This document shows, one piece after another, positions 1-64,000 of a DNA stretch of 64,000 bases. The notes under the pieces are model-generated. The model ran no database searches, was not told the origin of the DNA, and saw nothing but the letters and a program-made list of their open reading frames with translations. The number at the start of each line of letters is the position of its first letter. Positions within the stretch are counted from its first letter, which is position 1. Made by a program: the position numbers and the translations under genes. Source of the stretch: Penicillus capitatus (Eukaryota > Plantae > Chlorophyta); contig OZ287719.1 in NCBI GenBank assembly GCA_965649825.1, positions 107,309 through 171,308 on the forward strand, written 5' to 3'.

Positions 1-3000
1 GATGCTCCTTTGTCTAGCAGCATCTGTAGAGCATCGAGCGAGTTCTGCGCAGTGGACAAACAGAGTGACGCACCTCAATGATCTCTGGTATTCCGATTGC
101 TGCGGCAACATGAAGAGGTCTCATTCCGCTAGGCATCTCTGTTTTTTCGACGTCGGAGCCAGCTTCAAGCAGAGCCTGCACAAACAGATTCTTGTCTGAG
201 AAGACCTCCGACACATGAGATGGATGTACTTTTACTACTTCGACGTTCACAGTGCATATTGTGGCAATGAGTACTGTCATTCCAATATCATCATTAACTG
301 CGTCGATATCTGCGCCTTTATTGATTAGATACTACACAAGAATCCCACTAAGACAGAGCGTTCATGTGGCTCGAGACGCACTTTCATGACTTCAGCAAAT
401 TCACCCTGCTTGGAGGGTTCTAGGTGGTCCGAAATTACCATCTGCGCCGCTAAGAGAAGTGCATTATTTCCTTTGGTGTCAACTGCTTTGACATCTGCGC
501 CTTTACTGATTAGATACTACAGAAGAGTCTCACGACGACAGAACGTGCATGTGGCTCGAGACGTACTTTCACCATTTCCGTATTTCTTGTAGCAGACGCA
601 TAGTGAAGCGGAGTACGATGAAAGAAATCGGTTGCTTCGATGTTTGCTCCTCTGTCGATTAGATACTACAGAAGAATCCCGTGACTATGAAACGTCTGTA
701 CAGTCCGTGACACACTTTCGCGACCTCTGTTCTTCTCGCAAACAGCGCCCAATGGAATGCATTCCATCCACCGCGGTCGATCTCCTCGATGTCTGCTCCG
801 TCGTCCAGCAGAGCCTGTTTACGAGTGGTCCTTCTCTGAGAACCTTGTTACGCTGAAAAGACACACCTCCACTTCTTTCACGTCTCCATCCATCGCCGCC
901 TGGTGAAGAGGAGGCGTTTCCTGATTGTCATGTACGTGGAGCTTTGCGCTGCGCTCGAGCGGCAACTACGTTGTCAGTCTCAGCTGGCGCACACAGCCTA
1001 GGGATCATGGTTGTACCTGATGAAGATCGTCCTTCTCTTGACCAGCGACGCGTGAGAGGATGTTTCCGCCGTCCACGCCCGCGAACAACTGTGCCCCTTT
1101 CAGACAACAGCAGATGCGTTTTGACGACGTCGCGTGATGCTAACCGGTGATACCACGGCTGCCGGATGCCACACGGGAAACGAGCAGAAGGCAGAGCCAC
1201 ACGTACAGCACACTGCACCTCATGTTTACGCGACCTCGAAACGTCTATGCGGCGTAAAGGCAAAGCGTTTAGCACGGACTGGAATGCGAGGCTTGAAACA
1301 AGACACTGACAAAGACGCGTGGTCGAATTTGTAGGCTGCCTTGACGATCCTGCGAATGTACCGGACATCATCCGTGCGTCTCCTCCACGCATTTTCGCGC
1401 AGCATGCCTCGGCATGACATAACCTCAAACGTCTTTCTCCACAGCACGGGATGAGGGATAGGGAACGTTGATTCTCTGGCGAGTCGCTCAGCCCGATGCT
1501 GCACGGTCCTTGCTCCGCAGAGCACGTAGTGTTTCGATTTCCGCCTGCGACATGGGCATCGTTTTCCAGGACGCCGAAGATCTTCACGTTTTCGAAATTG
1601 CTGCTGTCCACTATCTCAAGAGGAGACGGATCCTCCGTGGTCGCCCTGATTAACAAACCCTCGTTACTCGAATATACATCACATCAGATGGGTGTGGCGG
1701 CAGATGTACAATTGGAATGGCGAATCTGCTGTCCGTTGAGGACAGCTTCTCGTGTCACACAGTTCGTGTGCAACACTGCGTCGCTCTGAAGACCGACAGC
1801 TTCATGGAGAATGATGCAGTTGCGATGTGTTAGGTGCCATGACCCTATGCAGCAACAGATGCAGTGTCGATGAAGCATCCATCCTTCATCGACAGTTCCA
1901 ACTGCTGTCCGTTAACAAGCCAAGTCTGACAGGCGAAGACGATACGGGTCATGAATGCATCGTCGCTGCTGTTCAAAGTTCTCTGCGTGCTCTAGTATCA
2001 TCTTTCCTATCTGGGAACAAACGCGGCCATCAGACTGTTTGTTCCCTGTTATGCGATGGAGACAAGGAGTATCTCGGCCTGCTTTACCAATACACGCTGC
2101 ACCAGTAGCAGACAGACAGACAGACAGACCTTCTTTGTCGATCTCTTGTGCATCAAATGCCTCGAGAAGAGGCTCGTTTCCTGCAGCACCTGTCAAATCA
2201 TGCCGTTCCGTGTTGGCGGTCTTCGGGAAGCTAAACGGTCCGACGAATCAGTTCATTAAGTGTCCATCGATCCAATCTCCTCTTCGTGTTCTTTGCGCGT
2301 CGACTTTGCATAGGGCATTCCATCGTGGAAATGCACTTCGCTGACCACCTATCCATCTGCATCGTTTCGCAATTCTTCTCAGAGGCGAAGGAGTTGTTCG
2401 AAACTCAAAAAGAGAAGCCATTCAACGGGTAGACACGACGAGAGGGAAGGCAGATCTCTCAATTCGTCCGCATTTGATGCCTGCCTTGTACATAGCGAGA
2501 ACCAGTCACTGAAAGAACACTGTGCAATTCATAGACGAACAAAGGATGCTAGGGAAACGTCCTGACTTCTGTATAAGGAGTCGCCCTTCGTATTCTCCCA
2601 TTCTGCTCAAACAAGGAATCCTTGAGGTCAAAGGCGACGGAAGAGACATGCTCTGCTGTTTCTTGATGACACGAGACAGATCCTTTCTCCTCTCTATGGA
2701 AGTATGTGGCGACAGTCATTTCACGGACTTGAGAATCGAAGATGTGACGGGGATGCAACAGTGGCAGTGCTCTAGTATTACATTAACCGTTTTAACATCT
2801 ATTCAGCCGTCCTGTCCATGCAGTCTTTTCAGCGAATGCTGACTGTCCTATCGAGACGTCGTCTTCCATCGTCGACATCTCTCCACATTAGACAGACTTT
2901 GCCCGCAAAGCGACCGCTGCCAAATCCAACACACCTGCAGGAAAATGTCACCATCGCGTCATTAGGCACAGAACACCACTCACCGTCGTGACCAACACCG

Positions 3001-3106
3001 TCTTGCATTTTGCTAGGATGCCTGCACAGTATCCTTCGTTGTCCGTCAATGCACACAGGAGCACCGTGATGACAAGGATGAAGTGAAACGTCTTTTGGGC
3101 GTTCAT
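1..3106 (-). CDS. Multi-exon ankyrin-repeat gene (paralog G1): signal-peptide-like start, unknown N-terminal domain, ANK exons; 3' end lies beyond the window edge; intactness uncertain
   Basis: N-terminus MNAQKTFHFILVITVLLCALTDNEG at 3106; ANK exons VQALLEAGSDVEKTEMPSGMRPLHVAAAIG (ORF 14..280), LISKGADVKAVDTKGNNAL (~400-510) and ALLDDGADIEEIDRGGWNAFHWA (~720-830). Exon boundaries not fully resolved. Confidence 0.55.
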
Positions 3107-3780
3107 GTCGACGACGCTGAGGCTGCCAGCGACAGGAAGGACGATAATGTATGGACTGGCGCTGTTCGCTATCACAGCACCGCGAGTGGAATGTTTCGCC
3201 CGACGATTTGAACAGACTGCCGAAAAGTGTCGCCCAAACGCACAGGCAGCTGCGAAAACCGAATGAGATAATCGGCTGCTGCATGCGCCATGAAATACCC
3301 TCGCCGCCGCGATTGTCTATCTACGACGTTCGCGATGCGCAGCTGTCCCACGTGGCCGTCACATCAAGTCGCCTCCCGCAACTCGACGCATCCACGACTC
3401 CTCACTTTTCTTCGCCCTTGTCCTCTGCGTCGGCTACGATGATTGTCCTGCGTGCTGCCACGCGAGTTCGCACATATTTGGCTACACCCGTTTACAACGT
3501 GGCTGCGTGAGGGATCTTTGTTATCGCGTTACTGATCGACGACGCCACCAAGACGCGTCGAGATGCCGTTCGTGTCGACTGCTCGTCGCATACGCGCGCA
3601 CTAACTGGACCATTAGACGATCTGAACCAGGAATAGGCGGTCGTTCGTTAGACGGAGGCAGGACTTCACGCAGTCCGTCTCCTTGTTCTCTTCTCATGAT
3701 GGAACAAGCGTGTATCCAACAGACAAACAAAAACAGAAAACCCATCCGCCAAGGCGTCCTATTTCAGGCGCCGGCTGCAT

Positions 3781-6260
3781 TCAGGAGAGGAGGTACTCGA
3801 GTTCAGCCCTGGTCGTTTCAGAACAGGGCGGATCGGCGTCGATACAGATGACATCGTAAGGCATCTTTCCATCCCGGTCCTTCACATCCGTGTCTGCGCC
3901 GGCGTTGGTGAGAATCTAAACGCAAAAGCCGTATGTGATCGGGTACAGACAGCGAGCGCATGATGTCACCTCGGCAAGGATCGGGTTGCCATAACTGGAT
4001 GCAGCGTAGATCGGCGTGCGCGATTCTTCGTCCTTTGCATCAACGTCGGCTCCGGCGTCGATGAGCTCCTACGATGGACACGCGCGTTTTCGATCGTTTT
4101 GGGCGTACGCTCACTCGCCAGTGTGATTTCGGCGTGTCCATAGAGTGCCGCTTGATGAAGCGCTGTCCTTTTTGTCAAAGTTCTCGCCTCGACGTCGGCA
4201 TCGACCGACAGGAAATACTACAAACGCTCGTCACCACAGGCGCGTTTTCACTTGATGCAGTGACGCACTTGGACCACACGCAGATTCCCCTTCGCCACGG
4301 CATCGTAGAGCGGCGTCCTTCCGACAATATCGCCGGCGTTGACATTCGCTCCGCCTTTGTACAAAACCTACAACGACGTGCTTGCGCCGCCATTCTTTGC
4401 CGGAGACAAGGAGGCACCTCCGCAGTTTCGACGTCATCATCGAGCGCCGCCACATGAAGCGACGTCTGATCGCGCCGGTCTGTCGCCTCAACGTCGGCGC
4501 CGTTATCAATCAAAATCTATAGCGATACTCGCATGTCGCAGTCTGTCTGAGCGATTGAGGATTCACCTTTGCAGCGGTCTCATGTCCGTTGCTCGCTGCG
4601 ACGTAGAGCGGTGTCCTTTCTTCGACGTCGGCCAAATCGACATACGCTCCCGCACCGATCAGCATCTACATCCATACCTCCTCGTTTTGTTTACTGTCAA
4701 AACGAGGCTCTCGCTTTCCTGCACAATTTTCCAATGTCCGTTCTCTGATGCGCCATAAAGTGGCGTTCGGCCGAATACGTCAAACGCATTCACGTCTGCT
4801 TTGGCATCTATCAGGAGCTGTAGCAAAACACGCATACGGCGATCGTTCGGTGTGATTGATCCGCAGCGCACCCTGACGACGTCGTGGTATCCGTCTGCCG
4901 CCGCATGGAAGAGCGCCGTCACTCCGTGGGTGCTTGCCGCGTTGACATCGGCGCCAACTCTGATCAACAACTACAACAGCATCCATCTGTCGTAAACTCC
5001 ATAGCGCATCGATGGCGCGCCTCGAGAGCGTCCACGTGTCCATTGCTCGCTGCGCGATAAAGTGGCGTCCGTCTGAGGTCATCCGTGACGTCAATGGTGG
5101 CGCCGTGATCGAGCAGAGCCTAGAACAGCAATCACATTGCTCCCTTCTCACGCCTCTTCTGGCGAGGGACTCGGCACACTTTCATCACTTCAACATGTCC
5201 GTTCGCCGCCGCATCTAAGAGTGGGACCGTTCCCTTCACGTCAGCCGTGTCGACAGAGGCCCCTCTGCCGATTCGGATTAGGACCTACGGTGAACGCGCA
5301 TTCCGGCTCCGATGATCCGAACGACATATAAAGGCACCTTGACGACGTCGACGTGTCCATTGGCCGCTGCGAGATGCAATGGCGTCCTTCCGTTCTCTTC
5401 GACTACTCCGATATCTGCGCCGCCATCAATCAGCGCCTGCAACAGCAGATGTCTGACACTGGCGAACATCCGGCAGTCGTAGACGCACCTTCACTTCGTC
5501 CACGTCTCCATTATAAGCTGCCCAGTGCAACAGAGTCCATTCCTCTCTGTACGCCGGCGTCCATTCCTCCAGATCGACGTCATTCGGTTCGATGACAAAA
5601 AGGATCTGACGTGCCGTTCTTCCTTCGACGCATAACGGAGCGAAGCAAGACGCACCTGTTCATCTTTGCTGCCGGTATTGTGTATTGTGTGAAGGGACAG
5701 GTAGCCTTCGTTGCAGTCGAACGGGTCTGTACGTTCATTGCCGTCGGAGCCGTGGCATATCGATGAAGCGTACCGATACAGGCGTTTTCTGTAAGACGGT
5801 GTGTTATCTTGTGCTTGGCGAGCTGCCCCGTCGTCTTCGGCTTTCCGTAACCCTGTGTCGAAAACCGCGCCGTCATTTTGCATCGGAGATACCCATGCCG
5901 TCACCTTCGTGCCGATCGTCGCGTCCGACGACGCGGGCCGCCGACTTCCTGCACACATTCGCCGTCTTACGACGTTGGGTGGCGTGAATGTCCACACCTG
6001 ACAAAGATCTACCTACGAACTGTCGCAGGGTCCATCCTTACCTCCATGCTTTGCGAATTTCAGAGTAAGGCGCAACGTACTTTGGTTATGAGGTTCGCCG
6101 GGCGGTCGACTGGGTCGAGCAGCACGAGATCTAAACAACGGCACACGGCTGTGTGAAGGGAGGGAGGGATGTGGCGACTGGCGGCGGCACCGCGACTGCC
6201 CCATGTCGACTGCGGGAGAAGGCTGAGGCACATCAACAGGTACAGAACGGCGCGCTTCAT
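3781..6260 (-). CDS. Multi-exon ankyrin-repeat protein with predicted signal peptide (paralog G2)
   Basis: Start MKRAVLYLLMCLSLLPQSTWG (6260); ANK exons such as LIDGGADIGVVEENGRTPLHLAAANGHVDVVK, LIDAKADVNAFDVFGRTPLYGASENGHWKIV and IDNGADVEATDRRDQTSLHVAA; last exon ILTNAGADTDVKDRDGKMPYDVICIDADPPCSETTRAELEYLLS-TGA (stop at 3781-3783). Confidence 0.7.
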
Positions 6261-6548
6261 GTTGTTCGGCGAAGAGAGTGCGGAAACGGACGGAACTGGT
6301 CGAAGCAGATAGACACGCGCTCAAATGCAACGTCCAAGTAATGATGCCGACATCGAGTCATGATTGCATGTACGTGCGGTTGTCCTTCCCCTATCCGGTT
6401 TACATCGTCAATGATCCTCGTCTCACTCATGCTCACTCGGGAAGAGTTTCTCGACACAACGCTAGCAACGTTTGTTGCCTTCTGCCGGCGATGGCAACGG
6501 AGTCCTTCGTGCTAGTCTTACGGTAATAGAGATCTATTCCTCAGCGAA

Positions 6549-7170
6549 TTATCGAAACAGTAGTACAGAAGCCTCTTCGCATAGTTGTGCGGACGCCTCG
6601 CTCGTTGCGAGAAAGTAGGAGGAAGGATACTGCCGTTTGGCGTTAGCGATTCTGTGTGGAGGTATGTGCGATCGCATCCATTCTCTACAGAATTGTAACG
6701 GCTGATCGTCAGGTCGGCCCCTCAAAGACACATAGATGCCAAACCACATCGCTTTAGTCGCTGAAGACTGAAGTGCATCTCGATTTCTTCGAGCCACGAT
6801 TACTGGATCCCGGCGAATGTCGAAGGAGAAACGATGGTCCTGTCTGTGCGAGACTCCTGTCACAGTCTGTGTGAGGAAGTTCACGATTCGTCGCATCGTC
6901 GACGGAGAACGTGGTCGAAAGCGGCGCGATCGCATCATCCCCCAACTCGCATTTTGTTGCATACTTCAAGCATCTGTGTTCCTTCGGCTAAAAGCCGTAG
7001 AATCTCATCTTCCCCCTTTACCCAGCTAGTGACAAAAGAATCGGGATCCATGCGTTCCATCGAGACCTTATGCAAAACAGTCTCGGCATTGTCTTTCGGT
7101 AGGACATCATTGCCGAAAAGGAAAAAACAGCGCAAAAAACGCCTCGGCTAGCACAGGAGAACGGTGCCCG
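6549..7170 (-). other. Gene fragment of unknown function (G3), duplicated at ~26368-26850
   Basis: Near-identical sequence 6712-7060 vs 26368-26720; shared peptide GEDEILRLLAE(G/E)TQMLEVCNKMRVGG. Confidence 0.4.
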
Positions 7171-7963
7171 ACATTAGAAGAAGTGTCCGTCGGGCTTCAT
7201 CCGAGACACGATCTCGTCGGGAATAGTGCAGAACAGACCCACAATGCATAGGCAATCGTACGCAACCCTCCCATCGACGTCTTCTGCAGTCGTGGATGCT
7301 CCTTTGTCAAGCAGCATCTGTGGAGCATCGAGCGAGTTCTGCGCAGTGGACAAACAGAGTGACGCACCTCAATGATCTCTGGTATTCCGATTGCTGCGGC
7401 AACATGAAGAGGTCTCATTCCGCTAGGCATCTCTGTTTTTTCGACGTCGGAGCCAGCTTCAAGCAGAGCCTGCACAAACAGATTCTTGTCTGAGAAGACC
7501 TCCGACACATGAGATGGATGTACTTTTACTACTTCGACGTTCACAGTGCATATTGTGGCAATGAGTACTGTCATTCCAATATCATCATTAACTGCGTCGA
7601 TATCTGCGCCTTTATTGATTAGATACTACACAAGAATCCCACTAAGACAGAGCGTTCATGTGGCTCGAGACGCACTTTCATGACTTCAGCAAATTCACCC
7701 TGCTTGGAGGGTTCTAGGTGGTCCGAAATTACCATCTGCGCCGCTAAGAGAAGTGCATTATTTCCTTTGGTGTCAACTGCTTTGACATCTGCGCCTTTAC
7801 TGATTAGATACTACAGAAGAGTCTCACGACGACAGAACGTGCATGTGGCTCGAGACGTACTTTCACCATTTCCGCATTTCTTCTACCAGACGCATAGTGA
7901 AGCGGAGTACGATGAAAGAAATCGGTTGCTTCGATGTTTGCTCCTCTGTCGATTAGATACTAC

Positions 7964-9765
7964 TGTCGCGCGGAGGCGCCGAACGAAACGATAACAGCGG
8001 AAGTCTTTACAGGTAAATCAGAGCAAGGCGTTCAGAGGTTCAGATTGCGCATCAAATACCTGCGCGATGACGCGACTTGACGAGGCAGGTGAATCACCCT
8101 AGCCTCAGAGCCAGAGAAAATGGCCTCGGGTGATTGATCCAGCACCGCCCAGGACGTGGACCCATCAGAAACTAGGCAGGGTCACATCGCTCGGCGACAC
8201 CACGCTTCCCGCCAACTCCGAAAAACAAGTAAAGCAAACCCCCACGAAAACAACAGAATGAAATCAGTCTATGCCCGAGGTGAATCGTCGCAGCGCCGAG
8301 AAAATGGTCCATCCCGAAGATGATGATGCTTCTGTGTTTGGTTCCCCCGCTCTCTGCTGCGCATCCGATATCGTCGGATCCACTGACTCGACCGCATTAA
8401 TCCGCGCTTGCGGACAGTCCTTTGCCAGATGCCCCTTGCATCGGCACACATAACATATCCGACCGCGCTTGATGGCACCTCCGCCATCATCTGCCGCATC
8501 GGTTGCTCTCGCCCGTCGTCGGCGCGGGAACCGCCCAATGTCGTGCAAAACGCGCTTCATCTGATGCAACGTCTTCACGGTTCTCCGTCCTTCTGCCGGT
8601 CTTGTCGTCATCAACTCAGCCGTCCTTTCGCCGTTCGTCCGTACGGTTTCCTGCAGAGTCTTCACCTCGGCGGTCAAAGACTGTAGACATGGCACCAAAT
8701 CAGGTGCCGAAATAAACTTTTTCTTCGCCTCTGTAAAGGCGGCATCAGTCTCTCTAAGCTTCTCATGGAGAGAGGAGGCTTCCACGCGTGCCTCGTTTGC
8801 ATCTTGCTGTGCCTTGACGCTGCCTTGCTGCGCCTCGGCAAGATCCTGTTGCAGCCTCGCATTCGCCCCTGACAACCGTTCGTTTTTCACATTCACTTCT
8901 TCCCACGCTTGCGCAGCCAAGGCGTTTTGCTGCAGCCCCTGCTCAAACTCCCGGTACAGCTCGTCGTGGAGATCTTTCCACCGTTCGCTCTCCTTGACCG
9001 CGTTAGCACATGCCGTCTGCGCTTCAGACGCGCTTCGCTGTTCGCGCCGTAGCTGCTGTTGTAGCTGCTCCCTCTCCTCGCGCAGTCGTCTCGTCGTCGC
9101 TTGCAACTCGCGCCTCTCTTGCAGCCTCGGGCAAACGTACTTGACAAAATCGTGCAGCTCTGTTGTGTCGAGCAAATATTTGTCATCGATCACCGCGACG
9201 TAGCAACCCCGATGTGTCGCTCGCACCCTCTGAACGGCAATTCTATCCGGATACAGACTTTCATCTTCATTGAACCAGCGCAGCAGGCTCGGCTCCCAAT
9301 TGGTGACGTCGTAGGACCCCTCCCCTAAGAAGTGACCTTGCTCCGTTCTTCTTTCTCTTCGCCCTTGACTCATCCTTGCTCCTGACTTCTTGAATTTCCT
9401 AGATATGTCTAGAAAATGTCTAGACAGGACTCGACTTCCCCGAAGTAAGCGCTTCAGTGCACACAGCACGCGCGCAACGTCACCGAGACGGAGTTCAAAC
9501 TGAGGAGCGTTATCTCAGCTCCGAAACCATGTCGCGCGGAGGCGCCGAACGAAACGATAACAGCGGAAGTCTTTACAGGTAAATCAGAGCAAGGCGTTCA
9601 GAGGTTCAGATTGCGCATCAAATACCTGCGCGATGACGCGACTTGACGAGGCAGGTGAATCACCCTAGCCTCAGAGCCAGAGAAAATGGCCTCGGGTGAT
9701 TCATCCAGCACCGCCCAGGACGTGGACCCATCAGAAACTAGGCAGGGTCACATCGCTCGGCGACA
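7964..9765 (-). mobile_element. Non-autonomous gag-only LTR retrotransposon (TR-GAG/TRIM-like), 1802 bp, very young
   Basis: 236-bp LTRs TGTCG...CGACA at 7964-8199 and 9530-9765 with one mismatch; 5-bp TSD ACTAC (7959-7963 and 9766-9770); empty site present in the paralog at ~665-670; PBS-like TGGTTTCGGAGC at 9518-9529; purine-rich tract before the 3' LTR; one ORF and no pol. Confidence 0.92.
8264..9469 (-). CDS. Gag-like protein: long coiled coil plus CCHC zinc knuckle
   Basis: 401-aa ORF (first ATG at MSQGRR); heptad-rich LQATTRRLREEREQLQQQL... region; CYVCRCKGHLAKDC matches CX2CX4HX4C. Confidence 0.8.
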   Translation of the reverse strand: MLCALKRLLRGSRVLSRHFLDISRKFKKSGARMSQGRRERRTEQGHFLGEGSYDVTNWEPSLLRWFNEDESLYPDRIAVQRVRATHRGCYVAVIDDKYLLDTTELHDFVKYVCPRLQERRELQATTRRLREEREQLQQQLRREQRSASEAQTACANAVKESERWKDLHDELYREFEQGLQQNALAAQAWEEVNVKNERLSGANARLQQDLAEAQQGSVKAQQDANEARVEASSLHEKLRETDAAFTEAKKKFISAPDLVPCLQSLTAEVKTLQETVRTNGERTAELMTTRPAEGRRTVKTLHQMKRVLHDIGRFPRRRRARATDAADDGGGAIKRGRICYVCRCKGHLAKDCPQARINAVESVDPTISDAQQRAGEPNTEASSSSGWTIFSALRRFTSGID

Positions 9766-10753
9766 ACTACAGAAGAATCCCGCGACAAATGAAACGTCCG
9801 TACAGTTCGTAACACGCTTTCGCAACTTCTGTTCTGTCCTTAAACAGCGCCCAATGGAGTGCAGTCCATCCATCGCTGTCGATCTCCTCGATGTCTGCTC
9901 CGTCGTCCAGCAGAGCCTGTTTACGAGTGGTTCTTCTCTGAGAACCTTGTCACACTGAAGAGACGCACCTCCGCTTATTTCACGTCTCCATCCATCGCCG
10001 TCAGGTGAAAAGGAGTCGTTTCCTGTTTGTCATGTGCATGGAGCTTTGCGTTGCGCTCGAGCGGCATACGTTGTCAGTCTCCGCTGGCGCGCATAACCTA
10101 GATCATGGTTGCACCTGGTGAAGTTCGTCCCTCTTTTGAACGGCGAGGTGTGAGGTAATGTTTCCGCCGTCCACGCCCGCGAACAACTGTGCCCCTTTCA
10201 GACAACGACACATACGTTTTTACGACGTCGCGTGAAGCTAACCGGTGATACCACGGCTGCCGGATGCCACACGGGAAGCGAGCAGAAGACAGAGCCACAC
10301 GTACAGCACACGGCACCTCATGTTTACGCGAACGCGAAACGTCTATGCGGCGCAGAGGCAAAGCGTTTAGCACGGACTGGAATGCGAGGCTTGAAACAAG
10401 GCACTGACAAAGACACGTGGTCGAATTTGTAGGCTGTCTGGACTGTCCTGCGAATGCACCGGACAGCATCCTTGCGTCTCCTCCACGCATTTTCGCGCAG
10501 CATGACTCGGATGACGAAACCTCGAACGTCTTTCTCCACAGCACGGGATGAGGGCTGGGGAACGTTGATTCTCTGGCGAGTCGCTCTGTGTGACGCTGCA
10601 CGGTGTTGTGAGAATTCGCTCGAAAGGGTAAAGGAATGCGCGTTCGCGGTAGGCTGTTCGTTTGTGAAACGTACAGATCGCAATTACAATCCTGTGATCC
10701 AGCGCGTCCATTTTAATGTTCCTTTTTTCTAAGATTATTCTCATCGTATTCCA

Positions 10754-11769
10754 TCAGAACATGGGCCCACCTATCTTTCGCCGAAATGGTTGAAGAAAAT
10801 CTCGATGTACGTTATAGGGGTAAGACCCGTCAGGCAGTTCGATATCCCAACGATGTTCACTACGTTTCTTTGTCAATACACAGGGAGAAACCCACTTAGA
10901 ATAGAGCTTAGAGTCTAAGCGATCAACTAATTTGGAGTTGTACCAAGATACTTCCATGCCCTCGTGAATAGGAACATCTTTGACGTTCTTTGCATATCTC
11001 TTGGCAGACTGCTCGTGTGCTCTTTTGATTCTCTCGTAAGCCAGTTTCCGATCTGTTGCTAATTGCTCATTATTGGCTAGTCTGCCACTTCTATGAATTC
11101 CTTTAAGGAGATATCTTGGACAGAAAAGAGTAGTGCAATGGACTGTTCGATTTATTTCTTGCACACATTCGTTAATGTGTTCGGTCCAGTCTCCTCTTTT
11201 CTCTTTCCAAATTCTCTTTAGACGATTGACGAAGTTCTTGTTGTACGCTTCAATTGTGCCGGCGCTTTTATGTGAATAAGGGGTGTGTGAATGATGTCAA
11301 CACCATGTCACTCACAGAAACTCTCAAACTCTTTTGAGATGAATGCTGCTCCATTGTCACACAGGATACGTTCCGGTGGGCCATTCAATGCAATCCAGTT
11401 CTTCAGCAGCTTTATGATATGAGTAGTAGAGCACGTTTTAGATGCTTGAGCCGTGCCAGACTTGGTAAATGCATCTATTCCGGTTGCGATAAAACGATAA
11501 CCATGCATTCCTCTAGGCAACGGACCGATGAAATCTAAACACAGGGTATGGTTCGGTGTCGGACTATCTGTCATCCCCAAATCTACGTTGTGTTGCAATT
11601 GTCTAAATTGCTGGCAAACATCACAAGTCTGAACGAAACTTTTGACGTCTTCGTAATCATTTTCCCACCGGGACCCATCCGATCTCAAATTCAACCACGT
11701 CTTTCTAATTCCAAAGTGGCCTTTGTGTGCTCTAGCAATCGCTTCCCTTGTTGTACCCCGAGGGTACAA
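10754..11769 (-). pseudogene. Retrotransposon integrase (HHCC, DDE, GPY/F-like C-terminus), interrupted
   Basis: AHKGHFG...CDVC zinc finger; TLCLDFIGP, ILCDNGAAF and SAGTIEAYNK catalytic motifs; KWVSPCVL..WDIELP..NVHRDFLQPF tail; TGA at 11308-11310 and a 1-bp deletion in a C run near 11280. Confidence 0.88.
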
Positions 11770-13556
11770 ACTTGGTAGCCCTGGTGTTTTTGGTTGATTT
11801 CCGAGGTCACTGGATTAGCCACTTTCCATCGACTGAGTACATCTGCAATCGCATTGTCCTTCCCTTCTACGAAACGGAAATTCAGTTTATCTAGTGAAAA
11901 ATGATGCCTCAGCCAACTATACTGTCGTTGTATCCTTAAATCCTTGAACTTGTGCAAAAATGTTGGCTCCTTCAGCCACTCTATTGTAGCCTGGTTATCC
12001 GAATATACGGTAACAGTAAATCCCTTCGTCATGTAAAAACATTGCTTTAAAGCTTCCACGATCCCCATCAATTCCCCCAAAAAACTTCCTACCTTCTCGC
12101 TTGTAGCGAACGAACCAAAAACACATGGTTGCAAAGCTGAGTTAAACAGAACGAATCCAAACTGGTTCAAAGGATTTCCACACCAATCGGTGTACAAATG
12201 AAACGGACCCACCCTCCGTAGTGTCAATCTGTATGCATTGATACACAAATCGGTCACTGTCTCCTGAAAAATCTTATTCGCTTGTTTGTAATCATTATTT
12301 TCTCTTTTAAGAAACGGCTTCAGCTCATTCATGACATATGTGTATTTGTAGCAATATGGTGCGACTTGTTGACACAGCCCCACTGCTCTTTGAACGTCAT
12401 GGCGTGATTCTACCCTTGGCAACTTCTGTAGAATGGCTTGCAGCTTGTGGTATGGGTTGATGGTGCCGTTATTCAGTTCTGTACCCAAAAAACTCACGGA
12501 GCTCCTGAACCAATCACATTTGTGTATGTTGACCGTCAGACCATATTCATCAAAACGCTGTAATAGCAGCCTAGTCTTTTCAAAGAGATCATTCACTGTT
12601 TCTCCACCCACTAGTATATCGTCAAAGTATCTTATCACGTCTAGTCCTTGCAGAATGTGAGTCATTCTATTATTAAAGAGCTCCGGACTTATGTTAACAC
12701 CCTGCGGAAGTCTACGGAAACCATATGTTATCCCCTTCCAATGCAATGCGAAAAACTTAGACAGACTATCGTCTATTGGTATTGAACCGTACCCATGGAC
12801 CACGTCAACAATATTAAAAACAGTCCAACTTGGATCGATTTTACTAATTGCGTCAGCTACCGGGGTTATTGTGCCACCTTGACTCCCTTTTAGATATGTG
12901 TTGATATCTCTGAAGTCAATAGTCGGTCTTATTTTCCCATTTGGTTTTCTCAAAAAGTTCAAAGGTGCCACGACTGCATGAATGGCTTCCTCCGTAGATA
13001 ACACTCGAATGATCTCTTCTTCAAGTAACGACTCTATCTCTTCGGTAATCTCTTTTTCGGTCAGATCGGAAAAATAGTTTTCTCGCCAGCAAGGTTTAGG
13101 CTCAAAATTCCATACTAGATCCCTTTCGCTAACTCTAATACGTAGTAAATTCTCATTCGCTGATCTGACCTTGTCACAAAAAACATTCGGGAAGATGCCT
13201 TTTAACCTCTGTACTAAACTCATCGTATCGTGCTTATCTACTGAACTCGTCACCATTTGTATTTTCTTCGTATCGTTCTTTAATGCATGCTTCACCCCGT
13301 TAACATCGATAATCCAATCTATGTTCACCTTTCCACACACTAACTTCATTTTGCTTGTGATATGCTGTGGAACATCAGTTTGGTTGAAGATTACTATGCT
13401 TATTTGCCCATTTGTGTAAATCTTGCAACGGCAGAATATTCCTTTATTTTGTGTGCAGTCAAAAATTGCTTTCCATTCTGCGTCTTCGGAAAATCTAAAA
13501 GGTAAGATAATTCTTCTACTCTTAAAAGGCCCTAAAACTATACTCCTTCCTGCCAC
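11691..13556 (-). CDS. Reverse transcriptase - RNase H
   Basis: KIRPTIDFRDIN, RRLPQG, YFDD catalytic motif; RNase H motifs LYTDW, GELMGIVEAL, VYSDNQA and GKDNAIADVLSR. Confidence 0.93.
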   Translation of the reverse strand: MAGRSIVLGPFKSRRIILPFRFSEDAEWKAIFDCTQNKGIFCRCKIYTNGQISIVIFNQTDVPQHITSKMKLVCGKVNIDWIIDVNGVKHALKNDTKKIQMVTSSVDKHDTMSLVQRLKGIFPNVFCDKVRSANENLLRIRVSERDLVWNFEPKPCWRENYFSDLTEKEITEEIESLLEEEIIRVLSTEEAIHAVVAPLNFLRKPNGKIRPTIDFRDINTYLKGSQGGTITPVADAISKIDPSWTVFNIVDVVHGYGSIPIDDSLSKFFALHWKGITYGFRRLPQGVNISPELFNNRMTHILQGLDVIRYFDDILVGGETVNDLFEKTRLLLQRFDEYGLTVNIHKCDWFRSSVSFLGTELNNGTINPYHKLQAILQKLPRVESRHDVQRAVGLCQQVAPYCYKYTYVMNELKPFLKRENNDYKQANKIFQETVTDLCINAYRLTLRRVGPFHLYTDWCGNPLNQFGFVLFNSALQPCVFGSFATSEKVGSFLGELMGIVEALKQCFYMTKGFTVTVYSDNQATIEWLKEPTFLHKFKDLRIQRQYSWLRHHFSLDKLNFRFVEGKDNAIADVLSRWKVANPVTSEINQKHQGYQVCTLGVQQGKRLLEHTKATLELERRG

Positions 13557-13812
13557 AAAGATGAGCCACCCATTTCTTTTAAAAGGAAAAAATTCCGGTT
13601 TGATCTCCTCTGTTACATGGAGGCAACCAGCACTTGAGACTTATTTTTGTTTCCTTTTCCCCTTTTTTGTCCAATTGCGACTTATGAGAATTAGCTTTTT
13701 GATTTCACCCCCCTTTTCTCTTCGATTATTTGTCGCCTGCTGAAAAACAGGCTCCTCTGTCAGTTTTTTTGGCAATGATACCTGGTGAATAAGAATCTTT
13801 CTACCGTCACTA

Positions 13813-16527
13813 TCAAAAACACAATCTTGTTCGCAATCTAAACGGAGGCCTAGCGTTTGTAAAGCTTCTAACCCCAAAATTGGCTTTGTCACCCCCTTGC
13901 ATACTAAGAACGAGAGTTTTGTTTTCCTTGTCGCCAAGAGAACAATCTAACGTGACTTCTCCTAAAGGTTTACTCGTGCTATTGTCAAATCCAGTTACTT
14001 CTTTGGTCGACGTTGTTTCTAAGACAAACTGATGGGTTCTAGCCAAGGATTCCGACAAAACATTGGTTTCTGCCCCGGTGTCCAACAAGAACGAAATCTT
14101 GTTGGGAATGCCAGCAATCTTCAAAGGAAGATTGTATCGGATCAACCTTTTTTGCTTTGTCCCCGTTTCTGTATCGGTTGTCTGTACTACGTTTGTCTGA
14201 GAAACACGGTCTTTGGCCACTCTCTTTGTGCTTCTGCGTGGACAATCCCTCGCTGAGTGCCCTCTTGTTTTGCAGTGTTCGCACAAATATCCGTTTCCAT
14301 TTGATTTGACCTGTTGTCTGCCGGGGAACGGAATTCTTGGCGCGCTTCGTCCATCAGATGTAAACTCGTGCAAGATTCTTTGGACCCGTGACCACTCTTG
14401 GGCGTTGTCACAGCCAAGCGTCCCAAGTTGGGCCTGTATTCTCGGATGGGCAATATTGAAAACGCGTTCGAACGCAACCATGTACTTCTCTGGATGTCGG
14501 ATCTTGTCCATTAAAGTCGTCAACCGAATCGAAAACTGGCTAATATCTTCCTTTCCTTTGGGCAACATTCTTTGCAGATCTTGGATCGCTGGACCGAATG
14601 TAACTTGTTGCCTTTTGACTTGGTCGATATGAACATCTGGCTGTATTTCTCCCACTTCTCCTTGTGGTTGCCTTTGCACATGTTCCTGCACTCTCCGATA
14701 CTGCCTCTCAAGTCGTCTGCGGTCATGATCTGTCATACCACCTCCCAGGTGCCTTCTCTCCGCTTCAATCCAGTCATTCATCGATGGGGCTCGTGCCTGC
14801 TGCCTTGGCGCCTGTGGATCCCTTCGAATTCTGTCGTCCAACTCTTCCACTCTTTGATTTAAAGTTTGAAGGCTTGATTCGATCGTGCCTTGCATCATTC
14901 GTTGTTGATTGATTACCCTTTCCTCCATCTCTTCTGCATTTCTCGCTACACCCTCTGTGAGATTGCGAATCTCTTCTCTGACTTCTTGCATCATACGTTC
15001 CTGCCTCGCATCTCCTATAGTCGCGATTGCTTCTTCTCTCTGATGCTGCGGTTGCTGAGGAGGTTGCTGCGGTTGCTGTCCCTCCTTTCTGCCCGTCCAT
15101 AAACCTTTTAGGCCTTCCCAATCGAATCTTAGGCAAAACCATGCGAATCTCATTGTCCACCATAGGCCTCGAACGATGCTTATCGCCATTCTTATCTTCC
15201 TCGCCAAATATGCGAAGATTGATCCAATCCAGTTTATGATCTTCCCTAGGACAATCATGACTCCGAGCAGTTGCCAAGCATTCTTCGTTATCATGACCCC
15301 TCGCAGGGCCGGCCAGCCGAATATATCCCACAAGACTCCAACGGTCCACGTCACCATGTTATCTCGAGCGCCGAGGATCCACGTGACTATTCTCTCTATC
15401 CAGGTCTCTTCTCCTCGGCTAGTTTTCCATCCGTCGTTTATGTCGTCACATGCGCATTCGTCGAGGATGGACGTGATGTTTTCCATGTGGCCTTTGATGC
15501 TGTGCAATGTCTTCTTTATTTCATCTGCCATATCATCCGACATCCTGTCGTCGCTCCCGATCGTTGTCTTCTTGTGTTTATCTCCTCCTTCCGCGGTGTG
15601 ATTCATCAATTTCATGAATTCGTGAGCCGTTCGGAGGAAGACCTTCATGTCTCGTTCCATTTTGGTTTCTTTCTTTGGCATGTTGTTGAGGGTCGCTGCG
15701 GTGAAGGCGGAGATTATCCCGGGTGATGATACTGCTGCGGTAACCCGCCCTCCAACCATCCAATTGACAATTCCGTGTATTCCCGTTGTCAGCACAGACT
15801 GCGTTAACACGTTGAAGGCGCGTTCTTGCAAACCTATCTCTGGCGTAACCTCCACTGGTTCCACTGTGAGCGGCCACTCGGCCTGAGGCAGAGCGTCTTC
15901 AACTCCTTGCATATTGAAGACATCTTCCGGAGTCGTCTCTGTCACTGCCTCTTGTTCCGGTGTTTTCATCGATGCTTGGCTTTCCTCACGCGTTGGCTCT
16001 AGGCTCTCTGTAGATTCTTCTATCGTCACTTCTGGTTCCTCGGCCTTGGCTGGGTCTTCTGCAAACTCTTCGATCGTCGCCTCCGGTTCATCTACCCGGG
16101 CCCTCTGATAATCATCTTTGGAGATCGGCACGGCCTCTTCAAATCTTCGACGTAGGGCCCTTGCGATCGAGACACGGGTTTCGTTGTCTTCGCTATCCCC
16201 GACTATCATTTCATATACTCGATGCCGCGCTGTCTCTAGAAGCTCCTTCGGTCGCCATTCCCTATCGGATGGTGTCCCACTCACTACTAAGAAAAGCAAA
16301 CTGTTTGTGGTTTTTATCGTTTTTCCGTCCCAAGTAAGTGATCCTCCCTCTGACAGAACATTGACAAGAACCTTCGCCTCACTCAGGGTCATTCCCTGTA
16401 GAGCATCGTATACGATGACGCTGTTTGGACATCCACCGATCGCATCAATGATCGTTTTTTGCGTCTGTCCTCCAAGATCCTCGTGTTCTTCACTGTGTCC
16501 CTTTATGCAGTGCATGCAGTCTTCCAT
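13813..16527 (-). CDS. Extended Gag-protease ORF: AAA+-like N-terminal segment, TM helices, coiled coil, capsid-like region, zinc knuckle, aspartic protease
   Basis: CEHCKTRGHSARDC knuckle; FLLDTGAETNVL protease active site; the protease C-terminus (PILGLEAL) continues in ORF 13641..13937 after a frameshift; hydrophobic block WIERIVTWILG...FAWFCL. Confidence 0.85.
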   Translation of the reverse strand: MEDCMHCIKGHSEEHEDLGGQTQKTIIDAIGGCPNSVIVYDALQGMTLSEAKVLVNVLSEGGSLTWDGKTIKTTNSLLFLVVSGTPSDREWRPKELLETARHRVYEMIVGDSEDNETRVSIARALRRRFEEAVPISKDDYQRARVDEPEATIEEFAEDPAKAEEPEVTIEESTESLEPTREESQASMKTPEQEAVTETTPEDVFNMQGVEDALPQAEWPLTVEPVEVTPEIGLQERAFNVLTQSVLTTGIHGIVNWMVGGRVTAAVSSPGIISAFTAATLNNMPKKETKMERDMKVFLRTAHEFMKLMNHTAEGGDKHKKTTIGSDDRMSDDMADEIKKTLHSIKGHMENITSILDECACDDINDGWKTSRGEETWIERIVTWILGARDNMVTWTVGVLWDIFGWPALRGVMITKNAWQLLGVMIVLGKIINWIGSIFAYLARKIRMAISIVRGLWWTMRFAWFCLRFDWEGLKGLWTGRKEGQQPQQPPQQPQHQREEAIATIGDARQERMMQEVREEIRNLTEGVARNAEEMEERVINQQRMMQGTIESSLQTLNQRVEELDDRIRRDPQAPRQQARAPSMNDWIEAERRHLGGGMTDHDRRRLERQYRRVQEHVQRQPQGEVGEIQPDVHIDQVKRQQVTFGPAIQDLQRMLPKGKEDISQFSIRLTTLMDKIRHPEKYMVAFERVFNIAHPRIQAQLGTLGCDNAQEWSRVQRILHEFTSDGRSAPRIPFPGRQQVKSNGNGYLCEHCKTRGHSARDCPRRSTKRVAKDRVSQTNVVQTTDTETGTKQKRLIRYNLPLKIAGIPNKISFLLDTGAETNVLSESLARTHQFVLETTSTKEVTGFDNSTSKPLGEVTLDCSLGDKENKTLVLSMQGGDKANFGVRSFTNARPPFRLRTRLCF

Positions 16528-16844
16528 GTGCGATTTTTTTCGGTGCTCATTGTTCTGAGCCGTTCCGAGATGCTGTCACACTTGTTTGTTGTGCAGTACA
16601 AGATTACTGCCACGGCCTTTCTCTCTCCTGTTTCGTGGAGCAGTTGTAGATCCAGATTTCTTTTTGTACCGAAAATGTAGTCGTCTGTCCAGTCGCCTTG
16701 TCCGTGTACGAAGTGTCGGATGGTCTCAAGTGTGGTCTTTCTGACATCTGAAAGGTCAGCAGATTGGTGACCCCAAAGTGCAGTCACCCAGAATAGGCTC
16801 AATCCGAAGAGGAGCAGGCCATGCAAACCTCGCTCCGAAACCAT
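16503..16844 (-). CDS. Upstream segment of the Gypsy polyprotein (signal-peptide-like start, first part of the AAA+-like fold), joined to the next ORF by a -1 shift at an A7 run
   Basis: The ATG spans the LTR/PBS junction; LLLFGLSLFWVTALWG hydrophobic leader; TIRHFVHGQ; G-AAA-AAA-AT at ~16534-16541 links it to ORF 13813..16527. Confidence 0.55.
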   Translation of the reverse strand: MVSERGLHGLLLFGLSLFWVTALWGHQSADLSDVRKTTLETIRHFVHGQGDWTDDYIFGTKRNLDLQLLHETGERKAVAVILYCTTNKCDSISERLRTMSTEKNRTWKTACTA

Positions 16845-16878
16845 GTTGTGAGAATTCGCTCGAAAGGGTAAAGGAATG

Positions 16879-17125
16879 TGTCGCCGGTCGGCCGAGCAGA
16901 AAACAATACACAGCGGAAGACTCTTACATTAATCGGAGCAAGGTCTTGAGTGTTCAGAATGTGTCCTTATGTATGCGCGCGGTGACGCGACGTTCCTAGG
17001 CAGGTGAATCATCGTGCTGTCAAAACCACAGAAAAGGGCCCTTTGTCCCGTAGGACAAGACAGGCAGCGTTCCTTGGCACGGATAACCCCCGCAGAACAA
17101 GACAGTGTCACATCGCTCGGCGACA
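16879..17125 (-). mobile_element. LTR related to the TR-GAG LTR family, inserted into the Gypsy 5' LTR
   Basis: TGTCG...CATCGCTCGGCGACA; shares CAGCGGAAG, GGCAGGTGAATCA and the last 19 bp with the LTR at 7964-8199; no TSD visible. Confidence 0.75.
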
Positions 17126-17127
17126 CT

Positions 17128-17403
17128 CGTCGTCGTCGGCCAGGGCGAATTCCCGATCGAACACACACGGTTGCACAAGGAAAAGCTTACAAAACGTCAT
17201 GAGCCCCAGGGCTTTTATCCGGTCCACGCGATGGACAGGTGAGTCACCCACCTCTCAGCACCATAGAACGAGGACCCCTCATGGCCCCCGTCTCCCTTGA
17301 CACGACTCCTGAGTACCCCTTTCAAGCCCGACCCCCTCCCCACCGAGGCAGTCCCATCGCTGCAGCGAGGCCATCACATCGCCAACTCCAAATCTTGGCG
17401 ACA
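17128..17403 (-). mobile_element. Second, more diverged LTR-like segment abutting the previous LTR
   Basis: Starts CGTCGTCGTCGGCC (cf. TGTCGCCGGTCGGCC), contains GACAGGTGAGTCACC (cf. GGCAGGTGAATCACC) and ends GGCGACA exactly where host-paralog homology resumes (17404). Confidence 0.45.
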
Positions 17404-17839
17404 TGTCCATCGATCCATTCTCCTCTTCGTATTCTTTGCTCGTCGACTTCGCATAGGGCAGTCCATCGTGGAAATGCCCTCCGCTGGCCACCTGTCCATC
17501 TGCGTTCGTCCGTGCCAGGACGTAAAATCAAGATCAATAGCGACCATGAAGGCGCGTGGTTGAATCATCCAGTATGTGTCTGCGCTGTCATACAATTGTC
17601 GGTCACATCAAGATAGCAAGCAATCTCGTCGAATGGTTCTGTAGACGCGCACCACGCTTTGTTTTCTAGCCTTGCATGCCGACGCAACAGACATGACGTG
17701 GGGAGTAAGTATCAAGACAGTAACGAATCTGATAGAAAGAAAAACCTCTATCGCCCAATCAGCGACCTGTCGGAGGATACTTTGGACGCGCCTTTTAGTG
17801 ACAACTAAGTCAGAATCCAGGCTTTTATCGTGCGAAAGC

Positions 17840-17911
17840 GCCCTCGTGGTGTAATGGTTGGCGCACTTGAAGTTTTCTCAAGAGGCGTGGGTTCGAATCC
17901 CGCCGAGGCGC
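17840..17911 (+). pseudogene. tRNA-like element (pseudo-tRNA or SINE head) with intact Pol III A/B boxes
   Basis: A box TGGTGTAATGG; B box GGTTCGAATCC; D stem GUGU/GCGC; anticodon stem CUUGA/UCAAG; T stem GUGGG/CCCGC. The anticodon loop AGUUUUC is non-canonical and the acceptor stem is imperfect. Confidence 0.6.
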
Positions 17912-18595
17912 CCCGTGAGTCACTCGGGTGATAATGACTGGCCGGAGGGTGAAGCGGCGACTCATCATGATCAAGAAAATCAGAAGATTGTGCAATTAAG
18001 ACGCGGGTCAAGTCCAGACCGGAGCATGCGGTTATACGTGAGGTGGACGACGAATCGTCGCAGACGCTGTGAGACATGTGAAGCGACGGATGGAAGCACG
18101 AGTCTTCTAATTGAACGATTGAACGATGAATTGACAATGGGCGTCGGGTTGCTGATATGCTAATTAAGCGCATGCAACTGTAAAAATCCAAATCGAATCG
18201 AATCGTGCGAAAGCCATGGTGAGCCGAACTAACGCGCGTAGCGGAGACGAAACAAAACGGCAACACGCAAAGAATTGATAAAATTACAGTTCGGCCGTTT
18301 CCCCGGAAGCTCTCGCCGATCACACATACGATGAACAAAAGCACAAGGCGCGTCTGAGCCTCTTATTTCTTCGGTGTACCTTGACTCGTTTGGCGCAGAA
18401 CGTCCCTCGTCTTCCGTCCTCGCGTTGCACGCAGGTCGCCTCGGAGTCTTCTCACGTCTCCTCGAGAGTCCATCCATTCCGTCCACTGCAGCCAGCTGGT
18501 TCACGCCAAAAAAAAGAAAAAAGGCAAAAAGATAGAGAAAGATGAAGGTGAGTGGATGCAGCAACCGACGCAGTCTTTTGCGCCGGCAGCTTTAG

Positions 18596-18665
18596 GGCTA
18601 GGGTGACTGCTCAGTCAAGGTGACCGAACAGTTTCGACGGCGCCACCCGTCTCATCAGACCCCTT
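18596..18665 (-). ncRNA. Hammerhead ribozyme HHR-1 (type I)
   Basis: Minus strand: AAGGGGU CUGAUGA GACGG-GUGGCG-CCGUC GAA ACUGUUCGGUCA-CCU-UGACUGAGCAGU C / ACCCU AGCC. 12-bp stem III; GUC cleavage triplet; predicted cut between 18605 and 18604. Confidence 0.88.
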
Positions 18666-18765
18666 AAGAGTATTTGCCGATTTAGCGCTATCCAGTCCCG
18701 CCACGAGGAGGCACGGCTCGACGATGCGTTGGCAAACACACCGCCGTTGGGACCACAATTTTGGG

Positions 18766-19086
18766 TAATCACGAAATGAAACGAAATGAAATGCCATTTG
18801 GTGGGGTGGTAATCACGAAATGAAATGCCATTTGGTGGGGTGGTAATCACGAAATGAAATGCCATTTGGTGGGGTGGTAATCACGAAATGAAATGCCATT
18901 TGGTGGGGTGGTAATCACGAAATGAAATGCCATTTGGTGGGGTGGTAATCACGAAATGAAATGCCATTTGGTGGGGTGGTAATCACGAAATGAAATGCCA
19001 TTTGGTGGGGTGGTAATCACGAAATGAAATGCCATTTGGTGGGGTGGTAATCACGAAATGAAATGCCATTTGGTGGGGTAATCACG
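18766..19086. repeat. Minisatellite, 34-bp unit TAATCACGAAATGAAATGCCATTTGGTGGGGTGG, 9 copies
   Basis: GCCATTTGGTGGGG recurs at 18793, 18827, 18861, 18895, 18929, 18963, 18997, 19031 and 19065; no spacers. Confidence 0.95.
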
Positions 19087-19658
19087 AGGATGTCCTTCCT
19101 TCCGGGATTCCTCAACCAGGTCGAAGGGAAGGCCGCGCCTACAAGAGACGACCCTCACCCCGCCTTCGGGACTAACGGGTGGGCCCGACGCCGTAGAAGC
19201 CGCTCAACAGTCCGCGCCACAACCGTCGCACGATTGCCGCCATCGACGGCAGCGTCTCATGCGCTGTTGTATCATTCTTTCGACGGACAACCGAACGACG
19301 ATTCGACGTAGTGGGACCGGAGCTGCGCAACTGTGGGGGAGTATCTCCCGGAAAGAAGGGCCATCCGAGGATGTCCCCCCGATCCGAGATTCCTCAACCA
19401 GGTCGAAGCAAAGGCCGTCTACAAGAGACGACCCTCACCCCGCCTTCGGGACTAACGGGTGGGCCCGACGCCGCAGAAGCCGCTCAACGGCCCCCGCCAC
19501 AACCGCCGCACGATTGCCGCCGTTCTCGGCAGCGTCTCATGCGCTGTGGTAAGGTACTTCAATAGTGCAAAACTTCAATATGACGGAACAATCGAGGACG
19601 CGTTCGACGCATCCGGACTGGAGCTGCGCAACTACGGGGGAGTATCTCCCGGAAAGAA
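19086..19658. repeat. Two diverged direct repeats of ~280-290 bp
   Basis: Both start GAGGATGTCC (19086, 19367), share CTACAAGAGACGACCCTCACCCCGCCTTCGGGACTAACGGGTGGGCCCGACGCCG and end GGGGGAGTATCTCCCGGAAAGAA. Confidence 0.9.
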
Positions 19659-19679
19659 AGACGAAAAATGGTACGCGTC

Positions 19680-19965
19680 ATCACTTATATAACCCTTCAG
19701 ATGATGTGACAGCGTCACATCATTTTGTCGCGCAATCAGCCAATCACGACGCGATTTCGGAATACTAACCGTCGGAAAAAGAAGCTGGGAGGAAGGCGTC
19801 GATTCAGCCGATAGCCAATCACGTTGCAGTATCGGAATATTCCATCTGTCACATCAGAATATTCCATCTGTCGCATCAGAATATTCCTATCGAATCAGCC
19901 ACTCAGCGCGCACCTTTCAAAGCGACGTTGACAGGGTCACATCACCATCCAAGTATTTAAGGCCT
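19680..19965. promoter_or_regulatory. Putative bidirectional Pol II promoter
   Basis: Leftward TATATAA (plus strand TTATATA at ~19685-19691); CCAAT boxes at 19740 and 19815; 22-bp repeat with GAATATTC palindrome at 19835-19887; rightward TATTTAA at 19954-19960. Confidence 0.4.
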
Positions 19966-20356
19966 ACCATGGCGCGCATTTCGTCTTTTGTCGTTAGGGC
20001 GGTTCTACTGGTGGGTTCTTGCTTCCGGGTTTCGGCTCGGAACATAGAATGCCAAATACCGGGTCAGTGCTGCCAGGCTATAAGCCGCCGACCCGGCCCG
20101 TCGGTGTTGCGAGGCATCCCTTCGGGAGGTGCTGCTGACCATCACCTTCCCGCCATGGTTGGCGCAAGCAAAGGTCGTTGGACGCTGGATTCGGAGTGTT
20201 CAAGGCGTGTTGAACAGGCGGCGCGTAGCGGGTGCCTAAGACCATCACACCTACTCCGAAATTTGCGCTCCGCCGCACGCTTAAGACATACGGCTCCACT
20301 GCGCTAATGCCGCGCCGCCTTCGGGTGACGCGTCACTGGTTCAGTGGGGAGGGTGG

Positions 20357-20465
20357 GCTTGGGGTCATCCTAGCCAATCCGGATCTTTCCGGATCGCGTC
20401 GAGGGTTTTGGTGCCACGACGCGAAGGGGTCTGACGAGACGGGTGGCGCCGTCGAAACCCTAAGT
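20357..20465 (+). ncRNA. Hammerhead ribozyme HHR-2 (type III, stem I closed by a branched loop)
   Basis: GCUUGGGGU C / AUCCU AGCC ... AAGGGGU CUGACGA GACGG-GUGGCG-CCGUC GAA ACCCUAAGU. 9-bp stem III GCUUGGGGU/ACCCUAAGU; loop I holds hairpins AUCCGGA/UCCGGAU and CGCGUCG/CGACGCG; predicted cut after 20366. Confidence 0.85.
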
Positions 20466-20639
20466 CTTCTGTTTACGTGTCGTCCGAACCGCGCGCGCTC
20501 GAATTACGCGTTCCATTCACGCTCTCCGTGTCGGAGCTTAGCCAATGTCTAGCACACGGGGTAGATCCGTCGACCGCGTCCGCGGTTTTTCTGTTCCGAC
20601 GAGTCGATGTCGCGTTCTGGTTCGCGCCGAGACGCGGGA

Positions 20640-20716
20640 AAGGGGTCTGATGAGACGGATGGCGCCGTCGAAACCGCAGAGTGCTGCTCCGTTGCATTCG
20701 GCGGTCGCCCTAGCCA
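20640..20716 (+). ncRNA. Hammerhead ribozyme HHR-3 (type I)
   Basis: AAGGGGU CUGAUGA GACGG-AUGGCG-CCGUC GAA ACCGC-A-GAGUGC-loop-GCAUUC-G-GCGGU C / GCCCU AGCC; predicted cut after 20706. Confidence 0.88.
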
Positions 20717-21756
20717 GTCGTTTTATTTTCTGTCTCTTTTTCGCCTGTATGTGTCTATGTTTCTGCCCACGTGCGTTAACACCACCTGACCTTTACAACC
20801 GATTACAAGGCAAAAAGCATATGTGTGTATGTATACATGCTCCCCACTTTCGTTCGGTTTGTTTATTCATCTGCCGTCGTGTCCACTCAGTCTTTTCAGC
20901 GAATGCTGTCCTATCGAGACGTCGTCTTCTGTCGTCGACGCCGCGCCACATTAGACAGACTTTGTCAGCAAAGCGACCGCTGCCAGATGCAACACACCTG
21001 CAGGAAAGTGTCACTGTCGCGTCATTAGGCACAGAACCCCTCTCACCGTCGTGACCAACACCGTCTTGCGTTTTGCTAGGATGCCTGCACAGTGTCCTTC
21101 GTTGTCCGTCAATGCACACAGGAGCACCGTGATGACAAGGATGAAGCGAAATGTTCTTTGGGCGTTCATGTCCATGCCGCAGAGGTTGTAAAACATCCAC
21201 AGTTCCATCATCGAAAGAGTGGTGAATGCCCAAGTAGTCTGCGAAGACCAAATCGATGTTAGTCACTTGATCGAATGCTTTTCGTCTGTGTCGAAGTTTT
21301 TCGACTATTCGTGAAGCGTGGGGCAGACATATCACAAGTTTCCTTGCTCTGTGCCCGGCACATCAATCGGCAGAATCAGGGGCCGCCGGTCTTTGTTTTG
21401 TTTCGCGATAGTTTTTCGGTCTGTCTGCTTTGTCTCGTTACCAGTCTGACTTGAGCTATGCACGAACTTTTGAGTCTTGTCAAGTGTAGCGTGTCATATT
21501 GTTTACGTCGGTATAGGGCGTGTGCAAACGTCCAGTCAGCGCGAATCGGCGCGGACAGCGTGCTTGCGGGAAAAGACTATCAATCTAGATATCGCACACA
21601 TGTGCGACGGGCGGACAACACCTGAATAGAGTGTGGAGAACCGACATATATAGTCAATCGTATGCACATAATAACCCAATCGTTGGGCGCGCGAAACAAA
21701 ACTCATGTGAAATATAGAGGATGGATGGATGCCATTCATTACATACCAACGTTTCG

Positions 21757-22195
21757 GTTCGACTTATAAAGATCGAACTCAAGTTGACAAAGAAAAGGCC
21801 AGAAAAATAAGTCCGAATAGAAATGGCCCGTTCGATTTATGAGGACCGAACTCGACTTGGCAGTGAAAACGGCCACGGCATAAAGCCCGGCAGTGAATGA
21901 GACTCATGTCGACAAAGAAAAGGCCAGTGCAATGAATCCGAATGGAAACGGCCCGTTCGATTTATCAGTATCGAACTCGACTTGCCAGTGAAACAGCCAG
22001 AGAGATGAATCTGAATGGAGCCGGTTCGATTTATAAGTATCGAACCCATCTTGCCAGATAAAACAGCCAGAGAGATGAATCTGAAAGGAGACGGCCAGTT
22101 CGACTTATGCCTGTCAAACTCGACTTGCCAGTGAAACAGCCAGATGAGGCCCGTTCGATTTATCAGTATCGAACTCGACTTGACAGTGAAACAGT
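21757..22195. repeat. Degenerate repeat array with six embedded palindromes GTTCGAY-N8-RTCGAAC
   Basis: Palindrome copies at ~21757, 21830, 21955, 22024, 22098 and 22153, usually followed by TCGACTTGCCAGTGAAACAGCCA. Confidence 0.85.
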
Positions 22196-23142
22196 CACGG
22201 CGTCAAAGATACCCGGATACCTTCCGATACCTTCTGATACCTTTATCCAATTCATGCCCGTCACGAACCCTTGCAACCATTCGACTCACGGACACAACGT
22301 CTCTTCCGTTGCCGCCGGCAAACAAAACGTTCGGAACTTTGTCTCGAATGGGCGCTTTCCAGTCTCGTCGGCATCCCAAAACAAACGGCACAAACCAGTC
22401 CCTTGGCGATCTGACCGTCCGTCCACACTTCCGTTCCCGCATTCCCTAGACCAATTCCCAGCGCCTCCGCACTAGACCTACCGCCGGATGCAAACCCCGT
22501 GGAGCGACATACCATACCGTCTAGTCTGCCACTCTCCCTTGTGGACACCAACGTCTTCCTCAAGCTGACGACGAAGCAAAGCTCCGTAGCGAAACCGACG
22601 CAAGAGATTCACGGACCACGGCTCTTGAGAAAAGAATCCACGCAGAACACCCGAAGCGTGCTTGCAGTGGAACGGCAATACAGGAAAGAAAAAACAACAA
22701 GCCTACGACACACACCGATAGCGGAAAGACGGCGCTGGCGCGGGAAAGAAAAAACCACGTTTCCTACGAAGACACACAAGAAAAGAAAAAACGCGCGTCG
22801 AGCCATGGCGATCGCAGAACTCAAGGTCAGCACGCCGCAGTCAACCGAGGAACGTGGCCCACGGCAATCCGCGTTCCCAAGCCGTCATCACCCCACGCTC
22901 TCCACTAATCGCACACCTAGGTCGTCGTGCTTTGGCCTCACCGCGTAGTCGCCATCCATATTCTCCCCTTTATCACTCATCCGAGTTACGCATCAGATCG
23001 CCAACTCATCCTCTTTTGCCGACCCTTGACATCTCTTCTCTCCTCGCCCGCCCATCTCGACAAAGCTCCGCCTTCCACGCGAGAAGCCCGATACAACCTC
23101 TAACGAATCCTAATCCGCATACCGGACCGCTGCATCGGTCAC

Positions 23143-24414
23143 CTATCTTCTGGATCTCTTTCCAGAATCCCTAGATGACCCCTCCGCCTCACCGACGCCC
23201 TTCCGCTTTGCATCGGCCGCTTTCTTTATGTCCGACATCCGCTGTTCACGAGCCCGTGTGCTCCGTAACCCGTAGCGTCGCTTTGCCTCTCTTTCCCTTG
23301 ATACCTCTTCATCGTAAGATGATTCCCAAGAACGACGTTTGGAACCGCGGCCCCTAGATACCGGCTCTTCCACTTCCATAACCGTGTCCCCGTCGTCGTC
23401 CACGTTCCCTTCTTCTCCGTCGACGACTGTCGGTATTCCTTGCACCACGTTCACAGGCGTCCCCTCGGCGCCCTCCTCGACGTCCGCCGGCGTCCCGTCG
23501 GCGGTTGACGCCATCGGTATGCCTTGCACGACGATCACGGGTGTCCCGTCGGCGATCTCCACGACGTCCGCCGGCGTCCCGTCGACGACTGTCGGTATGC
23601 CTTGCACGACGATCACGGGTGTCCCGTCGGCGATCTCCACGACGTCCGCCGGTGTCCCGTCGACGATTGACACCACCGGTATGCCTTGCACGACGATCAC
23701 GGGTGTCCCGTCGGCGATCTCCACGACGTCCGCCGGCGTCCCGTCGACGACTGTCGGTATTCCTTGCACCACGTTCACAGGCGTCCCATCGGCGATCTCC
23801 ACGACGTCCGCCGGCGTCCCGTCGACGACTGTCGGTATTCCTTGCACCACGTTCACAGGCGTCCCATCGGCGATCTCCACGACGTCCGCCGGCGCCTCGC
23901 TGGTGCCCGGCACAGCCAGGCTTATCAAGAAGCTCACGAAATTATGGGCCAAGTCCACGAAGTCCTCTGATGCACGGCGTTCGTCGGGCGCTGTGCTCAT
24001 GAGGAAATCAACTGTTGAACTCAAGTATTCCACGAAACGCAGCGTTCTTAGGAATTCGTAGTCGTCGTTGGCGTCGGCGACCAAGTAGTTCGACACCGCA
24101 GCTTGCCATAAAAGGTTAGCATAGTCCGCCCAGGTGCGAAGTTGCACATCACTAGGGCCAGGTTCGTCCGCTCCTCCTGCTACACGTCGCGGAGCCAGTT
24201 GCCGGCTGACGTGAAGGACCGCCAGAAATCTATCTGGGTCTGTCCCTTCATACGGTGATCCTATGTCCTCCTCGCCGGGCACGTATGCAGTAAACGTGTC
24301 AAAAAGAGCCGACTGAAGGGCGTTGAAGAACACGCGGTACCCCTCACGTTCGACCAGTTGGTTGTCCAACGCTTGCAGAACGCTATGAATAAGCGACGAC
24401 ACGGACGAACTCAT
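23143..24414 (-). CDS. Orphan protein (~423 aa from MSSSVSS) with six 26-aa tandem repeats and a basic, NLS-like tail
   Basis: ORF 23143..24573; repeat GTPADVVEIADGTPV(N/I)VVQGIPTVVD with a 78-bp period; C-terminus RGSKRR...KRKG...GKRSRR; no recognised domain. Confidence 0.6.
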   Translation of the reverse strand: MSSSVSSLIHSVLQALDNQLVEREGYRVFFNALQSALFDTFTAYVPGEEDIGSPYEGTDPDRFLAVLHVSRQLAPRRVAGGADEPGPSDVQLRTWADYANLLWQAAVSNYLVADANDDYEFLRTLRFVEYLSSTVDFLMSTAPDERRASEDFVDLAHNFVSFLISLAVPGTSEAPADVVEIADGTPVNVVQGIPTVVDGTPADVVEIADGTPVNVVQGIPTVVDGTPADVVEIADGTPVIVVQGIPVVSIVDGTPADVVEIADGTPVIVVQGIPTVVDGTPADVVEIADGTPVIVVQGIPMASTADGTPADVEEGAEGTPVNVVQGIPTVVDGEEGNVDDDGDTVMEVEEPVSRGRGSKRRSWESSYDEEVSREREAKRRYGLRSTRAREQRMSDIKKAADAKRKGVGEAEGSSRDSGKRSRR

Positions 24415-24566
24415 CGTTGTTTTTTTTGCAGAAAAATCCGAGAACCAAACGCCAATAGCGCTGAGGGCAGTTTCGGCAAAAAGACGCGAAACGGCAAACG
24501 GCAAATACGCGGAATAATTGTACGGCGGTACGCTTTTATACTCGCGAAATGCAATTACGTAAAATC

Positions 24567-24740
24567 TTCTCATCTACGGTTATGTCACGGAACTCGCATC
24601 GCGACGGCTGACGGCGGCGAACCTTCTCAGCTACGGTTTTGTCCGTCCCGGAACTTTCTCATCTACGGTTATGTCACGGAACTCGCATCGCGACGGCTGA
24701 CGGCGGCGAACCTTCTCAGCTACGGTTACGTCCCGGAACT
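24567..24740. repeat. Two 89-bp direct repeats upstream of the orphan ORF, followed by a CCAAT motif and an (ATCA)n tract
   Basis: TTCTCATCTACGGTTATGTCACGGAACTCGCATCGCGACGGCTGACGGCGGCGAACCTTCTCAGCTACGGTT at 24567 and 24656; ATTGGCTGATTCGAC at ~24757; ATCAATCAATC at ~24830-24851. Confidence 0.85.
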
Positions 24741-25515
24741 CGAACTCGCATCGCTATTGGCTGATTCGACGGCAGAACGATGTGACGTCCATTAATCAAC
24801 GGCGTCGCCATTATGGATGATGATCGATCGATCAATCAATCAATCAATCAATAGCAAGCCAATTAATGGAATTAGTAGTCAGTCGATCTGCCAGTCTGGC
24901 GTCGCGTAGACTGTTTGGAGGATTTTACATCGAAGAATCGTATAAGAATGAAACTTTTCAAAGGCAAAGCCTTACACAAACGAAAGTCAAGAACTGTAAT
25001 TCTGCAATGCTTTTATTCTGTTGAGTGATGTCACATCGAGGCGGATGGGTGCATGCGTTTCTAACGATACAGACGAAGGGTCAGCGATGAGGGAACGTGT
25101 GACCGAACGACGACGCATCACGGTCGCCGTTACAGAGAAAACAAAAGAGAATGCAAAAACAGCAAGGAAAAGAGGACGAGACAAATCAACTAGCTATTCG
25201 ATACGGTCCTCGGGAAGAAGTAATGGCGACAGTGGGAACACCTTCACGTGTATGCCTTCCTAAAGCGACATCACACACCAATGCATCTCCTTAGGGAGTC
25301 GCATCCGAAGCGCCAGTCGCTAAGAACTCCGTGCGTAAAATCAAGATCGTTCAGATCATCGGTCCCGCGCTCGAGAAGCGACAACTTGATGCTTTTGATC
25401 TCCAAGGCAGCGACGCGGCGAAGATGAACGGTCCTTCCGGATGCAGGAGGATATGTATGACGACTCTATGCGGATGCCGCAGATCGGGATCACCGTCCGA
25501 CAGCAAGCAAAGCTG

Positions 25516-26850
25516 TTACATCGACAGCAAAGACGAACATCGAACGGTCTGACACAGAGAGAAAGACAGGTAGCTAGCTTCGTGTGATAGACAAAAAAGC
25601 AAAACAGTTTCAAGAGAGAAACACTGGTACGACATGACGGTAAAAAAACAGGTAAGTGGTGGGCGATCTGTCTCTGAACCTCCAGATCTGGTCCATTCCG
25701 AAAGATGACGTGTGTTTGGTGAATCGGAACCGGTCTTTGCACTGGGCTCCATGTCCTCTTCATCGAGACGCGTTCTCTTCTTTTTCGCGCCGGCGTCGAC
25801 GAGAATCTAAACGCAAGAGCCGTATGTGATCGAGTACAGACAGCGAGCGCATGATGTCACCTCGGCAAGGATCGGGTTGCCATGACTGGCTGCAGCGGAG
25901 ATCGGCGTGCGCGATTCCTCGTCCTTTGAATCAACGTCGGCCCCGGCATCGACGAGCTCCTACGATGGACACGCCCGTCTCGATCGTTTTATGCGTGTGC
26001 TCTCTCGCCAGTGTGATTTCGGCGTGTCCATAGAGTGCCGCTTGATGAAGCGCGGTCCTCTTTGCCAGAGTTATCGCCTCGACGTCGGCATCGACCGTCA
26101 GGAAATACTGCAACCGCTCGTCACCGCAGGCGCGTTGTCACTTGATGCAATGACGCACTTGGACCATACGCAGATTCCCCTTCGACACGGCATCGTAGAG
26201 CGGCGTCCTTCCGACAGTATCACCGCCGTTGGTATTCGCTCCGCCTTTGTACAAAACCTGCAACGATGTGCTTGCGCCGCCATTCTTTGCTTTGAGACGA
26301 GGAGGCACCTATGCGGTTTCGACGTCCCCATCGAGCGCCGCCTCATGAAGCGACGTCTGATCGCGCCGGTCGGCCCTCAAAGACACATAGATGCCAAACC
26401 ACATCGCTTTACCGCTGAAGACGGACGTACATCTCGATTTCTTCAAGCCACGGTTTCAGGATCTTGGCGAACGTCGCAGGAGAAACGATGGTCCTGTCTG
26501 TGCGAGACTCCTGTCACAGTCTGTGTGAGGAAGTTCACGATTCGTCGCATCGTCGACGGAGAACGTGGTCGAAAGCGGCGCGATCGCATCATCCCCCAAC
26601 TCGCATTTTGTTGCATACTTCAAGCATCTGTGTTTCTTCGGCTAAAAGCCGTAGAATCTCATCTTCCCCCTTTACTCAGGTAGTGACAACTGAATAAGGA
26701 TTAATGCGTTCCATCGAGATATTATGTAAACAGTCTCGACAATTCCTCTCAATGGAACATGTTGGCCAAAAAACAGATGACAACGCAAAAGACAACGAAG
26801 GACAAAAAACTCTCAAGTGACAAAGGCGAACGGTGCCGGACATCCACAGA
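25516..26850 (-). pseudogene. Chimeric ankyrin paralog (G3-like 5' part fused to G2-like ANK exons)
   Basis: 25790-26371 matches 3890-4480; 26368-26720 matches 6712-7060; the junction lies at a shared GGTC. Confidence 0.55.
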
Positions 26851-26999
26851 AGAAAACGCTGGCTTTCAGCAAAGATAAAAGCTAAAGCAGTGCGGCGAGG
26901 CACCAGTGTGACGCACGGAAGCACACTTGGACGAACTTGCAAGTGTCAGATGCAGTCAGATCTTCAGTACTTTTGGCAGAAGTGGTTGTGTGTTGAAAT

Positions 27000-28560
27000 T
27001 TAAGGTCTGCTAAGAAGATATGCAATGCCACATAGAAGAACGAGCAAGAAAACAACAAAGCCAAGGGAACAAACAATCAGCACAACTCGACGACTGTCAT
27101 GACGTCTGTTTTCAGCGCCGGGATTTAACAAGGACCGAAGCGTAGCCATCTGATAATCGGAACAATGCGCATCCGAGAAGAAGCACAAGAAGTCGAGTGG
27201 AATATTTCCGCCGTCGTTCCTCGCTTTCTTCGAGGCGCCGTAATCGAGGAGTACCTGTCAATGCACCTTCCTTCCCTTAACTGTGGACGGATCGAATGCC
27301 TCACCTGAACAACCTCGACGCATCCTGTCGCTGCTGCAAGATGTAGTGGAGTATTTCCATAAATGGTTTTCGCTTTAGTATTGGCACCTGCTTCGAGCAA
27401 AGCCTGCACGACAGCTGCGACAACGGACACGCCTTTTGCACGTTGGCGCGCACTTTCGCTGTTTCTGCTCTCGCGCTGGCGTCTTTTATTCCTCCTTCAG
27501 GCATCGTTGCTGCACAATGAAGTGCAGTCACACCGTTAGAATCTCTCGCTTCGATGTCCGCGCCTTGTTCGAGAAGACGCTGCGCAGAAGACCATCACTA
27601 AGAAACATCCTCGCGCAGCCAGACACACCTTCACACGGTGCGCATCTCCTTGCAGTGCTGCCAAGTGAAGCGGCATCGTTGCATAGACTGCAGTCTCATG
27701 GTAGTGGACACGGCGCTCGAAGAACAACTACATCGTCAGTTTCCGTGGGTGTACTGAACCTAGGGTTACGCGGCGCCTGTCACCTGTGCATTCTCATCGT
27801 TTATCTCGAAGGCTGCGATGCTCGAGGGAATGTCTCCCGTATTCCCTTCCGCGGACAACTGGGCACCTTTAGGCAACAACAAGCTCGAGCGCGAGGTGGG
27901 ATGATTTAACCGGCGTTACCACGAGTGCTGGATGTCGCGCGGAGGAGAAGAAGGAAGCAGAGCCACGTCGTGTACAGAACGACGCGTTTCATTTTTTCTC
28001 GAGCTCAAGCGCCAGAGACCGCGACGAAGAGAATCCGTTCTCTGGCTGAAATGCGAAGCTTAAGTCAAAAAGCAACATCTCGGCTGCATAATTTTGAATT
28101 TACAGGCCTTCCGAGTTGCCATACGAATGTACGGACGCCATGCGCGCCTCTCCTCCACGTCTATTTGCGGAGCATGTCGCTGAAAACAACGTCGGGCGTG
28201 TTTTTCCTGCACGGCTGGAGTGCGGGAGAGTGACCAGACGACCTTCTGTGCTGCATGAAGCCCCACAGAGTCGCCCGTACTACTTTCGCAGTCTGGCGAC
28301 GTTTCGCGTTCCGACGGCGACATGGGCATCATTCGCCCAAGAGCGAAATATCTCCACTATTTTGGATACATCGTGTTCAGTTGCAGCTAAAGAAGACCTT
28401 CCGTCGTTGTGGAAGCGAGAAGAACTTCGGCAATTAGACGGGGACAACATCGAATGGTCCATCCAAATGGACAGCTTGGACGGCGAATCTGAGGCGATTA
28501 CAACACGGCCTGACGTGTTACACACTTCTTCCGCTCACTGTTTGTTCCTGGTTAGCGCTT
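27000..28560 (-). CDS. Ankyrin-repeat gene G4 (older paralog of G1) with a C-terminal TM helix; 5' end unresolved
   Basis: IVEIFRSWANDAHVAVGTRNV resembles G1 NVKIFGVLENDAHVAGGNRNT; ANK exons VQALLEAGANTKAKTIYGNTPLHLAAATGCVEVVQ and MPLHLAALQGDAHRVK; last exon ends VVLIVCSLGFVVFLLVLLCGIAYLL. Confidence 0.55.
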
Positions 28561-29227
28561 TTTGTGTAGAACCACGTGCCCGGGAAGTATCGACAGCTTC
28601 TTGGATCCGGGATGCTGCATCAGAGTATGTGGCCCGACACAGGCGATCGAAATATGAACGAGCAGAGAAGAGGCGTGGAAAAAGATAGGCGATGCCCTAG
28701 ACTTCGACTTCCAAACAGAGGAGGTAGGGAAGTTTGCATTCCCGGCTAGACCTCGCCCGCAGTCGAAGGAGTCAATGCGACATCTCAGTAGAGATTTGGT
28801 TTGTGATCTCGCAGAAGAGCTGATAGAATTCAAAGACGCACTGTCAGACCGATCGTCACGACAAGCGCGCGGGATACCGCATACATAGCTGTTAGCAAGG
28901 TTGACCTTGAAGATCTGAAAGGTAAATTGCTCGGGTGCAGGATTTATGCTCTACGCTGAATGGCGAGTCTAAAGTACTGGGAAAGGAATGATCGACAGAT
29001 GTCCAGCCGAGTGGTGTGAAAAGATTTAATCATGCTTTTGCTTTCGGCGCGAGGTGACCAAGACTCCTTGACGCGCAGAGCAACACTCAGAACAATTGAC
29101 AACTTTACTCGAAGTTGAACAGTCGAGATGGAGCTTTATACGGCAGCTCCATTAAACGTGCCTAACATGTGGATGACAGGCCAAAACAGGATAAGAGTGT
29201 AATAGGAGACATCCGCAGTTGTAACCT

Positions 29228-31838
29228 TTAATAACGCAACAGAGATTGGAGGGTAGATCGAATATCAGAAGAGCATTTAGCGAACGCGCATATTTGATAG
29301 TAAGGAGACCTTCCGTAACTATCCGTCGTCGTCTTCGATGCGCCGTATCCAAGCAGGACCTGCCTAACAGATTAGACGCAACTCGAATGCCTCTTTAACT
29401 CGCCTTTATGGCGTCGACACGTGCATGTCCTGCTCCAACATGAAGCGGCGTCCTCCGGTAGCGGTTCATCGCTTCGATATTAGCACCTCTATCCAGCAGA
29501 ACCTGCGTCGGCGGCTGTCGAACACAATTAACGGAGAACGGCTGCGTCGTGCACCTTGATGATATCAACTCTATTACCGTAAGCTGCGTGGTGAAGTGGA
29601 GTCCATTGTTCTTTGTCTTTTGCCTCGATAGCAGCACGCCGGTTAAGCAAGACCTACGTCGGCGTTCGTGCCTCAGGACACTGCGAGTCGCTGCGTCGAC
29701 ATACCTTAGTGACGTCAATTCTTCCAAAGCGTGCTGCATAATGAAGTGGTGTCCAGCCATTGTAACCAATCGCCTGTAAGTCTGCACCTCTATCGAGCAG
29801 AACCTGCGTCGATGGACGCGCCTCAGTAGATGGTTCATAGTAACGCCGGCATACCTCGACGACTGGAACCCGTCCACGATTTGCTGCAAGATGAAGTGGC
29901 GTCTGTTGGTGATCGTGTTTCGCCTCAGTGTTCGCACCGCGGTCGATCAGGATCTGCACCGACAGCCATTTACGTATGACTTGGAAAAGTCGCGCCGGTG
30001 CACCTTGATGATTTCAACTCTTGCAGCGTAAGCTGCGTGGTGAAGCGGGGTCCATTTTTCTTTGTCTATCGCCTCGGTATTAGCACCGCGGTCAAGCAGG
30101 ACCTGAATCGGCAGTCGTGCCTCAGCAAACAGCGAGTCGCTGCGTCGACATACCTTAGTGACTTCAATGCTTCCAAAGCGTGATGCGTAATGAAGTGGAC
30201 TCCAGCCATTGTAACCAATTGCTTGCATATTCGCGCCTCTAGCAAGCAGAACCTGCGTCGGCGAACACGCCTTAAGAGACTTGCAGCGGTTGGGTCGACA
30301 CACTTTAGCGACTTGAAGTCTTCCACGGTATGCTGCAAGATGAAGTGGCGTCTGTTGGCGACCGTCTTGCACCTCAATATTCGCACCGCGGTCAAGGAGG
30401 ACCTATGTCGGTAGTTATGCCTCAGAAAACTGCAACAGTCGCGTCGACGCACCTTGACGAATTCAACCTGTCCTGACTCTGCTGCCCGAAGAAGAGCAGT
30501 GGATGTGCTGCTTCCGGTCGACTCGAGCTTGGCGACTTGGTCGAGTATCTACAACGACAGCGACCCATACAAGACCTGTGCTGTCGATCTGCACGGTACC
30601 TCGACGACTTTCGAGTGTCCAGACGCCTTCGCCAGCTGACTTGGAGTACGTCCGTGGCTATCCGTTGTCGCAGACTTAGCGCCACGACCCAGCAGAACCT
30701 ACATCGACAGATATCGCTGGAGAGAGCTTGTGCATCCGCATCGCACCATTGCGACTTCGGCATCTCCTCGAGATGCCGCCCAGGAAAGCGGCGTCCGTCG
30801 ACTGCCGTCGGTGGCGTCGAGCGTTGCGCCACTGTCGAGCAGAACCTGCAGAAGATGCAATCACGATTTTTATAAAGAGAGAGACGCACCTTCACTAGAT
30901 CCACGATCTTCGACTGTGCTGCACGGTGGAGTGGCCTCTGTCCTCCTTCGCCCACCGCCTCTACGTTCGCTCCTCCGCCGATGAGAGCCTGCAGACACGA
31001 CGGTTCTTCACAGATCGCCGCTGGGAGCAGGACGCACTTTGACGATCTCAACGGTCCCGTAGAGCGAAGCGTAATGGAGTGGTCTGTTTTGTCTTGTGTC
31101 GGTTGCCTCGGTGTTAGCGCCGCCGGCGAGGAGAGCCTAAAAAACTTCTGTCCCCGAGGAGCTTGATACAGGTCGTAACTTACTTTGACTATTTCCACGT
31201 TCCGGGTTGAAACGGCGTAGAAAAGCGGCGTCCATTGTGTAGCGGTTGCCGCTTCGATCTCTGCGCCCTCAGCAAGTATAAACTGACAAGACCCCTGTCA
31301 AAAAATTCGCACCGTCAATGACGCACTTTTATCATGTCCGCCTTCTCAGACAGAACGGCGTAGTAGAGCGGCGTCAGCCCTGTCTCGTCCTTGGCTTCAA
31401 TGTCGGCTCCTCCGCGAAGAAGTGCCTGTACAGTCGATAAGCTTCCACGAGTGTTGTCAACAGGCATGTCGCACTTTTGCATCGTCAGTTTTTCCGTTGG
31501 CCACTGCCAGGTGAAGAGGAGTCGGCCCAACGTTGCTGCGACCCACATCGACGCTTGCGCCGCTTCCGACCGAAAACTGTGAAGGCAATTTCCGTATCCA
31601 TAGTCACCCGTAGCGGGACATCGATGACCTGAGGTGTTTGACAGCCGATTACTTTGGCGTCGACTCGCAGTCGCTTGTTATCAAGGCGTTGCTCCGTGGA
31701 CGACAGAACTGCTTCCACAGCAACACGCTCGTCGAAAGATGGATCGGATGGTTCAGCGGCGGCGGTACCCTGGCTGGCGGATGTCGCTCGAAAAACGAGA
31801 AGAAGACATATCCACGCGTGCAGCGCGGCGCACTTCAT
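29228..31838 (-). CDS. Ankyrin-repeat protein with predicted signal peptide (G5), ~13 ANK repeats, about one per exon
   Basis: Start MKCAALHAWICLLLVFRATSASQG; exons such as ALLRGGADIEAKDETGLTPLYYAVLSEKADMIK, VLLDRGANTEAIDKEKWTPLHHAAYAARVEIIK and ILIDRGANTEAKHDHQQTPLHLAANRGRVPVVE; last exon VLLGYGASKTTTDSYGRSPYYQICAFAKCSSDIRSTLQSLLRY-TAA. Confidence 0.78.
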
Positions 31839-33122
31839 GTTTACGCGGAGAAACTGGTTTATACGACCGCGAACGGAAAACGTTTTTCTCGATCGGACTG
31901 AAATGCGAAGCTCGGATCGAATGCGACTTTGGAAATGCGCGGTCGAATTTGAACGTTCCGAGTTGTCATGCTTAGTAACGCTAACAAAACATCATCGCTG
32001 CCCATCGTCGACGTTTCTCTGTGGTTTATACCTCTTGAGGCAGACCCAAGCACGGATTTCCAAACATCCAGGCCAAGGAAAGGTCCATCGTCCGTAGACG
32101 CGCCCTGTCCGCACCGCTGTCTTGCCGCCGTGCTCGCTCTCGCAGTGCTGTACATCGTGAACTACGCAGCTGACGCTGATTAAGCACGCCTGCGGTATCA
32201 CACTCTTCTTTCGAGCCTTTCATGTCCGCGCAGCAAACTTCGTGGCGAATGATGCATGCACGATGCTCTCGTACTTTGAGAGCTTTCACAGAGGAGCGAG
32301 ATGAACGAGATAAGACAGCTGGTGTCAAAACTGGACATCCAGATGATATGCCGTGTATACGTGTTGCGTATTCTTGTGCTTTACAGACACCATGACGAGA
32401 CAAGAGATGTCAGTGGAATGCCCTGAGAGCGTCGAAGGCGTTGACTGAGGTCGGTTTCGCGCTGAGACGCTTCTAACAACGAATAAGCGATTTGCAACAA
32501 AGTATCTCCCGCCACATAGTTTACATTCGATGCCCTCTTTACCTCCACTCTCCATTCTTTCCACGAAATAAATCGAAAAAACAGCAAAGCAGATACCCTT
32601 CCCAGTTCACAGGCTCTTCGCCAACTCTACCAGGTACGACGGATCTCATAGATGCTGGTAACAGGAGACCACTCTAGTGCGTTCTCCTAATATCTGTTGC
32701 CGGATGAAAGAGAAACCGCTTTGCATGACAGCCATCACAAAGACGATCCTCCGTGTTTTTGAGAGATTTCATGCGAAAGGCTTGCTAGACACACCACTCG
32801 TCCGTTGAGAGACCCATTTCCCTTGAAGCCGACCATCGCGGTCACACCTGCCCTCAACAATGTGAAGGAAAGGAAATGAACTCGTTTATGAAATGCAAAG
32901 GAAAACTGGCTAACCGACCGATGTCCTGCACAGATAGATAGATACCTAATGGTAAGCAGCACCATTCCTTCCCGTGCGAAAGCAGCAACGTCGGCAGCTG
33001 AGTACAGAAAATAACCCAATGGTTCAAACACACATATTTCAGCCAAGAATCACTCGCGGACGCACTCCTCGCAATAAAAAAGAAGTAACAGAAGAAAGTA
33101 GAAAACAGACGTAGAACTGGGT

Positions 33123-34748
33123 TCATTCGTCATGTTCGTCCCAGTCTGTGGTCTCTATCAGGGATCCATACTCCGTTTGTGCTGGCTCCATGACGTTGCC
33201 ATCGCTACTGTCTTCCCCATCGGATCCCACATTCTCGTCGTTCGTGTCACTGGATGCCACACGTTGTAGCATGGGGTGCATAGGGGTCATGTCATCCGAA
33301 AGCTCGTCACGGTCCTCCGATGTCATAGAGCTCCCAGAAGCCAAACAGAGACAAGATCTTTCCTGACCCTTTGACCGGATCGCTTCCAAAGCACCTAGTC
33401 CCCATCCACACGATCCTCATACGATACGGTCCGTGTGTATGGTGAGGCCTTGCCTTTGGCTTTCCATTCTGCCGCGTTTTTGACTTGCTTGTACTCCTGA
33501 TGCACGATTTTAGCAGTATTGGTGGCGGCATCGTACAGAGATTCGCCTTTCACAACGCGACGCAGACATCCGAACGTTGTCTGATGGATAGCCGCCACAC
33601 TGCGATCTACGTTTGTGTTATTAACCTTCGGAATCAAATGCACATCGGCTTTGCGTATCAAGAAATCCTGAATGCAGCGGATGTTGGTCAAGTGATGGAC
33701 GTATCTGTTGTTCTTGGTGCCGTCCCTTGTCATATACTTCGCCCGAATCGAAAAACGCACCACGTGCTGCTCTTCGTTTCCGATGCAGATGAGAAATGGA
33801 ATGATGGTTGGATGGGTGCGCATCAGACGGATGACAAAATTCAGACTCAGATGCACTCCTTCACAGATGAGTGACTCATTACGTGTCTCCGCTTCCGTAA
33901 TGATATGCTCCAATTGGTCCAACACCGATTCTGCCTGGGCCTTGAAGCCTTTGACGGTCCATTTATTGCCATTGAGATCAGCCGATGGGCCCAATGCGGC
34001 GTGCTCTTGCTGCAGAGCCTGACCGGCGTCGTAGCTCGAGGCAAAGATCAACGGATTCTTTTCTTCCCCTTCGGTCAGACTCCGCATCATATTCCGCACG
34101 CAGTCCGTGGAAATGAGGGTCGAAATGCGCAGCCGAGCAGCCTATGTAGGACATGGGTCCGTCACATCAAGATGGCGGCGGGTTGGGAGTGTGATTTACG
34201 AGCAGAGAGGCGAGGGTCGATTTTCCACATCCACTTGTACCGCAGAGCAAAATGGTGACGCTTCGGCGTTGTTCGCGTAGACTGAGGCGCAAGAGATCGA
34301 TAAAGCAACAATGTGCGGAATGGCCTCACCTGGTGGCAATGCGCCAGTCTTCGGCAACGGTGTTGGATCGAACGTAGACGCTCTCCAAGCACTGCAACAT
34401 GAATTTGTGAAAATCGCGTCGCGGAATGGACACCCAAAACGAGCCGTTGCCACGGGGGTGCATACGCCAAAGGAGACGCGTTTTGCGTTTTTCAACGCCG
34501 AAAAGCAGAGATTCAATTTTTCTGAAGGCATGGGTGCTGAGTTTTTCGGCATAGCGCGGTTTGCAGCCGAGCAGCTGAAGTGTGCCTTTGAGAAAGTCGC
34601 GTGTGTAGATGGGCCCTTCAAGTGCCTCCGATTCTGTGAACGAACCAACGTGGTCGCTCGTGAGCAACACGTACGCAATCCGATTCATCGCAAACGACGA
34701 GACGACGACAGGCGTTGGGCATTGATCGGGCCGTCGATCCATCCATGA
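33123..34748 (-). CDS. LPA1: P-loop NTPase, LPA1 / 2-phosphoglycerate kinase-like protein
   Basis: [21 protein letters not shown]-terminal block; [27 protein letters not shown] Walker A; [12 protein letters not shown]; ICEGVHLS; [10 protein letters not shown]; [28 protein letters not shown]. Start codon uncertain. Confidence 0.85.
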
Positions 34749-35015
34749 TGCCGAGATACGGCTTTACAGGTAGGGCAAGTGTATACGATTGTCGCATACG
34801 GTATGCGTGCGCATCTTCAACGTTGAGTGGCGTCGTGCGTCGTCTCTCACAACGGATAAGCTTAAGCAGCGGCACTCCATCTTACTGTACTATTATGAAG
34901 GAGTGCATGCAAGTGTGAGAATGTGTGAGAAAATACAGTATGGGGAGGAGTGAATCCTCGCATTTTACTTATCCTAAACTTAACAATTTTAGATACGTTT
35001 TGTAGGATGCTACCT

Positions 35016-36218
35016 TTAGCCACCGAGTTTGATGGACTGAAGACTGACATGGAGGACCTTGTCACCCAACAACGCCCCATTCATGTGATCCACGGCCATC
35101 CGCGCTGCACTGGCATCCGTGTAATTCACAAATCCGATCCCCTTACAGGCACCCGTCGCTTCATCTGGCATCGGCTTGACGCTCGTAATGGCACCGAATC
35201 TTGCAAACTTCTCATAGAGAAAGAGTTTGTCGGCTGTCGGTGGCAGATTTTTGATATAGATACTGCATGGCTGAGGCGGCGGCGGCGATGTGTAGTTTCC
35301 GGGACGCGGGGTATAGACAGGTGTATATGTCGTCGGAGCAGGTGTGACCGAATACGCCGCCGCCGCGGCCGCCGCCGGATCCAATGTCCATCCCGTTCCC
35401 GGATACGGTCCACCGCTTTCCACAGCATAAACGGGCTGCTGCTGTGCGATCTGCAATCCCTGAGGTGGCGGCGTCGTATAAGAAACGTAACGCGCATAAG
35501 GATGATGGTGAGGAGGCGGCTGTGAGTGATGGCCATTCTTCTTCGCCTTCCGTCTGACTTTCTCTTCCGGCGTATCCGCATAACGAACGAACAACATATC
35601 CGAACCTCCCTGCGGTATGCGTCCATTCAATCCAGCTATGGCCTGCGATGCCTCAGCCACCGTGGACATGCGAACGAGCCCGCCCGCTCCACGGGTGCCC
35701 TCGCCAGAATGTAGAACGCGGCAGGTCATGACCGAGCCATAGTGTGAGAAGAGCGCCGTCATTTCTTCGGTTCCCCATGTACTGGGCAGATTCCGAACAT
35801 AGAGATTGTCGCTGGGCGTCCCACTCGAGGCCTTCTCTCCTGGGTCTTGGTCGGCGAGTTTGACTTCGATGGGCGTCCCGTTGATCAGCGCACCATTCAT
35901 TCCCTCAATCGCACCGCGTGCCTCCTGTCGACTACGAAACTTGACAAATCCAAACGTGCGGCCCGTTGTGTTCTGAGGGTTGCGCTGCACTCGACAACAC
36001 TCGATCGTTCCGTACTGCTCGAAGAGTTTCGTCAGCGTCGCCTCGTCCACATGGACGGGCAACTTAGCGATGTAGACATTGCTGTTGGAGACGGGTGACG
36101 TCGCGCGATACTCCGACGATGAAGGCGAGGCGTTCAGAGGAAACATCGTATTCGCGACAACGTTCATCATTTTCGCGAAATTGCATGCATCTGGCCGCTG
36201 TGATGCAGAGATATGCAT
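35016..36218 (-). CDS. RNA-binding protein with three RRM domains (ELAV/Hu-like architecture)
   Basis: NVYIAKLP...FGFVKF, NLYVRNLP...GGLVRM and SIYIKNLP...GIGFVNY RNP2/RNP1 pairs in ORF 35016..36482; true start probably at 36218 or 36170. Confidence 0.88.
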   Translation of the reverse strand: MHISASQRPDACNFAKMMNVVANTMFPLNASPSSSEYRATSPVSNSNVYIAKLPVHVDEATLTKLFEQYGTIECCRVQRNPQNTTGRTFGFVKFRSRQEARGAIEGMNGALINGTPIEVKLADQDPGEKASSGTPSDNLYVRNLPSTWGTEEMTALFSHYGSVMTCRVLHSGEGTRGAGGLVRMSTVAEASQAIAGLNGRIPQGGSDMLFVRYADTPEEKVRRKAKKNGHHSQPPPHHHPYARYVSYTTPPPQGLQIAQQQPVYAVESGGPYPGTGWTLDPAAAAAAAYSVTPAPTTYTPVYTPRPGNYTSPPPPQPCSIYIKNLPPTADKLFLYEKFARFGAITSVKPMPDEATGACKGIGFVNYTDASAARMAVDHMNGALLGDKVLHVSLQSIKLGG

Positions 36219-36310
36219 GGACGGGTGGTCAGCTGAGGGATCGCTGGTATAGGACGCCACGACGTTGCGTTGCGCACCATGCCGTCCTTCCCCGTCGCGA
36301 GCGGCCAGCG

Positions 36311-36785
36311 ATGCGCACGTCACATCATCGAGCGATGTCCTCTGCATTCCAAACCTTCCGCTGTAAGGCAGAGGCATCCGGTACGTGCTTACGTGATGTG
36401 ACGTGTCGGTTGGTGAGATGTGTGTGACGTAGGAAGTGTGTCCGCCGTGCCGATTGCGTTGACGGCCAAGGCACTGAGTCATTTGAAGAAGCTAAGGGCG
36501 GAGCATGACGATCGCAATCTGCTGTTTCGTGTGGGTGTGCGATCGGGCGGCTGCAGTGGACTGTCCTATATTATGGAGTTCGAATCTGAAGGCAACGTCA
36601 CATCAGATGATGCTGTCTTTGACTATGACGACGGCAATTTCAAGATGATCTGCGATCCCAAATCTCTCCTCTACCTTTTCGGCATGGAGCTTGACTACAG
36701 TGATGCCCTTATTGGCGGAGGCTTTCAATTTCACAACCCCAATGCCACGGACACGTGTGGGTGTGGGAAATCGTTTGGCGTGTGA
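36311..36785 (+). CDS. iscA: Iron-sulfur cluster assembly A-type carrier (HesB family), probably plastid-targeted; 2 exons
   Basis: Exon 1 36311-36380 MRTSHHRAMSSAFQTFRCKAEAS; intron 36381-36432 (GT..AG); exon 2 RVGVRSGGCSGLSY...CDPKSLLYLFGMELDYSDALIGGGFQFHNPNATDTCGCGKSF. Confidence 0.92.
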
Positions 36786-36842
36786 AGGCGCAAGGTTTGA
36801 TGGGACATTTGCATGAACGATGGTATCGTGTAAGCCGTCACA

Positions 36843-38021
36843 TCATTGAGGGGCCTCATCCTTGTCTGATGGACCCGACGTTGGTTGGAGGTATTGATAG
36901 GGATCGTAGTTTTGGTTATAGACATATCCATTGGATTTGTCGATGAGATTGACCAAACGCGTGATGCTCTCTTTGTCCTGTAGACAGGGAATGAAAATAT
37001 GTGTGAGATGAAAGAGTGACTGTGTGAGGTACTTGGATAGCAAGAGGCGTGAAACCGACGAGACTGAAATCTTCGACCACTTCGCAGATGGCAGAGCTCA
37101 TGGACCTTCTCAACAGACATTCCACAGTGTCTTCACAAAAAGAGTGAGATGTGTGACTTGAATTTCTTCGAGAAGGCTTTCTCATCTTTCATCGTGTCCA
37201 GCAGAACGGACAGATCTTGCACTTCTGTGTAGAAGTCCAGGCGAAAGGCTATAGGCAAAAGAGTGAGATGACCCTTATGTATGCGAGCAGGGTTGTGACG
37301 GTCACACCTAAATCTCCGTACTGTCGAATGAGATCCATTTTGGATAGGACGTTGATGTGTGGCAACTCTAAATGCAGCATCGTACTCAACGACAAGACCA
37401 GAGCACTGATGTACCTAATCATCAGACGTCACATCAAACAGAGTATGCAAGAGTGAGATGCAAGGTCACACTTGTGCGGATCGGTACAGAGCATCGCATC
37501 GACCAGATGGACTGCCGTTAGTCGACAGCCCATCTGTTTAGAGAGATGACCCAAGATCTGTTTCAGACTGTCATGCAACGTAAAGAGCTCGACCTGTCCG
37601 GGACAGTCAAAAAGAAAATAGCATCCCTCTGCAAAAAAGTGAGAACAGAATGTGTGAGATCTCATTTAAATGTGAATTGACCTCTGGCAAGAGGTCGAAT
37701 GCGCTGTTCAAGCCAGTCCATGTTCTTGTGCAGTACGTCCATGCAGTAGACGAGACCGCCATTCGGTCCGAGTCGCTGTTCTTCTTGGACGCGTTCGAGA
37801 GAGACGAGGTCGCTGACGTCGACATCCGGTTTGAAGGGCAGGACGTCGTTGGCTGGGTCCAGATTCACCACAGCGACGCGTCGTCCTGCGGGATGGAAGT
37901 GACAAACGTGTCAGGTGATGTGACACGTATGACCTATGGCATGGTAGAATTGCCGCATGCCATTGCAGTAGGTCGTTTTTCCACTTCCTGCCGGACCGAT
38001 GATGACCTGACCATAAGCCAT
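36843..38021 (-). CDS. GPN2: GPN-loop GTPase 2, multi-exon
   Basis: [22 protein letters not shown]; VNLDPAND; [11 protein letters not shown]; [16 protein letters not shown]; [14 protein letters not shown]. Confidence 0.9.
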
Positions 38022-38405
38022 GAAACAAAACGCCGTGTCGTACGTCGAACGACAGACGTCACATCGATCAACTTCGCGTGATGTGACAGATCCGCACCCA
38101 CAGCATCTCACTCTTTGGCAGCAAGCGTCATGAGAGGCACGTACTGTAGACAGACGTAGTGTCAAAGAGTGAGATGCCGTTAAGTATTGGAATGAAGACC
38201 TGTGGTCATCTAAGGGACAGGACTAGAAAACAATCCACTTAAATCAAACAGTTTCGCGCTAAGTGCCACAATCAATCAATCAATCAACGCAACGAACGAT
38301 GTCGTGATCCCCCTCCATCGAACATAAACACGCATTGAGAAATTCGGAAACAAAATCAAACTGGCGTTGGCAACGCCATACTGTGTGAAACAGCCCCCAT
38401 GTGTG

Positions 38406-41400
38406 CTAGATACTGATCGATCTAATAAGATGTATATCCTCTTCTTTTGTTTTCACAGAATCGCCATTTTCAAAAACAAACGATGTCGACAAGTGCTCTT
38501 CCAATGTCATCTGGCATTCGACATCATCTTCAAAATCTTCTGGCGATTTTGCGTTTTTCAATGTTTTGTAGAGTGCACGTGCTTTGACAAATATGCTGCG
38601 AATGCTCAGACTGTTCTGAAGTGTGTCCAGAAAGTCTGGGTCTGCCAGTTGCAGCTTGAAATCCAAGACCACGTGAACACCGCAGTACAGACGATACATT
38701 AAATAGGCTAGGAAGACGACGTTAAAGGCAAAAGAAAAGACAGTGATGAGCCATCTGCCCAGAGAGGACGACGTTGTGTCGTTGAGCACGATGGCAGTAT
38801 AGAACACACTAGCAGAAGCGCTGAGCGATGCCGTTTCCAGTACATTAAGATGCACGGCATTATTAAAGCGCAGCCAACCTGCACCCAGTCTTCCCATGCC
38901 GAGCCGTGTAAAGAGGTCGCTGGCATAGTCTGGGACATTGTGATGATTCTCTGGAATCTTAAACGGGACGAAAAATGCCTGCAGAGCAAGGGAGATGGTG
39001 AGCACACCAGCGCAGACCGATGCTTGCAGACTCGGTGTCATGTGGACCGAAAACACCACCACGGCAGCTATAGCTGATTTTCTGACGAGTACGGTCGACT
39101 CCCAGGCAACGGTATACCACTGACAACGGTACCCCTGAAACAGAAACCAGTATCGCGAAATGAACTTCGTCTTTCTCTTGTGTTTCTTGTTCAGCGGTAG
39201 CCAGAGGACGATCGCGATCACGACTAAAAACGCCATGATCAGACCGGCAATGCCCGTGATGCCGAGAGGGAGATGCGAGTCGTGAAAGCATGTCAGCTGC
39301 GTATCCTCGCCCCAGACATAATCCTTGACGTCCTCTGTTGCGTACTCGATGTAGGGATGATCGGGATCGATATCTTCAAACACTTTCGACATATCGACGC
39401 AATTCACTGTTCTGAGCAGCTCCCTGACGACATCGATGTAGATGAGGTGCAGGGAGACGACAAAAATGACGATGGTGTATGTCAGGAGAGATTCTCCATA
39501 GGACTGTTTTCCAGCATCCGATGTCTGTCGGAAGACATCGCGTATCTTCGTGAAACTCCAAACGAACACAAATAGGACGAGCAGTACCAGGACGACGATA
39601 AACGGCGTTGTCAGTTTCATCCACAGAGCAACAACGGACGCCCGTGTGCTGTGATTCTGAAAACCGCATTCGTAAGAGGTAGACACCGTCGCCGTCAATG
39701 AGCCAACCAACGATGCTGTAGAACACAAATGATCATCTCGTATGAGGGTAGTACTGAAGGAATGGTGTACCTTGAATGTGCAGCAACGTCTGTAACGGTC
39801 CGCTCCAGTCTGTCTGCAAACGCAGGGCAGTGCCTGTGACTTGGAGATAGTTGATCAGTATCTGAAACGCAGACAGACGGCGTCGCCCAAGCGTCGGTTG
39901 AGAAAGCAGGACCTTGAGCGTTTCTGTCAACAGAACTGTCGCAACGAGCTGCTTCGCAAGGAGTGGCTGTATGGACGCAGCGACCTGTCTGCCGTTGCCA
40001 ACGATCCCTGGACCAGCAGCATTTTGCGCCGCAAAGATATCGGAAGCATTACCTGACTGTTGTCGATTGATGACTCTGGAGCTTTGAACGGCGAAACCGC
40101 AGACGGGCGTCGGCGTCGGCGCCGGAAGCATTCCGACTTGACTCCGCGCTCGTGTCCGCAGTTCATACTTTGCCAGTGCCACTCGAGCATCGGTCGATAC
40201 CAAAGTGATGGCACAGTTTGCGCCGATCAGCAGGAACAGCCAGAGGACGGCAGCGAAGAAACGAATCTGACTCGCTGCACTGCTCTCCAGGCACGCCTCA
40301 CACTCTCCCGTATAGGAATGCCCATAACCGTCCTCACAGGAACCGCACAATGGCCCTCTGTATCCGTCAGCACACTGCTTGTATTCCTCAGACGTGTTTC
40401 CTTCGTCACGCCGCCCCGAATCTTCCTCCAATGCTTTCAGATACTCTGGTAGTTTTTCAGGTTCGGCATAAAACTGCTCCAGATGCTCGTGTCTTCCTTC
40501 GTAGCGACAGGCAGCGAGGGACATGCATCTGTGGAATACTGGCGAGAAGGGCGTCGAATGCCAGTAACCTTCTCGCGGCACCAACACCGCTCCACCGCTG
40601 CACACTGCGTTCGCTTCGCACGGGCGACACTTATCAAGAGATTGATTAAATCCATACTGCTCGACGAGGCATCTGTCGCAGACTTCACCATTGACTTGCT
40701 CTCCCGGATAGCACTCCCTTGTGTGCAGCTCGATCTTCGCGTTAATACGGTGATCTCTCTCACTCGAGATGGTAAAGGTACAAGTCTGGTTGATTCCCCA
40801 AGTCCTCGTGCTGTTAATGGTGACCGTCCCATTGACGGCGGTGTAACGGTGATCGCCGACGATGAGTTTGGAGAAGATGCTGATTGTGAGATTCGCATCG
40901 TCGATGCCTCCGTCGATCGTCTGATTAAATGCGTCCTTCACGATGAAGCGCAACGGTAACCAGCAGTTCTTCTCCGTCCCATCATCACAATTACAATTGT
41001 TCTCCCGTGCAGGATTGCACGGCAGATCGACGTTCTCTCCACTCGCGACGCGTCGGAGATGTTTCTTTCCTCCCTCAACGACGAGTGTCACTGTACGTGT
41101 GCCGATCTGGGAACTCTCAGTTTTCGCATCCAGGAGCTTGTTTTCTTCGATTCTCGATGAGATGGGAGATTTCGGTTCGGATCCGTCGACCAGATGCGTG
41201 AGACTGCCAGCCAAGCACATTTCGCTGAAGTTGTGACCGCATGCAAAGGCGACTCCGTTTGGATGCGAGATGAAGATGCCGCCGGCGAACTGCGCTCGAT
41301 TGTGCGTGACGTCGATGCTGTGGACTTCGAATTTCTGACAGGCGTCGTAGCCGGGAATGGCAGACAAACATGATTTCAAGTCACCTTTTTTGTTCCAGTA

Positions 41401-43702
41401 ATGGCGCTGCATTTCGGCAGAGATGCCCCCTATGCCAAAAACCTTCGCCAAGGGCGGGGGTTGCTTCGGAGCTTACTCACCTCCGACAATGGCCTCGTTT
41501 CTCTCGACGGTGAGATTTTGGAGTATGACTTCGGCAATGGCATACGGCATGAGACTGACGAACGTCAAACTGATCCCTCCACCGTGTCCTTCGCTGGAGT
41601 GCGAATAGAGCTGGATGAAATCGGTTGAGTTGTCAAACGGCTCGAGGTCATGATTGGACCGAAAGGACGATCCGGGAAGGGGATTGAAATCGTGGCACGC
41701 TGTTAAGAGCTTCGCTATTTTCGGATTTGACAATGGCAATGCCCGATTGGCTGCAAACCGCGCATCCTCCATCTAGAACACCCCGCCCCGCTTGTACTCG
41801 ATAACATTTCGGCCGGCGGCTTACGGTGAGAACAAAGTAGCTTGCTTCGCTGCAGTCATAGTGTATACCGCCGCCGACGGAAGCGGTATTGTTTTCGACC
41901 ACGGTTTTGATTCCTTTGTTTGACGTGACCGTCACGTTGGACACGGCAACGAAAGCGGCACCGCCGCCGATGGGAGAACGATTGCCTATAATGGTAACCC
42001 CTCGAAGAATGACATCCGCTGCTGTGTCTTCTGAACGCAGACCGCCGCCAGTGAAATGCGCCACGTTATTCTTCAGGGTGAGTGCTGCCAGATCCAAAGC
42101 ACCTATTTGCAAACGGTTACGTACGAGAATGCGGTTTTCGAAGCGCACTGTCTCTTGCATGGATACCGCCACCCATGCCCGCCTCATTCTCTTCGATGAC
42201 ACTCGGCGTTGCTGGCTGGCCGACAAATTTCAGAACGCTGCCCTGGGAAACATGAATTCCGGATCCCGCCAGCGCTCTTCCGTTTTTAAGTTGAGAGCGT
42301 TTCACGGTTAGCTGAATCCCTGCTGCCGTAATGGCGCCTCCGTTCATCAGCGCAATATTGCCATTAAAGATACTCGACGTGATTTGGTGCACCGTGGCCG
42401 AAGGGATGCGGGATTGAAAACTGATGGCTCCACCGCAACGGGCATAATTGTCCACGAATGATGCCTTTCTGATGCGCCATGTCACCGACGACGCGTCTTT
42501 GGACGACTCCACACGCAATGCCCCTCCGAGCGAATCTTCTTGGGAAGTGAACGCTCCTGGCTGTTTTCCACAGAATCCTTGATTTTTGCGAAAAGACGAG
42601 CTTTTGATCGAAACGACGGCAGCGTCTTTCGCGTCTTGCTGCTCCGTCGCTCCATGAAACACAGCGATGGCGCCGCCACCACGACATCCCTTGTTTCGAT
42701 CAAAGTGCGATGCACTGAATTGCATTCTGACGTGATTTCTGGCGAAAATCGCACCTCCCATTCCTGACTGTTTCATCTTTTCGTCCGCAACACCCCTGAA
42801 CTTGTCCTTCCCTGATGCATCATCGGTCAAGTTCTCTGATCCAGCGACATTTCGACGGAATTTCGACTGTTTTGTGCTCAGCATGTTGCCATTCGTACTT
42901 TCAAAGTGAACGGCCCCGCCTGACACCTCTGCCGTGTTGTCTTTAAAGACACACTTTTTCAAATGAACATCTGTATCGCGTGAGTGAAGGGCTCCGCCAA
43001 ATTTCGCATGGTTTCCATGAAAGCGACATTCGATGAAACGAACGCCGTTCTTCATGTCCGATGCCACTTCATGGAAACCGCTCTTCGTCACAACGCCATC
43101 GTCTGCGGCATTCTCGTCGCTGTTGTTAGCGCAGCCGACATTTCCAGAGCTCTCACACAGGTGATGGTCGCTCTTATTTTCGCCTCTCTTGTTGACCACG
43201 ACTGCCGGATTCCCTTGGCATCCCGTGAAGTTCAGCAACGCGAGTGTCGCGGTCTGGGTGCTACATTTTCCGTCGTTCGTTTCAGACGACAGCGAGAGAA
43301 CGTGAGCGTACTTAACGACAACGGCACTGGCATCTGGTGGACAATGTACGACTGTCCATCCTCTTGTACCTTCCAAACAGATGCCGGTTGACTCGATGGA
43401 CAAAGTGTTCTCTAGGCGGAGCTCTGTCATGTTAAGGACGATCGTCCGAGCACCAACGTCACGACGTAGGATCTCCTGGCGCAGCTCCTTCTCACTTGTC
43501 ACGGGCGTTCTGTCTGCTGACGGACAAAGCGAGAGGCGACCCGATTCTGTGTGGCTCTCGGCGTGAGCTGCGCACGAACAGATACACGGTTCAGCGCGTT
43601 GACCACACTTGAACGCTTGCCTCTATGGTTCATGAGAATGCATCCGAGCAGAACGGTGAGAAGCGGACGAGATGCCGCTACACGCGTATGCCTTTTATTC
43701 AT
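38406..43702 (-). CDS. Large receptor-like membrane protein A: Pmp-type GGA(I/L)/FxxN beta-helix repeats, Cys-rich region, multi-pass TM (TRP_C-like) domain
   Basis: Leader MNKRHTRVAASRPLLTVLLGCILM; repeats FHGNHAKFGGAL, FKDNTAEVSGGAV, FNGNIALMNGGAI; ECYPGE..C..C..GYWHSTPFS..C; CADGYRGPLCGSC; QILINYLQV; YWFLFQGYR..WESTVLVRK. Confidence 0.8.
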
Positions 43703-44944
43703 GGCGCCGTCGTTCTCTGCAAAACGCGGTGGTCTTAAACGACGGCGCGTATGCGTTTAACAACGTGCGATGAAAACGCTAGGGAAAAGTTGTTAGTTTC
43801 TAAGTTTGATCGCCAGAGCTTTTCAAAAATGTGCGTTGATTTGCGGTTCGCTTCTTGGTCAGTCGCAGAATTCGCATTGTCACAAATGGTAATTGCGAAG
43901 CTGATATTGCTCGCCATTCTGACATGGCAATGAGAGCACAGCTGGCACGACACTGTCCGTTCTCAACGCCTCGTTCTTCGCAGGATTCGGTTGATTAAGT
44001 ATGATGTGATGATACCCAAAACTCCTTCTCCCTATGACCGGTCCTTCCTCGGAAATTTTCTTTTGCAAATAACAAGGGGAGAAATGATCGTGGTTGTTCA
44101 AAGTCCTATCCTCGCGGTGTCGGAAGACAGAGAAACACAGGTTTTTATCTGCCGGTGTTTTCAATAACGCGCTTCGGCCAAGGTGTTGTATAAAGGATTG
44201 ATCCACCATCATCTCCATTCCCGAGCCCAATAGGAAAAAGGCACTTTTGTAAAGACGTGTAAAGTGTATGTTGCCGTCCGATGGTCCTGCTTGCTCCTCT
44301 TCTCCAATGAATATCCCTGACGGCACGGGAATCGCGAGATCTTCGGGGGCGAAACTTACAAGTCGATGCCTCTTCTATCCTTGGAACTCCGTCTAGTATC
44401 GTAGACTCCGACGCTGAGCACGACATCCCGCGTGCGAACCTCCATTACCCTTCCACTTTATCCGACCTTTCAGGAGCGTCTGAACCGCTTCCGTCAGGGA
44501 GAACAATTCAGACCTTCGCCAACGGAGTGCACAACGCATCATAGACAACGAAGAAATATACGCTTCGCAAAGAAGTTCCGAAGACGCGAGTGTCGAGCTC
44601 GTGGTAGTCCACTCGAGGACCTAGTAACGACTGGGCCGTCCGAGACACTGTTGATGCGTGAAAGCGTTGTGGTTTACAAACAGATGTCTTTGTCGACGAG
44701 ATGATAAAATGGGGTAGATGAGGGGGGGCGTGATGAGGGGACTGTCTGGCTGGCCATGGGGTCACGCCGCCAAGGGGCGCTCAGGGTCTTGTCAGAGGAG
44801 ACCTTAGACGCCGGGGGGCCGGATTCTCTGGCTCGGGACGAGGGGTGACTCACCAGCTTCGAGGACACATCGCTGGAGTGGGTTAAAAGGGAAAGAAACA
44901 TTGGGTAAAAGATCTTTGGTTGTCATACGCGCCAGGTTTTAAGT

Positions 44945-45361
44945 TTGAGTTTTGACTTCAGTCTGGCTGACGACGACGAGCAGCACCCGGTTTCGCACGC
45001 GACCGTTCACTATCCACCGTTGTATAGGGACTCACCCTACCTCACGGCACTCAGGTTTTGGCGAGAGGGAGAACGCCGGAGTGTGGACGCCTCCGACCTG
45101 TTCCAACGAGGTGCCGACCAGGTGGTGCACAACGCCGGGTTGTACGACTCCCGACGCAGCTCCACTCAAGAAGAGCGACTCGAGAACGTAGACGAGGCCG
45201 GTCCATCAAACCGTCCAGAAGGAGGAGGGAATCCGTCACCTCCTCGTCCACGCAGCGGATCGCCAGGAAGTCCTATACGACAAGAACGACAGTCTTTGCG
45301 CAAAAAGATGATCAGTGTATCAGAACCCCCTCTTATACGCTTTCACAGCATGACGTTATGA
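44945..45361 (+). CDS. Orphan ORF1 (conserved motif shared with the 61.4-61.74 kb copy); possibly a fragment of a longer decayed ORF
   Basis: ERRSVDASDLFQRGADQVVHNAGLYDSRRSSTQ..EAGPS vs ERRSIDATDLFQRGASRVVHNAGLFDSRRSSTQ..EAGPS, with mostly synonymous differences. Confidence 0.55.
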   Translation: MSFDFSLADDDEQHPVSHATVHYPPLYRDSPYLTALRFWREGERRSVDASDLFQRGADQVVHNAGLYDSRRSSTQEERLENVDEAGPSNRPEGGGNPSPPRPRSGSPGSPIRQERQSLRKKMISVSEPPLIRFHSMTL

Positions 45362-45437
45362 TCGCATCATGCTTCATGTAATGATATCGTCTTCCTCTTC
45401 AGTTCCTCTTCCTTCTTCAGCCTCTTGATGGTGACAC

Positions 45438-45564
45438 TGTCGAGGCAGAACAGGAGGAAATGGCGACCGGCAACATGGTTTCGGAGCGTTGATGCCTTCC
45501 TCAGATGGGGCTCAGTCTTTGTGACGTTGCGTGACTGTTTGTGAGTTGCGCGCTCCTGAGTGGA
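45438..45564 (+). mobile_element. LTR-end, PBS and 5' leader fragment of a TR-GAG-related element
   Basis: ...GACCGGCAACA followed by TGGTTTCGGAGC (45476-45487), then a leader alignable to 9517-9440 (TCCTCAG..CTC.GTCT..GTGACGTTGCG). Confidence 0.6.
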
Positions 45565-46962
45565 GATGATGATAGCGGTCGCGGCGACGGAAGGCTTGAC
45601 GGAGACGAGGACACGGAATCGCAGCATAGCTGGTACACGTGTAACGACGACGTGCACGACATTCCGTCGGAACCGGAGGGTGCCGGCCTCGATGGGGATC
45701 TAGGGTTTGGCGCGATCAGTCCGTTTCCGGACTTCGCCTCGTGGGATGCACTTGGGGTGTTCAGGCAGTCCGCTACGGCCGATGCGGCGGACAACGGGGG
45801 CCAGAGTCCGGTTACTTCGGAAAGGACAACGGACGGCAGCGTGAGGGAAACGTTGTCGCCCCCGGAAGACGACGCTCCGGTCGGGGCCTCCACAGTCGAC
45901 GAGGATGATCCGGATAGGCCCAGATGGACCAAGTCGAGACTGGTGTTGGACTATCAAGCGCCAGGACCGAGCATGCGCCCATCGTCCTCGTCGACTGGGA
46001 CGGCCCAACATGTTCAAAGGCCTGTACAGCCGGCCGATGAGGGCAGGCGCTGTGAGCGTGTGCGGGAGCGTGTCTATTACAGTCCGTATGTATGGACTGG
46101 CGGGGACCCTGACGATCCACGAGAGGAACAGTTGGAGAGGGACAAGCGGAGGCTCGGCCTGCTGATGGAATATTTGGAGCAGGCGCGTCGTGCGGAGCAG
46201 CATCGGGATCGAGGGTCTAGCGAGAGCCCTGAGGGAGACGATCCCCAAGGGTCGACTCCGATCCCGGAGTATCCGGCACCAGCTCCGCGTCCGGCATGTG
46301 CACCGCAGGCGACTCCGGCACCGGCACCGCAGCCGACTCCGATCCCGGTTTCGGCGCCGCAGGCCACTCCGATCCCGGTGCCGGGCCCCTCGGCGATGAT
46401 AGAAGATGACCCAGAAGACGTGCAGGGGCCCGGTCAACCGGAGAACGAGCGCATCTTTAAGCATGGCAGGGCTAGATGGTACTTGGCCGAGCGGTTGATG
46501 GAAGAGTTTAAGCGGATGCGGGACGAGAGAAGAGACGACGAGTTTCTTTTGCGGTGGCTTCCACGCTTCGAGAAGCCGCCGCAGTGGACGTGTGCGCCGT
46601 GGGTCGAGGAGATGGTTGCGGATTGGGCCGCGCAGCAGTGGCAGGAGGAGCATTGGGACGCTCACCAACGGTGGCAGGAGGAGCAGCGGGCGGCGGAACG
46701 GGCAGCGCAGCAGCGGTGGCAGGAGCAGCAGCGGGCCCAAGGCACGCAGCGGACGGAAGACATTGCCGCCCATGGGCACGGGCTACAACACCCAGCCGGA
46801 CAAATGGGGAACGTTTTTCCGGCGGAGGGACTCGGACAGCCGTCCGAACAACTCGCCCCCCAGAGCGACGGCAGTGCCTTCACCATAGGGCAGAGTGCCG
46901 CTGATCAGAGGAGGTCCTCACGCGCCAAGGACAGGCGTCGTCTAAGGCGCAAGGACCGCTGA
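45541..46962 (+). CDS. Orphan ORF2, 473 aa, acidic, Pro-rich and Gln/Trp-rich low-complexity regions
   Basis: Long open frame; 45565-45916 is closely similar to 63649-64000; no recognisable domain. Confidence 0.55.
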   Translation: MSCALLSGDDDSGRGDGRLDGDEDTESQHSWYTCNDDVHDIPSEPEGAGLDGDLGFGAISPFPDFASWDALGVFRQSATADAADNGGQSPVTSERTTDGSVRETLSPPEDDAPVGASTVDEDDPDRPRWTKSRLVLDYQAPGPSMRPSSSSTGTAQHVQRPVQPADEGRRCERVRERVYYSPYVWTGGDPDDPREEQLERDKRRLGLLMEYLEQARRAEQHRDRGSSESPEGDDPQGSTPIPEYPAPAPRPACAPQATPAPAPQPTPIPVSAPQATPIPVPGPSAMIEDDPEDVQGPGQPENERIFKHGRARWYLAERLMEEFKRMRDERRDDEFLLRWLPRFEKPPQWTCAPWVEEMVADWAAQQWQEEHWDAHQRWQEEQRAAERAAQQRWQEQQRAQGTQRTEDIAAHGHGLQHPAGQMGNVFPAEGLGQPSEQLAPQSDGSAFTIGQSAADQRRSSRAKDRRRLRRKDR

Positions 46963-48342
46963 GGGGCTGCAGCGCCCACGGCGATGAGATCGTTGGGCCC
47001 GCGACTGCGAGGGAGCGGTCCGCTGAGTTAAAGTGAGTGAAAGGACTGCGGCGAAGGTTTTGGCAGAGAATGCAGGCGGTTGACGTGGCTTGGCTTACCT
47101 TGGCGAAGCTCAGTACCGAAAGTTCGGTGAGTCGTGCGGGCGTTGGCACACTTGTTGCCTTGTTCGGGTAGGCTCTGTCCAACTGGGCGGTCGGTCGGTC
47201 GGTCGCTCAATAGGAAGAGGGTGCTTCGGTGTGCGCACGAGGTATATCCTCTCCGAGGCTGGCTTGGAATGAGGGCGGCAGGCGAGGCGCGAGTGTTGTC
47301 AACGGGGGGAGATTCGCCGAGCTATTCGGTTCTGAGCGGAAACAGGGTTGGCCAAGTCGCGTGTGGCTATGGAAGATTAGTGGAGAGTGCTGGGTTGCAC
47401 GGTAGAAGGGATGTACTCACTTTAGCTCGACGGCACCTCGGGCGTATGGAGTCGGAATCGTTGTGGAACCGGCAGTGTTGTCTTCCCTATCAAACGCCAT
47501 TCTTTTGCGCAGAGAGGGAGCGGTCGGAAAGGTCACCATAAACCGTCCACAGTTCGGACGGTCCGTGACGGGCAATGGCCAGTGACTTATGAACACCAAG
47601 TTGATGTATACAGATCTTCCCTATAAAAGGGTCATGCAAATAACGAGACGATTTTTGCATGAAAGATCCGTCGTGTTTTGTCGGGCGCGCAAAACGCGAT
47701 TATTATGCGACTAACCAATTCTGGGCTTAGCAACTTTCAGGATTCCTCGGAAAGGGAACGTGTGAAGTGCATTACGTCCCTTGGTCAATCAGTGGACTTT
47801 CTTAATTGTTTATCTTGTCCGGCCACTCGCGTCTACACGAGCTGCCGATGTATGTCAGGGAAGCCGATGGTCGGCGAAGTTATGCATACTCTGTACCGAG
47901 TAAGCTACTAGCTCTCTGATCGCGGACGTCGACCTGAGATGGTCCGCGATACAATCTTCCTTGGTAGACAGACCTCCGAATGTCGTTCTATAGATATTAC
48001 ATGTCTTCGAAGTTTGACCTCGTTTTTCACAAAGATGAACTGTGTATCTGCACTTAAGCGAGCACCGAGTCGGACACAGAGCGAACAGCGAACGTTAGGT
48101 GACAAACTCAAGTGAAACTTGAGAACACTAAGTGTTCTCGGACCATACAGGAGACACTTAAATTGTATGGTTAGTTTAAAACAGAAGATTTCATGTGATG
48201 CATAGAAGGTAAAATGTACGGGGGCGCCGCCACTGGAAACTTCGGGCGCTGAAACCAAATGGACCATCCTTAGATATCAACAATATTTAAGTGCTGCATT
48301 AATGAGCCGCGAAAAAAAGAAGGTATGCATCATGCGCAGCAC

Positions 48343-51300
48343 TCAAACGAGTCCCAGGATGCGGTGTCTTCTCAGGCGTTGAGAGAACCTCGAGATTCTG
48401 ACCTGCGATTGTTCAGCCCTTTCGGCATAAGGCGTGTTTGAATTCGATTGGCAAACCAGAAAAAACACCGTTTTTCTAGCGAAACAGACAAGCCCCATGT
48501 TGTTCATGTGAAGTGCGAGAAATGAAGGATCTTTGATTTCCAGTTTACAGTCCAGCAGGAGATGAAGCCCGGCGAACAGGCGATAGAAGATATACAGAAT
48601 TAGGCAGAGATTGATGGAAAAGACAACGGTAATCGTAACTATCTTTGCGGTTTCGGAAGAGCTAGGTTCGTTCAAAACAAGCGCCGCAAAAAAGATGAGA
48701 GACGAGCATGCGAGTGCGATAGATTCAATAATGTTGAGATCCATGGCGTTGTTCATTCGGATCCATTTTATCGCCATTCCAGGCTGCCCGAGTGCCCGAA
48801 ACAAGCATCCGGCGTAGTCTGGAAGAATACAATCATCCTCTGGAGTCCTGAAAGGAGAGAACAAGAAATGGAGAGCTTGGGCAATAAGCAGAACGCCCGT
48901 GCACAGTATCGCTTGCATGGTGGTGCCCAGCTGCCCCGTGAGCACCACGACTGCAACAATCAAGGTCTTTCGCAGAAGGATCATAGACTCCCACGATGCT
49001 CTGTACCACTCTGCTTTGTAGCCTTGGTAGAAAAACCAATATCTGGATACAAACGTGGCATCTGGCAAACGTCTCTTGTTGAGAGGAAGCCAGACGCCGA
49101 CGCACAAGATTGAGCAGAATACCAGCCCTAGTCCGACAAAACCAACGACGCCGACTGGAAAGTGGCTACCTTCAAGACAGACGTGTTCCGTATCTTCTGC
49201 CCAGAGATGCTTGACAGGCTCCGTGGCATAGTGTCTGTATGGATGTTCTGACGGGACATGCTCCGTGGCTGCATCGATCTCCACACAGTTGACGGCTCGG
49301 AACAGTTCTCTGACGATGTCGATGTAGAAATAGTAGAAAGATACAACAGCGATTCGGATGACGTAGGTGACGAGACGCGTTCTGCTGTTTTCTTCTGAGG
49401 TGAAGGTGTCCGTTTTCTGTCGACTCTTCCACGATCGGCGCAACCAGTAGAGCACAGCGACCAGCATGACTGTCAATTGGATGATCCAGGGAGTGGCGAG
49501 TCGTATCCACAGGGCGGCGATCGAAGTGGGAATTGTGCTGCTCTCGAGATGGCATTCGTATGGCGCTGTCACCAATACCGTCGCCGATCCTCCCAACGCC
49601 GCTGTCAACAGACCGCGACGTAATGTCTCCATATCAAGAGCGAGAGAAGCGATACCTTGAAACCTGAGCAAGCCTCTCAGCAGGCTCCTCCATTCGATCT
49701 TCAGTCCAATGGCGATGCTCGTTAATTGCACGTAGTTTATGAAGATCTACGGAGCAGACAGATATCATCAAAAGGAGTGCAACGAGGTGTTGTGCTTTGA
49801 GGGTTTCTGTCCATTGCATCGTCACGGAGAGGTGTCGAGTGGGTGAAACGCGGTGATCCAAATCCATTGATCTACCAATTGAGGAAATACCTAAATGACA
49901 TGGATAGGTACACACTGATCCAGAGAATTGCACACGGACGTGCACTTTCCAGTAACTCTGCGATGGTTACTGTCTCGGGAGCAGGAGAGTCCCGATGTCC
50001 GCCTTTCTCTCTGAAACTGGAAGTCGCTGGTCGAGTTTCGAGCTTGACACGTTCGACGTGTGATTTGATCGATGCCAAGCTGACGACACAGTTGATGCCA
50101 ATGAAGACAAAAAGCCATAGTGCAATCAAGAAGATGAACAAACCGTTCGTATCCGCATTCTTAGGGCAGGACTCGCATTCTCCAGTGTAGGAGTGGCCAT
50201 AGCCATTTCGACAGGAGCCGCAGAGGGGTCCTTTGTAGCCTTCAGAACACTGGGGATAAGCGAGATCGACAGCTGGCTCGGGTCCTTCCTCAGCAATGTG
50301 TGCATTTAAGCTGTCCAGTTTCTCCTGCAGTGCGACAGGATCTTTGGAAAAGAGGCCCAGGATTTCTGCCCTTCCGTCGTATCGGCATGCCTCTAAGTGA
50401 ATGCACTTTCTCATAACGGGAGAGAATGGTGTGGCGTGCCAGTAACCATCATCTGGGATCAATGCGGATCCTCCACTGCAATGCGCATGCAGCTCACATC
50501 CTTGACACGTCCCCGACGTCGAATGGAATCCGTACTGTTCGACTGGACACCGGTAACAGACATTTCTCTGCGCGATCTCTCCTGGATAGCACTCTCTTGT
50601 TGAGAACTGGAGTCTGATGTCCATATTGGGATCCCGTTGACTGAAGACTGTCAATGTATCGGTGGTGTTGATGCCCCAGGCTCTCGTGTTACTGATGCTA
50701 GCCACACCGTCGGATGCTGTGTATTTGAGGTCTCCAATGATGGCATCCGATTCGAGGGTCAAATCAAGACCCGCATCGTCGATCGGTGCCCTGATCGTCT
50801 GATTGAACGCGTCTTTGATTTCGATATGCAACGGACATTTGTTTTCTGTTGCGTCCTGCCGGCAAGGGGCACTGAGCGTTTCTCCGCTGACCATGCCAGC
50901 CAGGCGATCCAAGCCTCTCTCGATACGCAGAGCTACAGCATTCGTGCCCATTTGAGATTGGCTGTCCGATCCGTCTGCGTTGTTGTTTGCCTCCACTCGT
51001 GTGCAGTAAGGCAGCAACTGAGCTGTCAGATTGGCAGAATGGGCATCCCGAGTCGCCATCCACTTCTTCTCGCCCAGATCACATGATACAGCAATGGCAT
51101 CAGGACGCGACAAGAAAATCCCTCCCACGCGCGTCGCCGTGTTTTGTGTGACGGTGATGTTGTGTATGTCAAATTTTTGGCAGGTATCGAATCCGGGAAT
51201 CGACGGAAAGCATGATAACTTGTCGTCTCTGTTCCACACTGTATCCTCTGTATGAACAGAGAGGCCACCTAGGTGTATGCCTTTAAGATCCCGCGACCAT

Positions 51301-53548
51301 CCGCGCCAAGTGAGATTACCTCCAGCGATAGCGGTGTTCCGAGCCACGAAGACATTTCTGTAGGTCACCTGGGCAATCGTGTACAGACTCATGCCCAGGA
51401 ACGACATGCAAACACCGCCACCATAACCCATCGGGATCTTTGTCACGTAGCGGAGCACGTTGTGGTCGCCAACCTGTTCGGTTTGATTTGGAAGGGACAC
51501 GATTGCTGACGACGATGGAGTATAAACTGCGCCTTCCTTTAGGAGTCGCCTTATCTTCGGTGATTGTAGACTCAATGCCTCGTTGGAGATGAAATACGTC
51601 TCTCCAATCTACGAAGCATGGAAAGTCAACATAACATGACCTTTTTGGATGAGGCGCTCTTACGTTCACAGCGAACGCTGGATCATCCATCGTTTCAAAA
51701 CAGAGCCCTCCGCCGATGCTGGCGCTATTGTTTTGGAAAAGGGTCGGTCGTCCCCTGGAAGATGTTATGGTCAATCCTGTGATGCCTCTTGCACTGAATC
51801 CTCCGCCTACTAAGGCAATGTTGCCTTCGAGCAGGACGCCTTGCAGAAGGATGGGATGCTGCACACCCACGGCGTAGAGGCCACCTCCCAGGCGATAAGC
51901 CTTGTTGTTTCGGACGATCAAAGAAGAGACATCAACAAACCCTACAAAACAGCATCAATGGCACTAAGTTGAGCCTTTGGGCGTAAAACCTGCATTCATC
52001 AAGACCATTGCGCCGCCATAGACGCTGGTGCACTCTTCTATGACGCTCAAAACGCCTGGGTTGTCTGGATCTTCGTCGATTGTCAGAGAGGCTCCATCCT
52101 GTGCAAAGATGCCTCCTGCGTAGAAGGATCTGCTCTTGATGATGTTCGTGCTTCGGAGAAGAAGACGAACGGCTCCAAGATAAGCAGATCCACCTCCCTT
52201 CAGCGCGATGTTTGATGTAAACTGAGAACTGGCGATTCTGTGCTGGCCAGGGGAAGATGCAGAGGCTCGAAAAGCAAGTGCTCCTCCAATGATTGCTCGA
52301 TTTTCAATGAAAGTGCAGTTTTGAATGTCCCATACAATACTGGTCTCGTCGAGGGAATCGTAGAGCAGTGCGCCACCGGAGCGATGTTCTGTCAGAGAGA
52401 AGACACCTTTCAAAGCACTGGGCTGTGGTCCACAATAGGCGGTATTCTTGCTGAAGAGCGAATCCGAAAGACGCAGTGCGAAGACGTCTGTTGTCTTCCT
52501 GAAAGCCACGAGGCTATGAATGACAGCGATGCTTCCGCCGCCTTCACATGCCTCGTTGTTCTCAAATCTGGAAAGCGTTATGGAAATGTTGCCAGGAGGA
52601 CTCGCAATGAAGATGGCACCGCCTGTTGCATTGGTATTCAAGCCCTTGTAGGTAGTCAACTGAAGGTTTGATTGCTCAAGAAGGGCCACGGCAGTCTTTC
52701 CGTGCGCTCTGTTTCTCCGAAAACGTGACCTCTTGATCATCAGGGTTGATCTGCGGAGATGACGAAGGTAGACAGCACCTCCTGTTAAACCAGCCTCGTT
52801 CTGCTCAAACTCCGAGTCCTGGATCTCCACATGTGCATTTCTGGCGTAAATAGCACCACCCAGTGTTCCGCGGTTGCCGAAGAAGCGACAGGACTGGAAG
52901 CGGACGACAGGCCTGGCACAGGTTCGGTTATCGCAGGCATCCACGCGCACAGCAGCGCCGAAGACACGGCCTCCTGTCTCGCCGTTATTCCAGAAATGGA
53001 CGCCTTCGAAGTCGACCGCCGTCCGCTGCTTCAAACTCGACGGCTCGACCTGGACCACCACGGCAGACGCCCTCCTGCACTGGGTGATGTTCATGGACCG
53101 GAGACGGACGGTGCCATTCCTGCAGATCCCTCAGTTACACGATGAGAGGGATCGGAGCTTGCCTGATGACGATGGCGCTCTCGATCCCGTTTTGTGGACA
53201 GCTAAGAACGGTAGGCGTGTCTGTCCTTCCTTCGAGGGTCACATTCCGCCGGTCATCGATGACGATTGGACCCGAAAGAGTGAGGGCAGTCGCGTCGAGG
53301 TGTATCTCTGTCCAGTCAGAGTCCATTGAAAGGGCATTTCGCAATTCCTCTTCGGTGGTAACGGAGACAACTGTATCTTGCGATGTTTGCAAAAGATTCC
53401 TTACACCGCCAAACCAGCTCGGTTCCTCCAGAGTGTCAATATCATTTGTCGCTATGCGCGCGACCGGTTCATGATCGATATGATTCTGCACCAAGATGAG
53501 AAGGGAAGCCAAAACGGCGACGATAATGACTGCTGGCTTCATTTTCAA
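48343..53548 (-). CDS. Receptor-like membrane protein B (paralog of A)
   Basis: Leader MKMKPAVIIVAVLASLLILVQ; GGAIY/GGAVY/GGALL repeats; ECYPGEIAQRNVCYRCPVEQYG; GYWHATPFS; CSEGYKGPLCGSC; FVSRYWFFYQGY..WESMILLRK. Confidence 0.8.
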
Positions 53549-54622
53549 ACCCCAAGGGGTATCGTTGATGGATGTGAGAACGTATCTAGAAACTCTACAA
53601 AGAACGACATTCGTCGGTGTCAGTCAGAGAAAAGCGTCTTACCGAACAAATCTCTCTAGACCGGCCCACTCAGAGGAACATAGAACGAGCGCTCTTTAAA
53701 ACAGGTTGCCTGAGAGAAATCGTTTGAAAGACAGATAGCGCAGGTTTCCGTCGGGAAGTCAATGTATGGTTGGTTCGCGTGTGTTCCCGCTTATCCTCTA
53801 CTACGCGTTTCTCGTAGAATTTTGGCCTTTCGTACACTCTTGATGACAATGTGCGGATCGAAAAACCTAATCCGCTTGTCGCATACGGCAGATACGGTCG
53901 ACGTAGAGGTTATGTCGATACATACAGCCAGGAAAAGAGAAACGACGTCACGAAGGGGCTTGTCTGCATTCACGGGACTGATCCATCGACGTTCTTCGAG
54001 AGAGAAGCTGAAGGCGGACTTCATTCGCGGATATCTGTTTTGACCACAGAGTAGTCCATCGGTCTCCAGCTTCGCTCGTTGAACCCGTTTGGCGAGTTTT
54101 GTATTCATTGCCTTGAATTACAGAATCAACTCATCTAGAAGCTTTCGCCATGAGCAATCCCCGAACGTAAACAGCCTCTTTGCAAGCCGTGGATCTCCAC
54201 GTTCTGTCTCTTTGTCCCCGACCGCCTATCATACACTTTACCGGCGTGATAAATGAGCGATACAGTTAGCCATGCGATCAGATCCCACTTGGACGCTTAT
54301 TAGGTTTAAGACCTTTGGAAATGGATACGTCTTCTTTCAGAAAAGAGCTTTCTAAAGCGTAGAATAATCATTCATTACACTCTTCACGTCCAGGAAGGCA
54401 GATGCCAATACACTCTATGCCCAAAGAACAGTCTTGTAGAGCAAAAGGCTGAGTGAGTTCTCTCTTAGGAAACATCCTCAGCAGGGGGCGAAGGAAACGC
54501 ATAATGTGATTTATTGAGAAAAGTTTCTTCTTCCTTCTGAATCGAAAGGATTCGTCTGAGTGAAGACTATTCGATGCAGAAGATCTATGTAAGGAGATCG
54601 ATCGTTTGTCATGTCGCTCTAC

Positions 54623-57600
54623 TTAAAACTCAAGTTGATGAGAAAATCTGCGCGGAACGTCCTGCAGACAATCATCGCCGTCTTCATCGGACGATTCGCT
54701 CTTGATATGCCAAAATGGCAAAATGTTTGCGAGCTTCCTCGAGAGACCAGTAAAACCTGCATGCGATCGATCGTTGAATAAGAAAGCTGGATTGTTGGAT
54801 GCCAGAAACTGATCGATAATAATGTGCAGTCCAGCGTACAGTCGATAGAGGATGTAGAGCAGATAGATCACATTCACAGCGAAGGCGAAGCTGACCATCA
54901 CTGATCGTCCGGCGCCAGTAGAGCTCGGCTCAAGGATGATAATGGCCGCAAAGAAGACCAGAGAGGAGGAAAGGAGGGACGCAGACTCGAGAGCATTGAG
55001 ATCGATTCTGTTGTTGACTTGGACCCACTTCATCGCCAGCTTCGGCAATTGGATCACTCGAAACAGCCATCCGCTATAGTCAGGGACGTTGTTGCTGCCT
55101 TCGAAGATCTTGAAAGGCGTAAGGAAGCACTGCAGTGCTTGAGCGATGACGAGAATTCCTGCGCACATGGTTGCTTGCAATCTGGGCTCCAGGTGCACCG
55201 AAAACACCACGACGGCGGCGATCATCGCCTTTCGAGTGAGAATCACAGACTCCCACGAAGCTCGGTACCACTCCTTTCGGTAAGCCTGATACAGAAACCA
55301 GTATCTAGACACAAATACGGTATCTGTTCTCTGTTTTTTGTTAAGGGGGAGCCAGATGACGATGCAGAGGACTCCACTGAAGGCAAAGAAGAGGCCTGCG
55401 AAGCCCACGATGCCGACTGGGAGATGGCTTTCCTCAAAGCAGACAATCTTGGTGTCTTCGACCCAAATGAATTTCACAGGTTCGGTGGCATAGCGGAGAT
55501 ATGGATGATCCGACTCGACATATTCTGTGGCAGGATCGACTTCCATGCAGTTGACTGCTCTGAGCAGCTCCCTCACAATGTCGATGTAGGAGATGTAGAT
55601 AGAGACGATGGAGATGACAATGATATAGGTGAAGAAGGTTGTCCAATTGGTATCGGCGGCGGCTTCCGACTGCAGTATGCGTTTCTGGATCTCTTTGAAA
55701 ATCCAGTAGAACAGAAAGGCCGAGACGAGAACTGTCAGGACGATCCATGGTGTGGCAAGCCGCATCCACAGGGCAGCAATGGACCGAGGCGTCTCGCCAT
55801 GACTGAAATTGCATTCGTATGGAGAGGAGATCAACACTGTGATCAAACCGGCGAGGGCAGCTGAAAACAGCCACGAGCTAAGAATCTTTGCACATGCGTG
55901 GCGATCTTGCCTTGCGAGGTCAGGAGTATGCGCGGAAACCCAGGCCACTCCATCTGCAAACGAATGGCAATACTTGTGACTTGCAGGTAGTTAATGAGAA
56001 TCTGTCATCACACACATCTCGAAGATAGACGGTTTGTGGCGTTCATGACCTTGAGTGTTTCTGTCCATTGTACCGTTGCAAAGAGATTCCCTGTGGAACG
56101 TGCATTGCCGTTCGGTGTCCCGGCTTGGCCGAGCGACGTACCATCTTGACAGCACATAAGACATGAACAGAGACGGAGCAGGGGTGGAAGGCACCTTCAA
56201 TCTCTGAAGTTTCTATAGGGTGCACTTGTCCATTGCGGAGAATTCCGCTGCTTCTCAGTCCATTGGAAGCATTGGCCGATAGAGATTGAAGCTCATACTT
56301 AACAAGCTCAACTCTCGAGTGCATTGTCGTCAGGGTAATGGCACAATTAATTCCGATGAGCAAGAGCAGCCAACTCATACCCAGAAAAACGAACAGACTG
56401 TTCATTGCCTCCTCCTTCTGGCACGATTCGCACTTGCCTGTGTAGGAGTGCCCATGACCTAACTGACAGGATCCACAGAGAAATCCTTCGTACCCTGCAG
56501 CGCACTGGGCATAGGATTCCGAGAAATCTGGCTCAGGGCTCCCTCTGCCAATGTGCTCATCCAGTTGCTCAAGATCTTCTTGCACTTTGGTGAGGTCCTT
56601 GTAGTAGAGGGTAAGCTGTTCGGATCTCTCTGCATAGCTGCAGGCCACCGACTGGATGCATTTTCGAAGGACTGGGGAGAATGGTGTGGAATGCCAGTAT
56701 CCATCGGTCGGAACGAGCACGGCTTCTCCACTGCACTTGCCATTGACCTCGCAGCTTTGACACTTGTTGAGAGTAGAGTTGAAACCGTACTGATCGATGG
56801 GGCATTTGTTGCAGACATTCCCCTGCTCGAACTCTCCTGGATGGCATCCTCGCACATACATCTGGAGTTCGATTTTGATCTTCGGATCCCGTTGGCTGAA
56901 GATTTTTAAAGTGCTGCTTCGATCGATGCCGTATGCTTTGGTGTTGTTGATCACGGCCACGCCATCGACAGCTTCGTACCTTAGATCACCGATTACCGCA
57001 TCCGATTCGAGGGTCAGCTCCAGACTCGCATCATCGATGGCTCCGCCGATTGTCTGATTGAAGACATCTTTGACCATGATGCGCAACGGTGTGTCGCATT
57101 CGGACGCTTCTTTCTTGGAGGCAACACAAAGAACCTCTCCACTGGCTACTTGTGCAAGCTGTCGGATGCCTCCCTCAGCATGTAGGTATGCCACGTTGGT
57201 GCCGGCTTGTGATTGACTGGCCGTCGTGTCTAGATTTGTATTGTTTATCATATTCAGGCAGAAAGGCTTCAGTTGTTCTGCCGGACTCCTTAAAGCGACA
57301 GCATGTTGGCCTGCGATCCATCTTGGGTGTCCAGGACTACACGATACTGCAACACTGACAGTGGATGTCGAGAAGACGCCTCCTCCCCTCACAGCTGCGT
57401 TGTTGGCAATAGTGATGTTGTACACGTCAAACTTCTGACAGGACATGTATCCAAAGGCAGGCGGAAAGCAGTCGGATACATTTCCTCGATTCCAATACAG
57501 ATCTGTCATATGAAGGGAAAATCCCCCTGTCACACAGCATCGTGGTTTTCTCGGTGCGCCGAACTCGTATCGGTGCATCACCTCCAATGACGGCCGTGTT

Positions 57601-59796
57601 ACTGGAGACATTGACGTTTCGGAAAGTAATCTGTGCGACCGTGTACAGACTCATGCTGAGGCACACCATGCAGACGCCGCCTCCGTGTCCTTCGGGGATG
57701 CCCACCAAGTAACTGAAGAGCGTCTCATTGCCCAACTGATCTCTTCGATCCGGAACGATCACGCCAGCCTCGAGCGAAGGAATGAATCCCCTGCCATCTT
57801 CTACAAGTTTCTTCATCATCGGTGTGTCCATGCTTAAAGCTTTGTTTACGATGAAGTCTGTATCTTCCAGCTGTCATAACATCAGTGTGTGCCAAGAGCA
57901 TGGATGTGTCCTCACTGTGAATGCAAAGATGATCGTCTCGGCCGTTTCGAAGCGCAGCCCTCCTCCGACACTTGCATGGTTGTTTCGGAAAACAGTGCGT
58001 TGTCCTTGAAAAGACGTGATCGTGAGATTCTTGACGGCATAGATATCGAGGCCTCCTCCAACCAATGCACGGTTATTCTCAAACATCACTCCTCGAAGCA
58101 TAAAAGGATATTCCACGCTGTAGGCGTACATTCCTCCTCCGAGACGGTAGCTCGTATTGTTTCGAAGAATCAAGGCCGAAAGGTCGAGGGGACCTGCGCC
58201 ATTCTCCCAAATCTACCCCAGGTGTCGCATTCGCGTAGAGTGCTTACCTGTATCGCTGAGCATGATGCCGCCTGCTGTCCCAGCAACGCAGTCCTCGATA
58301 ATCGTGTGTTGACCAGGTCGTGCTGGATCCCAGTTTGTCATAAGAGAGGCCTCTCGCCAGATGATGATGCCACCGCCTAGTGCTGCCTTGTTCCTTGATA
58401 TCATCGTGCTCTGAAGGTGCAGCTTGGAGTGCCAGACAAACAGGGCTCCTCCGCTCCTCAGTGCAATGTTTTCTGAGAAGTGACATGCGGAAATGTGATG
58501 TTCTGAGGATGAAGATGCGGATCCTTGGAGAGCGAGGCCTCCTCCTTGTTGGGCTCGATTTCTCTGGAACGTGCAGTTTTGCATTGTCCAGTTAACGGGG
58601 GATTCATGAAGGGCAGAGTAATGCAGTGCACCGCCCGTTCGCATCTCATTCACGGAAAAGACACTGTATAAAGCATTGGGCTGCGGTCCACAGAAAGCAA
58701 CATTCTCTGTGAAGACGTTGTTCTCTAGGTGGAAATTGAAGTTATCTTCTTCGATAGAGGAAAACCGTCCTTGGATGACAGCAATGCCGCCGCCAGCTTT
58801 GCATCCAATGTTGTTGATGAATGTTGAATGTTCAATCGATACATTCGCAGGATTTGCTGCAAATACAGCACCTCCCATTCCACAAGTGTTCAGAATACCG
58901 TAAGAAGTTGTCTCCTGATCAAACGATTCCTCAGAGAGAGCCAATGTGGTCTCCTCGTGCGCCGTATTGTGCGCGAACCGCGATGTGTCAATCTTCAATG
59001 ACGTCTTCCGCACGTGACGCAGGTAGACAGCGCCTCCTGTCAGATCAGCCTCGTTCTGCTCAAACTCCGAGTCCTGGATCTCCACATGTGCATTTCTGGC
59101 GTAAATGGCACCACCCAGTGTTCCGCGGTTGCCGAAGAAACGACAGGACTGGAAGCGGACGACAGGCCTGGCACAGGTTCGGTTATCGCAGGCATCCACG
59201 CGCACAGCAGCGCCGAAGACACGCCCTCCTGTCTCGCCGTTATTCCAGAAATGGACGCCTTCGAAGTCCACCGCCGTCCGCTGCTTCAAACTCGACGGCT
59301 CGACCTGGACCACCACGGCAGACGCCCTCCTGCACTGGGTGATGTTCATGGACCGGAGACGGACGGTGCCATTCCTGCAGATCCCTCAGTTACCGATGAG
59401 AGGGATCGGAGCTTGCCTGATGACGATGGCGCTCTCGATCCCGTTTTGTGGGCAGCTAAGGACGGTAGGCGTGTCTGTCCTTCCTTCGAGGGTCACATTC
59501 CGCTGGTCATCGATGACGATTGGCCCGGAAAGAGCGAGGGCAGTCACGTCGAGGTGTATCTCTGTCCAGTCAGAGTCCATTGAAAGGGCATTTCGCAATT
59601 CATCTTCGGTGGTAATGGCGTGTACGTATCCACCTGGTATTTGCAAGAGCCTCTTCTCACCACCTGACCCATAACACCGCCTTCAGAGAGACAATTTATT
59701 CGATGGCTTGCACTGACCCACTTCGTAAGTACCACCACTTGGTGTGAACAGTAAAAGAAGGGCAATGTACGTCTGAAAAACAGCGGCCGGCTTCAT
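54623..59796 (-). CDS. Receptor-like membrane protein C (paralog of A and B)
   Basis: Leader MKPAAVFQTYIALLLLFTP at 59796; same beta-helix repeats; GCHPGEFEQGNVCNKC; GYWHSTPFS; CAAGYEGFLCGSC; FVSRYWFLYQAY..WESVILTRK. Confidence 0.8.
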
Positions 59797-61742
59797 GGCG
59801 CCTCGCCACGAGTCAGACGTGAAACGCGTTCCAGCGTAGGAGAAAGGCTCAAAATACAAAGCGAGCTCTCAGTATCTAGGTTCAGTGATGGGATTCGGAG
59901 ACGGTTCGCGCAGAACAAAGCTGTTATCCGAGCAGAACAAGAAATGCTTTGTTAAAGTAAGAGAATCTACGTTAAGCAGTTGCGTTTAAACGAACGCGTC
60001 GTGCTATAACGAACGATTAGACGCACTTGAAGACAGACGGAGGTTGCTGTTGTTCCATCTGTCGAGTCGGCCAATTTCTGTGTGCCTTCTCTTGTGTGTT
60101 TAATCTGAGCTGTGAAAACCGAAGTTGCAAGTTCTGTACGAGGCATATCTTCGCCGTGATTCGACGGACCACCTCCTTTGCTCGAAGTCGAAGTTAAGCT
60201 TCTTTGTCTTCGGCCATTCACTACTAAACGCTTGACTGACCGCCATCTAAGATGCATCTATCTGTTTAGTTTTCTTCTATCTGCCATCCTCGGTCGTGCA
60301 AATGATGGTTAACTTAGAATTGTGGAAGGCAGAATTCTGAACTTTTCAATATACCATGGCCTTCTTCTCCAGAATCTGTTGTACAATGCTTTCAGTCCTT
60401 CTTCGGTGCCCAAAGTCGATGCCTAATACGGCGAAGAGGCGCTAGCACGGCGCCTTTTACAGGAACAAGGAACGTCAATCTTGTGCGACATGAGCGTATG
60501 CGTTGAGTTGTACCGAGTAATAAGTACGCTGATCTCGTCACAAGGAGAATACTATCACACTTAAAAACCCTCTTGTCGTATCTATGATCTATGAGATTCG
60601 TTAGAAGGAAACTTCAATCTCTTGTCCGTTTAATCAGGAGTTATAAATGGCAAACAAGCAGTCATCGATTGATCGTTTGCGTGTTAAGGTGAGGGAAAAT
60701 CCGTGAATTTGACACTTGTCCCCCCAGAGATGACACAAATGATCTGGATTCTTACGGCCAATGCCGCCAGATTCTTGTCAAGCAAGGGCGCAATTTCGAG
60801 GAACATAATGAGACGGCAAATGTAAATGGGAGGCATTTCTGTCACTTTGTTTTTCGCACCCTCGGCAATGCGACGTAACCATCGCCGCCGAGTCGCGCTA
60901 AGTAGGGGCGAGTCGTGTAGACTGAGAGTCAGTACCTAGGAATTGAAGTTCACGGAACTTTCTGGAACTTCACTAAGAACTCACTCTTAAATTCCTTAGA
61001 ATTCTCGTACCGTCACTTCAGGAACTGTGTATTTAAGCACGGGTCGGCCACATAAATCATCTCTCGATTGACATCTAAGTTTCTACTGTCGTTTGTGAAT
61101 TACATATAATCTGTCTCTATTTGTCAGAACATTCACTGTATATCGGCTACAACCACCGAATCTTCTAGACGTCGCTGCTTTCTTAAGGACTGCTAGCCAC
61201 ATATTGCAAACACAAGACTTCCGCTGCGCTTGTGAAATGAGTCATTCTGGAGACGTCGGCGGCCCAGTCTTGCCAAATGTACCACCGCCACCTGTCCACC
61301 GAGTATGGGCGGAAGACATCACGGCTGATGCGGCCACGAAAACCGGGTATCGCCAAGATTTCCATTGGCGATGTGACTGTCTCGTCAGCAATGGGTCACC
61401 TGTTGAAGAGGTCGCCTGTTATCACATTAGGAGGGGTTCTGTGAAAGGGTCCTTTCTTCTGGCTCTGGATGACTCTGTCGCCTTCGTGGCTCCTGGTTTG
61501 GTGACGTATCGCCTTCCGAGATATCACCACGGTGTTCTTCTGCTTCGACTCTTACGGCTGAAGGTCCGGCCTCTGCTACGTGTTCGGGTCGGTCACTTTG
61601 AGTCGAGCTACGTCGAGAATCGAAGAGTCCGGCGTTGTGGACCACCCGACTGGCGCCCCGTTGAAACAGGTCAGTGGCGTCGATACTTCGGCGTTCTGCC
61701 TCCCGGAAATGACCGAGCGCCGCAAGGAACGGGGGGTTCTGG

Positions 61743-61899
61743 TGTTGTGAGAATTCGCTCGAAAGGGTAAAGGAATGCGCGTTCGCGGTAGGCTGTTCGT
61801 TTGTGAAACGTACAGATCGCAGTTACAATCCTGTGATTCAGCGCGTCCGTTTTAATGTTCATTCTCTCTAGATTATTCTCATCGTATTCCATCAGAACA
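61743..61899 (-). mobile_element. Solo LTR of the Gypsy family at 10604-16878
   Basis: 157 bp with about 7 differences from 10604-10761; flanks CTGG/CTGT (imperfect 4-bp TSD at best). Confidence 0.9.
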
Positions 61900-61913
61900 C
61901 TGTCCCCATGTAG

Positions 61914-61948
61914 ACCAAGGTTACCAAGGTTACCAAGGTTACCAAGGT
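61914..61948. repeat. 9-bp tandem repeat ACCAAGGTT, ~4 copies
   Basis: ACCAAGGT at 61914, 61923, 61932 and 61941. Confidence 0.9.
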
Positions 61949-63128
61949 GGTAACTGTCGCCTAAATGGGGAAGTGACGTCTTTTCAACTTAGGTGTGCGG
62001 CCTCCAAGGGGTTTTTTTCTCTGGTCCTCGTGTGAGGCTGACGCATCCGTCCTTTCAACGCGGGGAATATTGGAGACAATCAGCACCACCTGTTGTCTGT
62101 TTTGAACCCTTGTAAGAGCGTTTCTTTGCCGTGCCCTTGCCACCATGGCCAGCGACGTCGAACCTAGCGTTTCCCGTGCAACAGTCCCGTATCCTCCACT
62201 CTATCCCACCTACCAAGAAAGCCTGAAGGTTTTCCGGCGAAACGAGAAGGAGGAACTCCTTTGGCGCGGGGCGGACCAAGTCGCTCGCTCAGAACAGCTT
62301 GTACGACGCCGCACGAAGCTCTGAAGAGAGGAGCATCGATCACACGCCTCAAATCCCGGACCACCCACCTTCCCCTGGCCTCTTAGACCCAGAAGTCTGC
62401 GTGGAGGAACACGACCTCGAGCGGAACGCCCCTACCACCGATAACAACGCACCCGACTGTGAGCCTAATGTTACGATCTAGACGATCATGTATATATAAA
62501 GCGAACACTGCATTGTAACGACACACAGTTGCCATAATGATTATTGCGTGGCTGCAGTTCGCGGTGACCATATTGGTCGGTACTGCCTACACCGACAAAG
62601 AGCCGACCGCCGACAGTAACCAACAGCTCCAAAAGTTGAACTGCAATCATTCTCTTACAACAGAAAGTCTGATGACAAGAATGAATCAACATTTATCTTT
62701 CGTCTCGACACCCCTACGATACGTTTGTCGGCGATCAGGGCCGGACGAAAGATTACCACAGCGGAAGACTTTACAAACTGTTTGGAGCAAGGTGAAAACA
62801 AGTGCAGATTGTTCATTTAAATACCCCTGTGGTGATGCGACATGCCTAGGCAGGTGACTCAATACCGCTCCAGGACCAGAGAAAAAGGCCCCTTTCCGGC
62901 CCAAAACCTCAAATGACACGACCCCGAGTGTCCCAGATCAAGGTGGCCCCCTCCCACACAAGACAGTCACCTCAGCACCTCAATCTTGCCGACAACGTTG
63001 ACTCATCTGTAGTGCCACCTGTGGCCTACAAATACGTGAACGTAGACCATTGTATAGCCTTTGCTCTTGTAATACGTGAAGCCTTCCGGTGACAGATAGA
63101 TCGTTGCATTCGAAAAGAAAAAAGATGC

Positions 63129-63240
63129 TAAATGGCCATGTCGCATCAAGGCCGCGGGCCTATAAATGGCCATGTCGCATCAAGGCCGCGAGCCTATAAA
63201 TGGCCATGTCGCATCAAGGCCGCGGGCCTATAAATGGCCA
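63129..63240 (+). repeat. 34-bp tandem repeat TAAATGGCCATGTCGCATCAAGGCCGCGGGCCTA, ~3.3 copies, recreating TATAAAT at each junction
   Basis: Units start at 63129, 63163 and 63197, with a partial unit at 63231. Confidence 0.9.
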
Positions 63241-63555
63241 TACGAAAGAGGGTTCAAAAAGCATCGACTCCCTTCTGTAACGAACCTGTTCTGATTTCTT
63301 GCCTTCGCCTAGTAGCCCATGTCAACGGCGTGGACCTCGCTGCGGCACCACGACAGATGGAGCGGCCGTTAATGCGCAAAAGCACGCCCAGCAGCTTCCC
63401 GGAAGCTTCTGGTAGAGCCGGTAGCTGTGCGGTAGCTGTACTGGAACACAAGTATAAATACGGGGTCGAACTAGTATTTTTCGCATTTGCATTTTGACTC
63501 GCGCTCTTTCGTTCTTTCTCTTTCTCTCTGTGTCAACGTAGGTAACGGCAACGCA

Positions 63556-64000
63556 ATGTTCTTCTCCTTGTTTGCCTTTATGTTTGCCTTCTTCTTCTGC
63601 GCCGTCTGCCGGAAGAGGCGCGAAGGATCTAGTTCGCGCCGAAGCCGGGATGATGGTAGCGGTCGCGTCGACGGAAGGCTTGACGGAGACGAGGACACGG
63701 AATCGCAGCATAGCTGGTACACGTGTTGCGACGCCGTGCACGACCTTCCGTCGGAACCGGAGGGTGCCGGCCTCGATGGGGATCTAGGGTTTGGCGCGAT
63801 CGGTCCGTTTCCGGACTACGCCTCGTGGGAGGCACTTGGGGTGTTCAGGCAGTCCACTGCGGCCAACGCGGCGGACAGCGGGGGCCAGAGTCCGGTTGCT
63901 TCGGAATGGGCAACGGACGGCAGCGTGAGGGAAACGTTGTCGCCCCCGGAAGACGACGCTCCGGTCGAGGCCTCCCTAGTCGACGGGGATGACCCGGATA
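63556..64000 (+). CDS. Second copy of orphan ORF2 with an N-terminal TM helix; runs off the window
   Basis: MFFSLFAFMFAFFFCAVCRKRREG...DDGSGRVDGRLDGDEDTESQHSWYTC..., open to position 64000; homologous to 45565-45916. Confidence 0.5.
   Translation, partial: MFFSLFAFMFAFFFCAVCRKRREGSSSRRSRDDGSGRVDGRLDGDEDTESQHSWYTCCDAVHDLPSEPEGAGLDGDLGFGAIGPFPDYASWEALGVFRQSTAANAADSGGQSPVASEWATDGSVRETLSPPEDDAPVEASLVDGDDPD

Follow-up and report, generated by a model that had tools for sequence, protein, structure and literature searches.

Genome-encoded hammerhead ribozymes are tied to circular-RNA retroelements, the retrozymes, which are well described in flowering plants and animals. The hammerhead class has three helices (I, II and III) radiating from a core that comprises C3 U4 G5 A6 N7 G8 A9, then G12 A13 A14, an A15.1-U16.1 pair and an H17 that is not G. 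Hammerheads of both polarities also occur in Avsunviroidae-type viroid-like RNAs, which are small replicons with no DNA stage and a compact rod or branched fold. Plant LTR retrozymes carry a type III hammerhead in each of two 300-400 bp LTRs and share their PBS and PPT with Ty3/gypsy elements (PMC4918200). The metazoan non-LTR retrozymes consist of tandem 150-450 bp monomers with type I hammerheads and low GC; their RNA is stable and highly self-paired, and it is expressed in circular form (PMC7229834). Algal genome-encoded hammerheads have received passing mentions only (PMC5680766, PMC4918200), and no paper among the top-ranked literature matches paired 'hammerhead' with Bryopsidales or Ulvophyceae names.

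Herein, we analysed a stretch of 64,000 nucleotides (the window) for which a sequence-only reading had claimed three hammerheads on both strands. The 28-nt core CTGAYGAGACGGRTGGCGCCGTCGAAAC occurs three times in the window, at 18631-18658 on the minus strand and at 20431-20458 and 20647-20674 on the plus strand, against a chance expectation of 0. Both strands of the 64 kb were scanned with a hammerhead descriptor for type I and type III topologies, which demands CUGANGA, stem II, GAAA, A15.1-U16.1 and H17 and sets a 4-bp minimum for stems I and III. The scan returned exactly the three claimed hammerheads (HH1, HH2 and HH3), whereas 0.01 is expected in a randomised window. HH1 (18596-18670, minus strand) and HH3 (20640-20716, plus strand) are of type I, with stem III closed. 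HH2 (20355-20467, plus strand) is of type III, with stem I closed and stem III open. Stems I and II are 5 bp each in all three. Stem III is a 12-bp hairpin in HH1, whose stem II loop has 6 nt, and consists of 5 bp, a mismatch and 6 bp in HH3; both lengths had been given correctly, whereas that of HH2 is 11 bp in the window copy and not 9. Only the proximal 5-7 bp of this HH2 helix are common to the other copies, and the HH2 stem I is capped by about 50 nt forming two hairpins. Within the window, homology among the three does end at the core, as had been noted. H17 lies at 18605 (HH1), 20366 (HH2) and 20706 (HH3), and cleavage is predicted 3' of C18605, C20366 and C20706. The 5'-OH ends predicted earlier, at 18604 (minus strand), 20367 and 20707 (both plus strand), are therefore correct.

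Folding of the ribozyme-trimmed sequence gave the hammerhead as the MFE structure for HH1 and HH2, and HH3 is near-MFE (within 0.9 kcal/mol). The core sequence of the class is present in all three window copies and in 23 of the 25 non-redundant family copies. The Rfam hammerhead models, which had been suggested as a check, gave no confirmation: across the whole region, RF00163, RF00008, RF02275-7 and RF03152 produced no match at the gathering score nor at E<=10. In a 96-nt search, RAGATH-1-hammerhead aligned HH1 with the same helices at 21.2 bits, the best score obtained, against a gathering score of 56.3; HH2 and HH3 had no Rfam match. The thresholds were likely missed because stem III is long and loop 1 large. 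We attribute the absence of Rfam matches to the reach of the models and do not count it against HH1-HH3. By motif, fold and family comparison, HH1, HH2 and HH3 are genuine hammerheads with predicted catalysis.

Other copies in public assemblies were sought with a profile of the core's translated peptide, which matches spurious ORFs lying over them; 15 ORF matches carried the core peptide. On contigs L032-L037 of two assemblies we counted 25 ribozymes, 23 intact and 2 with a damaged core, at six or more loci in two species, apparently two related green algae that are Bryopsidales-like. The protein of the RRM gene has its best named matches in Bryopsis (51%) and Ostreobium (45%), an approximate placement. 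HH1-type copies, orthologous or paralogous, are present in L032, L034, L036 and L037. The layout with HH1 pointing left and HH2 and HH3 pointing right recurs in L036, L037 (twice), L034 and L032, and L032 has an additional inverted (head-to-head) HH2-HH3 pair. This repetition at several loci in two species bears out the proposal that the ribozymes belong to one non-coding unit. The element copies are integrated, 12-25% diverged and present in both haplotypes, and at the window locus both haplotypes retain all three ribozymes. In the tandem arrangements of L037 and L032, successive same-strand cleavage sites are 1.6-2.9 kb apart. In the window, HH2 and HH3 have their cores 216 nt apart and their cleavage sites 340 nt apart, with vestigial monomer homology and mixed topology, and no longer ribozyme arrays were seen among the sampled loci. 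An orthologous copy of the window interval is absent from the related species because synteny with the window ends at 32449. Scans of the JGI metagenome, viral and prokaryote genome collections with AGGGGTCTGAYGAGN{10,22}CGAAAC yielded only unrelated sequences and a few unrelated hammerheads.

At its largest extent, the repeated element covers 17793-20848, where it is collinear with L036 once a nested SINE is set aside; the span common to the other copies is about 18517-20724 only. The unit measures about 1.4 kb in its short form and 2.2-2.7 kb in its long form, with HH1 facing left, a central promoter-like block, and HH2 and HH3 facing right. The conserved left arm (block A, 18517-18754, minus strand) contains HH1, about 90 nt upstream and about 90 nt past the cleavage site, and is 85-93% identical elsewhere. 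Block A has a conserved sequence of its own and is not the right arm in inverted form. The central block B (19649-19994), about 95% conserved among same-species copies, is the best-conserved non-ribozyme part of the unit. A promoter role is suggested by its elements, namely TTATATAA at about 19688, CCAAT boxes at 19738 and 19813, and GTATTTAAGG at about 19951. Optional internal repeats (18747-19660) comprise a 34-nt array (18747-19087), which varies in length between haplotypes, and a two-copy unit of about 282 nt (19081-19660); they are missing from the short-form copies (L034 and the second L037 copy). A pyrimidine/T-rich tract (20717-20750, plus strand) lies 3' of the HH3 cleavage strand, with a mirror-image tract 3' of HH1 on the minus strand (18507-18547), which 8 of 300 shuffles equalled. 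HH2 and HH3 share about 70 nt only, with no LTR-size direct repeat around them, and the region upstream of HH3 retains vestigial homology to the HH2 stem I region. The two plus-strand cleavage sites would delimit a 340-nt RNA (20367-20706, plus strand) that includes both ribozyme bodies; the corresponding spacing in other copies is 353-371 nt. This predicted RNA has a GC content of 0.61, and its fold is not more stable than those of shuffled sequences (z = -0.71). No credible ORF is present in the unit, and neither sharp termini nor target-site duplications were found in the copies compared.

The interval at about 17510-20889 is composite and consists of about 290 nt of other sequence, the ribozyme element and the nested SINE. 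In this tRNA-derived SINE (17841-18201, plus strand), the head (17840-17910) resembles a tRNA and the tail is (AATCG)3; a 13-bp target-site duplication, ATCGTGCGAAAGC, flanks it at 17828-17840 and 18202-18214. The tRNA-like sequence was considered as a part of the ribozyme unit and rejected, as it belongs to the SINE. The interval had been described as absent from the paralogous locus (2370-2820); this locus is not a clean empty site, as it holds its own unrelated 443-nt filler. A 7-nt repeat found at the edges of the interval is likewise present in the paralog, where it surrounds this filler, and the element termini are fuzzy. We also rejected the interval as an intron of a duplicated gene: the paralog blocks lack codon periodicity and have non-triplet indels and stops in all frames.

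The family copies were compared by structural class. The mismatch fraction was 0.067 in the core, 0.10 in the helices, 0.21 in the loops and 0.35 in the linker, which also has many indels. Core substitutions in the HH2-HH3 module alignment fell only at N7 and H17, the consensus-free positions, and H17 was never G; the nine invariant core nucleotides were identical in the 16 ribozymes of the module alignments. The same pattern was seen in both species, which are about 86% identical elsewhere. The confinement of core changes to N7 and H17 indicates selection for cleavage. In line with the selection for self-cleavage that the sequence-only reading had proposed, the family comparison shows constraint on the catalytic core and helices. 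Standard pairs occupied 96.2% of the cells in the type I alignment and 91.1% in the type III alignment, as against 29-54% when the partners were slid. To call stem III 'fully covarying' was an overstatement, as stem III of HH1 and HH3 is partly alignable, with two compensatory pairs and several G-C/G-U switches. Both of the compensatory pairs in the family alignments reflect one subfamily split, and covariation in the type III alignment was not above the shuffle controls. Given this thin covariation, much of the signal is conservation, part of which might come from recent copying or gene conversion. Two family copies carry core-killing substitutions, and the window's own allele breaks one pair in the HH2 loop-1 hairpin.

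We consider it probable (about 0.7) that HH1-HH3 are one sequence family of functional-looking hammerheads in a non-coding, multi-copy, retrozyme-like element with outward-facing ribozymes and a central promoter-like block. The motifs with their folds, the family with its pattern of constraint, and the conservation of the architecture are direct observations. With the retrozyme life cycle as a model (PMC4918200, PMC7229834), the element would be transcribed from block B, cleaved, circularised and spread via an RNA intermediate. In the right arm, the first cut in a transcript begun at block B would be made by HH2 (type III) and the second, 340-370 nt downstream, by HH3 (type I), giving the 340-nt RNA in the window copy; in the left arm, HH1 would cut opposite-strand transcripts. 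HH2 and HH3 may be the remains of an old tandem dimer with a monomer of about 220 nt, in which decay of the middle cleavage strand left the outer two in use, one serving a type III and the other a type I ribozyme. It counts against this reading that the 340-nt RNA is not highly self-paired, unlike the described retrozyme circles. Furthermore, a circular 340-nt intermediate cannot explain the copying of the whole 1.4-2.7 kb unit, including the promoter block and the HH1 arm.

A different class of element is conceivable though unlikely, namely a DNA unit with a bidirectional central promoter, both transcripts of which are trimmed by outward hammerheads. It would be an integrated both-polarity replicon or a hammerhead-ended transposon with one core family in types I and III, and both strands of the unit would then exist as defined RNAs. 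We think it quite unlikely that the loci were copied into DNA from a larger circular RNA replicon of about 1.4-2.9 kb with ribozymes in both polarities and symmetric rolling circle, its plus multimers being cut to unit length by HH2/HH3 and its minus multimers by HH1. The both-strand ribozymes are conserved in the whole unit in two species, and cutting at the tandem same-strand sites 1.6-2.9 kb apart (L037, L032) would yield RNAs of unit length from either strand; for plants, both polarities of retrozyme RNA have been reported (PMC4918200). However, the best-conserved non-ribozyme segment resembles a DNA promoter, and its TATA and CCAAT boxes point to DNA-templated transcription. The copies are, moreover, stably integrated in both haplotypes at 12-25% divergence, with a SINE nested in the element; the 340-nt RNA lacks a compact fold, and the unit encodes neither a polymerase nor any other ORF. 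A likeness to viroid-like RNAs, of which this replicon would be a scaled-up form, had been drawn from the two polarities; the both-strand layout is indeed conserved, but the analogy is weak, with ribozymes 1.7 kb apart, a fold at z = -0.71 and a promoter-like block.

We give little credence to a non-autonomous derivative of a Penelope-like element (PLE), in which partial tandems and an adjacent inverted, 5'-truncated copy would put ribozymes on both strands. PLE insertions do show tandem-plus-inverted geometry with hammerheads near their ends, but the green-algal Chlamys PLEs are mostly without hammerheads (PMC8557442). Animal retrozymes are now argued to derive from PLEs (bioRxiv 10.64898/2026.07.22.740005), and the head-to-head HH2-HH3 pair in L032 would fit; the long stem III, however, differs from the minimal PLE type, and the HH1 arm is distinct rather than an inverted right arm. 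The sequence-only reading had named PLEs among the elements marked by genomic hammerheads, and we found no link to them: a scan of window ORFs showed neither a PLE-type RT nor a GIY-YIG domain, and the genes called at the fetched loci showed none either. The only RTs found in the window are of Ty3/gypsy type, with PR, RH and IN domains.

The statement that no RT is encoded nearby was wrong. A Ty3/gypsy-type element (gag-PR-RT-RH-IN; 10605-17404, minus strand) has its RT at 11691-13556, about 5 kb from the unit, and there is a small LTR element at 7964-9765. The sequences revealed no functional link of the Ty3/gypsy element to the ribozyme unit. A 236-nt LTR shows a marginal resemblance to the HH1 cleavage strand (3 of 300 shuffles), on which we place no weight. 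It is very improbable that these neighbours mobilise the unit as an LTR-type retrozyme of the kind known from flowering plants. The Ty3/gypsy elements adjoin the unit and are active enough to differ between haplotypes, HH2 is of type III like the plant retrozymes, and the LTR resemblance could be counted on the same side. Yet the ribozymes lie outside any 300-400 bp direct repeats, TGGTTTCGGAGC, the PBS common to the Ty3/gypsy and small LTR elements, is not in the unit at <=3 mismatches, and neither a PPT plus LTR-end box nor a 4-bp TSD was found. Equally remote is the reading of HH1-HH3 as decaying relics without present function that look conserved through youth or gene conversion: covariation is limited, two copies have core-killing substitutions and the window allele breaks a loop-1 pair in HH2, but the linker differs by 35% mismatch and many indels while nine invariant core nucleotides stay unchanged in 16 ribozymes, the core changes only at two consensus-free positions with H17 never G, and this holds across both species.

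The retrozyme-like reading extends ribozyme-bearing repeats to siphonous-type green algae. It also brings an architecture unreported for retrozymes, in which a predicted type III and type I pair of one core family is accompanied by a third, opposite-strand ribozyme and a strongly conserved promoter-like centre. Should the 340-370 nt RNA be circularised, block B with HH2 and HH3 would form a compact natural cassette, promoter-ribozyme-ribozyme, for making circRNA; should both strands be processed, the unit would bear on the relation between viroid-like RNAs and retrozymes. Since curated covariance models miss genuine long-helix hammerheads, genome surveys that use Rfam only will undercount them.

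With Avsunviroidae and other viroid-like circular RNAs, the algal unit shares only the hammerheads for both strands of one unit. In contrast to these RNAs, the algal unit is encoded in DNA and integrated in many copies, in two haplotypes and two species, and its ribozymes are 1-2.8 kb apart, without a compact rod or branched fold and with a conserved TATA/CCAAT block. The pseudo-LTR hammerheads of PLEs (PMC8557442) are likewise near the element ends, in tandem and inverted layouts on both strands. They are minimal and dimer-dependent with a very short helix III, whereas the algal helix III has 5-12 bp, no RT/GIY-YIG ORF was found in the algal unit, and its left arm is not an inverted right arm.

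Plant LTR retrozymes (PMC4918200) resemble the algal unit in the green-lineage host, the type III hammerhead (HH2), the high GC, the dimeric ribozymes delimiting a non-coding RNA and the co-resident Ty3/gypsy elements. The algal unit differs in its lack of 300-400 bp LTRs, tRNA PBS and PPT, with no 4-bp TSD found at its fuzzy termini, in its second ribozyme, which is of type I, and in an RNA of 340 nt instead of 600-1000 nt. Compared with the metazoan non-LTR retrozymes (PMC7229834), the host is a green alga and not an animal, and the element is a fixed type III plus type I heterodimer and not an array of identical monomers. The algal pair is set inside a unit of 1.4-2.7 kb that also has a conserved promoter-like block and, on the opposite strand, a third ribozyme, its GC is 0.61 as against below 0.5, and its predicted RNA is not highly self-paired. 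Both are nevertheless non-coding genomic repeats without LTR, PBS or PPT, and both have canonical, not minimal, type I hammerheads. The algal cleavage sites, 340-370 nt apart, fall inside the 170-400 nt range of the metazoan monomers, and the predicted RNA ends would suit circularisation by tRNA ligase.

Three copies of a 28-nt core, CTGAYGAGACGGRTGGCGCCGTCGAAAC, are present in the window, at 18631-18658 (-), 20431-20458 (+) and 20647-20674 (+), where chance would yield none. A hammerhead descriptor (CUGANGA, stem II, GAAA, and stems I and III of at least 4 bp) run over both strands of the entire window returned these three motifs, HH1, HH2 and HH3, and nothing else, against 0.01 per randomised window. 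The three hammerheads of the sequence-only reading are thus borne out, and its predicted 5'-OH nucleotides (18604, 20367 and 20707) are right, matching H17 at 18605, 20366 and 20706. A point absent from that reading is the mixed topology: stem III is closed in HH1 and HH3 (12 bp and 5+6 bp, respectively), making them type I, and open in HH2 (11 bp), a type III ribozyme whose stem I is capped by about 50 nt containing two hairpins. Of the proposed checks, folding was favorable and the Rfam threshold was not reached. When the sequence was cut to the ribozyme boundaries, the hammerhead was the minimum free energy (MFE) fold of HH1 and HH2 and for HH3 was no more than 0.9 kcal/mol above the MFE; the MFE changes once extra flanking sequence is included. 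An Rfam search of the ribozyme region did not report HH1-HH3 at the gathering score or at E<=10. Only in a 96-nt search did RAGATH-1-hammerhead align, with HH1 alone and with identical helices; it scored 21.2 bits, where the gathering score is 56.3. The motifs are therefore structurally atypical relative to the curated Rfam models.

Since the core is open in 5/6 reading frames, spurious ORFs running through it offered a way to find further copies. We compared a profile of the frame-1 peptide of the window, KGSDETGGAVET, with every representative protein and obtained 15 ORFs, which are plainly translated HH2-type or HH3-type copies (both types in two ORFs). The fetched loci belong to the window's species (ERZ25074695; L034, L036 and L037) and to a relative (ERZ26696514; L035 and L032/L033, the latter one locus in two haplotypes) that is ~86% identical to the window across syntenic parts. 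Copies were found on contigs of both species: in a BLAST census of the non-redundant set, the core was intact in 23 ribozymes and carried a disabling change in 2 others (U4C, A6C). Because the sample was drawn from ORFs of one reading frame, copy number is a lower bound. DNA pattern scans of public collections (JGI metagenome, viral and prokaryote genomes) returned 0 family members. Three short soil-type JGI metagenome contigs (L005, L009 and L019) held unrelated type III hammerheads (GUA|ACCC..., stem II GGAAC/GUUCC) as direct repeats spaced 645-658 nt, a retrozyme-like tandem layout.

The ORF spanning HH3 was found verbatim on a 206-kb ENA contig, a second haplotype (or strain) of the window locus (L031; 98.4-99% identity). 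L031 differs in the length of a 34-nt array and in an added 5.6-kb Ty3/gypsy insertion (L031 13713-19351, window ~24255) with PR, RT, RNase H and integrase intact by Pfam; its absence from the window suggests recent LTR retrotransposition activity in the organism. HH1, HH2 and HH3 are all intact in L031. The sole ribozyme difference is A/T at 20416, where the window's A disrupts an HH2 loop-1 hairpin pair retained in every other copy of the family comparison.

Over ~18517-20724, copies from other loci run collinear with the window at 80-88% identity; collinearity with L036 spans 18203-20848. Block A (18517-18754; HH1 and flanks) and Block C (20333-20724; HH2 and HH3) are conserved among copies. 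Block B (19649-19994), ~95% conserved within the species, combines TTATATAA and GTATTTAAGG with two CCAAT boxes, and we read it as a putative promoter that may act in both directions. The 34-nt array and a 282-nt duplication are optional, and their presence or absence gives long and short forms. The order <-HH1 ... HH2-> HH3-> is repeated in L036, L034, L037 (twice) and L032, the last with an additional, inverted HH2-HH3 pair. Read outward, both ends run from a type I ribozyme through the cleavage site to a pyrimidine-rich tract, and homology is gradually lost beyond it; neither sharp termini nor target-site duplications of the element were found in the compared copies. A tRNA-like sequence at 17841-18201 (+) is ruled out as part of the unit: it is a separate, nested tRNA-derived SINE, flanked by target-site duplications of 13 bp (ATCGTGCGAAAGC at 17828-17840 and 18202-18214), and L036 is a clean empty site for it. 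The SINE ends in an (AATCG)3 tail. Its tRNA-like head scores 36.9 bits with Rfam tRNA, although the acceptor stem is imperfect and ARAGORN called no tRNA, and in L031 this head has a 4-nt indel; the sampled loci held no further copies.

In the HH2-HH3 module alignment (eight copies, 16 ribozymes), the pairwise mismatch fraction was 0.067 in the catalytic core, 0.10 in helices, 0.21 in loops and 0.35, with many indels, in the inter-ribozyme linker. Core variation in this module is confined to the two sites that are free in the hammerhead consensus, N7 (U/C) and H17 (C/U/A but in no case G), and the nine invariant core nucleotides are unchanged in 16/16 ribozymes. Pairing was tested on MAFFT alignments, with no structure used in fitting. 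Standard pairs made up 96.2% of cells in the type I alignment (13 sequences; slid partners, 29-53%) and 91.1% in the type III alignment (10 sequences; slid partners, 36-54%). The description of stem III as fully covarying was an overstatement: two compensatory pairs (C-G/U-A and G-C/C-G) divide the HH1 subfamily from the HH3 subfamily, about one event. G-C/G-U switches are otherwise numerous in the ribozyme alignments, and the HH2 hairpin has one compensatory pair. Because true covariation in the family is limited, and in the type III alignment showed no excess over the shuffle control, we argue for function mainly from the class-specific conservation pattern.

The window is eukaryotic, and its source is probably a Bryopsidales-like green alga, as judged from one three-RRM protein whose closest named matches come from Bryopsis (51%) and Ostreobium (45%). 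By self-comparison, 1-7085 and 7295-26738 form a non-coding segmental duplication (~90% identity), with non-triplet indels and no codon periodicity. One end (1-669 vs. 7295-7963) is 99.3% identical, compared with ~90% in the remaining blocks, which suggests later duplication or gene conversion there. The second copy holds added blocks, namely a small LTR element (7964-9765, -), a Ty3/gypsy element (10605-17404, -; gag-PR-RT-RH-IN, integrase end degraded) and the ribozyme-bearing interval (17504-20869), in which no credible ORF was detected. The claim of no RT nearby fails because of this Ty3/gypsy element. Nor is the paralog a clean empty site, since it carries its own unrelated 443-nt filler opposite the interval. 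The 7-nt direct repeat CATCTGC bounding the interval (17497-17503 and 20869-20875) cannot be taken for a target-site duplication; the paralog shows CATCTGC/CATCTAT (2354-2360 and 2797-2803) bordering the filler. The 1.8-kb LTR element has 236-nt LTRs (7964-8199 and 9530-9765; 99.6% identical) and a gag-like protein as its sole product, and shares the primer-binding site TGGTTTCGGAGC with the Ty3/gypsy element, whose 5' region contains a related solo-LTR-like piece (16879-17125). The LTR start (...GGAGGCGCCGAACGAAAC) and an internal stretch (CTTGACGAGGCAGGTGAATCACCCTAGCC) resemble a hammerhead 3' half and cleavage strand; the local alignment of this LTR with HH1 was only marginally above shuffles (3/300). 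Repeat-rich ORFs lie at 26.5-30.4 kb (period ~150 nt at 27369-29961) and 42-59 kb, where 42117-43502 and 58213-59349 encode Chlam_PMP/beta-helix repeat proteins. Several of these ORFs exist in duplicate inside the window, and the relative's syntenic region carries a NACHT-HEAT gene.

We consider it probable, at roughly 0.7, that HH1-HH3 are selected self-cleaving ribozymes within a repeated non-coding element; the mechanistic details are held with less confidence. Block B would give rise to outward transcripts, HH2 and HH3 would cut these to a 340-nt RNA (other copies, 353-371 nt) bearing a 5'-OH and a cyclic phosphate at its ends, and HH1 would trim transcripts from the opposite strand. RNA with such ends is the substrate for ligase-mediated circularisation in retrozymes (PMC7229834, PMC4918200), and the 340-nt RNA may be circularised by a ligase in a similar way, in which case the junction would rebuild a full type I site for HH3. 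Upstream of HH3, a decayed duplicate of both the cleavage strand and the hairpin of HH2 (GUCGGAGCUUAGCCAAU...) suggests that HH2-HH3 is an old, former tandem dimer. A simple retrozyme model is weakened by the unremarkable fold of this RNA (z = -0.71), by its GC of 0.61, and because a 340-nt circle cannot account for copying of the entire unit.

The element is not a typical animal retrozyme, given the lack of a monomer array in the sampled loci, the mixed topologies and the high GC. Nor is it a plant LTR retrozyme: it has no LTRs, and the unit lacks the primer-binding site that the small LTR element has in common with the local Ty3/gypsy element. Penelope-like insertions have the same tandem-plus-inverted geometry, but the suggested link to them did not hold, given the long helix III and the lack of a Penelope-like ORF among the window ORFs scanned and the called genes of the fetched loci. 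The element is not viroid-like, as the copies are integrated DNA with a promoter-like core. Top-ranked literature matches for the host group (Bryopsidales/Ulvophyceae names) contained no hammerhead report, and the present repeat would place predicted hammerheads in this algal group. In its predicted working, the element is closest to the retrozymes, and we file it as a retrozyme variant predicted from sequence.

What the first reader, a model, noticed from the sequence alone, without database searches (positions are those of the whole stretch)
20357..20716. Same ribozyme in two circular permutations (type III next to type I)
Seen: HHR-2 has its GUC/AUCCUAGCC strand 5' of the core (type III, stem I capped by a two-hairpin branched loop). 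HHR-1 and HHR-3 have it 3' of the core (type I). Core and loop II are essentially identical. Inference: this is a snapshot of permutation arising from tandem or circular templates. Hammerhead families in one element usually keep one topology.
Basis: partly seen in the sequence, partly recalled or inferred. Interest (0 to 1): 0.8.

Follow-up and report, generated by a model that had tools for sequence, protein, structure and literature searches.

The report
One hammerhead ribozyme, two connectivities
Three intact copies of one self-cutting hammerhead RNA lie within about 2 kb of an uncultured eukaryote's genome, and in a decayed two-unit tandem repeat one copy pairs with the cut site upstream of it (type III) and the next with the site downstream (type I), which shows on a single locus how duplication can rewire a ribozyme.

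Summary
The window holds exactly three hammerhead cores with a near-identical 35-nt catalytic segment, AAGGGGUCUGAYGAGACGGRUGGCGCCGUCGAAAC. Each has a 12-nt substrate strand, GUC|NYCCUAGCC.

- **HHR-1** (minus strand, 18665-18596) and **HHR-3** (20640-20715) are type I.
- **HHR-2** uses the substrate strand upstream of its core. It cuts after C20366, has a long-range 11-bp helix III (20355-65 with 20457-67), and its stem I is closed by two hairpins. That makes it type III.
- No alternative cut site fits any of the three cores.
- Helix III has compensatory changes at 8 of 11 pairs across the three copies.
- Rfam does not call any of them at its curated thresholds.

HHR-2 and HHR-3 form a diverged head-to-tail array, S1-L1-C1-R1-S2(dead)-L2-C2-R2-S3. 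A decayed middle substrate strand lies at 20530-46, and the segments upstream of the two cores are homologous. In such an array each core is flanked by substrate strands on both sides, so both topologies are available from the start. The direction of change and any circular template remain unshown.

The most likely action is cuts at 20366 and 20706 that release a 340-nt RNA carrying both cores, as in retrozymes. However, that RNA is not unusually structured, and I found no further copies. It is a new variant of a known kind, of moderate interest.

The parts
18596..18665 (-). HHR-1, type I hammerhead. Stem I 5' strand 18663-18659; CUGAUGA 18658-18652; stem II and loop II 18651-18636; GAA 18635-18633; helix III hairpin 18632-18606 (12 bp); cut after C18605; stem I 3' strand 18604-18600; AGCC 18599-18596.
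   Evidence: sub-threshold RAGATH-1-hammerhead alignment with the same architecture
20355..20375 (+). S1, the substrate strand of HHR-2. Helix III 5' strand 20355-20365; GUC 20364-66, cut after C20366; stem I strand AUCCU 20367-71; AGCC 20372-75.
20376..20423 (+). L1, the branched cap of HHR-2 stem I. Hairpin 1 is 20377-20394 and hairpin 2 is 20395-20423. The other assembly has A20416 changed to T, which adds one base pair to hairpin 2.
20424..20467 (+). C1, the catalytic strand of HHR-2. AAGGGGU 20424-30; CUGACGA 20431-37; stem II and loop II 20438-53; GAA 20454-56; helix III 3' strand 20457-67. Together with S1 it forms a type III hammerhead.
20530..20546 (+). S2, a decayed middle substrate strand, GUC|GGAGCUUAGCCAAU. 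Its stem I pairing is lost, and it shares UAGCCAAU with S1.
20547..20639 (+). L2, the segment upstream of the HHR-3 core. It is homologous to L1 and carries insertions.
20640..20715 (+). HHR-3, type I hammerhead. AAGGGGU 20640-46; CUGAUGA 20647-53; stem II and loop II 20654-69; GAA 20670-72; helix III hairpin 20673-20705; cut after C20706; stem I strand GCCCU 20707-11; AGCC 20712-15.
20367..20706 (+). The 340-nt RNA predicted to be released by the two cuts. It would carry both catalytic cores, a 5'-OH end and a 2',3'-cyclic phosphate end.
   Evidence: inference; fold
20722..20788 (+). Pyrimidine-rich tail after HHR-3, weakly similar to the tail after HHR-1.
   Evidence: z 3.6, 3 of 500 shuffles as good; low-complexity caveat
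18493..18546 (-). Pyrimidine-rich tail after HHR-1, weakly similar to the tail after HHR-3.

Best explanation
The locus carries three intact members of one hammerhead ribozyme family in an uncultured eukaryote. Its nearest named protein relatives are chlorophyte algae, at no more than 47% identity.

Two members lie head to tail on the plus strand as an old, diverged two-unit tandem array: S1-L1-C1-R1-S2(dead)-L2-C2-R2-S3. S is the substrate strand and C is the catalytic strand with stem II. In a tandem array every catalytic strand has a substrate strand on both sides. The three-way junction can therefore be closed with either neighbour.
- C1 closes it with the upstream S1. Stem I is capped by L1 and helix III is an open 11-bp long-range helix. 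This is type III.
- C2 closes it with the downstream S3. Helix III is a hairpin. This is type I.
- The internal S2 has decayed.

On a plus-strand transcript, cuts after C20366 and C20706 would release a 340-nt RNA. It would keep both catalytic cores and have 5'-OH and 2',3'-cyclic phosphate ends. Such ends are the substrate of RtcB-type ligases, so the RNA could be circularised as retrozyme RNAs are. Equally, the pair would act as a self-removing spacer that leaves only 14 nt and 9 nt of ribozyme sequence on the upstream and downstream RNAs.

HHR-1 is a solitary type I copy on the other strand, pointing away from the array.

**Shown:** the motifs, their connectivity, the unit homology and the compensatory helix III changes.
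**Inferred:** self-cleavage, transcription, release of the 340-nt RNA and circularisation.
For: - **Three cores, all defining positions present.** There are three cores and no others. All three have CUGANGA, G10.1-C11.1, GAA, A15.1-U16.1 and C17.
- **One compatible cut site per core**.
- **Specific helix III partners.** The S1-C1 and S3-C2 duplexes are each -17.3 kcal/mol. Composition-matched shuffles matched them in 0 of 1000 and 1 of 1000 trials. The cross pairs S1-C2 and S3-C1 are no better than shuffles.
- **Accessible folds.** Hammerhead folds lie within 0.8-2.5 kcal/mol of the minimum free energy.
- **Covariation.** On an alignment with HHR-2 permuted in silico, 97% of cells pair. Eight of 11 helix III pairs carry changes on both sides. 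No shuffle or slid register comes close.
- **Conservation confined to the ribozyme.** Similarity between the copies is limited to the 35-nt core and the 12-nt substrate strand, while the flanks are unalignable. This argues for selection on the ribozyme.
- **Tandem origin.** There is a relic S2, the upstream segments are homologous (z about 3.9), and there is no relic core outside the array.
- **Other assembly.** The same locus in ENA ERZ25074695 is identical in the ribozymes. Its one substitution within the HHR-2/HHR-3 array adds a base pair to hairpin 2.
- **Possible promoter.** Two AGCCAATCACG boxes and a TATTTAAGG lie 400-630 nt upstream of S1 on the plus strand.
- **Published precedent.** Tandem hammerhead repeats of 150-450 bp give circular RNAs through RtcB (PMC7229834). 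Tandem duplication has been proposed as a route to circular permutation (PMC10085705).
Against: - There is no experimental or transcript evidence.
- The 340-nt RNA is not unusually self-paired when folded as a circle (z -0.58), unlike retrozyme and viroid-like circles.
- Its GC content is 61%, whereas animal retrozymes are below 50%.
- No other copy of the family turned up in the window, in JGI metagenomes, IMG/VR or GTDB genomes, or through a peptide-profile search of 5.8 billion proteins (inconclusive). High copy number, a retrozyme hallmark, is therefore unsupported.
- Rfam scores are below the gathering thresholds.
- Covariation rests on three sequences, and the structure was derived from those same sequences.
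- The stem I to loop II contact (GCC with GGC) is invariant and so cannot be tested.
Confidence: 0.55

Rival explanations
1. The hammerheads are host RNA-processing elements and not the remains of a mobile repeat. HHR-2 would cut 59 nt after the stop codon of the plus-strand ORF 19969-20307, forming or destabilising its 3' end. HHR-1 would cut within a roughly 3.5-kb intron of a minus-strand two-exon gene for a small secreted protein. The two topologies would then be selected so that little ribozyme sequence remains on the flanking RNAs.
For: - ORF 19969-20307 has a signal-peptide-like N-terminus and lies downstream of CCAAT- and TATA-like motifs.
- Exon-like blocks at 21169-21047 and 17503-17404 have a paralogue at 3106-2985 and 2360-2261 with a short intron and no hammerhead.
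- The family appears to be low copy.
- Intronic and 3'-UTR hammerheads are known in amniotes and rodents (PMC3088659).
Against: - Neither gene model is verified.
- The paralogue's exon 1 shows mostly non-synonymous differences, so it may be a pseudogene.
- This reading does not explain the tandem unit homology or the relic S2.
- A single cut would be enough for 3'-end formation.
Confidence: 0.2
2. The hammerheads are 3'-terminal modules of a non-autonomous element of the Penelope-like or Terminon kind. It would have inserted as an inverted truncated copy (HHR-1) plus a partial tandem (HHR-2 and HHR-3). The C-rich sequence after the cut would act like the reverse-complement telomere repeats of telomere-attaching elements.
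For: - The two type I copies point outward.
- Each is followed by a weakly similar pyrimidine-rich tail.
- Combined inverted and tandem insertions are typical of Penelope-like elements (PMC8557442).
- The sequence after the HHR-1 cut, ACCCTAGCCCTAAAG, resembles C-strand telomere repeats. Terminons place such repeats directly after their hammerhead (PMC6431247).
Against: - No Penelope-type reverse transcriptase or GIY-YIG endonuclease appeared among the long ORFs I tested.
These have 11-12 bp.
- The copies share nothing beyond the ribozyme and a low-complexity tail.
- The window contains no telomere repeats, so the organism's telomere repeat is unknown.
- CCUAGCC is explained by stem I plus the loop II contact.
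Confidence: 0.15
3. The array is a dead relic. HHR-2 is an orphaned core whose pairing with the upstream strand has no function, and nothing is cleaved in vivo.
For: - The middle substrate strand has already decayed.
- Rfam does not recognise the motifs.
- There is no expression evidence.
Against: - All core positions are intact in all three copies while the flanks have diverged beyond alignment.
- An 11-bp helix III adjoining a perfect 12-nt substrate motif is not expected by chance.
- Helix III differs between the copies yet stays complementary.
Confidence: 0.1

Closest known systems
Non-LTR retrozymes and hammerhead satellite repeats (animals; type I hammerheads reported in protist satellites)
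   Same: Head-to-tail units of a few hundred bp, here 166-216 bp, each with a hammerhead. Two cuts would release an RNA with ends suited to RtcB circularisation. The size falls in the reported 170-400 nt range.
   Different: Only two diverged units are present. One ribozyme is type III and the middle site is dead. GC is 61%, against below 50% for animal retrozymes. The excised RNA is not strongly self-paired, and no other genomic copies were found.
Plant LTR retrozymes (type III hammerheads in LTRs)
   Same: HHR-2 has type III connectivity, and the excised RNA would begin just after the cut with most of a ribozyme at its 5' end.
   Different: There are no LTRs of about 350 bp. No match to the tRNA-Met primer-binding-site sequence I recalled lies near the array. 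I did not look for a polypurine tract. The 3' partner is type I. The interval is 340 nt, against 600-1000 nt.
Pseudoknot-stabilised hammerheads (Perreault et al. 2011, PMC3088659)
   Same: A strand just beyond stem I (GCC or GCCA) can pair with loop II (GGC or UGGC). That paper predicts such a contact for about 40% of hammerheads.
   Different: Here the contact is 3-4 bp and invariant in all three copies, so it is untested.
Hammerheads of Penelope-like elements and Terminons
   Same: Inverted-plus-tandem arrangement, and a C-rich telomere-like sequence after the ribozyme.
   Different: No Penelope-type reverse transcriptase or endonuclease was found. Helix III is long and stable, not minimal.
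Permutation by duplication, as proposed for permuted ribozymes and proteins (PMC10085705)
   Same: A tandem duplicate in which one copy uses the partner strand from the neighbouring unit is exactly the intermediate that model requires.
   Different: That paper offers it as a model. This is a single natural locus consistent with it, and the direction of change is unresolved.

Membership tests
Hammerhead ribozyme (any type) | Conserved core C3-U4-G5-A6-N7-G8-A9, then G12-A13-A14, and a U16.1-H17 cut site | tested here: met
   All three copies have CUGA(U/C)GA, GAA and GUC.
Hammerhead ribozyme (any type) | Three helices around the core, with G10.1-C11.1 and A15.1-U16.1 closing pairs | tested here: met
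   Stem I is 5 bp, stem II 5 bp and helix III 11-12 positions, one of them an A·G mismatch in HHR-3. Overall 97% of cells pair, and helix III covaries at 8 of 11 pairs.
Hammerhead ribozyme (any type) | Tertiary contact between stem I and loop II | tested here: inconclusive
   GCC(A) after stem I can pair with (U)GGC of loop II in all three copies, but the bases never vary (helix 3).
Hammerhead ribozyme (any type) | Self-cleavage at the predicted site | not testable with these tools
   Needs in vitro transcription.
Rfam hammerhead families (RF00163, RF00008, RF02276, RF03152 and others) | Score at or above the family's gathering threshold | tested here: not met
   No hit at gathering thresholds. 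HHR-1 scores 21.2 bits against RAGATH-1-hammerhead (threshold 56.3) and 16.8 bits against Hammerhead_3 (threshold 48.5). HHR-2 and HHR-3 give no hammerhead hit at E up to 10. I attribute this to the long helix III and the stem I insert, but did not test that.
Type III connectivity (for HHR-2) | Order substrate strand, then CUGANGA, then GAAA; stems I and II closed; helix III open | tested here: met
   Cut site C20366 lies 64 nt upstream of C3. Helix III pairs 20355-65 with 20457-67. No downstream site fits.
Type I connectivity (for HHR-1 and HHR-3) | Order CUGANGA, then GAAA, then substrate strand; helix III a hairpin; stem I open | tested here: met
Non-LTR retrozyme | Tandem units of 150-450 bp, each carrying a type I hammerhead | tested here: not met
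   Two units of suitable size are present, but one ribozyme is type III and the internal site is dead.
Non-LTR retrozyme | Many genomic copies | tested here: inconclusive
   No further copies in 64 kb or in the public collections I could scan. The full assembly was not searchable.
Non-LTR retrozyme | Highly self-paired monomer RNA, expressed as a circle | tested here: not met
   Circular minimum free energy -134.6 kcal/mol, z -0.58 against shuffles. Expression is not testable here.
LTR retrozyme | Type III hammerheads within LTRs, with a tRNA-Met primer binding site, polypurine tract and 4-bp target duplications | tested here: not met
   No LTR-sized repeats. No match near the array to the primer-binding-site sequence, which I recalled from memory. 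Polypurine tract and target duplications were not examined.
Penelope-like element or Terminon | Penelope-type reverse transcriptase (with or without GIY-YIG endonuclease) associated with the hammerhead-bearing repeat | tested here: not met
   The only reverse transcriptase in the window belongs to an LTR element with an aspartic protease at about 8-17 kb. There is no long ORF between the hammerheads.

The most novel reading that the evidence does not exclude
The type III plus type I pair is a selected, self-excising two-ribozyme cassette. Both catalysts face inward, so they stay on a 340-nt RNA that is circularised in vivo. That would define a retrozyme-like class in a possibly green-lineage protist that bridges the plant type III and animal type I classes. 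It would also give a natural worked example of ribozyme permutation by tandem duplication.
Probability: 0.2. Interest if true: 0.7.

Novelty: new variant of a known kind. Interest (0 to 1): 0.5.

Why it matters
Hammerhead types I, II and III are usually treated as separate classes, and retrozymes are even classified by type. How one type turns into another has only been modelled.

This locus shows members that are clearly homologous: they share stem I, stem II, loop II and the putative tertiary strand. They differ only in which neighbouring copy of the substrate strand they pair with, and a decayed third strand still marks the tandem origin.

If the predicted cuts occur, it is also a compact natural design for releasing an RNA that carries both its ribozymes, or for separating two RNAs with minimal scars. 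In addition, it shows that current Rfam models miss hammerheads with long helix III or large stem I inserts.

Tried and rejected
1. **Fourth core-pattern match at 9500-9527.** CTGAGGAG...CGAAAC has no stem II. It overlaps a 12-nt match (2 mismatches) to a recalled primer-binding-site sequence, TGGTTTCGGAGC at 9518-29, which recurs at 16832-43. I read it as a likely primer binding site of an LTR retrotransposon. It is not a hammerhead.
2. **ATCACCCTAGCC at 8093 and 9659.** These lie in a 236-bp repeat with no core nearby. Rejected.
3. **Exact substrate motif at 38706-17, minus strand.** It lies inside an ORF with no core and no helix III partner. Treated as chance.
4. **Public collections.** I scanned JGI metagenomes, IMG/VR and GTDB genomes for the core. 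There were two hits, both chance matches in bacterial coding sequence.
5. **Peptide-profile search.** I tried to find other copies through spurious ORFs that read through the core, using a profile of KGSDETGGAVET with X flanks, tested locally first. One candidate was found and nothing scored. This is inconclusive and used the last protein search.
6. **Retrotransposon ORF look-up.** An exact look-up of a retrotransposon ORF, meant to sample more of the genome, found no record.
7. **Rod-like structure of the 340-nt RNA.** Not found.
8. **Relic cores outside the array.** None upstream of S1 or downstream of S3.
9. **Similarity between the HHR-1 upstream region and L1 or L2.** None.
10. **Telomere-type tandem repeats in the window.** None.
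11. **Literature search for the core sequence.** No paper holds it.
12. **Target-site duplication (CATCTGC) around the 3.4-kb block.** I considered this and dropped it. The motif is part of the flank that is homologous to the paralogue.

Full report
**What is there**

The 64-kb window is eukaryotic. It has intron-like gene structure, a Ty3/gypsy-type retrotransposon at about 8-17 kb on the minus strand, and multi-exon-looking genes for RRM and PMP/beta-helix proteins. The same genome occurs in an ENA metagenome assembly, ERZ25074695, contig ctg339938_19x_l. It is 99.96% identical across the locus. The nearest named protein relatives of its RRM protein are chlorophyte algae. One cluster, 47% identical, contains a Hariotina protein, and a Monoraphidium protein is 33% identical. 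The organism is therefore unidentified.

A hammerhead core pattern (CUGANGAG, stem II, CGAAAC) matches four times against 0.14 expected. Three of these share a 33-35-nt segment, AAGGGGUCUGAYGAGACGGRUGGCGCCGUCGAAAC: 18631-18663 on the minus strand, and 20426-20458 and 20642-20674 on the plus strand. The fourth, at 9500-9527, has no stem II. It overlaps a probable primer binding site of an LTR retrotransposon. A scan allowing up to 7 mismatches and a generic core scan found no further related core. The 12-nt substrate motif GUC|NYCCUAGCC occurs four times against 0.03 expected, and three of those lie next to the cores.

**Checking the observation**

For each core I scored every UH dinucleotide within 400 nt for contiguous stem I and helix III pairing. 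Each core has exactly one good site.

| Copy | Cut site | Position relative to core | Stem I | Helix III |
|---|---|---|---|---|
| HHR-1 | C18605 | downstream | 5 bp | 12 bp hairpin |
| HHR-3 | C20706 | downstream | 5 bp | 5 bp, continued after an A·G mismatch by 6 more |
| HHR-2 | C20366 | upstream | 5 bp | 11 contiguous pairs, 20355-65 with 20457-67 |

It lies only 7 nt after A15.1, too close to leave room for a helix III hairpin.

Duplex energies single out the assigned partners. S1-C1 and S3-C2 are each -17.3 kcal/mol, matched by shuffles in 0 of 1000 and 1 of 1000 trials. S1-C2 and S3-C1 are no better than shuffles.

Folds constrained to the hammerhead structure are within 0.8, 2.5 and 1.5 kcal/mol of the unconstrained minimum for HHR-2, HHR-3 and HHR-1.

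I moved the upstream strand of HHR-2 to the 3' side in silico and aligned the three copies. On that alignment 97% of cells pair. Helix III shows changes on both sides at 8 of its 11 pairs. No shuffle reaches the observed values, and slid registers collapse to 28-51% pairing. The caveat is that there are only three sequences and the structure was read from them.

**Detection by Rfam**

Rfam does not call these motifs. There is nothing at gathering thresholds and nothing for HHR-2 or HHR-3 even at E up to 10. HHR-1 gets only sub-threshold hits: RAGATH-1-hammerhead at 21 bits and Hammerhead_3 at 17 bits. The RAGATH-1 alignment has exactly the type I architecture proposed here.

**What the array looks like**

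Similarity among the three copies is confined to the catalytic segment and the substrate strand. The flanks do not align.

Between the two plus-strand cores lies a third, decayed substrate-like strand, GUC|GGAGCUUAGCCAAU, at 20530-46. It shares UAGCCAAU with S1 but has lost stem I pairing. The three GUC sites are 166 and 174 nt apart, and the cores are 216 nt apart.

The segments upstream of the two cores align from the substrate strand through the hairpin region (z about 3.9 against shuffles). The segments downstream of the cores do not. No relic core lies upstream of S1 or downstream of S3.

The array is therefore S1-L1-C1-R1-S2(dead)-L2-C2-R2-S3: two diverged units plus a terminal substrate strand. 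The helix III flank of S2 still pairs with the downstream core C2 (-9.9 kcal/mol, anchored at the junction, p about 0.12). It does not pair with C1 (-0.8 kcal/mol). This is a weak hint that both neighbours were once usable.

In a homogeneous tandem array every catalytic strand is complementary to the substrate strand on either side. Type I and type III are then two readings of the same repeat. After divergence, unit 1 kept the upstream partner and unit 2 the downstream one.

The ribozyme parts are intact while everything else has diverged, and helix III differs between copies yet stays paired. Both facts argue for selection on cleavage and not for a recent accident.

In the other assembly the one substitution I saw within the HHR-2/HHR-3 array, A20416 to T, turns an A·A mismatch into a base pair in hairpin 2.

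**How it most likely works**

Two AGCCAATCACG boxes (19738 and 19813), 22-bp repeats and a TATTTAAGG (19954) lie upstream on the plus strand. From these I infer a Pol II promoter.

On such a transcript HHR-2 would cut at its own 5' edge and HHR-3 at its own 3' edge. That would release a 340-nt RNA (20367-20706) with 5'-OH and 2',3'-cyclic phosphate ends and both cores on board. Such ends are substrates for RtcB ligases, which circularise retrozyme RNAs (PMC7229834).

After circularisation the junction GGCGGUC|AUCCUAGCC would rebuild a complete HHR-3. It would not rebuild HHR-2, because the helix III 5' strand of HHR-2 is left on the upstream fragment.

The same geometry also leaves nearly scarless flanking RNAs, so a role as a self-removing spacer is equally compatible.

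Several points weigh against a classical retrozyme:
- The 340-nt RNA is not unusually structured (circular fold z -0.58).
- Its GC content is 61%, against 52% for the window.
- I found no other copy of the family.

**HHR-1 and the wider context**

HHR-1 lies about 1.7 kb away on the other strand and points outward. A 34-bp minisatellite and two repeats of about 280 bp lie between it and the array.

The 70-100 nt after the cuts of HHR-1 and HHR-3 are weakly similar pyrimidine-rich tails ending in GCGTNA..ACCASCTG (z 3.6; low-complexity caveat). This arrangement, together with the inverted-plus-tandem layout, recalls insertions of Penelope-like elements (PMC8557442). The sequence after the HHR-1 cut, ACCCTAGCCCTAAAG, recalls the reverse-complement telomere repeats placed after Terminon hammerheads (PMC6431247).

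Against that reading:
- No Penelope-type reverse transcriptase is present.
- Helix III is long, whereas as I recall hammerheads of Penelope-like elements are minimal.
- The window holds no telomere repeats.

The whole 3.4-kb block sits between two short segments, 17404-17503 and 20870-21188. These have a paralogous pair only 443 bp apart at 2261-2360 and 2803-3125. They read as exon 2, and as exon 1 plus the start of the intron, of a small secreted-protein gene on the minus strand. The hammerhead block may therefore be an insertion into that intron. Alternatively, the hammerheads may process host transcripts. I could not define insertion boundaries.

**Comparison with what is known**

The ribozymes meet every sequence and pairing criterion of the hammerhead class that can be tested in silico. 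They fail Rfam's score thresholds, and activity is untested.

The likely stem I to loop II contact is a short pseudoknot, GCC(A) with (U)GGC. It is of the kind described by Perreault et al. (PMC3088659), but it is invariant here.

The array works like a non-LTR retrozyme or hammerhead satellite dimer. It does not meet that family's definition, which requires type I in every unit, many copies and a self-paired circle. It is not an LTR retrozyme either.

The literature classifies retrozymes by hammerhead type: plants type III, animals type I. It offers tandem duplication only as a model for permutation. I found no report of this core sequence.

**Verdict**

The finding is a new variant of a known kind, resting on a single locus without expression or activity data. 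Interest 0.5.

Noticed in passing
window 8000-17130 (minus strand): LTR retrotransposon(s) with gag/aspartic protease (ORF 13813-16527) and reverse transcriptase (ORF 11691-13556). Primer-binding-site-like TGGTTTCGGAGC at 16832-43 and again at 9518-29. LTR-like repeats at 7964-8199, 9530-9765 and 16977-17126. The second primer binding site suggests a nested or tandem element.
   Followed up: partly
window 17840-17910 (+): A tRNA-like sequence scores 36.9 bits in Rfam, but ARAGORN does not call it. The anticodon loop reads AGUUUUC, without the usual U33, so it may be a pseudogene or tRNA-derived sequence. It lies inside the 3.4-kb block that holds the hammerheads.
   Followed up: no
window 18781-19079; L004 8085-8540: A 34-bp minisatellite, 8.8 perfect copies in the window, is about 140 bp longer and made of variant units in the other assembly. 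It is a length-polymorphic repeat directly upstream of HHR-1.
   Followed up: partly
window 19085-19357 and 19366-19658: Two direct repeats of about 280 bp (81% identical) lie between HHR-1 and the promoter-like region.
   Followed up: no
window 19738-19962 and 19969-20307 (+): Two AGCCAATCACG (CCAAT-box-like) motifs, 2.6 copies of a 22-bp repeat and TATTTAAGG lie just before an ATG. That ATG opens a 112-aa ORF with a signal-peptide-like N-terminus, which ends 59 nt before the HHR-2 cut site.
   Followed up: partly
window 21169-21047 and 17503-17404 versus 3106-2985 and 2360-2261 (minus strand): Paralogous pieces of a putative two-exon gene for a small secreted protein (MNAQRTFRFILVITVLLCAL...). 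The intron is about 625 nt in one copy and about 3.5 kb, containing all three hammerheads, in the other. Exon 1 differences are mostly non-synonymous.
   Followed up: partly
window about 24252-24257; L001 10323-15959: The other assembly carries a 5.6-kb Ty3/gypsy insertion (reverse transcriptase, RNase H, integrase) inside ORF 23143-24573, a protein with tandem 26-aa repeats. The insertion is absent from the window, so it is polymorphic and the element was recently active.
   Followed up: partly
window 38706-38717 (-): A fourth exact match to the substrate motif (GTCTTCCTAGCC) lies inside a 440-aa ORF. It has no hammerhead core and no helix III partner nearby. It is probably chance, although only 0.03 matches are expected.
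   Followed up: partly
window 18604-18590 (-): The sequence right after the HHR-1 cut, ACCCTAGCCCTAAAG, resembles C-strand telomere repeats (CCCTAAA / CCCTAA). The window holds no telomere arrays for comparison.
   Followed up: partly
window 42117-59349 (minus strand): A cluster of large ORFs with Chlamydia-PMP repeats and right-handed beta-helix domains (42117-43502, 51964-53094, 58213-59349) plus DUF7630 (49872-51575). It appears to be a paralogous surface-protein-like gene family.
   Followed up: no
window 1-7140 versus L001 482-7623: In the other assembly a 99.2% identical copy of window 1-7140 follows the equivalent of window 26793. This indicates a segmental duplication of about 27 kb or a structural difference between the two assemblies.
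   Followed up: no

Follow-up and report, generated by a model that had tools for sequence, protein, structure and literature searches.

Paired hammerhead ribozyme motifs in the nuclear genome of Penicillus capitatus: a possible remnant of a tandem repeat predicted to excise a 340-nt RNA

Metazoan non-LTR retrozymes and hammerhead satellites, among them newt Sat2, Schistosoma Sm-alpha and the coral, mussel and axolotl elements, are head-to-tail repeats of ~150-400 bp whose monomers self-cleave and are then circularised, and they have no LTR, primer-binding site (PBS) or PPT. Circular RNAs arise from tandem hammerheads in plants as well as in animals (PMC4918200, PMC7761336). The animal non-LTR retrozymes carry type I hammerheads in tandem repeats of 150-400 bp, their monomers fold stably and their copy number is high (PMC7761336); they are probably mobilised by Penelope-like elements (PLEs) (PMC7761336; 2026 preprint), and according to a 2026 preprint they derived from PLE pseudo-LTRs. 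Plant LTR retrozymes carry type III hammerheads in LTRs of 300-400 bp and possess 4-bp TSDs, a tRNA-Met PBS and a PPT (PMC4918200), with 600-1000 nt between the two cuts (PMC4918200; Cervera, Urbina and de la Pena 2016). In Penelope/Terminon elements, hammerheads occur together with reverse-complement telomeric-repeat ends and in inverted truncated copies (PMC6431247, PMC8557442), and PLE hammerheads are minimal, with little or no helix III (PMC7761336). In flowering plants and animals, the excision of small circular RNAs by genomic hammerheads is well established; the green algae are barely charted in this respect, the entry being a table that lists, for Chlamydomonas reinhardtii, six putative ~2-kb retrozymes besides type I hammerheads (PMC4918200, Additional file 1). 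The occurrence of a hammerhead element in a chlorophyte is thus not without precedent. Our literature search retrieved no link between hammerheads and Bryopsidales.

Here, we describe a hammerhead locus in a 64-kb window of Penicillus capitatus DNA, the window being the whole stretch of 64,000 nucleotides that was analysed. With a probability of about 0.55, we consider this locus to be what is left of a short array of tandem ~170-nt hammerhead repeats; it would excise a 340-nt RNA with joinable ends. The window is eukaryotic nuclear DNA, with long ORFs, LTR retrotransposons and satellites. It contains, on the minus strand, a gag/aspartyl-protease ORF (13813-16527) and a reverse transcriptase (RT) ORF (11691-13556), both assigned to LTR retrotransposons. 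In addition, there is a gene for an RRM protein, whose best named relatives are found in Bryopsis (51% identity) and Ostreobium (45%), which by itself points to a siphonous, Bryopsidales-like green alga as the probable source.

The window was scanned with a descriptor that demanded CUGANGA and GAAA, helices II and III, a helix I with a minimum of 4 bp and, at the cleavage site, a U-H dinucleotide. Applied strictly, it returned three motifs, with C17 at 20366 and 20706 on the plus strand (HHR-2 and HHR-3, respectively) and at 18605 on the minus strand (HHR-1); no fourth match was detected in the window, and none beyond the window's three in loci L001/L002. In 200 dinucleotide-shuffled versions of the window, the mean number of matches was 0.02 and the maximum 1, and 4 of the 200 contained a match. 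The looser pattern CUGANGA-N(6-36)-GAAAC was matched seven times compared with 1.9 expected matches, and three of the seven carry a near-identical 28-mer, at 18631-18658 (minus strand), 20431-20458 (plus) and 20647-20674 (plus). Matches at 9500 and 45478 were rejected as lying in primer-binding-site regions of LTR retrotransposons, and those at 22565 and 52711 failed the helix tests. All three hammerhead copies contain CUGA(U/C)GA, GAAA and GUC, and each combines a helix I of 5 bp, a helix II of 5 bp and a helix III of 11-12 bp in the correct register, with hammerhead-constrained folds that lie 0.8-3.8 kcal/mol above the unconstrained minimum free energy (MFE). We regard it as very likely that all three are real as ribozyme motifs, and self-cleavage is predicted for them. 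At the Rfam gathering thresholds none of the three was called. HHR-2 and HHR-3 had no Rfam hammerhead match even at E<=10, and HHR-1 matched RAGATH-1-hammerhead (17.8 bits, cut-off 56.3) and Hammerhead_3 (16.8 bits, cut-off 48.5) below threshold, in the correct register. These misses probably reflect the length of the inserts in helices I and III, and annotation based on Rfam would overlook this hammerhead family.

HHR-2 (20355-20467, plus strand) is a type III hammerhead, as judged from the descriptor match and the sequence. The region around its cut (20355-20375) reads GGGCUUGGGGUC/AUCCUAGCC, where the slash, here and below, marks the scissile bond; C17 is nucleotide 20366, the bond lies between 20366 and 20367, and the cut is upstream of the core. 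Helix III is formed by 20355-20365 with 20457-20467 (11 bp including G-U pairs), and helix I by AUCCU (20367-20371) with GGGGU (20426-20430), closed by a two-hairpin insert of 54 nt. This helix I is weak, two of its 5 bp being U-G pairs. The core CUGACGA (20431-20437) is followed by helix II (20438-20442 with 20449-20453), which encloses loop II, GUGGCG (20443-20448), and by GAA (20454-20456). The hammerhead-constrained fold of HHR-2 has -54.7 kcal/mol, compared with an MFE of -55.5 kcal/mol.

HHR-3 and HHR-1 are type I hammerheads on the same grounds. In HHR-3 (20642-20716, plus strand), the sequence at the cut site (20700-20715) is GGCGGUC/GCCCUAGCC, with C17 at 20706 and the scissile bond between 20706 and 20707. 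Its helix I pairs GGGGU (20642-20646) with GCCCU (20707-20711); the core CUGAUGA occupies 20647-20653, helix II is formed by 20654-20658 and 20665-20669 around loop II AUGGCG (20659-20664), GAA is found at 20670-20672, and helix III pairs 20673-20684 with 20694-20705 as 5 bp, an A.G mismatch and 6 bp, capped by a 9-nt loop. The tail AGCCA (20712-20716) follows, and the constrained fold amounts to -34.5 compared with an MFE of -37.0 kcal/mol. HHR-1 (18595-18665, minus strand) lies 1.7 kb away from HHR-2/HHR-3 and is inverted relative to them. In this copy, helix I is formed by the 5' strand 18663-18659 and the 3' strand ACCCU (18604-18600), the core starts at 18658, helix II pairs 18651-18647 with 18640-18636, and helix III is a hairpin of 12 bp without mismatch (18632-18621 with 18617-18606), followed by C17 at 18605 and, after helix I, by the tail AGCCC (18599-18595). 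Helices II and III of HHR-1 appear in its unconstrained MFE structure. The two type I copies have in common helix I, GGGGU with ACCCU or GCCCU, helix II, GACGG/CCGUC, and loop II, [G/A]UGGCG.

Self-comparison of the window revealed that only 35-45 nt are common to the three copies, AAGGGGUCUGAYGAGACGGRUGGCGCCGUCGAAAC, with 89-97% identity, together with the post-cut tail A/G-(C/U)CCU-AGCC-(A/C). The flanks of the copies have diverged beyond recognition, and the helix III sequences are unrelated among the three, yet each forms 11-12 pairs. Within the tail of HHR-2, GCCA occupies positions 1.7-1.10 (20373-20376, plus strand) and is the complement of UGGC in loop II (20444-20447); its counterparts are located at 20713-20716 in HHR-3 and, with 3 bp only, at 18598-18596 in HHR-1. 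GCCA at 20373-20376 is likewise complementary to 20660-20663 of HHR-3, a pairing that would be usable after circularisation. We infer that the tail GCCA and loop II UGGC may constitute a candidate pseudoknot of 3-4 bp connecting stems I and II, a type of contact estimated to be likely in about 40% of hammerheads (Perreault et al. 2011, PMC3088659). Both partners are invariant in the peptides of relatives described below, and no covariation is visible. As in the described pseudoknot-stabilised hammerheads (PMC3088659), loop II can pair just past helix I, and helices I and II comprise 5 bp; the difference is that the 3-4-bp pseudoknot proposed for this locus is read from sequence.

The tail bears on another explanation, namely that the copies are 3' ends or pseudo-LTRs of Penelope-like relics of the Athena/Coprina/Terminon type, with HHR-1 as an inverted, 5'-truncated insertion. 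Such an origin would agree with the inverted arrangement of the copies and with the sequence that follows HHR-1, ACCCTAGCCCTAAAG, which contains one plant-type CCCTAAA unit, and it has models in the inverted truncated copies with hammerheads and telomeric-repeat ends (PMC6431247, PMC8557442) and in the proposed derivation of animal retrozymes from PLE pseudo-LTRs (2026 preprint). However, there is only this one CCCTAAA unit; HHR-2 and HHR-3 carry CCUAGCCA, which is better explained as the loop II pseudoknot partner. Because the CCCTAAA unit follows HHR-1 only, the putative pseudoknot accounts for the tail better than the telomere-like reading does. Moreover, the two arms have nothing in common past the core, and helix III comprises 11-12 bp at this locus as opposed to little or none in PLE hammerheads. 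The only RT in the window is that of an LTR element, and a scan of 19 of the window's 23 ORFs of >=200 aa detected neither a PLE RT nor a GIY-YIG domain. Taken together, we consider a derivation from Penelope-like relics very unlikely.

Returning to the preferred reading of a decayed tandem repeat, the positions of the cuts on the plus strand bear out what an earlier note on this DNA had claimed, that HHR-2 and HHR-3 would cut the same strand 340 nt apart: sequence and descriptor place the bonds at 20366/20367 (cut site A) and 20706/20707 (cut site C). The RNA predicted from double cleavage (20367-20706, plus strand; 340 nt, 61% G+C) contains the core of HHR-2 near its 5' end and HHR-3 except for the 3' strand of its helix I. 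The same note had proposed that joining of the ends rebuilds HHR-3, and this holds as well. At the junction GCGGUC/AUCCUAGCC, helix I GGGGU/AUCCU re-forms in the constrained fold, with the pairs G-U, G-C, G-C, G-U and U-A from the outside inward, and the hammerhead-constrained fold of the junction has -51.5 kcal/mol, compared with an MFE of -54.0 kcal/mol. The 340-mer as a whole has no extra structure, its MFE of -140.3 kcal/mol being close to that of shuffles (-136.6 +/- 5.2 kcal/mol, z = -0.71). In being no more structured than shuffled sequence, it differs from described retrozyme RNAs. The minus strand of the 340-nt unit carries no ribozyme according to the descriptor and Rfam. The locus does not match a viroid-like or satellite RNA replicon, for which ribozymes of both polarities and no copy in genomic DNA would be expected: a minus-strand ribozyme is lacking, and the element is chromosomal and syntenic between individuals.

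TRF reported no tandem repeat at the hammerhead locus. Outside the cores, however, the two halves of the interval (20367-20538 and 20539-20706) are similar to each other, with an alignment score of 26 compared with 7.6 +/- 4.0 for shuffles, a score attained or exceeded in 1 of 500 shuffles. The aligned stretches outside the cores, 20367-20423 and 20539-20639, have in common TAGCCAAT...CCGG...CGCGTC...GGTTTT...CGACG. Judged by this similarity, the interval probably represents two copies of a ~170-nt repeat in a decayed state, with a dead cleavage site between them. The putative internal half-unit junction, GGAG/CUUAGCCAAUGUC (20535-20550, plus strand), was located by sequence and by the alignment of the halves and is not matched by the descriptor. 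Read as GGAG/CUUAGCCAAU, it retains the tail motif UAGCCAAU, and it is predicted to remain uncut because it has lost both GUC, which holds the U-H dinucleotide, and the partner strand of helix III. Upstream of site A, an alignment with a putative vanished 'unit 0' was suggestive and fell short of significance.

The dead internal site, together with a degenerate core-like stretch at ~20596-20610, leads to the question of whether the entire locus is an inert fossil, i.e., an assembly of untranscribed or catalytically dead leftovers whose cores persist through recent duplication or gene conversion. Against this stands the observation that the flanks have diverged beyond recognition while the cores are still 89-97% identical, as does the retained pairing of three different helix III sequences. 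Comparison with the closest sequence could not be used in either direction: L004, an ENA metagenome-assembly contig from the same species that contains all three ribozymes and is collinear with 16002-24257 at 97.6% identity, is uninformative on constraint or covariation because it is almost identical to the window throughout 17-24 kb, the hammerhead region differing by a single SNP (A20416T), a likeness too close to reveal the constraint that a fossil would lack. Another HHR-3-like copy, P0026, resides on the 206-kb contig of L004. An exact scan for the core in JGI metagenomes yielded one contig, L003, with the same 33-nt core in otherwise unrelated sequence; this core is intact and has no acceptable cut site, as would be expected of a fossil. 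The scan found no core in IMG/VR and none in prokaryotic genomes, and neither the paralogue L005 nor the distant relative L006 carries a hammerhead.

More distant relatives came to light through protein collections. For this search, the three cores were translated in their open frame, KGSDETGGAVET, and the resulting profile was compared with a representative library of 1.84 billion proteins; a peptide-profile search in a word-indexed protein collection found nothing. The core profile matched 13 proteins at E <= 0.001, and 11 of these (P0024-P0034) come from ENA assemblies, where spurious ORFs run through hammerhead cores. The remaining two, P0035 and P0036, are unrelated repeat proteins and were discarded. 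Together with six cluster mates, the 11 spurious ORFs cover homologous loci in several ENA assemblies, and four ORFs, P0027/P0037 and P0030/P0041 (two of them cluster mates), include both cores. In P0027 the cores are spaced by 240 nt, corresponding to ~371 nt from cut to cut. Two contigs (895 kb and 208 kb) each carry both locus types, and some relatives therefore have at least two loci per genome. In one relative, an additional site resembling that of HHR-3 lies upstream at a distance of ~78 nt.

The helix III strand and cut of HHR-2, GGGCTTGGGGTC/ATCCTAGCC, are kept in the relatives as GGLGV/ILA or, in another frame, AWGHPSQ, and strand, cut and tail together, GGGCTTGGGGTC/ATCCTAGCCAATCC, read in the other frame as AWGHPSQSGS, are identical at 15/15 residues even in the farthest loci. 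Core, helix III and site of HHR-3 are likewise kept (AVETAEC..AFGG(R/H/N)(P/L)SQ). Nucleotide changes in the relatives were deduced by parsimony from the peptides, which register non-synonymous changes in one frame; as the core peptide was also the query that led to the relatives, the sample is biased, and only the second cores of P0027 and P0030 are free of this bias. No change was deduced in the catalytic core or in helix II, and those in loop II affect positions 1 and 6. At C17, a change of C to A results in GUA, a permitted triplet; at position 1.1, G to A turns G-U into A-U; at position 1.4, C to U turns G-C into G-U; and at one position of helix III, C to U replaces C-G by U-G. All peptide-inferred changes are thus compatible with a hammerhead, and the peptides show that the predicted hammerhead pair is conserved in related genomes. 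This speaks further against an inert fossil, given that the distant paralogous loci P0027 and P0030 keep both cores, with changes at permissive positions only, and we judge the fossil explanation to be distinctly improbable. No further copies were seen elsewhere in the window (~60 kb) or in ~60 kb of DNA from close relatives (L001/L002, L005), and copy number appears low in the sampled sequence. In the paralogous segments (2261-3125; L005), similarity ends short of the hammerheads; these segments provided no element boundaries, and the empty-site comparison with 2261-3125 failed.

A pair that is syntenically conserved, low in copy number and not dispersed might also serve in the cis-processing of host transcripts. 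According to this explanation, the ribozymes would trim divergent transcripts, for instance by setting uncapped 5'-OH ends on the RNAs downstream or 3' ends on those upstream, and the 340-nt piece would be a degraded by-product. HHR-1 and HHR-2/HHR-3 indeed face outward from a repeat-rich, promoter-like centre (18.7-20.3 kb), with CCAAT and TATA-like motifs between the copies, and in P0034 the homology extends at least 140 nt past cut site C. There is precedent for gene-associated hammerheads (PMC3088659), and in L003 the same core is situated upstream of a coding exon, although the L003 cut site is imperfect. On the other hand, the sequence downstream of the two cuts revealed no conserved gene. 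Upstream of HHR-2, a 112-aa ORF (19969-20307) has no family match and no gene call in the collection, and the TATA-like motif is too near to its ATG. Trimming of host transcripts would also leave unexplained why conservation is highest in the two cores and in the initial 35 nt of the excised RNA. On balance, we consider host cis-processing unlikely.

How could a decayed tandem repeat give rise to the present arrangement? In a tandem array of type I hammerheads, the strand after each core (ACCCUAAG...) would have two possible partners of identical sequence, one downstream in its own unit and one in the unit before. We propose that two repeat units survive on the plus strand, with a decayed cleavage site between them. 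Unit 1, represented by HHR-2, would have lost its own partner and would use the helix III strand and cut site of a vanished upstream unit; HHR-2 would be topologically type III because its core pairs with the leftover helix III strand of that unit. Unit 2 would correspond to HHR-3, an intact type I hammerhead, and HHR-1 to a solo type I copy on the opposite strand. A candidate promoter for a plus-strand transcript is suggested by motifs at 19738-19962 (plus strand), comprising AGCCAATCACG at 19738 and 19813 and TATTTAAGG at 19954-19962, ~400 nt before cut site A. In such a transcript, HHR-2 is expected to cut after C20366 and HHR-3 after C20706, and the double cut would free the 340-nt RNA, which would start with a 5'-OH and end in a 2',3'-cyclic phosphate. 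The 5'-terminal sequence of this RNA, AUCCUAGCCA, could then stand in for the downstream strand of HHR-3 helix I and for the pseudoknot partner, and the ends thus held together might be ligated by reversal of the hammerhead reaction or by an enzyme of the tRNA-ligase/RtcB type. HHR-2 would not be rebuilt in the circle because only ~3 bp of its helix III would remain.

The steps of this scheme differ in strength. Provided that the locus is transcribed, excision of the 340-nt RNA is likely; its circularisation is plausible, with odds of roughly one in three, and action as a retrotransposing retrozyme would be the least supported step. It is tempting to speculate that the cassette, rather than being a selfish repeat, is a domesticated low-copy gene, conserved in the lineage of siphonous green algae, for a ribozyme-processed, probably circular RNA of ~340-370 nt, whose conserved 5' hairpin and two palindromic loop II segments serve the host, but we think this improbable too, to much the same degree as the fossil explanation.

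Several implications follow from the locus. It adds a hammerhead family undetected by Rfam models, it seems to show a type I tandem repeat in decay into a predicted type III/type I pair, and this pair appears to be retained at low copy number across related green-algal genomes. If the RNA is made and circular, the locus would offer an easily testable algal circular RNA that links the retrozyme worlds of plants and animals; if the RNA is not made, it would be another fossil of a hammerhead repeat.

The earlier note had called the predicted RNA retrozyme-like, and this part of its proposal stands in part. In its favour are the two same-strand hammerheads, the conservation of the pair and the juxtaposition of the ends that the HHR-3 fold allows; LTRs, a tRNA-Met PBS, a tandem array, an interval of 600-1000 nt, extra fold stability and, within the window, a Penelope-type RT are missing. 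Compared with plant LTR retrozymes, the locus is alike in that two same-strand hammerheads flank a non-coding RNA predicted to be circular, in the upstream position of the type III motif and in the green-lineage host. It differs in the absence of LTRs and PBS, in that no TSDs are recognisable where no element boundaries could be drawn, in the size of the interval (340 nt, or ~371 nt in P0027) and in the type I motif downstream. No LTR-like direct repeats were found at the locus by self-comparison, which detected nothing in common beyond the 35-45 nt of the copies, and there is no tRNA-Met PBS near it, the matches in the window at 9518 and 16832 belonging to LTR retrotransposons. The locus is not a plant LTR retrozyme.

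The elements of Chlamydomonas, compared here by description only, likewise comprise type I hammerheads in a chlorophyte nuclear genome, some of them paired on one strand, but these pairs are ~2,000 nt apart and belong to a different green-algal class. With the hammerheads of Penelope-like elements and Terminons, the locus has in common repeat-associated eukaryotic hammerheads, inverted copies and a hint of a telomere-like unit after HHR-1; those hammerheads, however, are minimal, dimer-dependent and located beside an RT gene, whereas the ones described here are full-size. Metazoan non-LTR retrozymes resemble the locus in their type I motifs, in the lack of LTR and PBS and in size (~170-nt units and a 340-nt piece). 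The differences are a decayed dimer in place of an array, a low apparent copy number at a syntenic locus, 61% G+C compared with <50%, an RNA that is not unusually stable, a green-algal host, a ribozyme of type III as one of the two, a long helix III and a window free of PLE genes. Because the 340-nt interval reads as a decayed dimer of a ~170-nt repeat, the architecture of this locus is closer to the non-LTR retrozymes and hammerhead satellites of animals than to the retrozymes of plants.

In the minimum free energy fold of the 340-mer, the RNA of window positions 20367-20706 (+) predicted from cleavage by the hammerheads HHR-2 and HHR-3, the helix II/loop II segments of the two cores (20441-20452 and 20656-20667, +) pair with each other through approximately 12 bp around the GGCGCC palindrome, an arrangement that could silence the ribozymes once the RNA is excised, or permit dimerisation. 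About 45 nt upstream of core 3 lies a degenerate core-like stretch, UCCGACGAGUCGAUG (20596-20610, +), which may be the trace of one more decayed unit. A similar remnant, "SDETAAV", occurs at the equivalent place in P0027, one of the spurious ORFs that cross hammerhead cores in ENA assemblies of relatives. Three further such ORFs on ENA contigs of relatives (P0028, P0038, and P0039) carry an HHR-3-like site, "SVATGGRP", approximately 78 nt upstream of an HHR-2-like site, which hints at arrays longer than that of the window.

A 33-nt hammerhead core is shared with the JGI metagenome contig Ga0099817_1511750 (358-390, +), where the surrounding sequence is unrelated, loop II reads GCGGCG, and a trypsin-like coding stretch follows approximately 150 nt downstream; no valid cleavage site for the core was found in this contig. 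Within the window, matches to CUGANGA...GAAAC at 9500-9527 (+) and 45478-45504 (-) overlap the PBS-like GCTCCGAAACCA of LTR retrotransposons and were rejected as ribozymes.

Between the inverted hammerheads HHR-1 and HHR-2, a 34-nt satellite (18781-19079) comprises 8.8 copies with 100% identity; in L004, a metagenome-assembly contig of the same species, its copy number is higher and alternate units carry a TGG>CCT variant. The same region contains a direct repeat of approximately 280-300 nt with 81% identity (19085-19357 and 19366-19658). Approximately 700 nt from HHR-1 and adjoining the LTR element at 11691-16843, a tRNA-like sequence (17840-17910, +) scored 36.9 bits with the Rfam tRNA model and was not called as a tRNA by ARAGORN; its position 33 is G, its acceptor stem is imperfect, and its variable region in L004 contains a 4-nt GCGT duplication. 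Segmental duplications of 89-92% identity link 2261-4480 with 17404-26371, and 1-3125 with 7295-10604, with the order of the pieces kept. The hammerhead cluster lies with the tRNA-like sequence in a spacer of 3,366 nt, whose counterpart in the paralogue measures 442 nt. Part of the duplicated sequence encodes frameshift-interrupted ankyrin-like repeats.

The minus strand of the window also carries a local gene family in which Chlamydia-PMP repeats occur together with a right-handed beta-helix (42117-43502, 51964-53094, and 58213-59349), and a 476-aa ORF (23143-24573) with tandem 26-27-residue repeats (78/162-nt DNA period). The latter matched no Pfam family; its orthologue P0022 (91% identical) and paralogue P0023 (56% identical) reside on one ENA contig.

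The LTR retrotransposon at 11691-16843 (-) comprises a gag/aspartyl-protease ORF (13813-16527, -), an RT ORF (11691-13556, -), and the PBS-like TGGTTTCGGAGC (16832-16843). The 8-kb alignment with L004 contains 51 SNPs, and 27 of them lie at positions 16000-16750. A Ty3/gypsy-type element of approximately 5.6 kb with RVT_1, RNase H, and rve domains is present in L004 (4571-10209) and absent from the window at approximately 24252-24257, and this difference is an insertion polymorphism between individuals.
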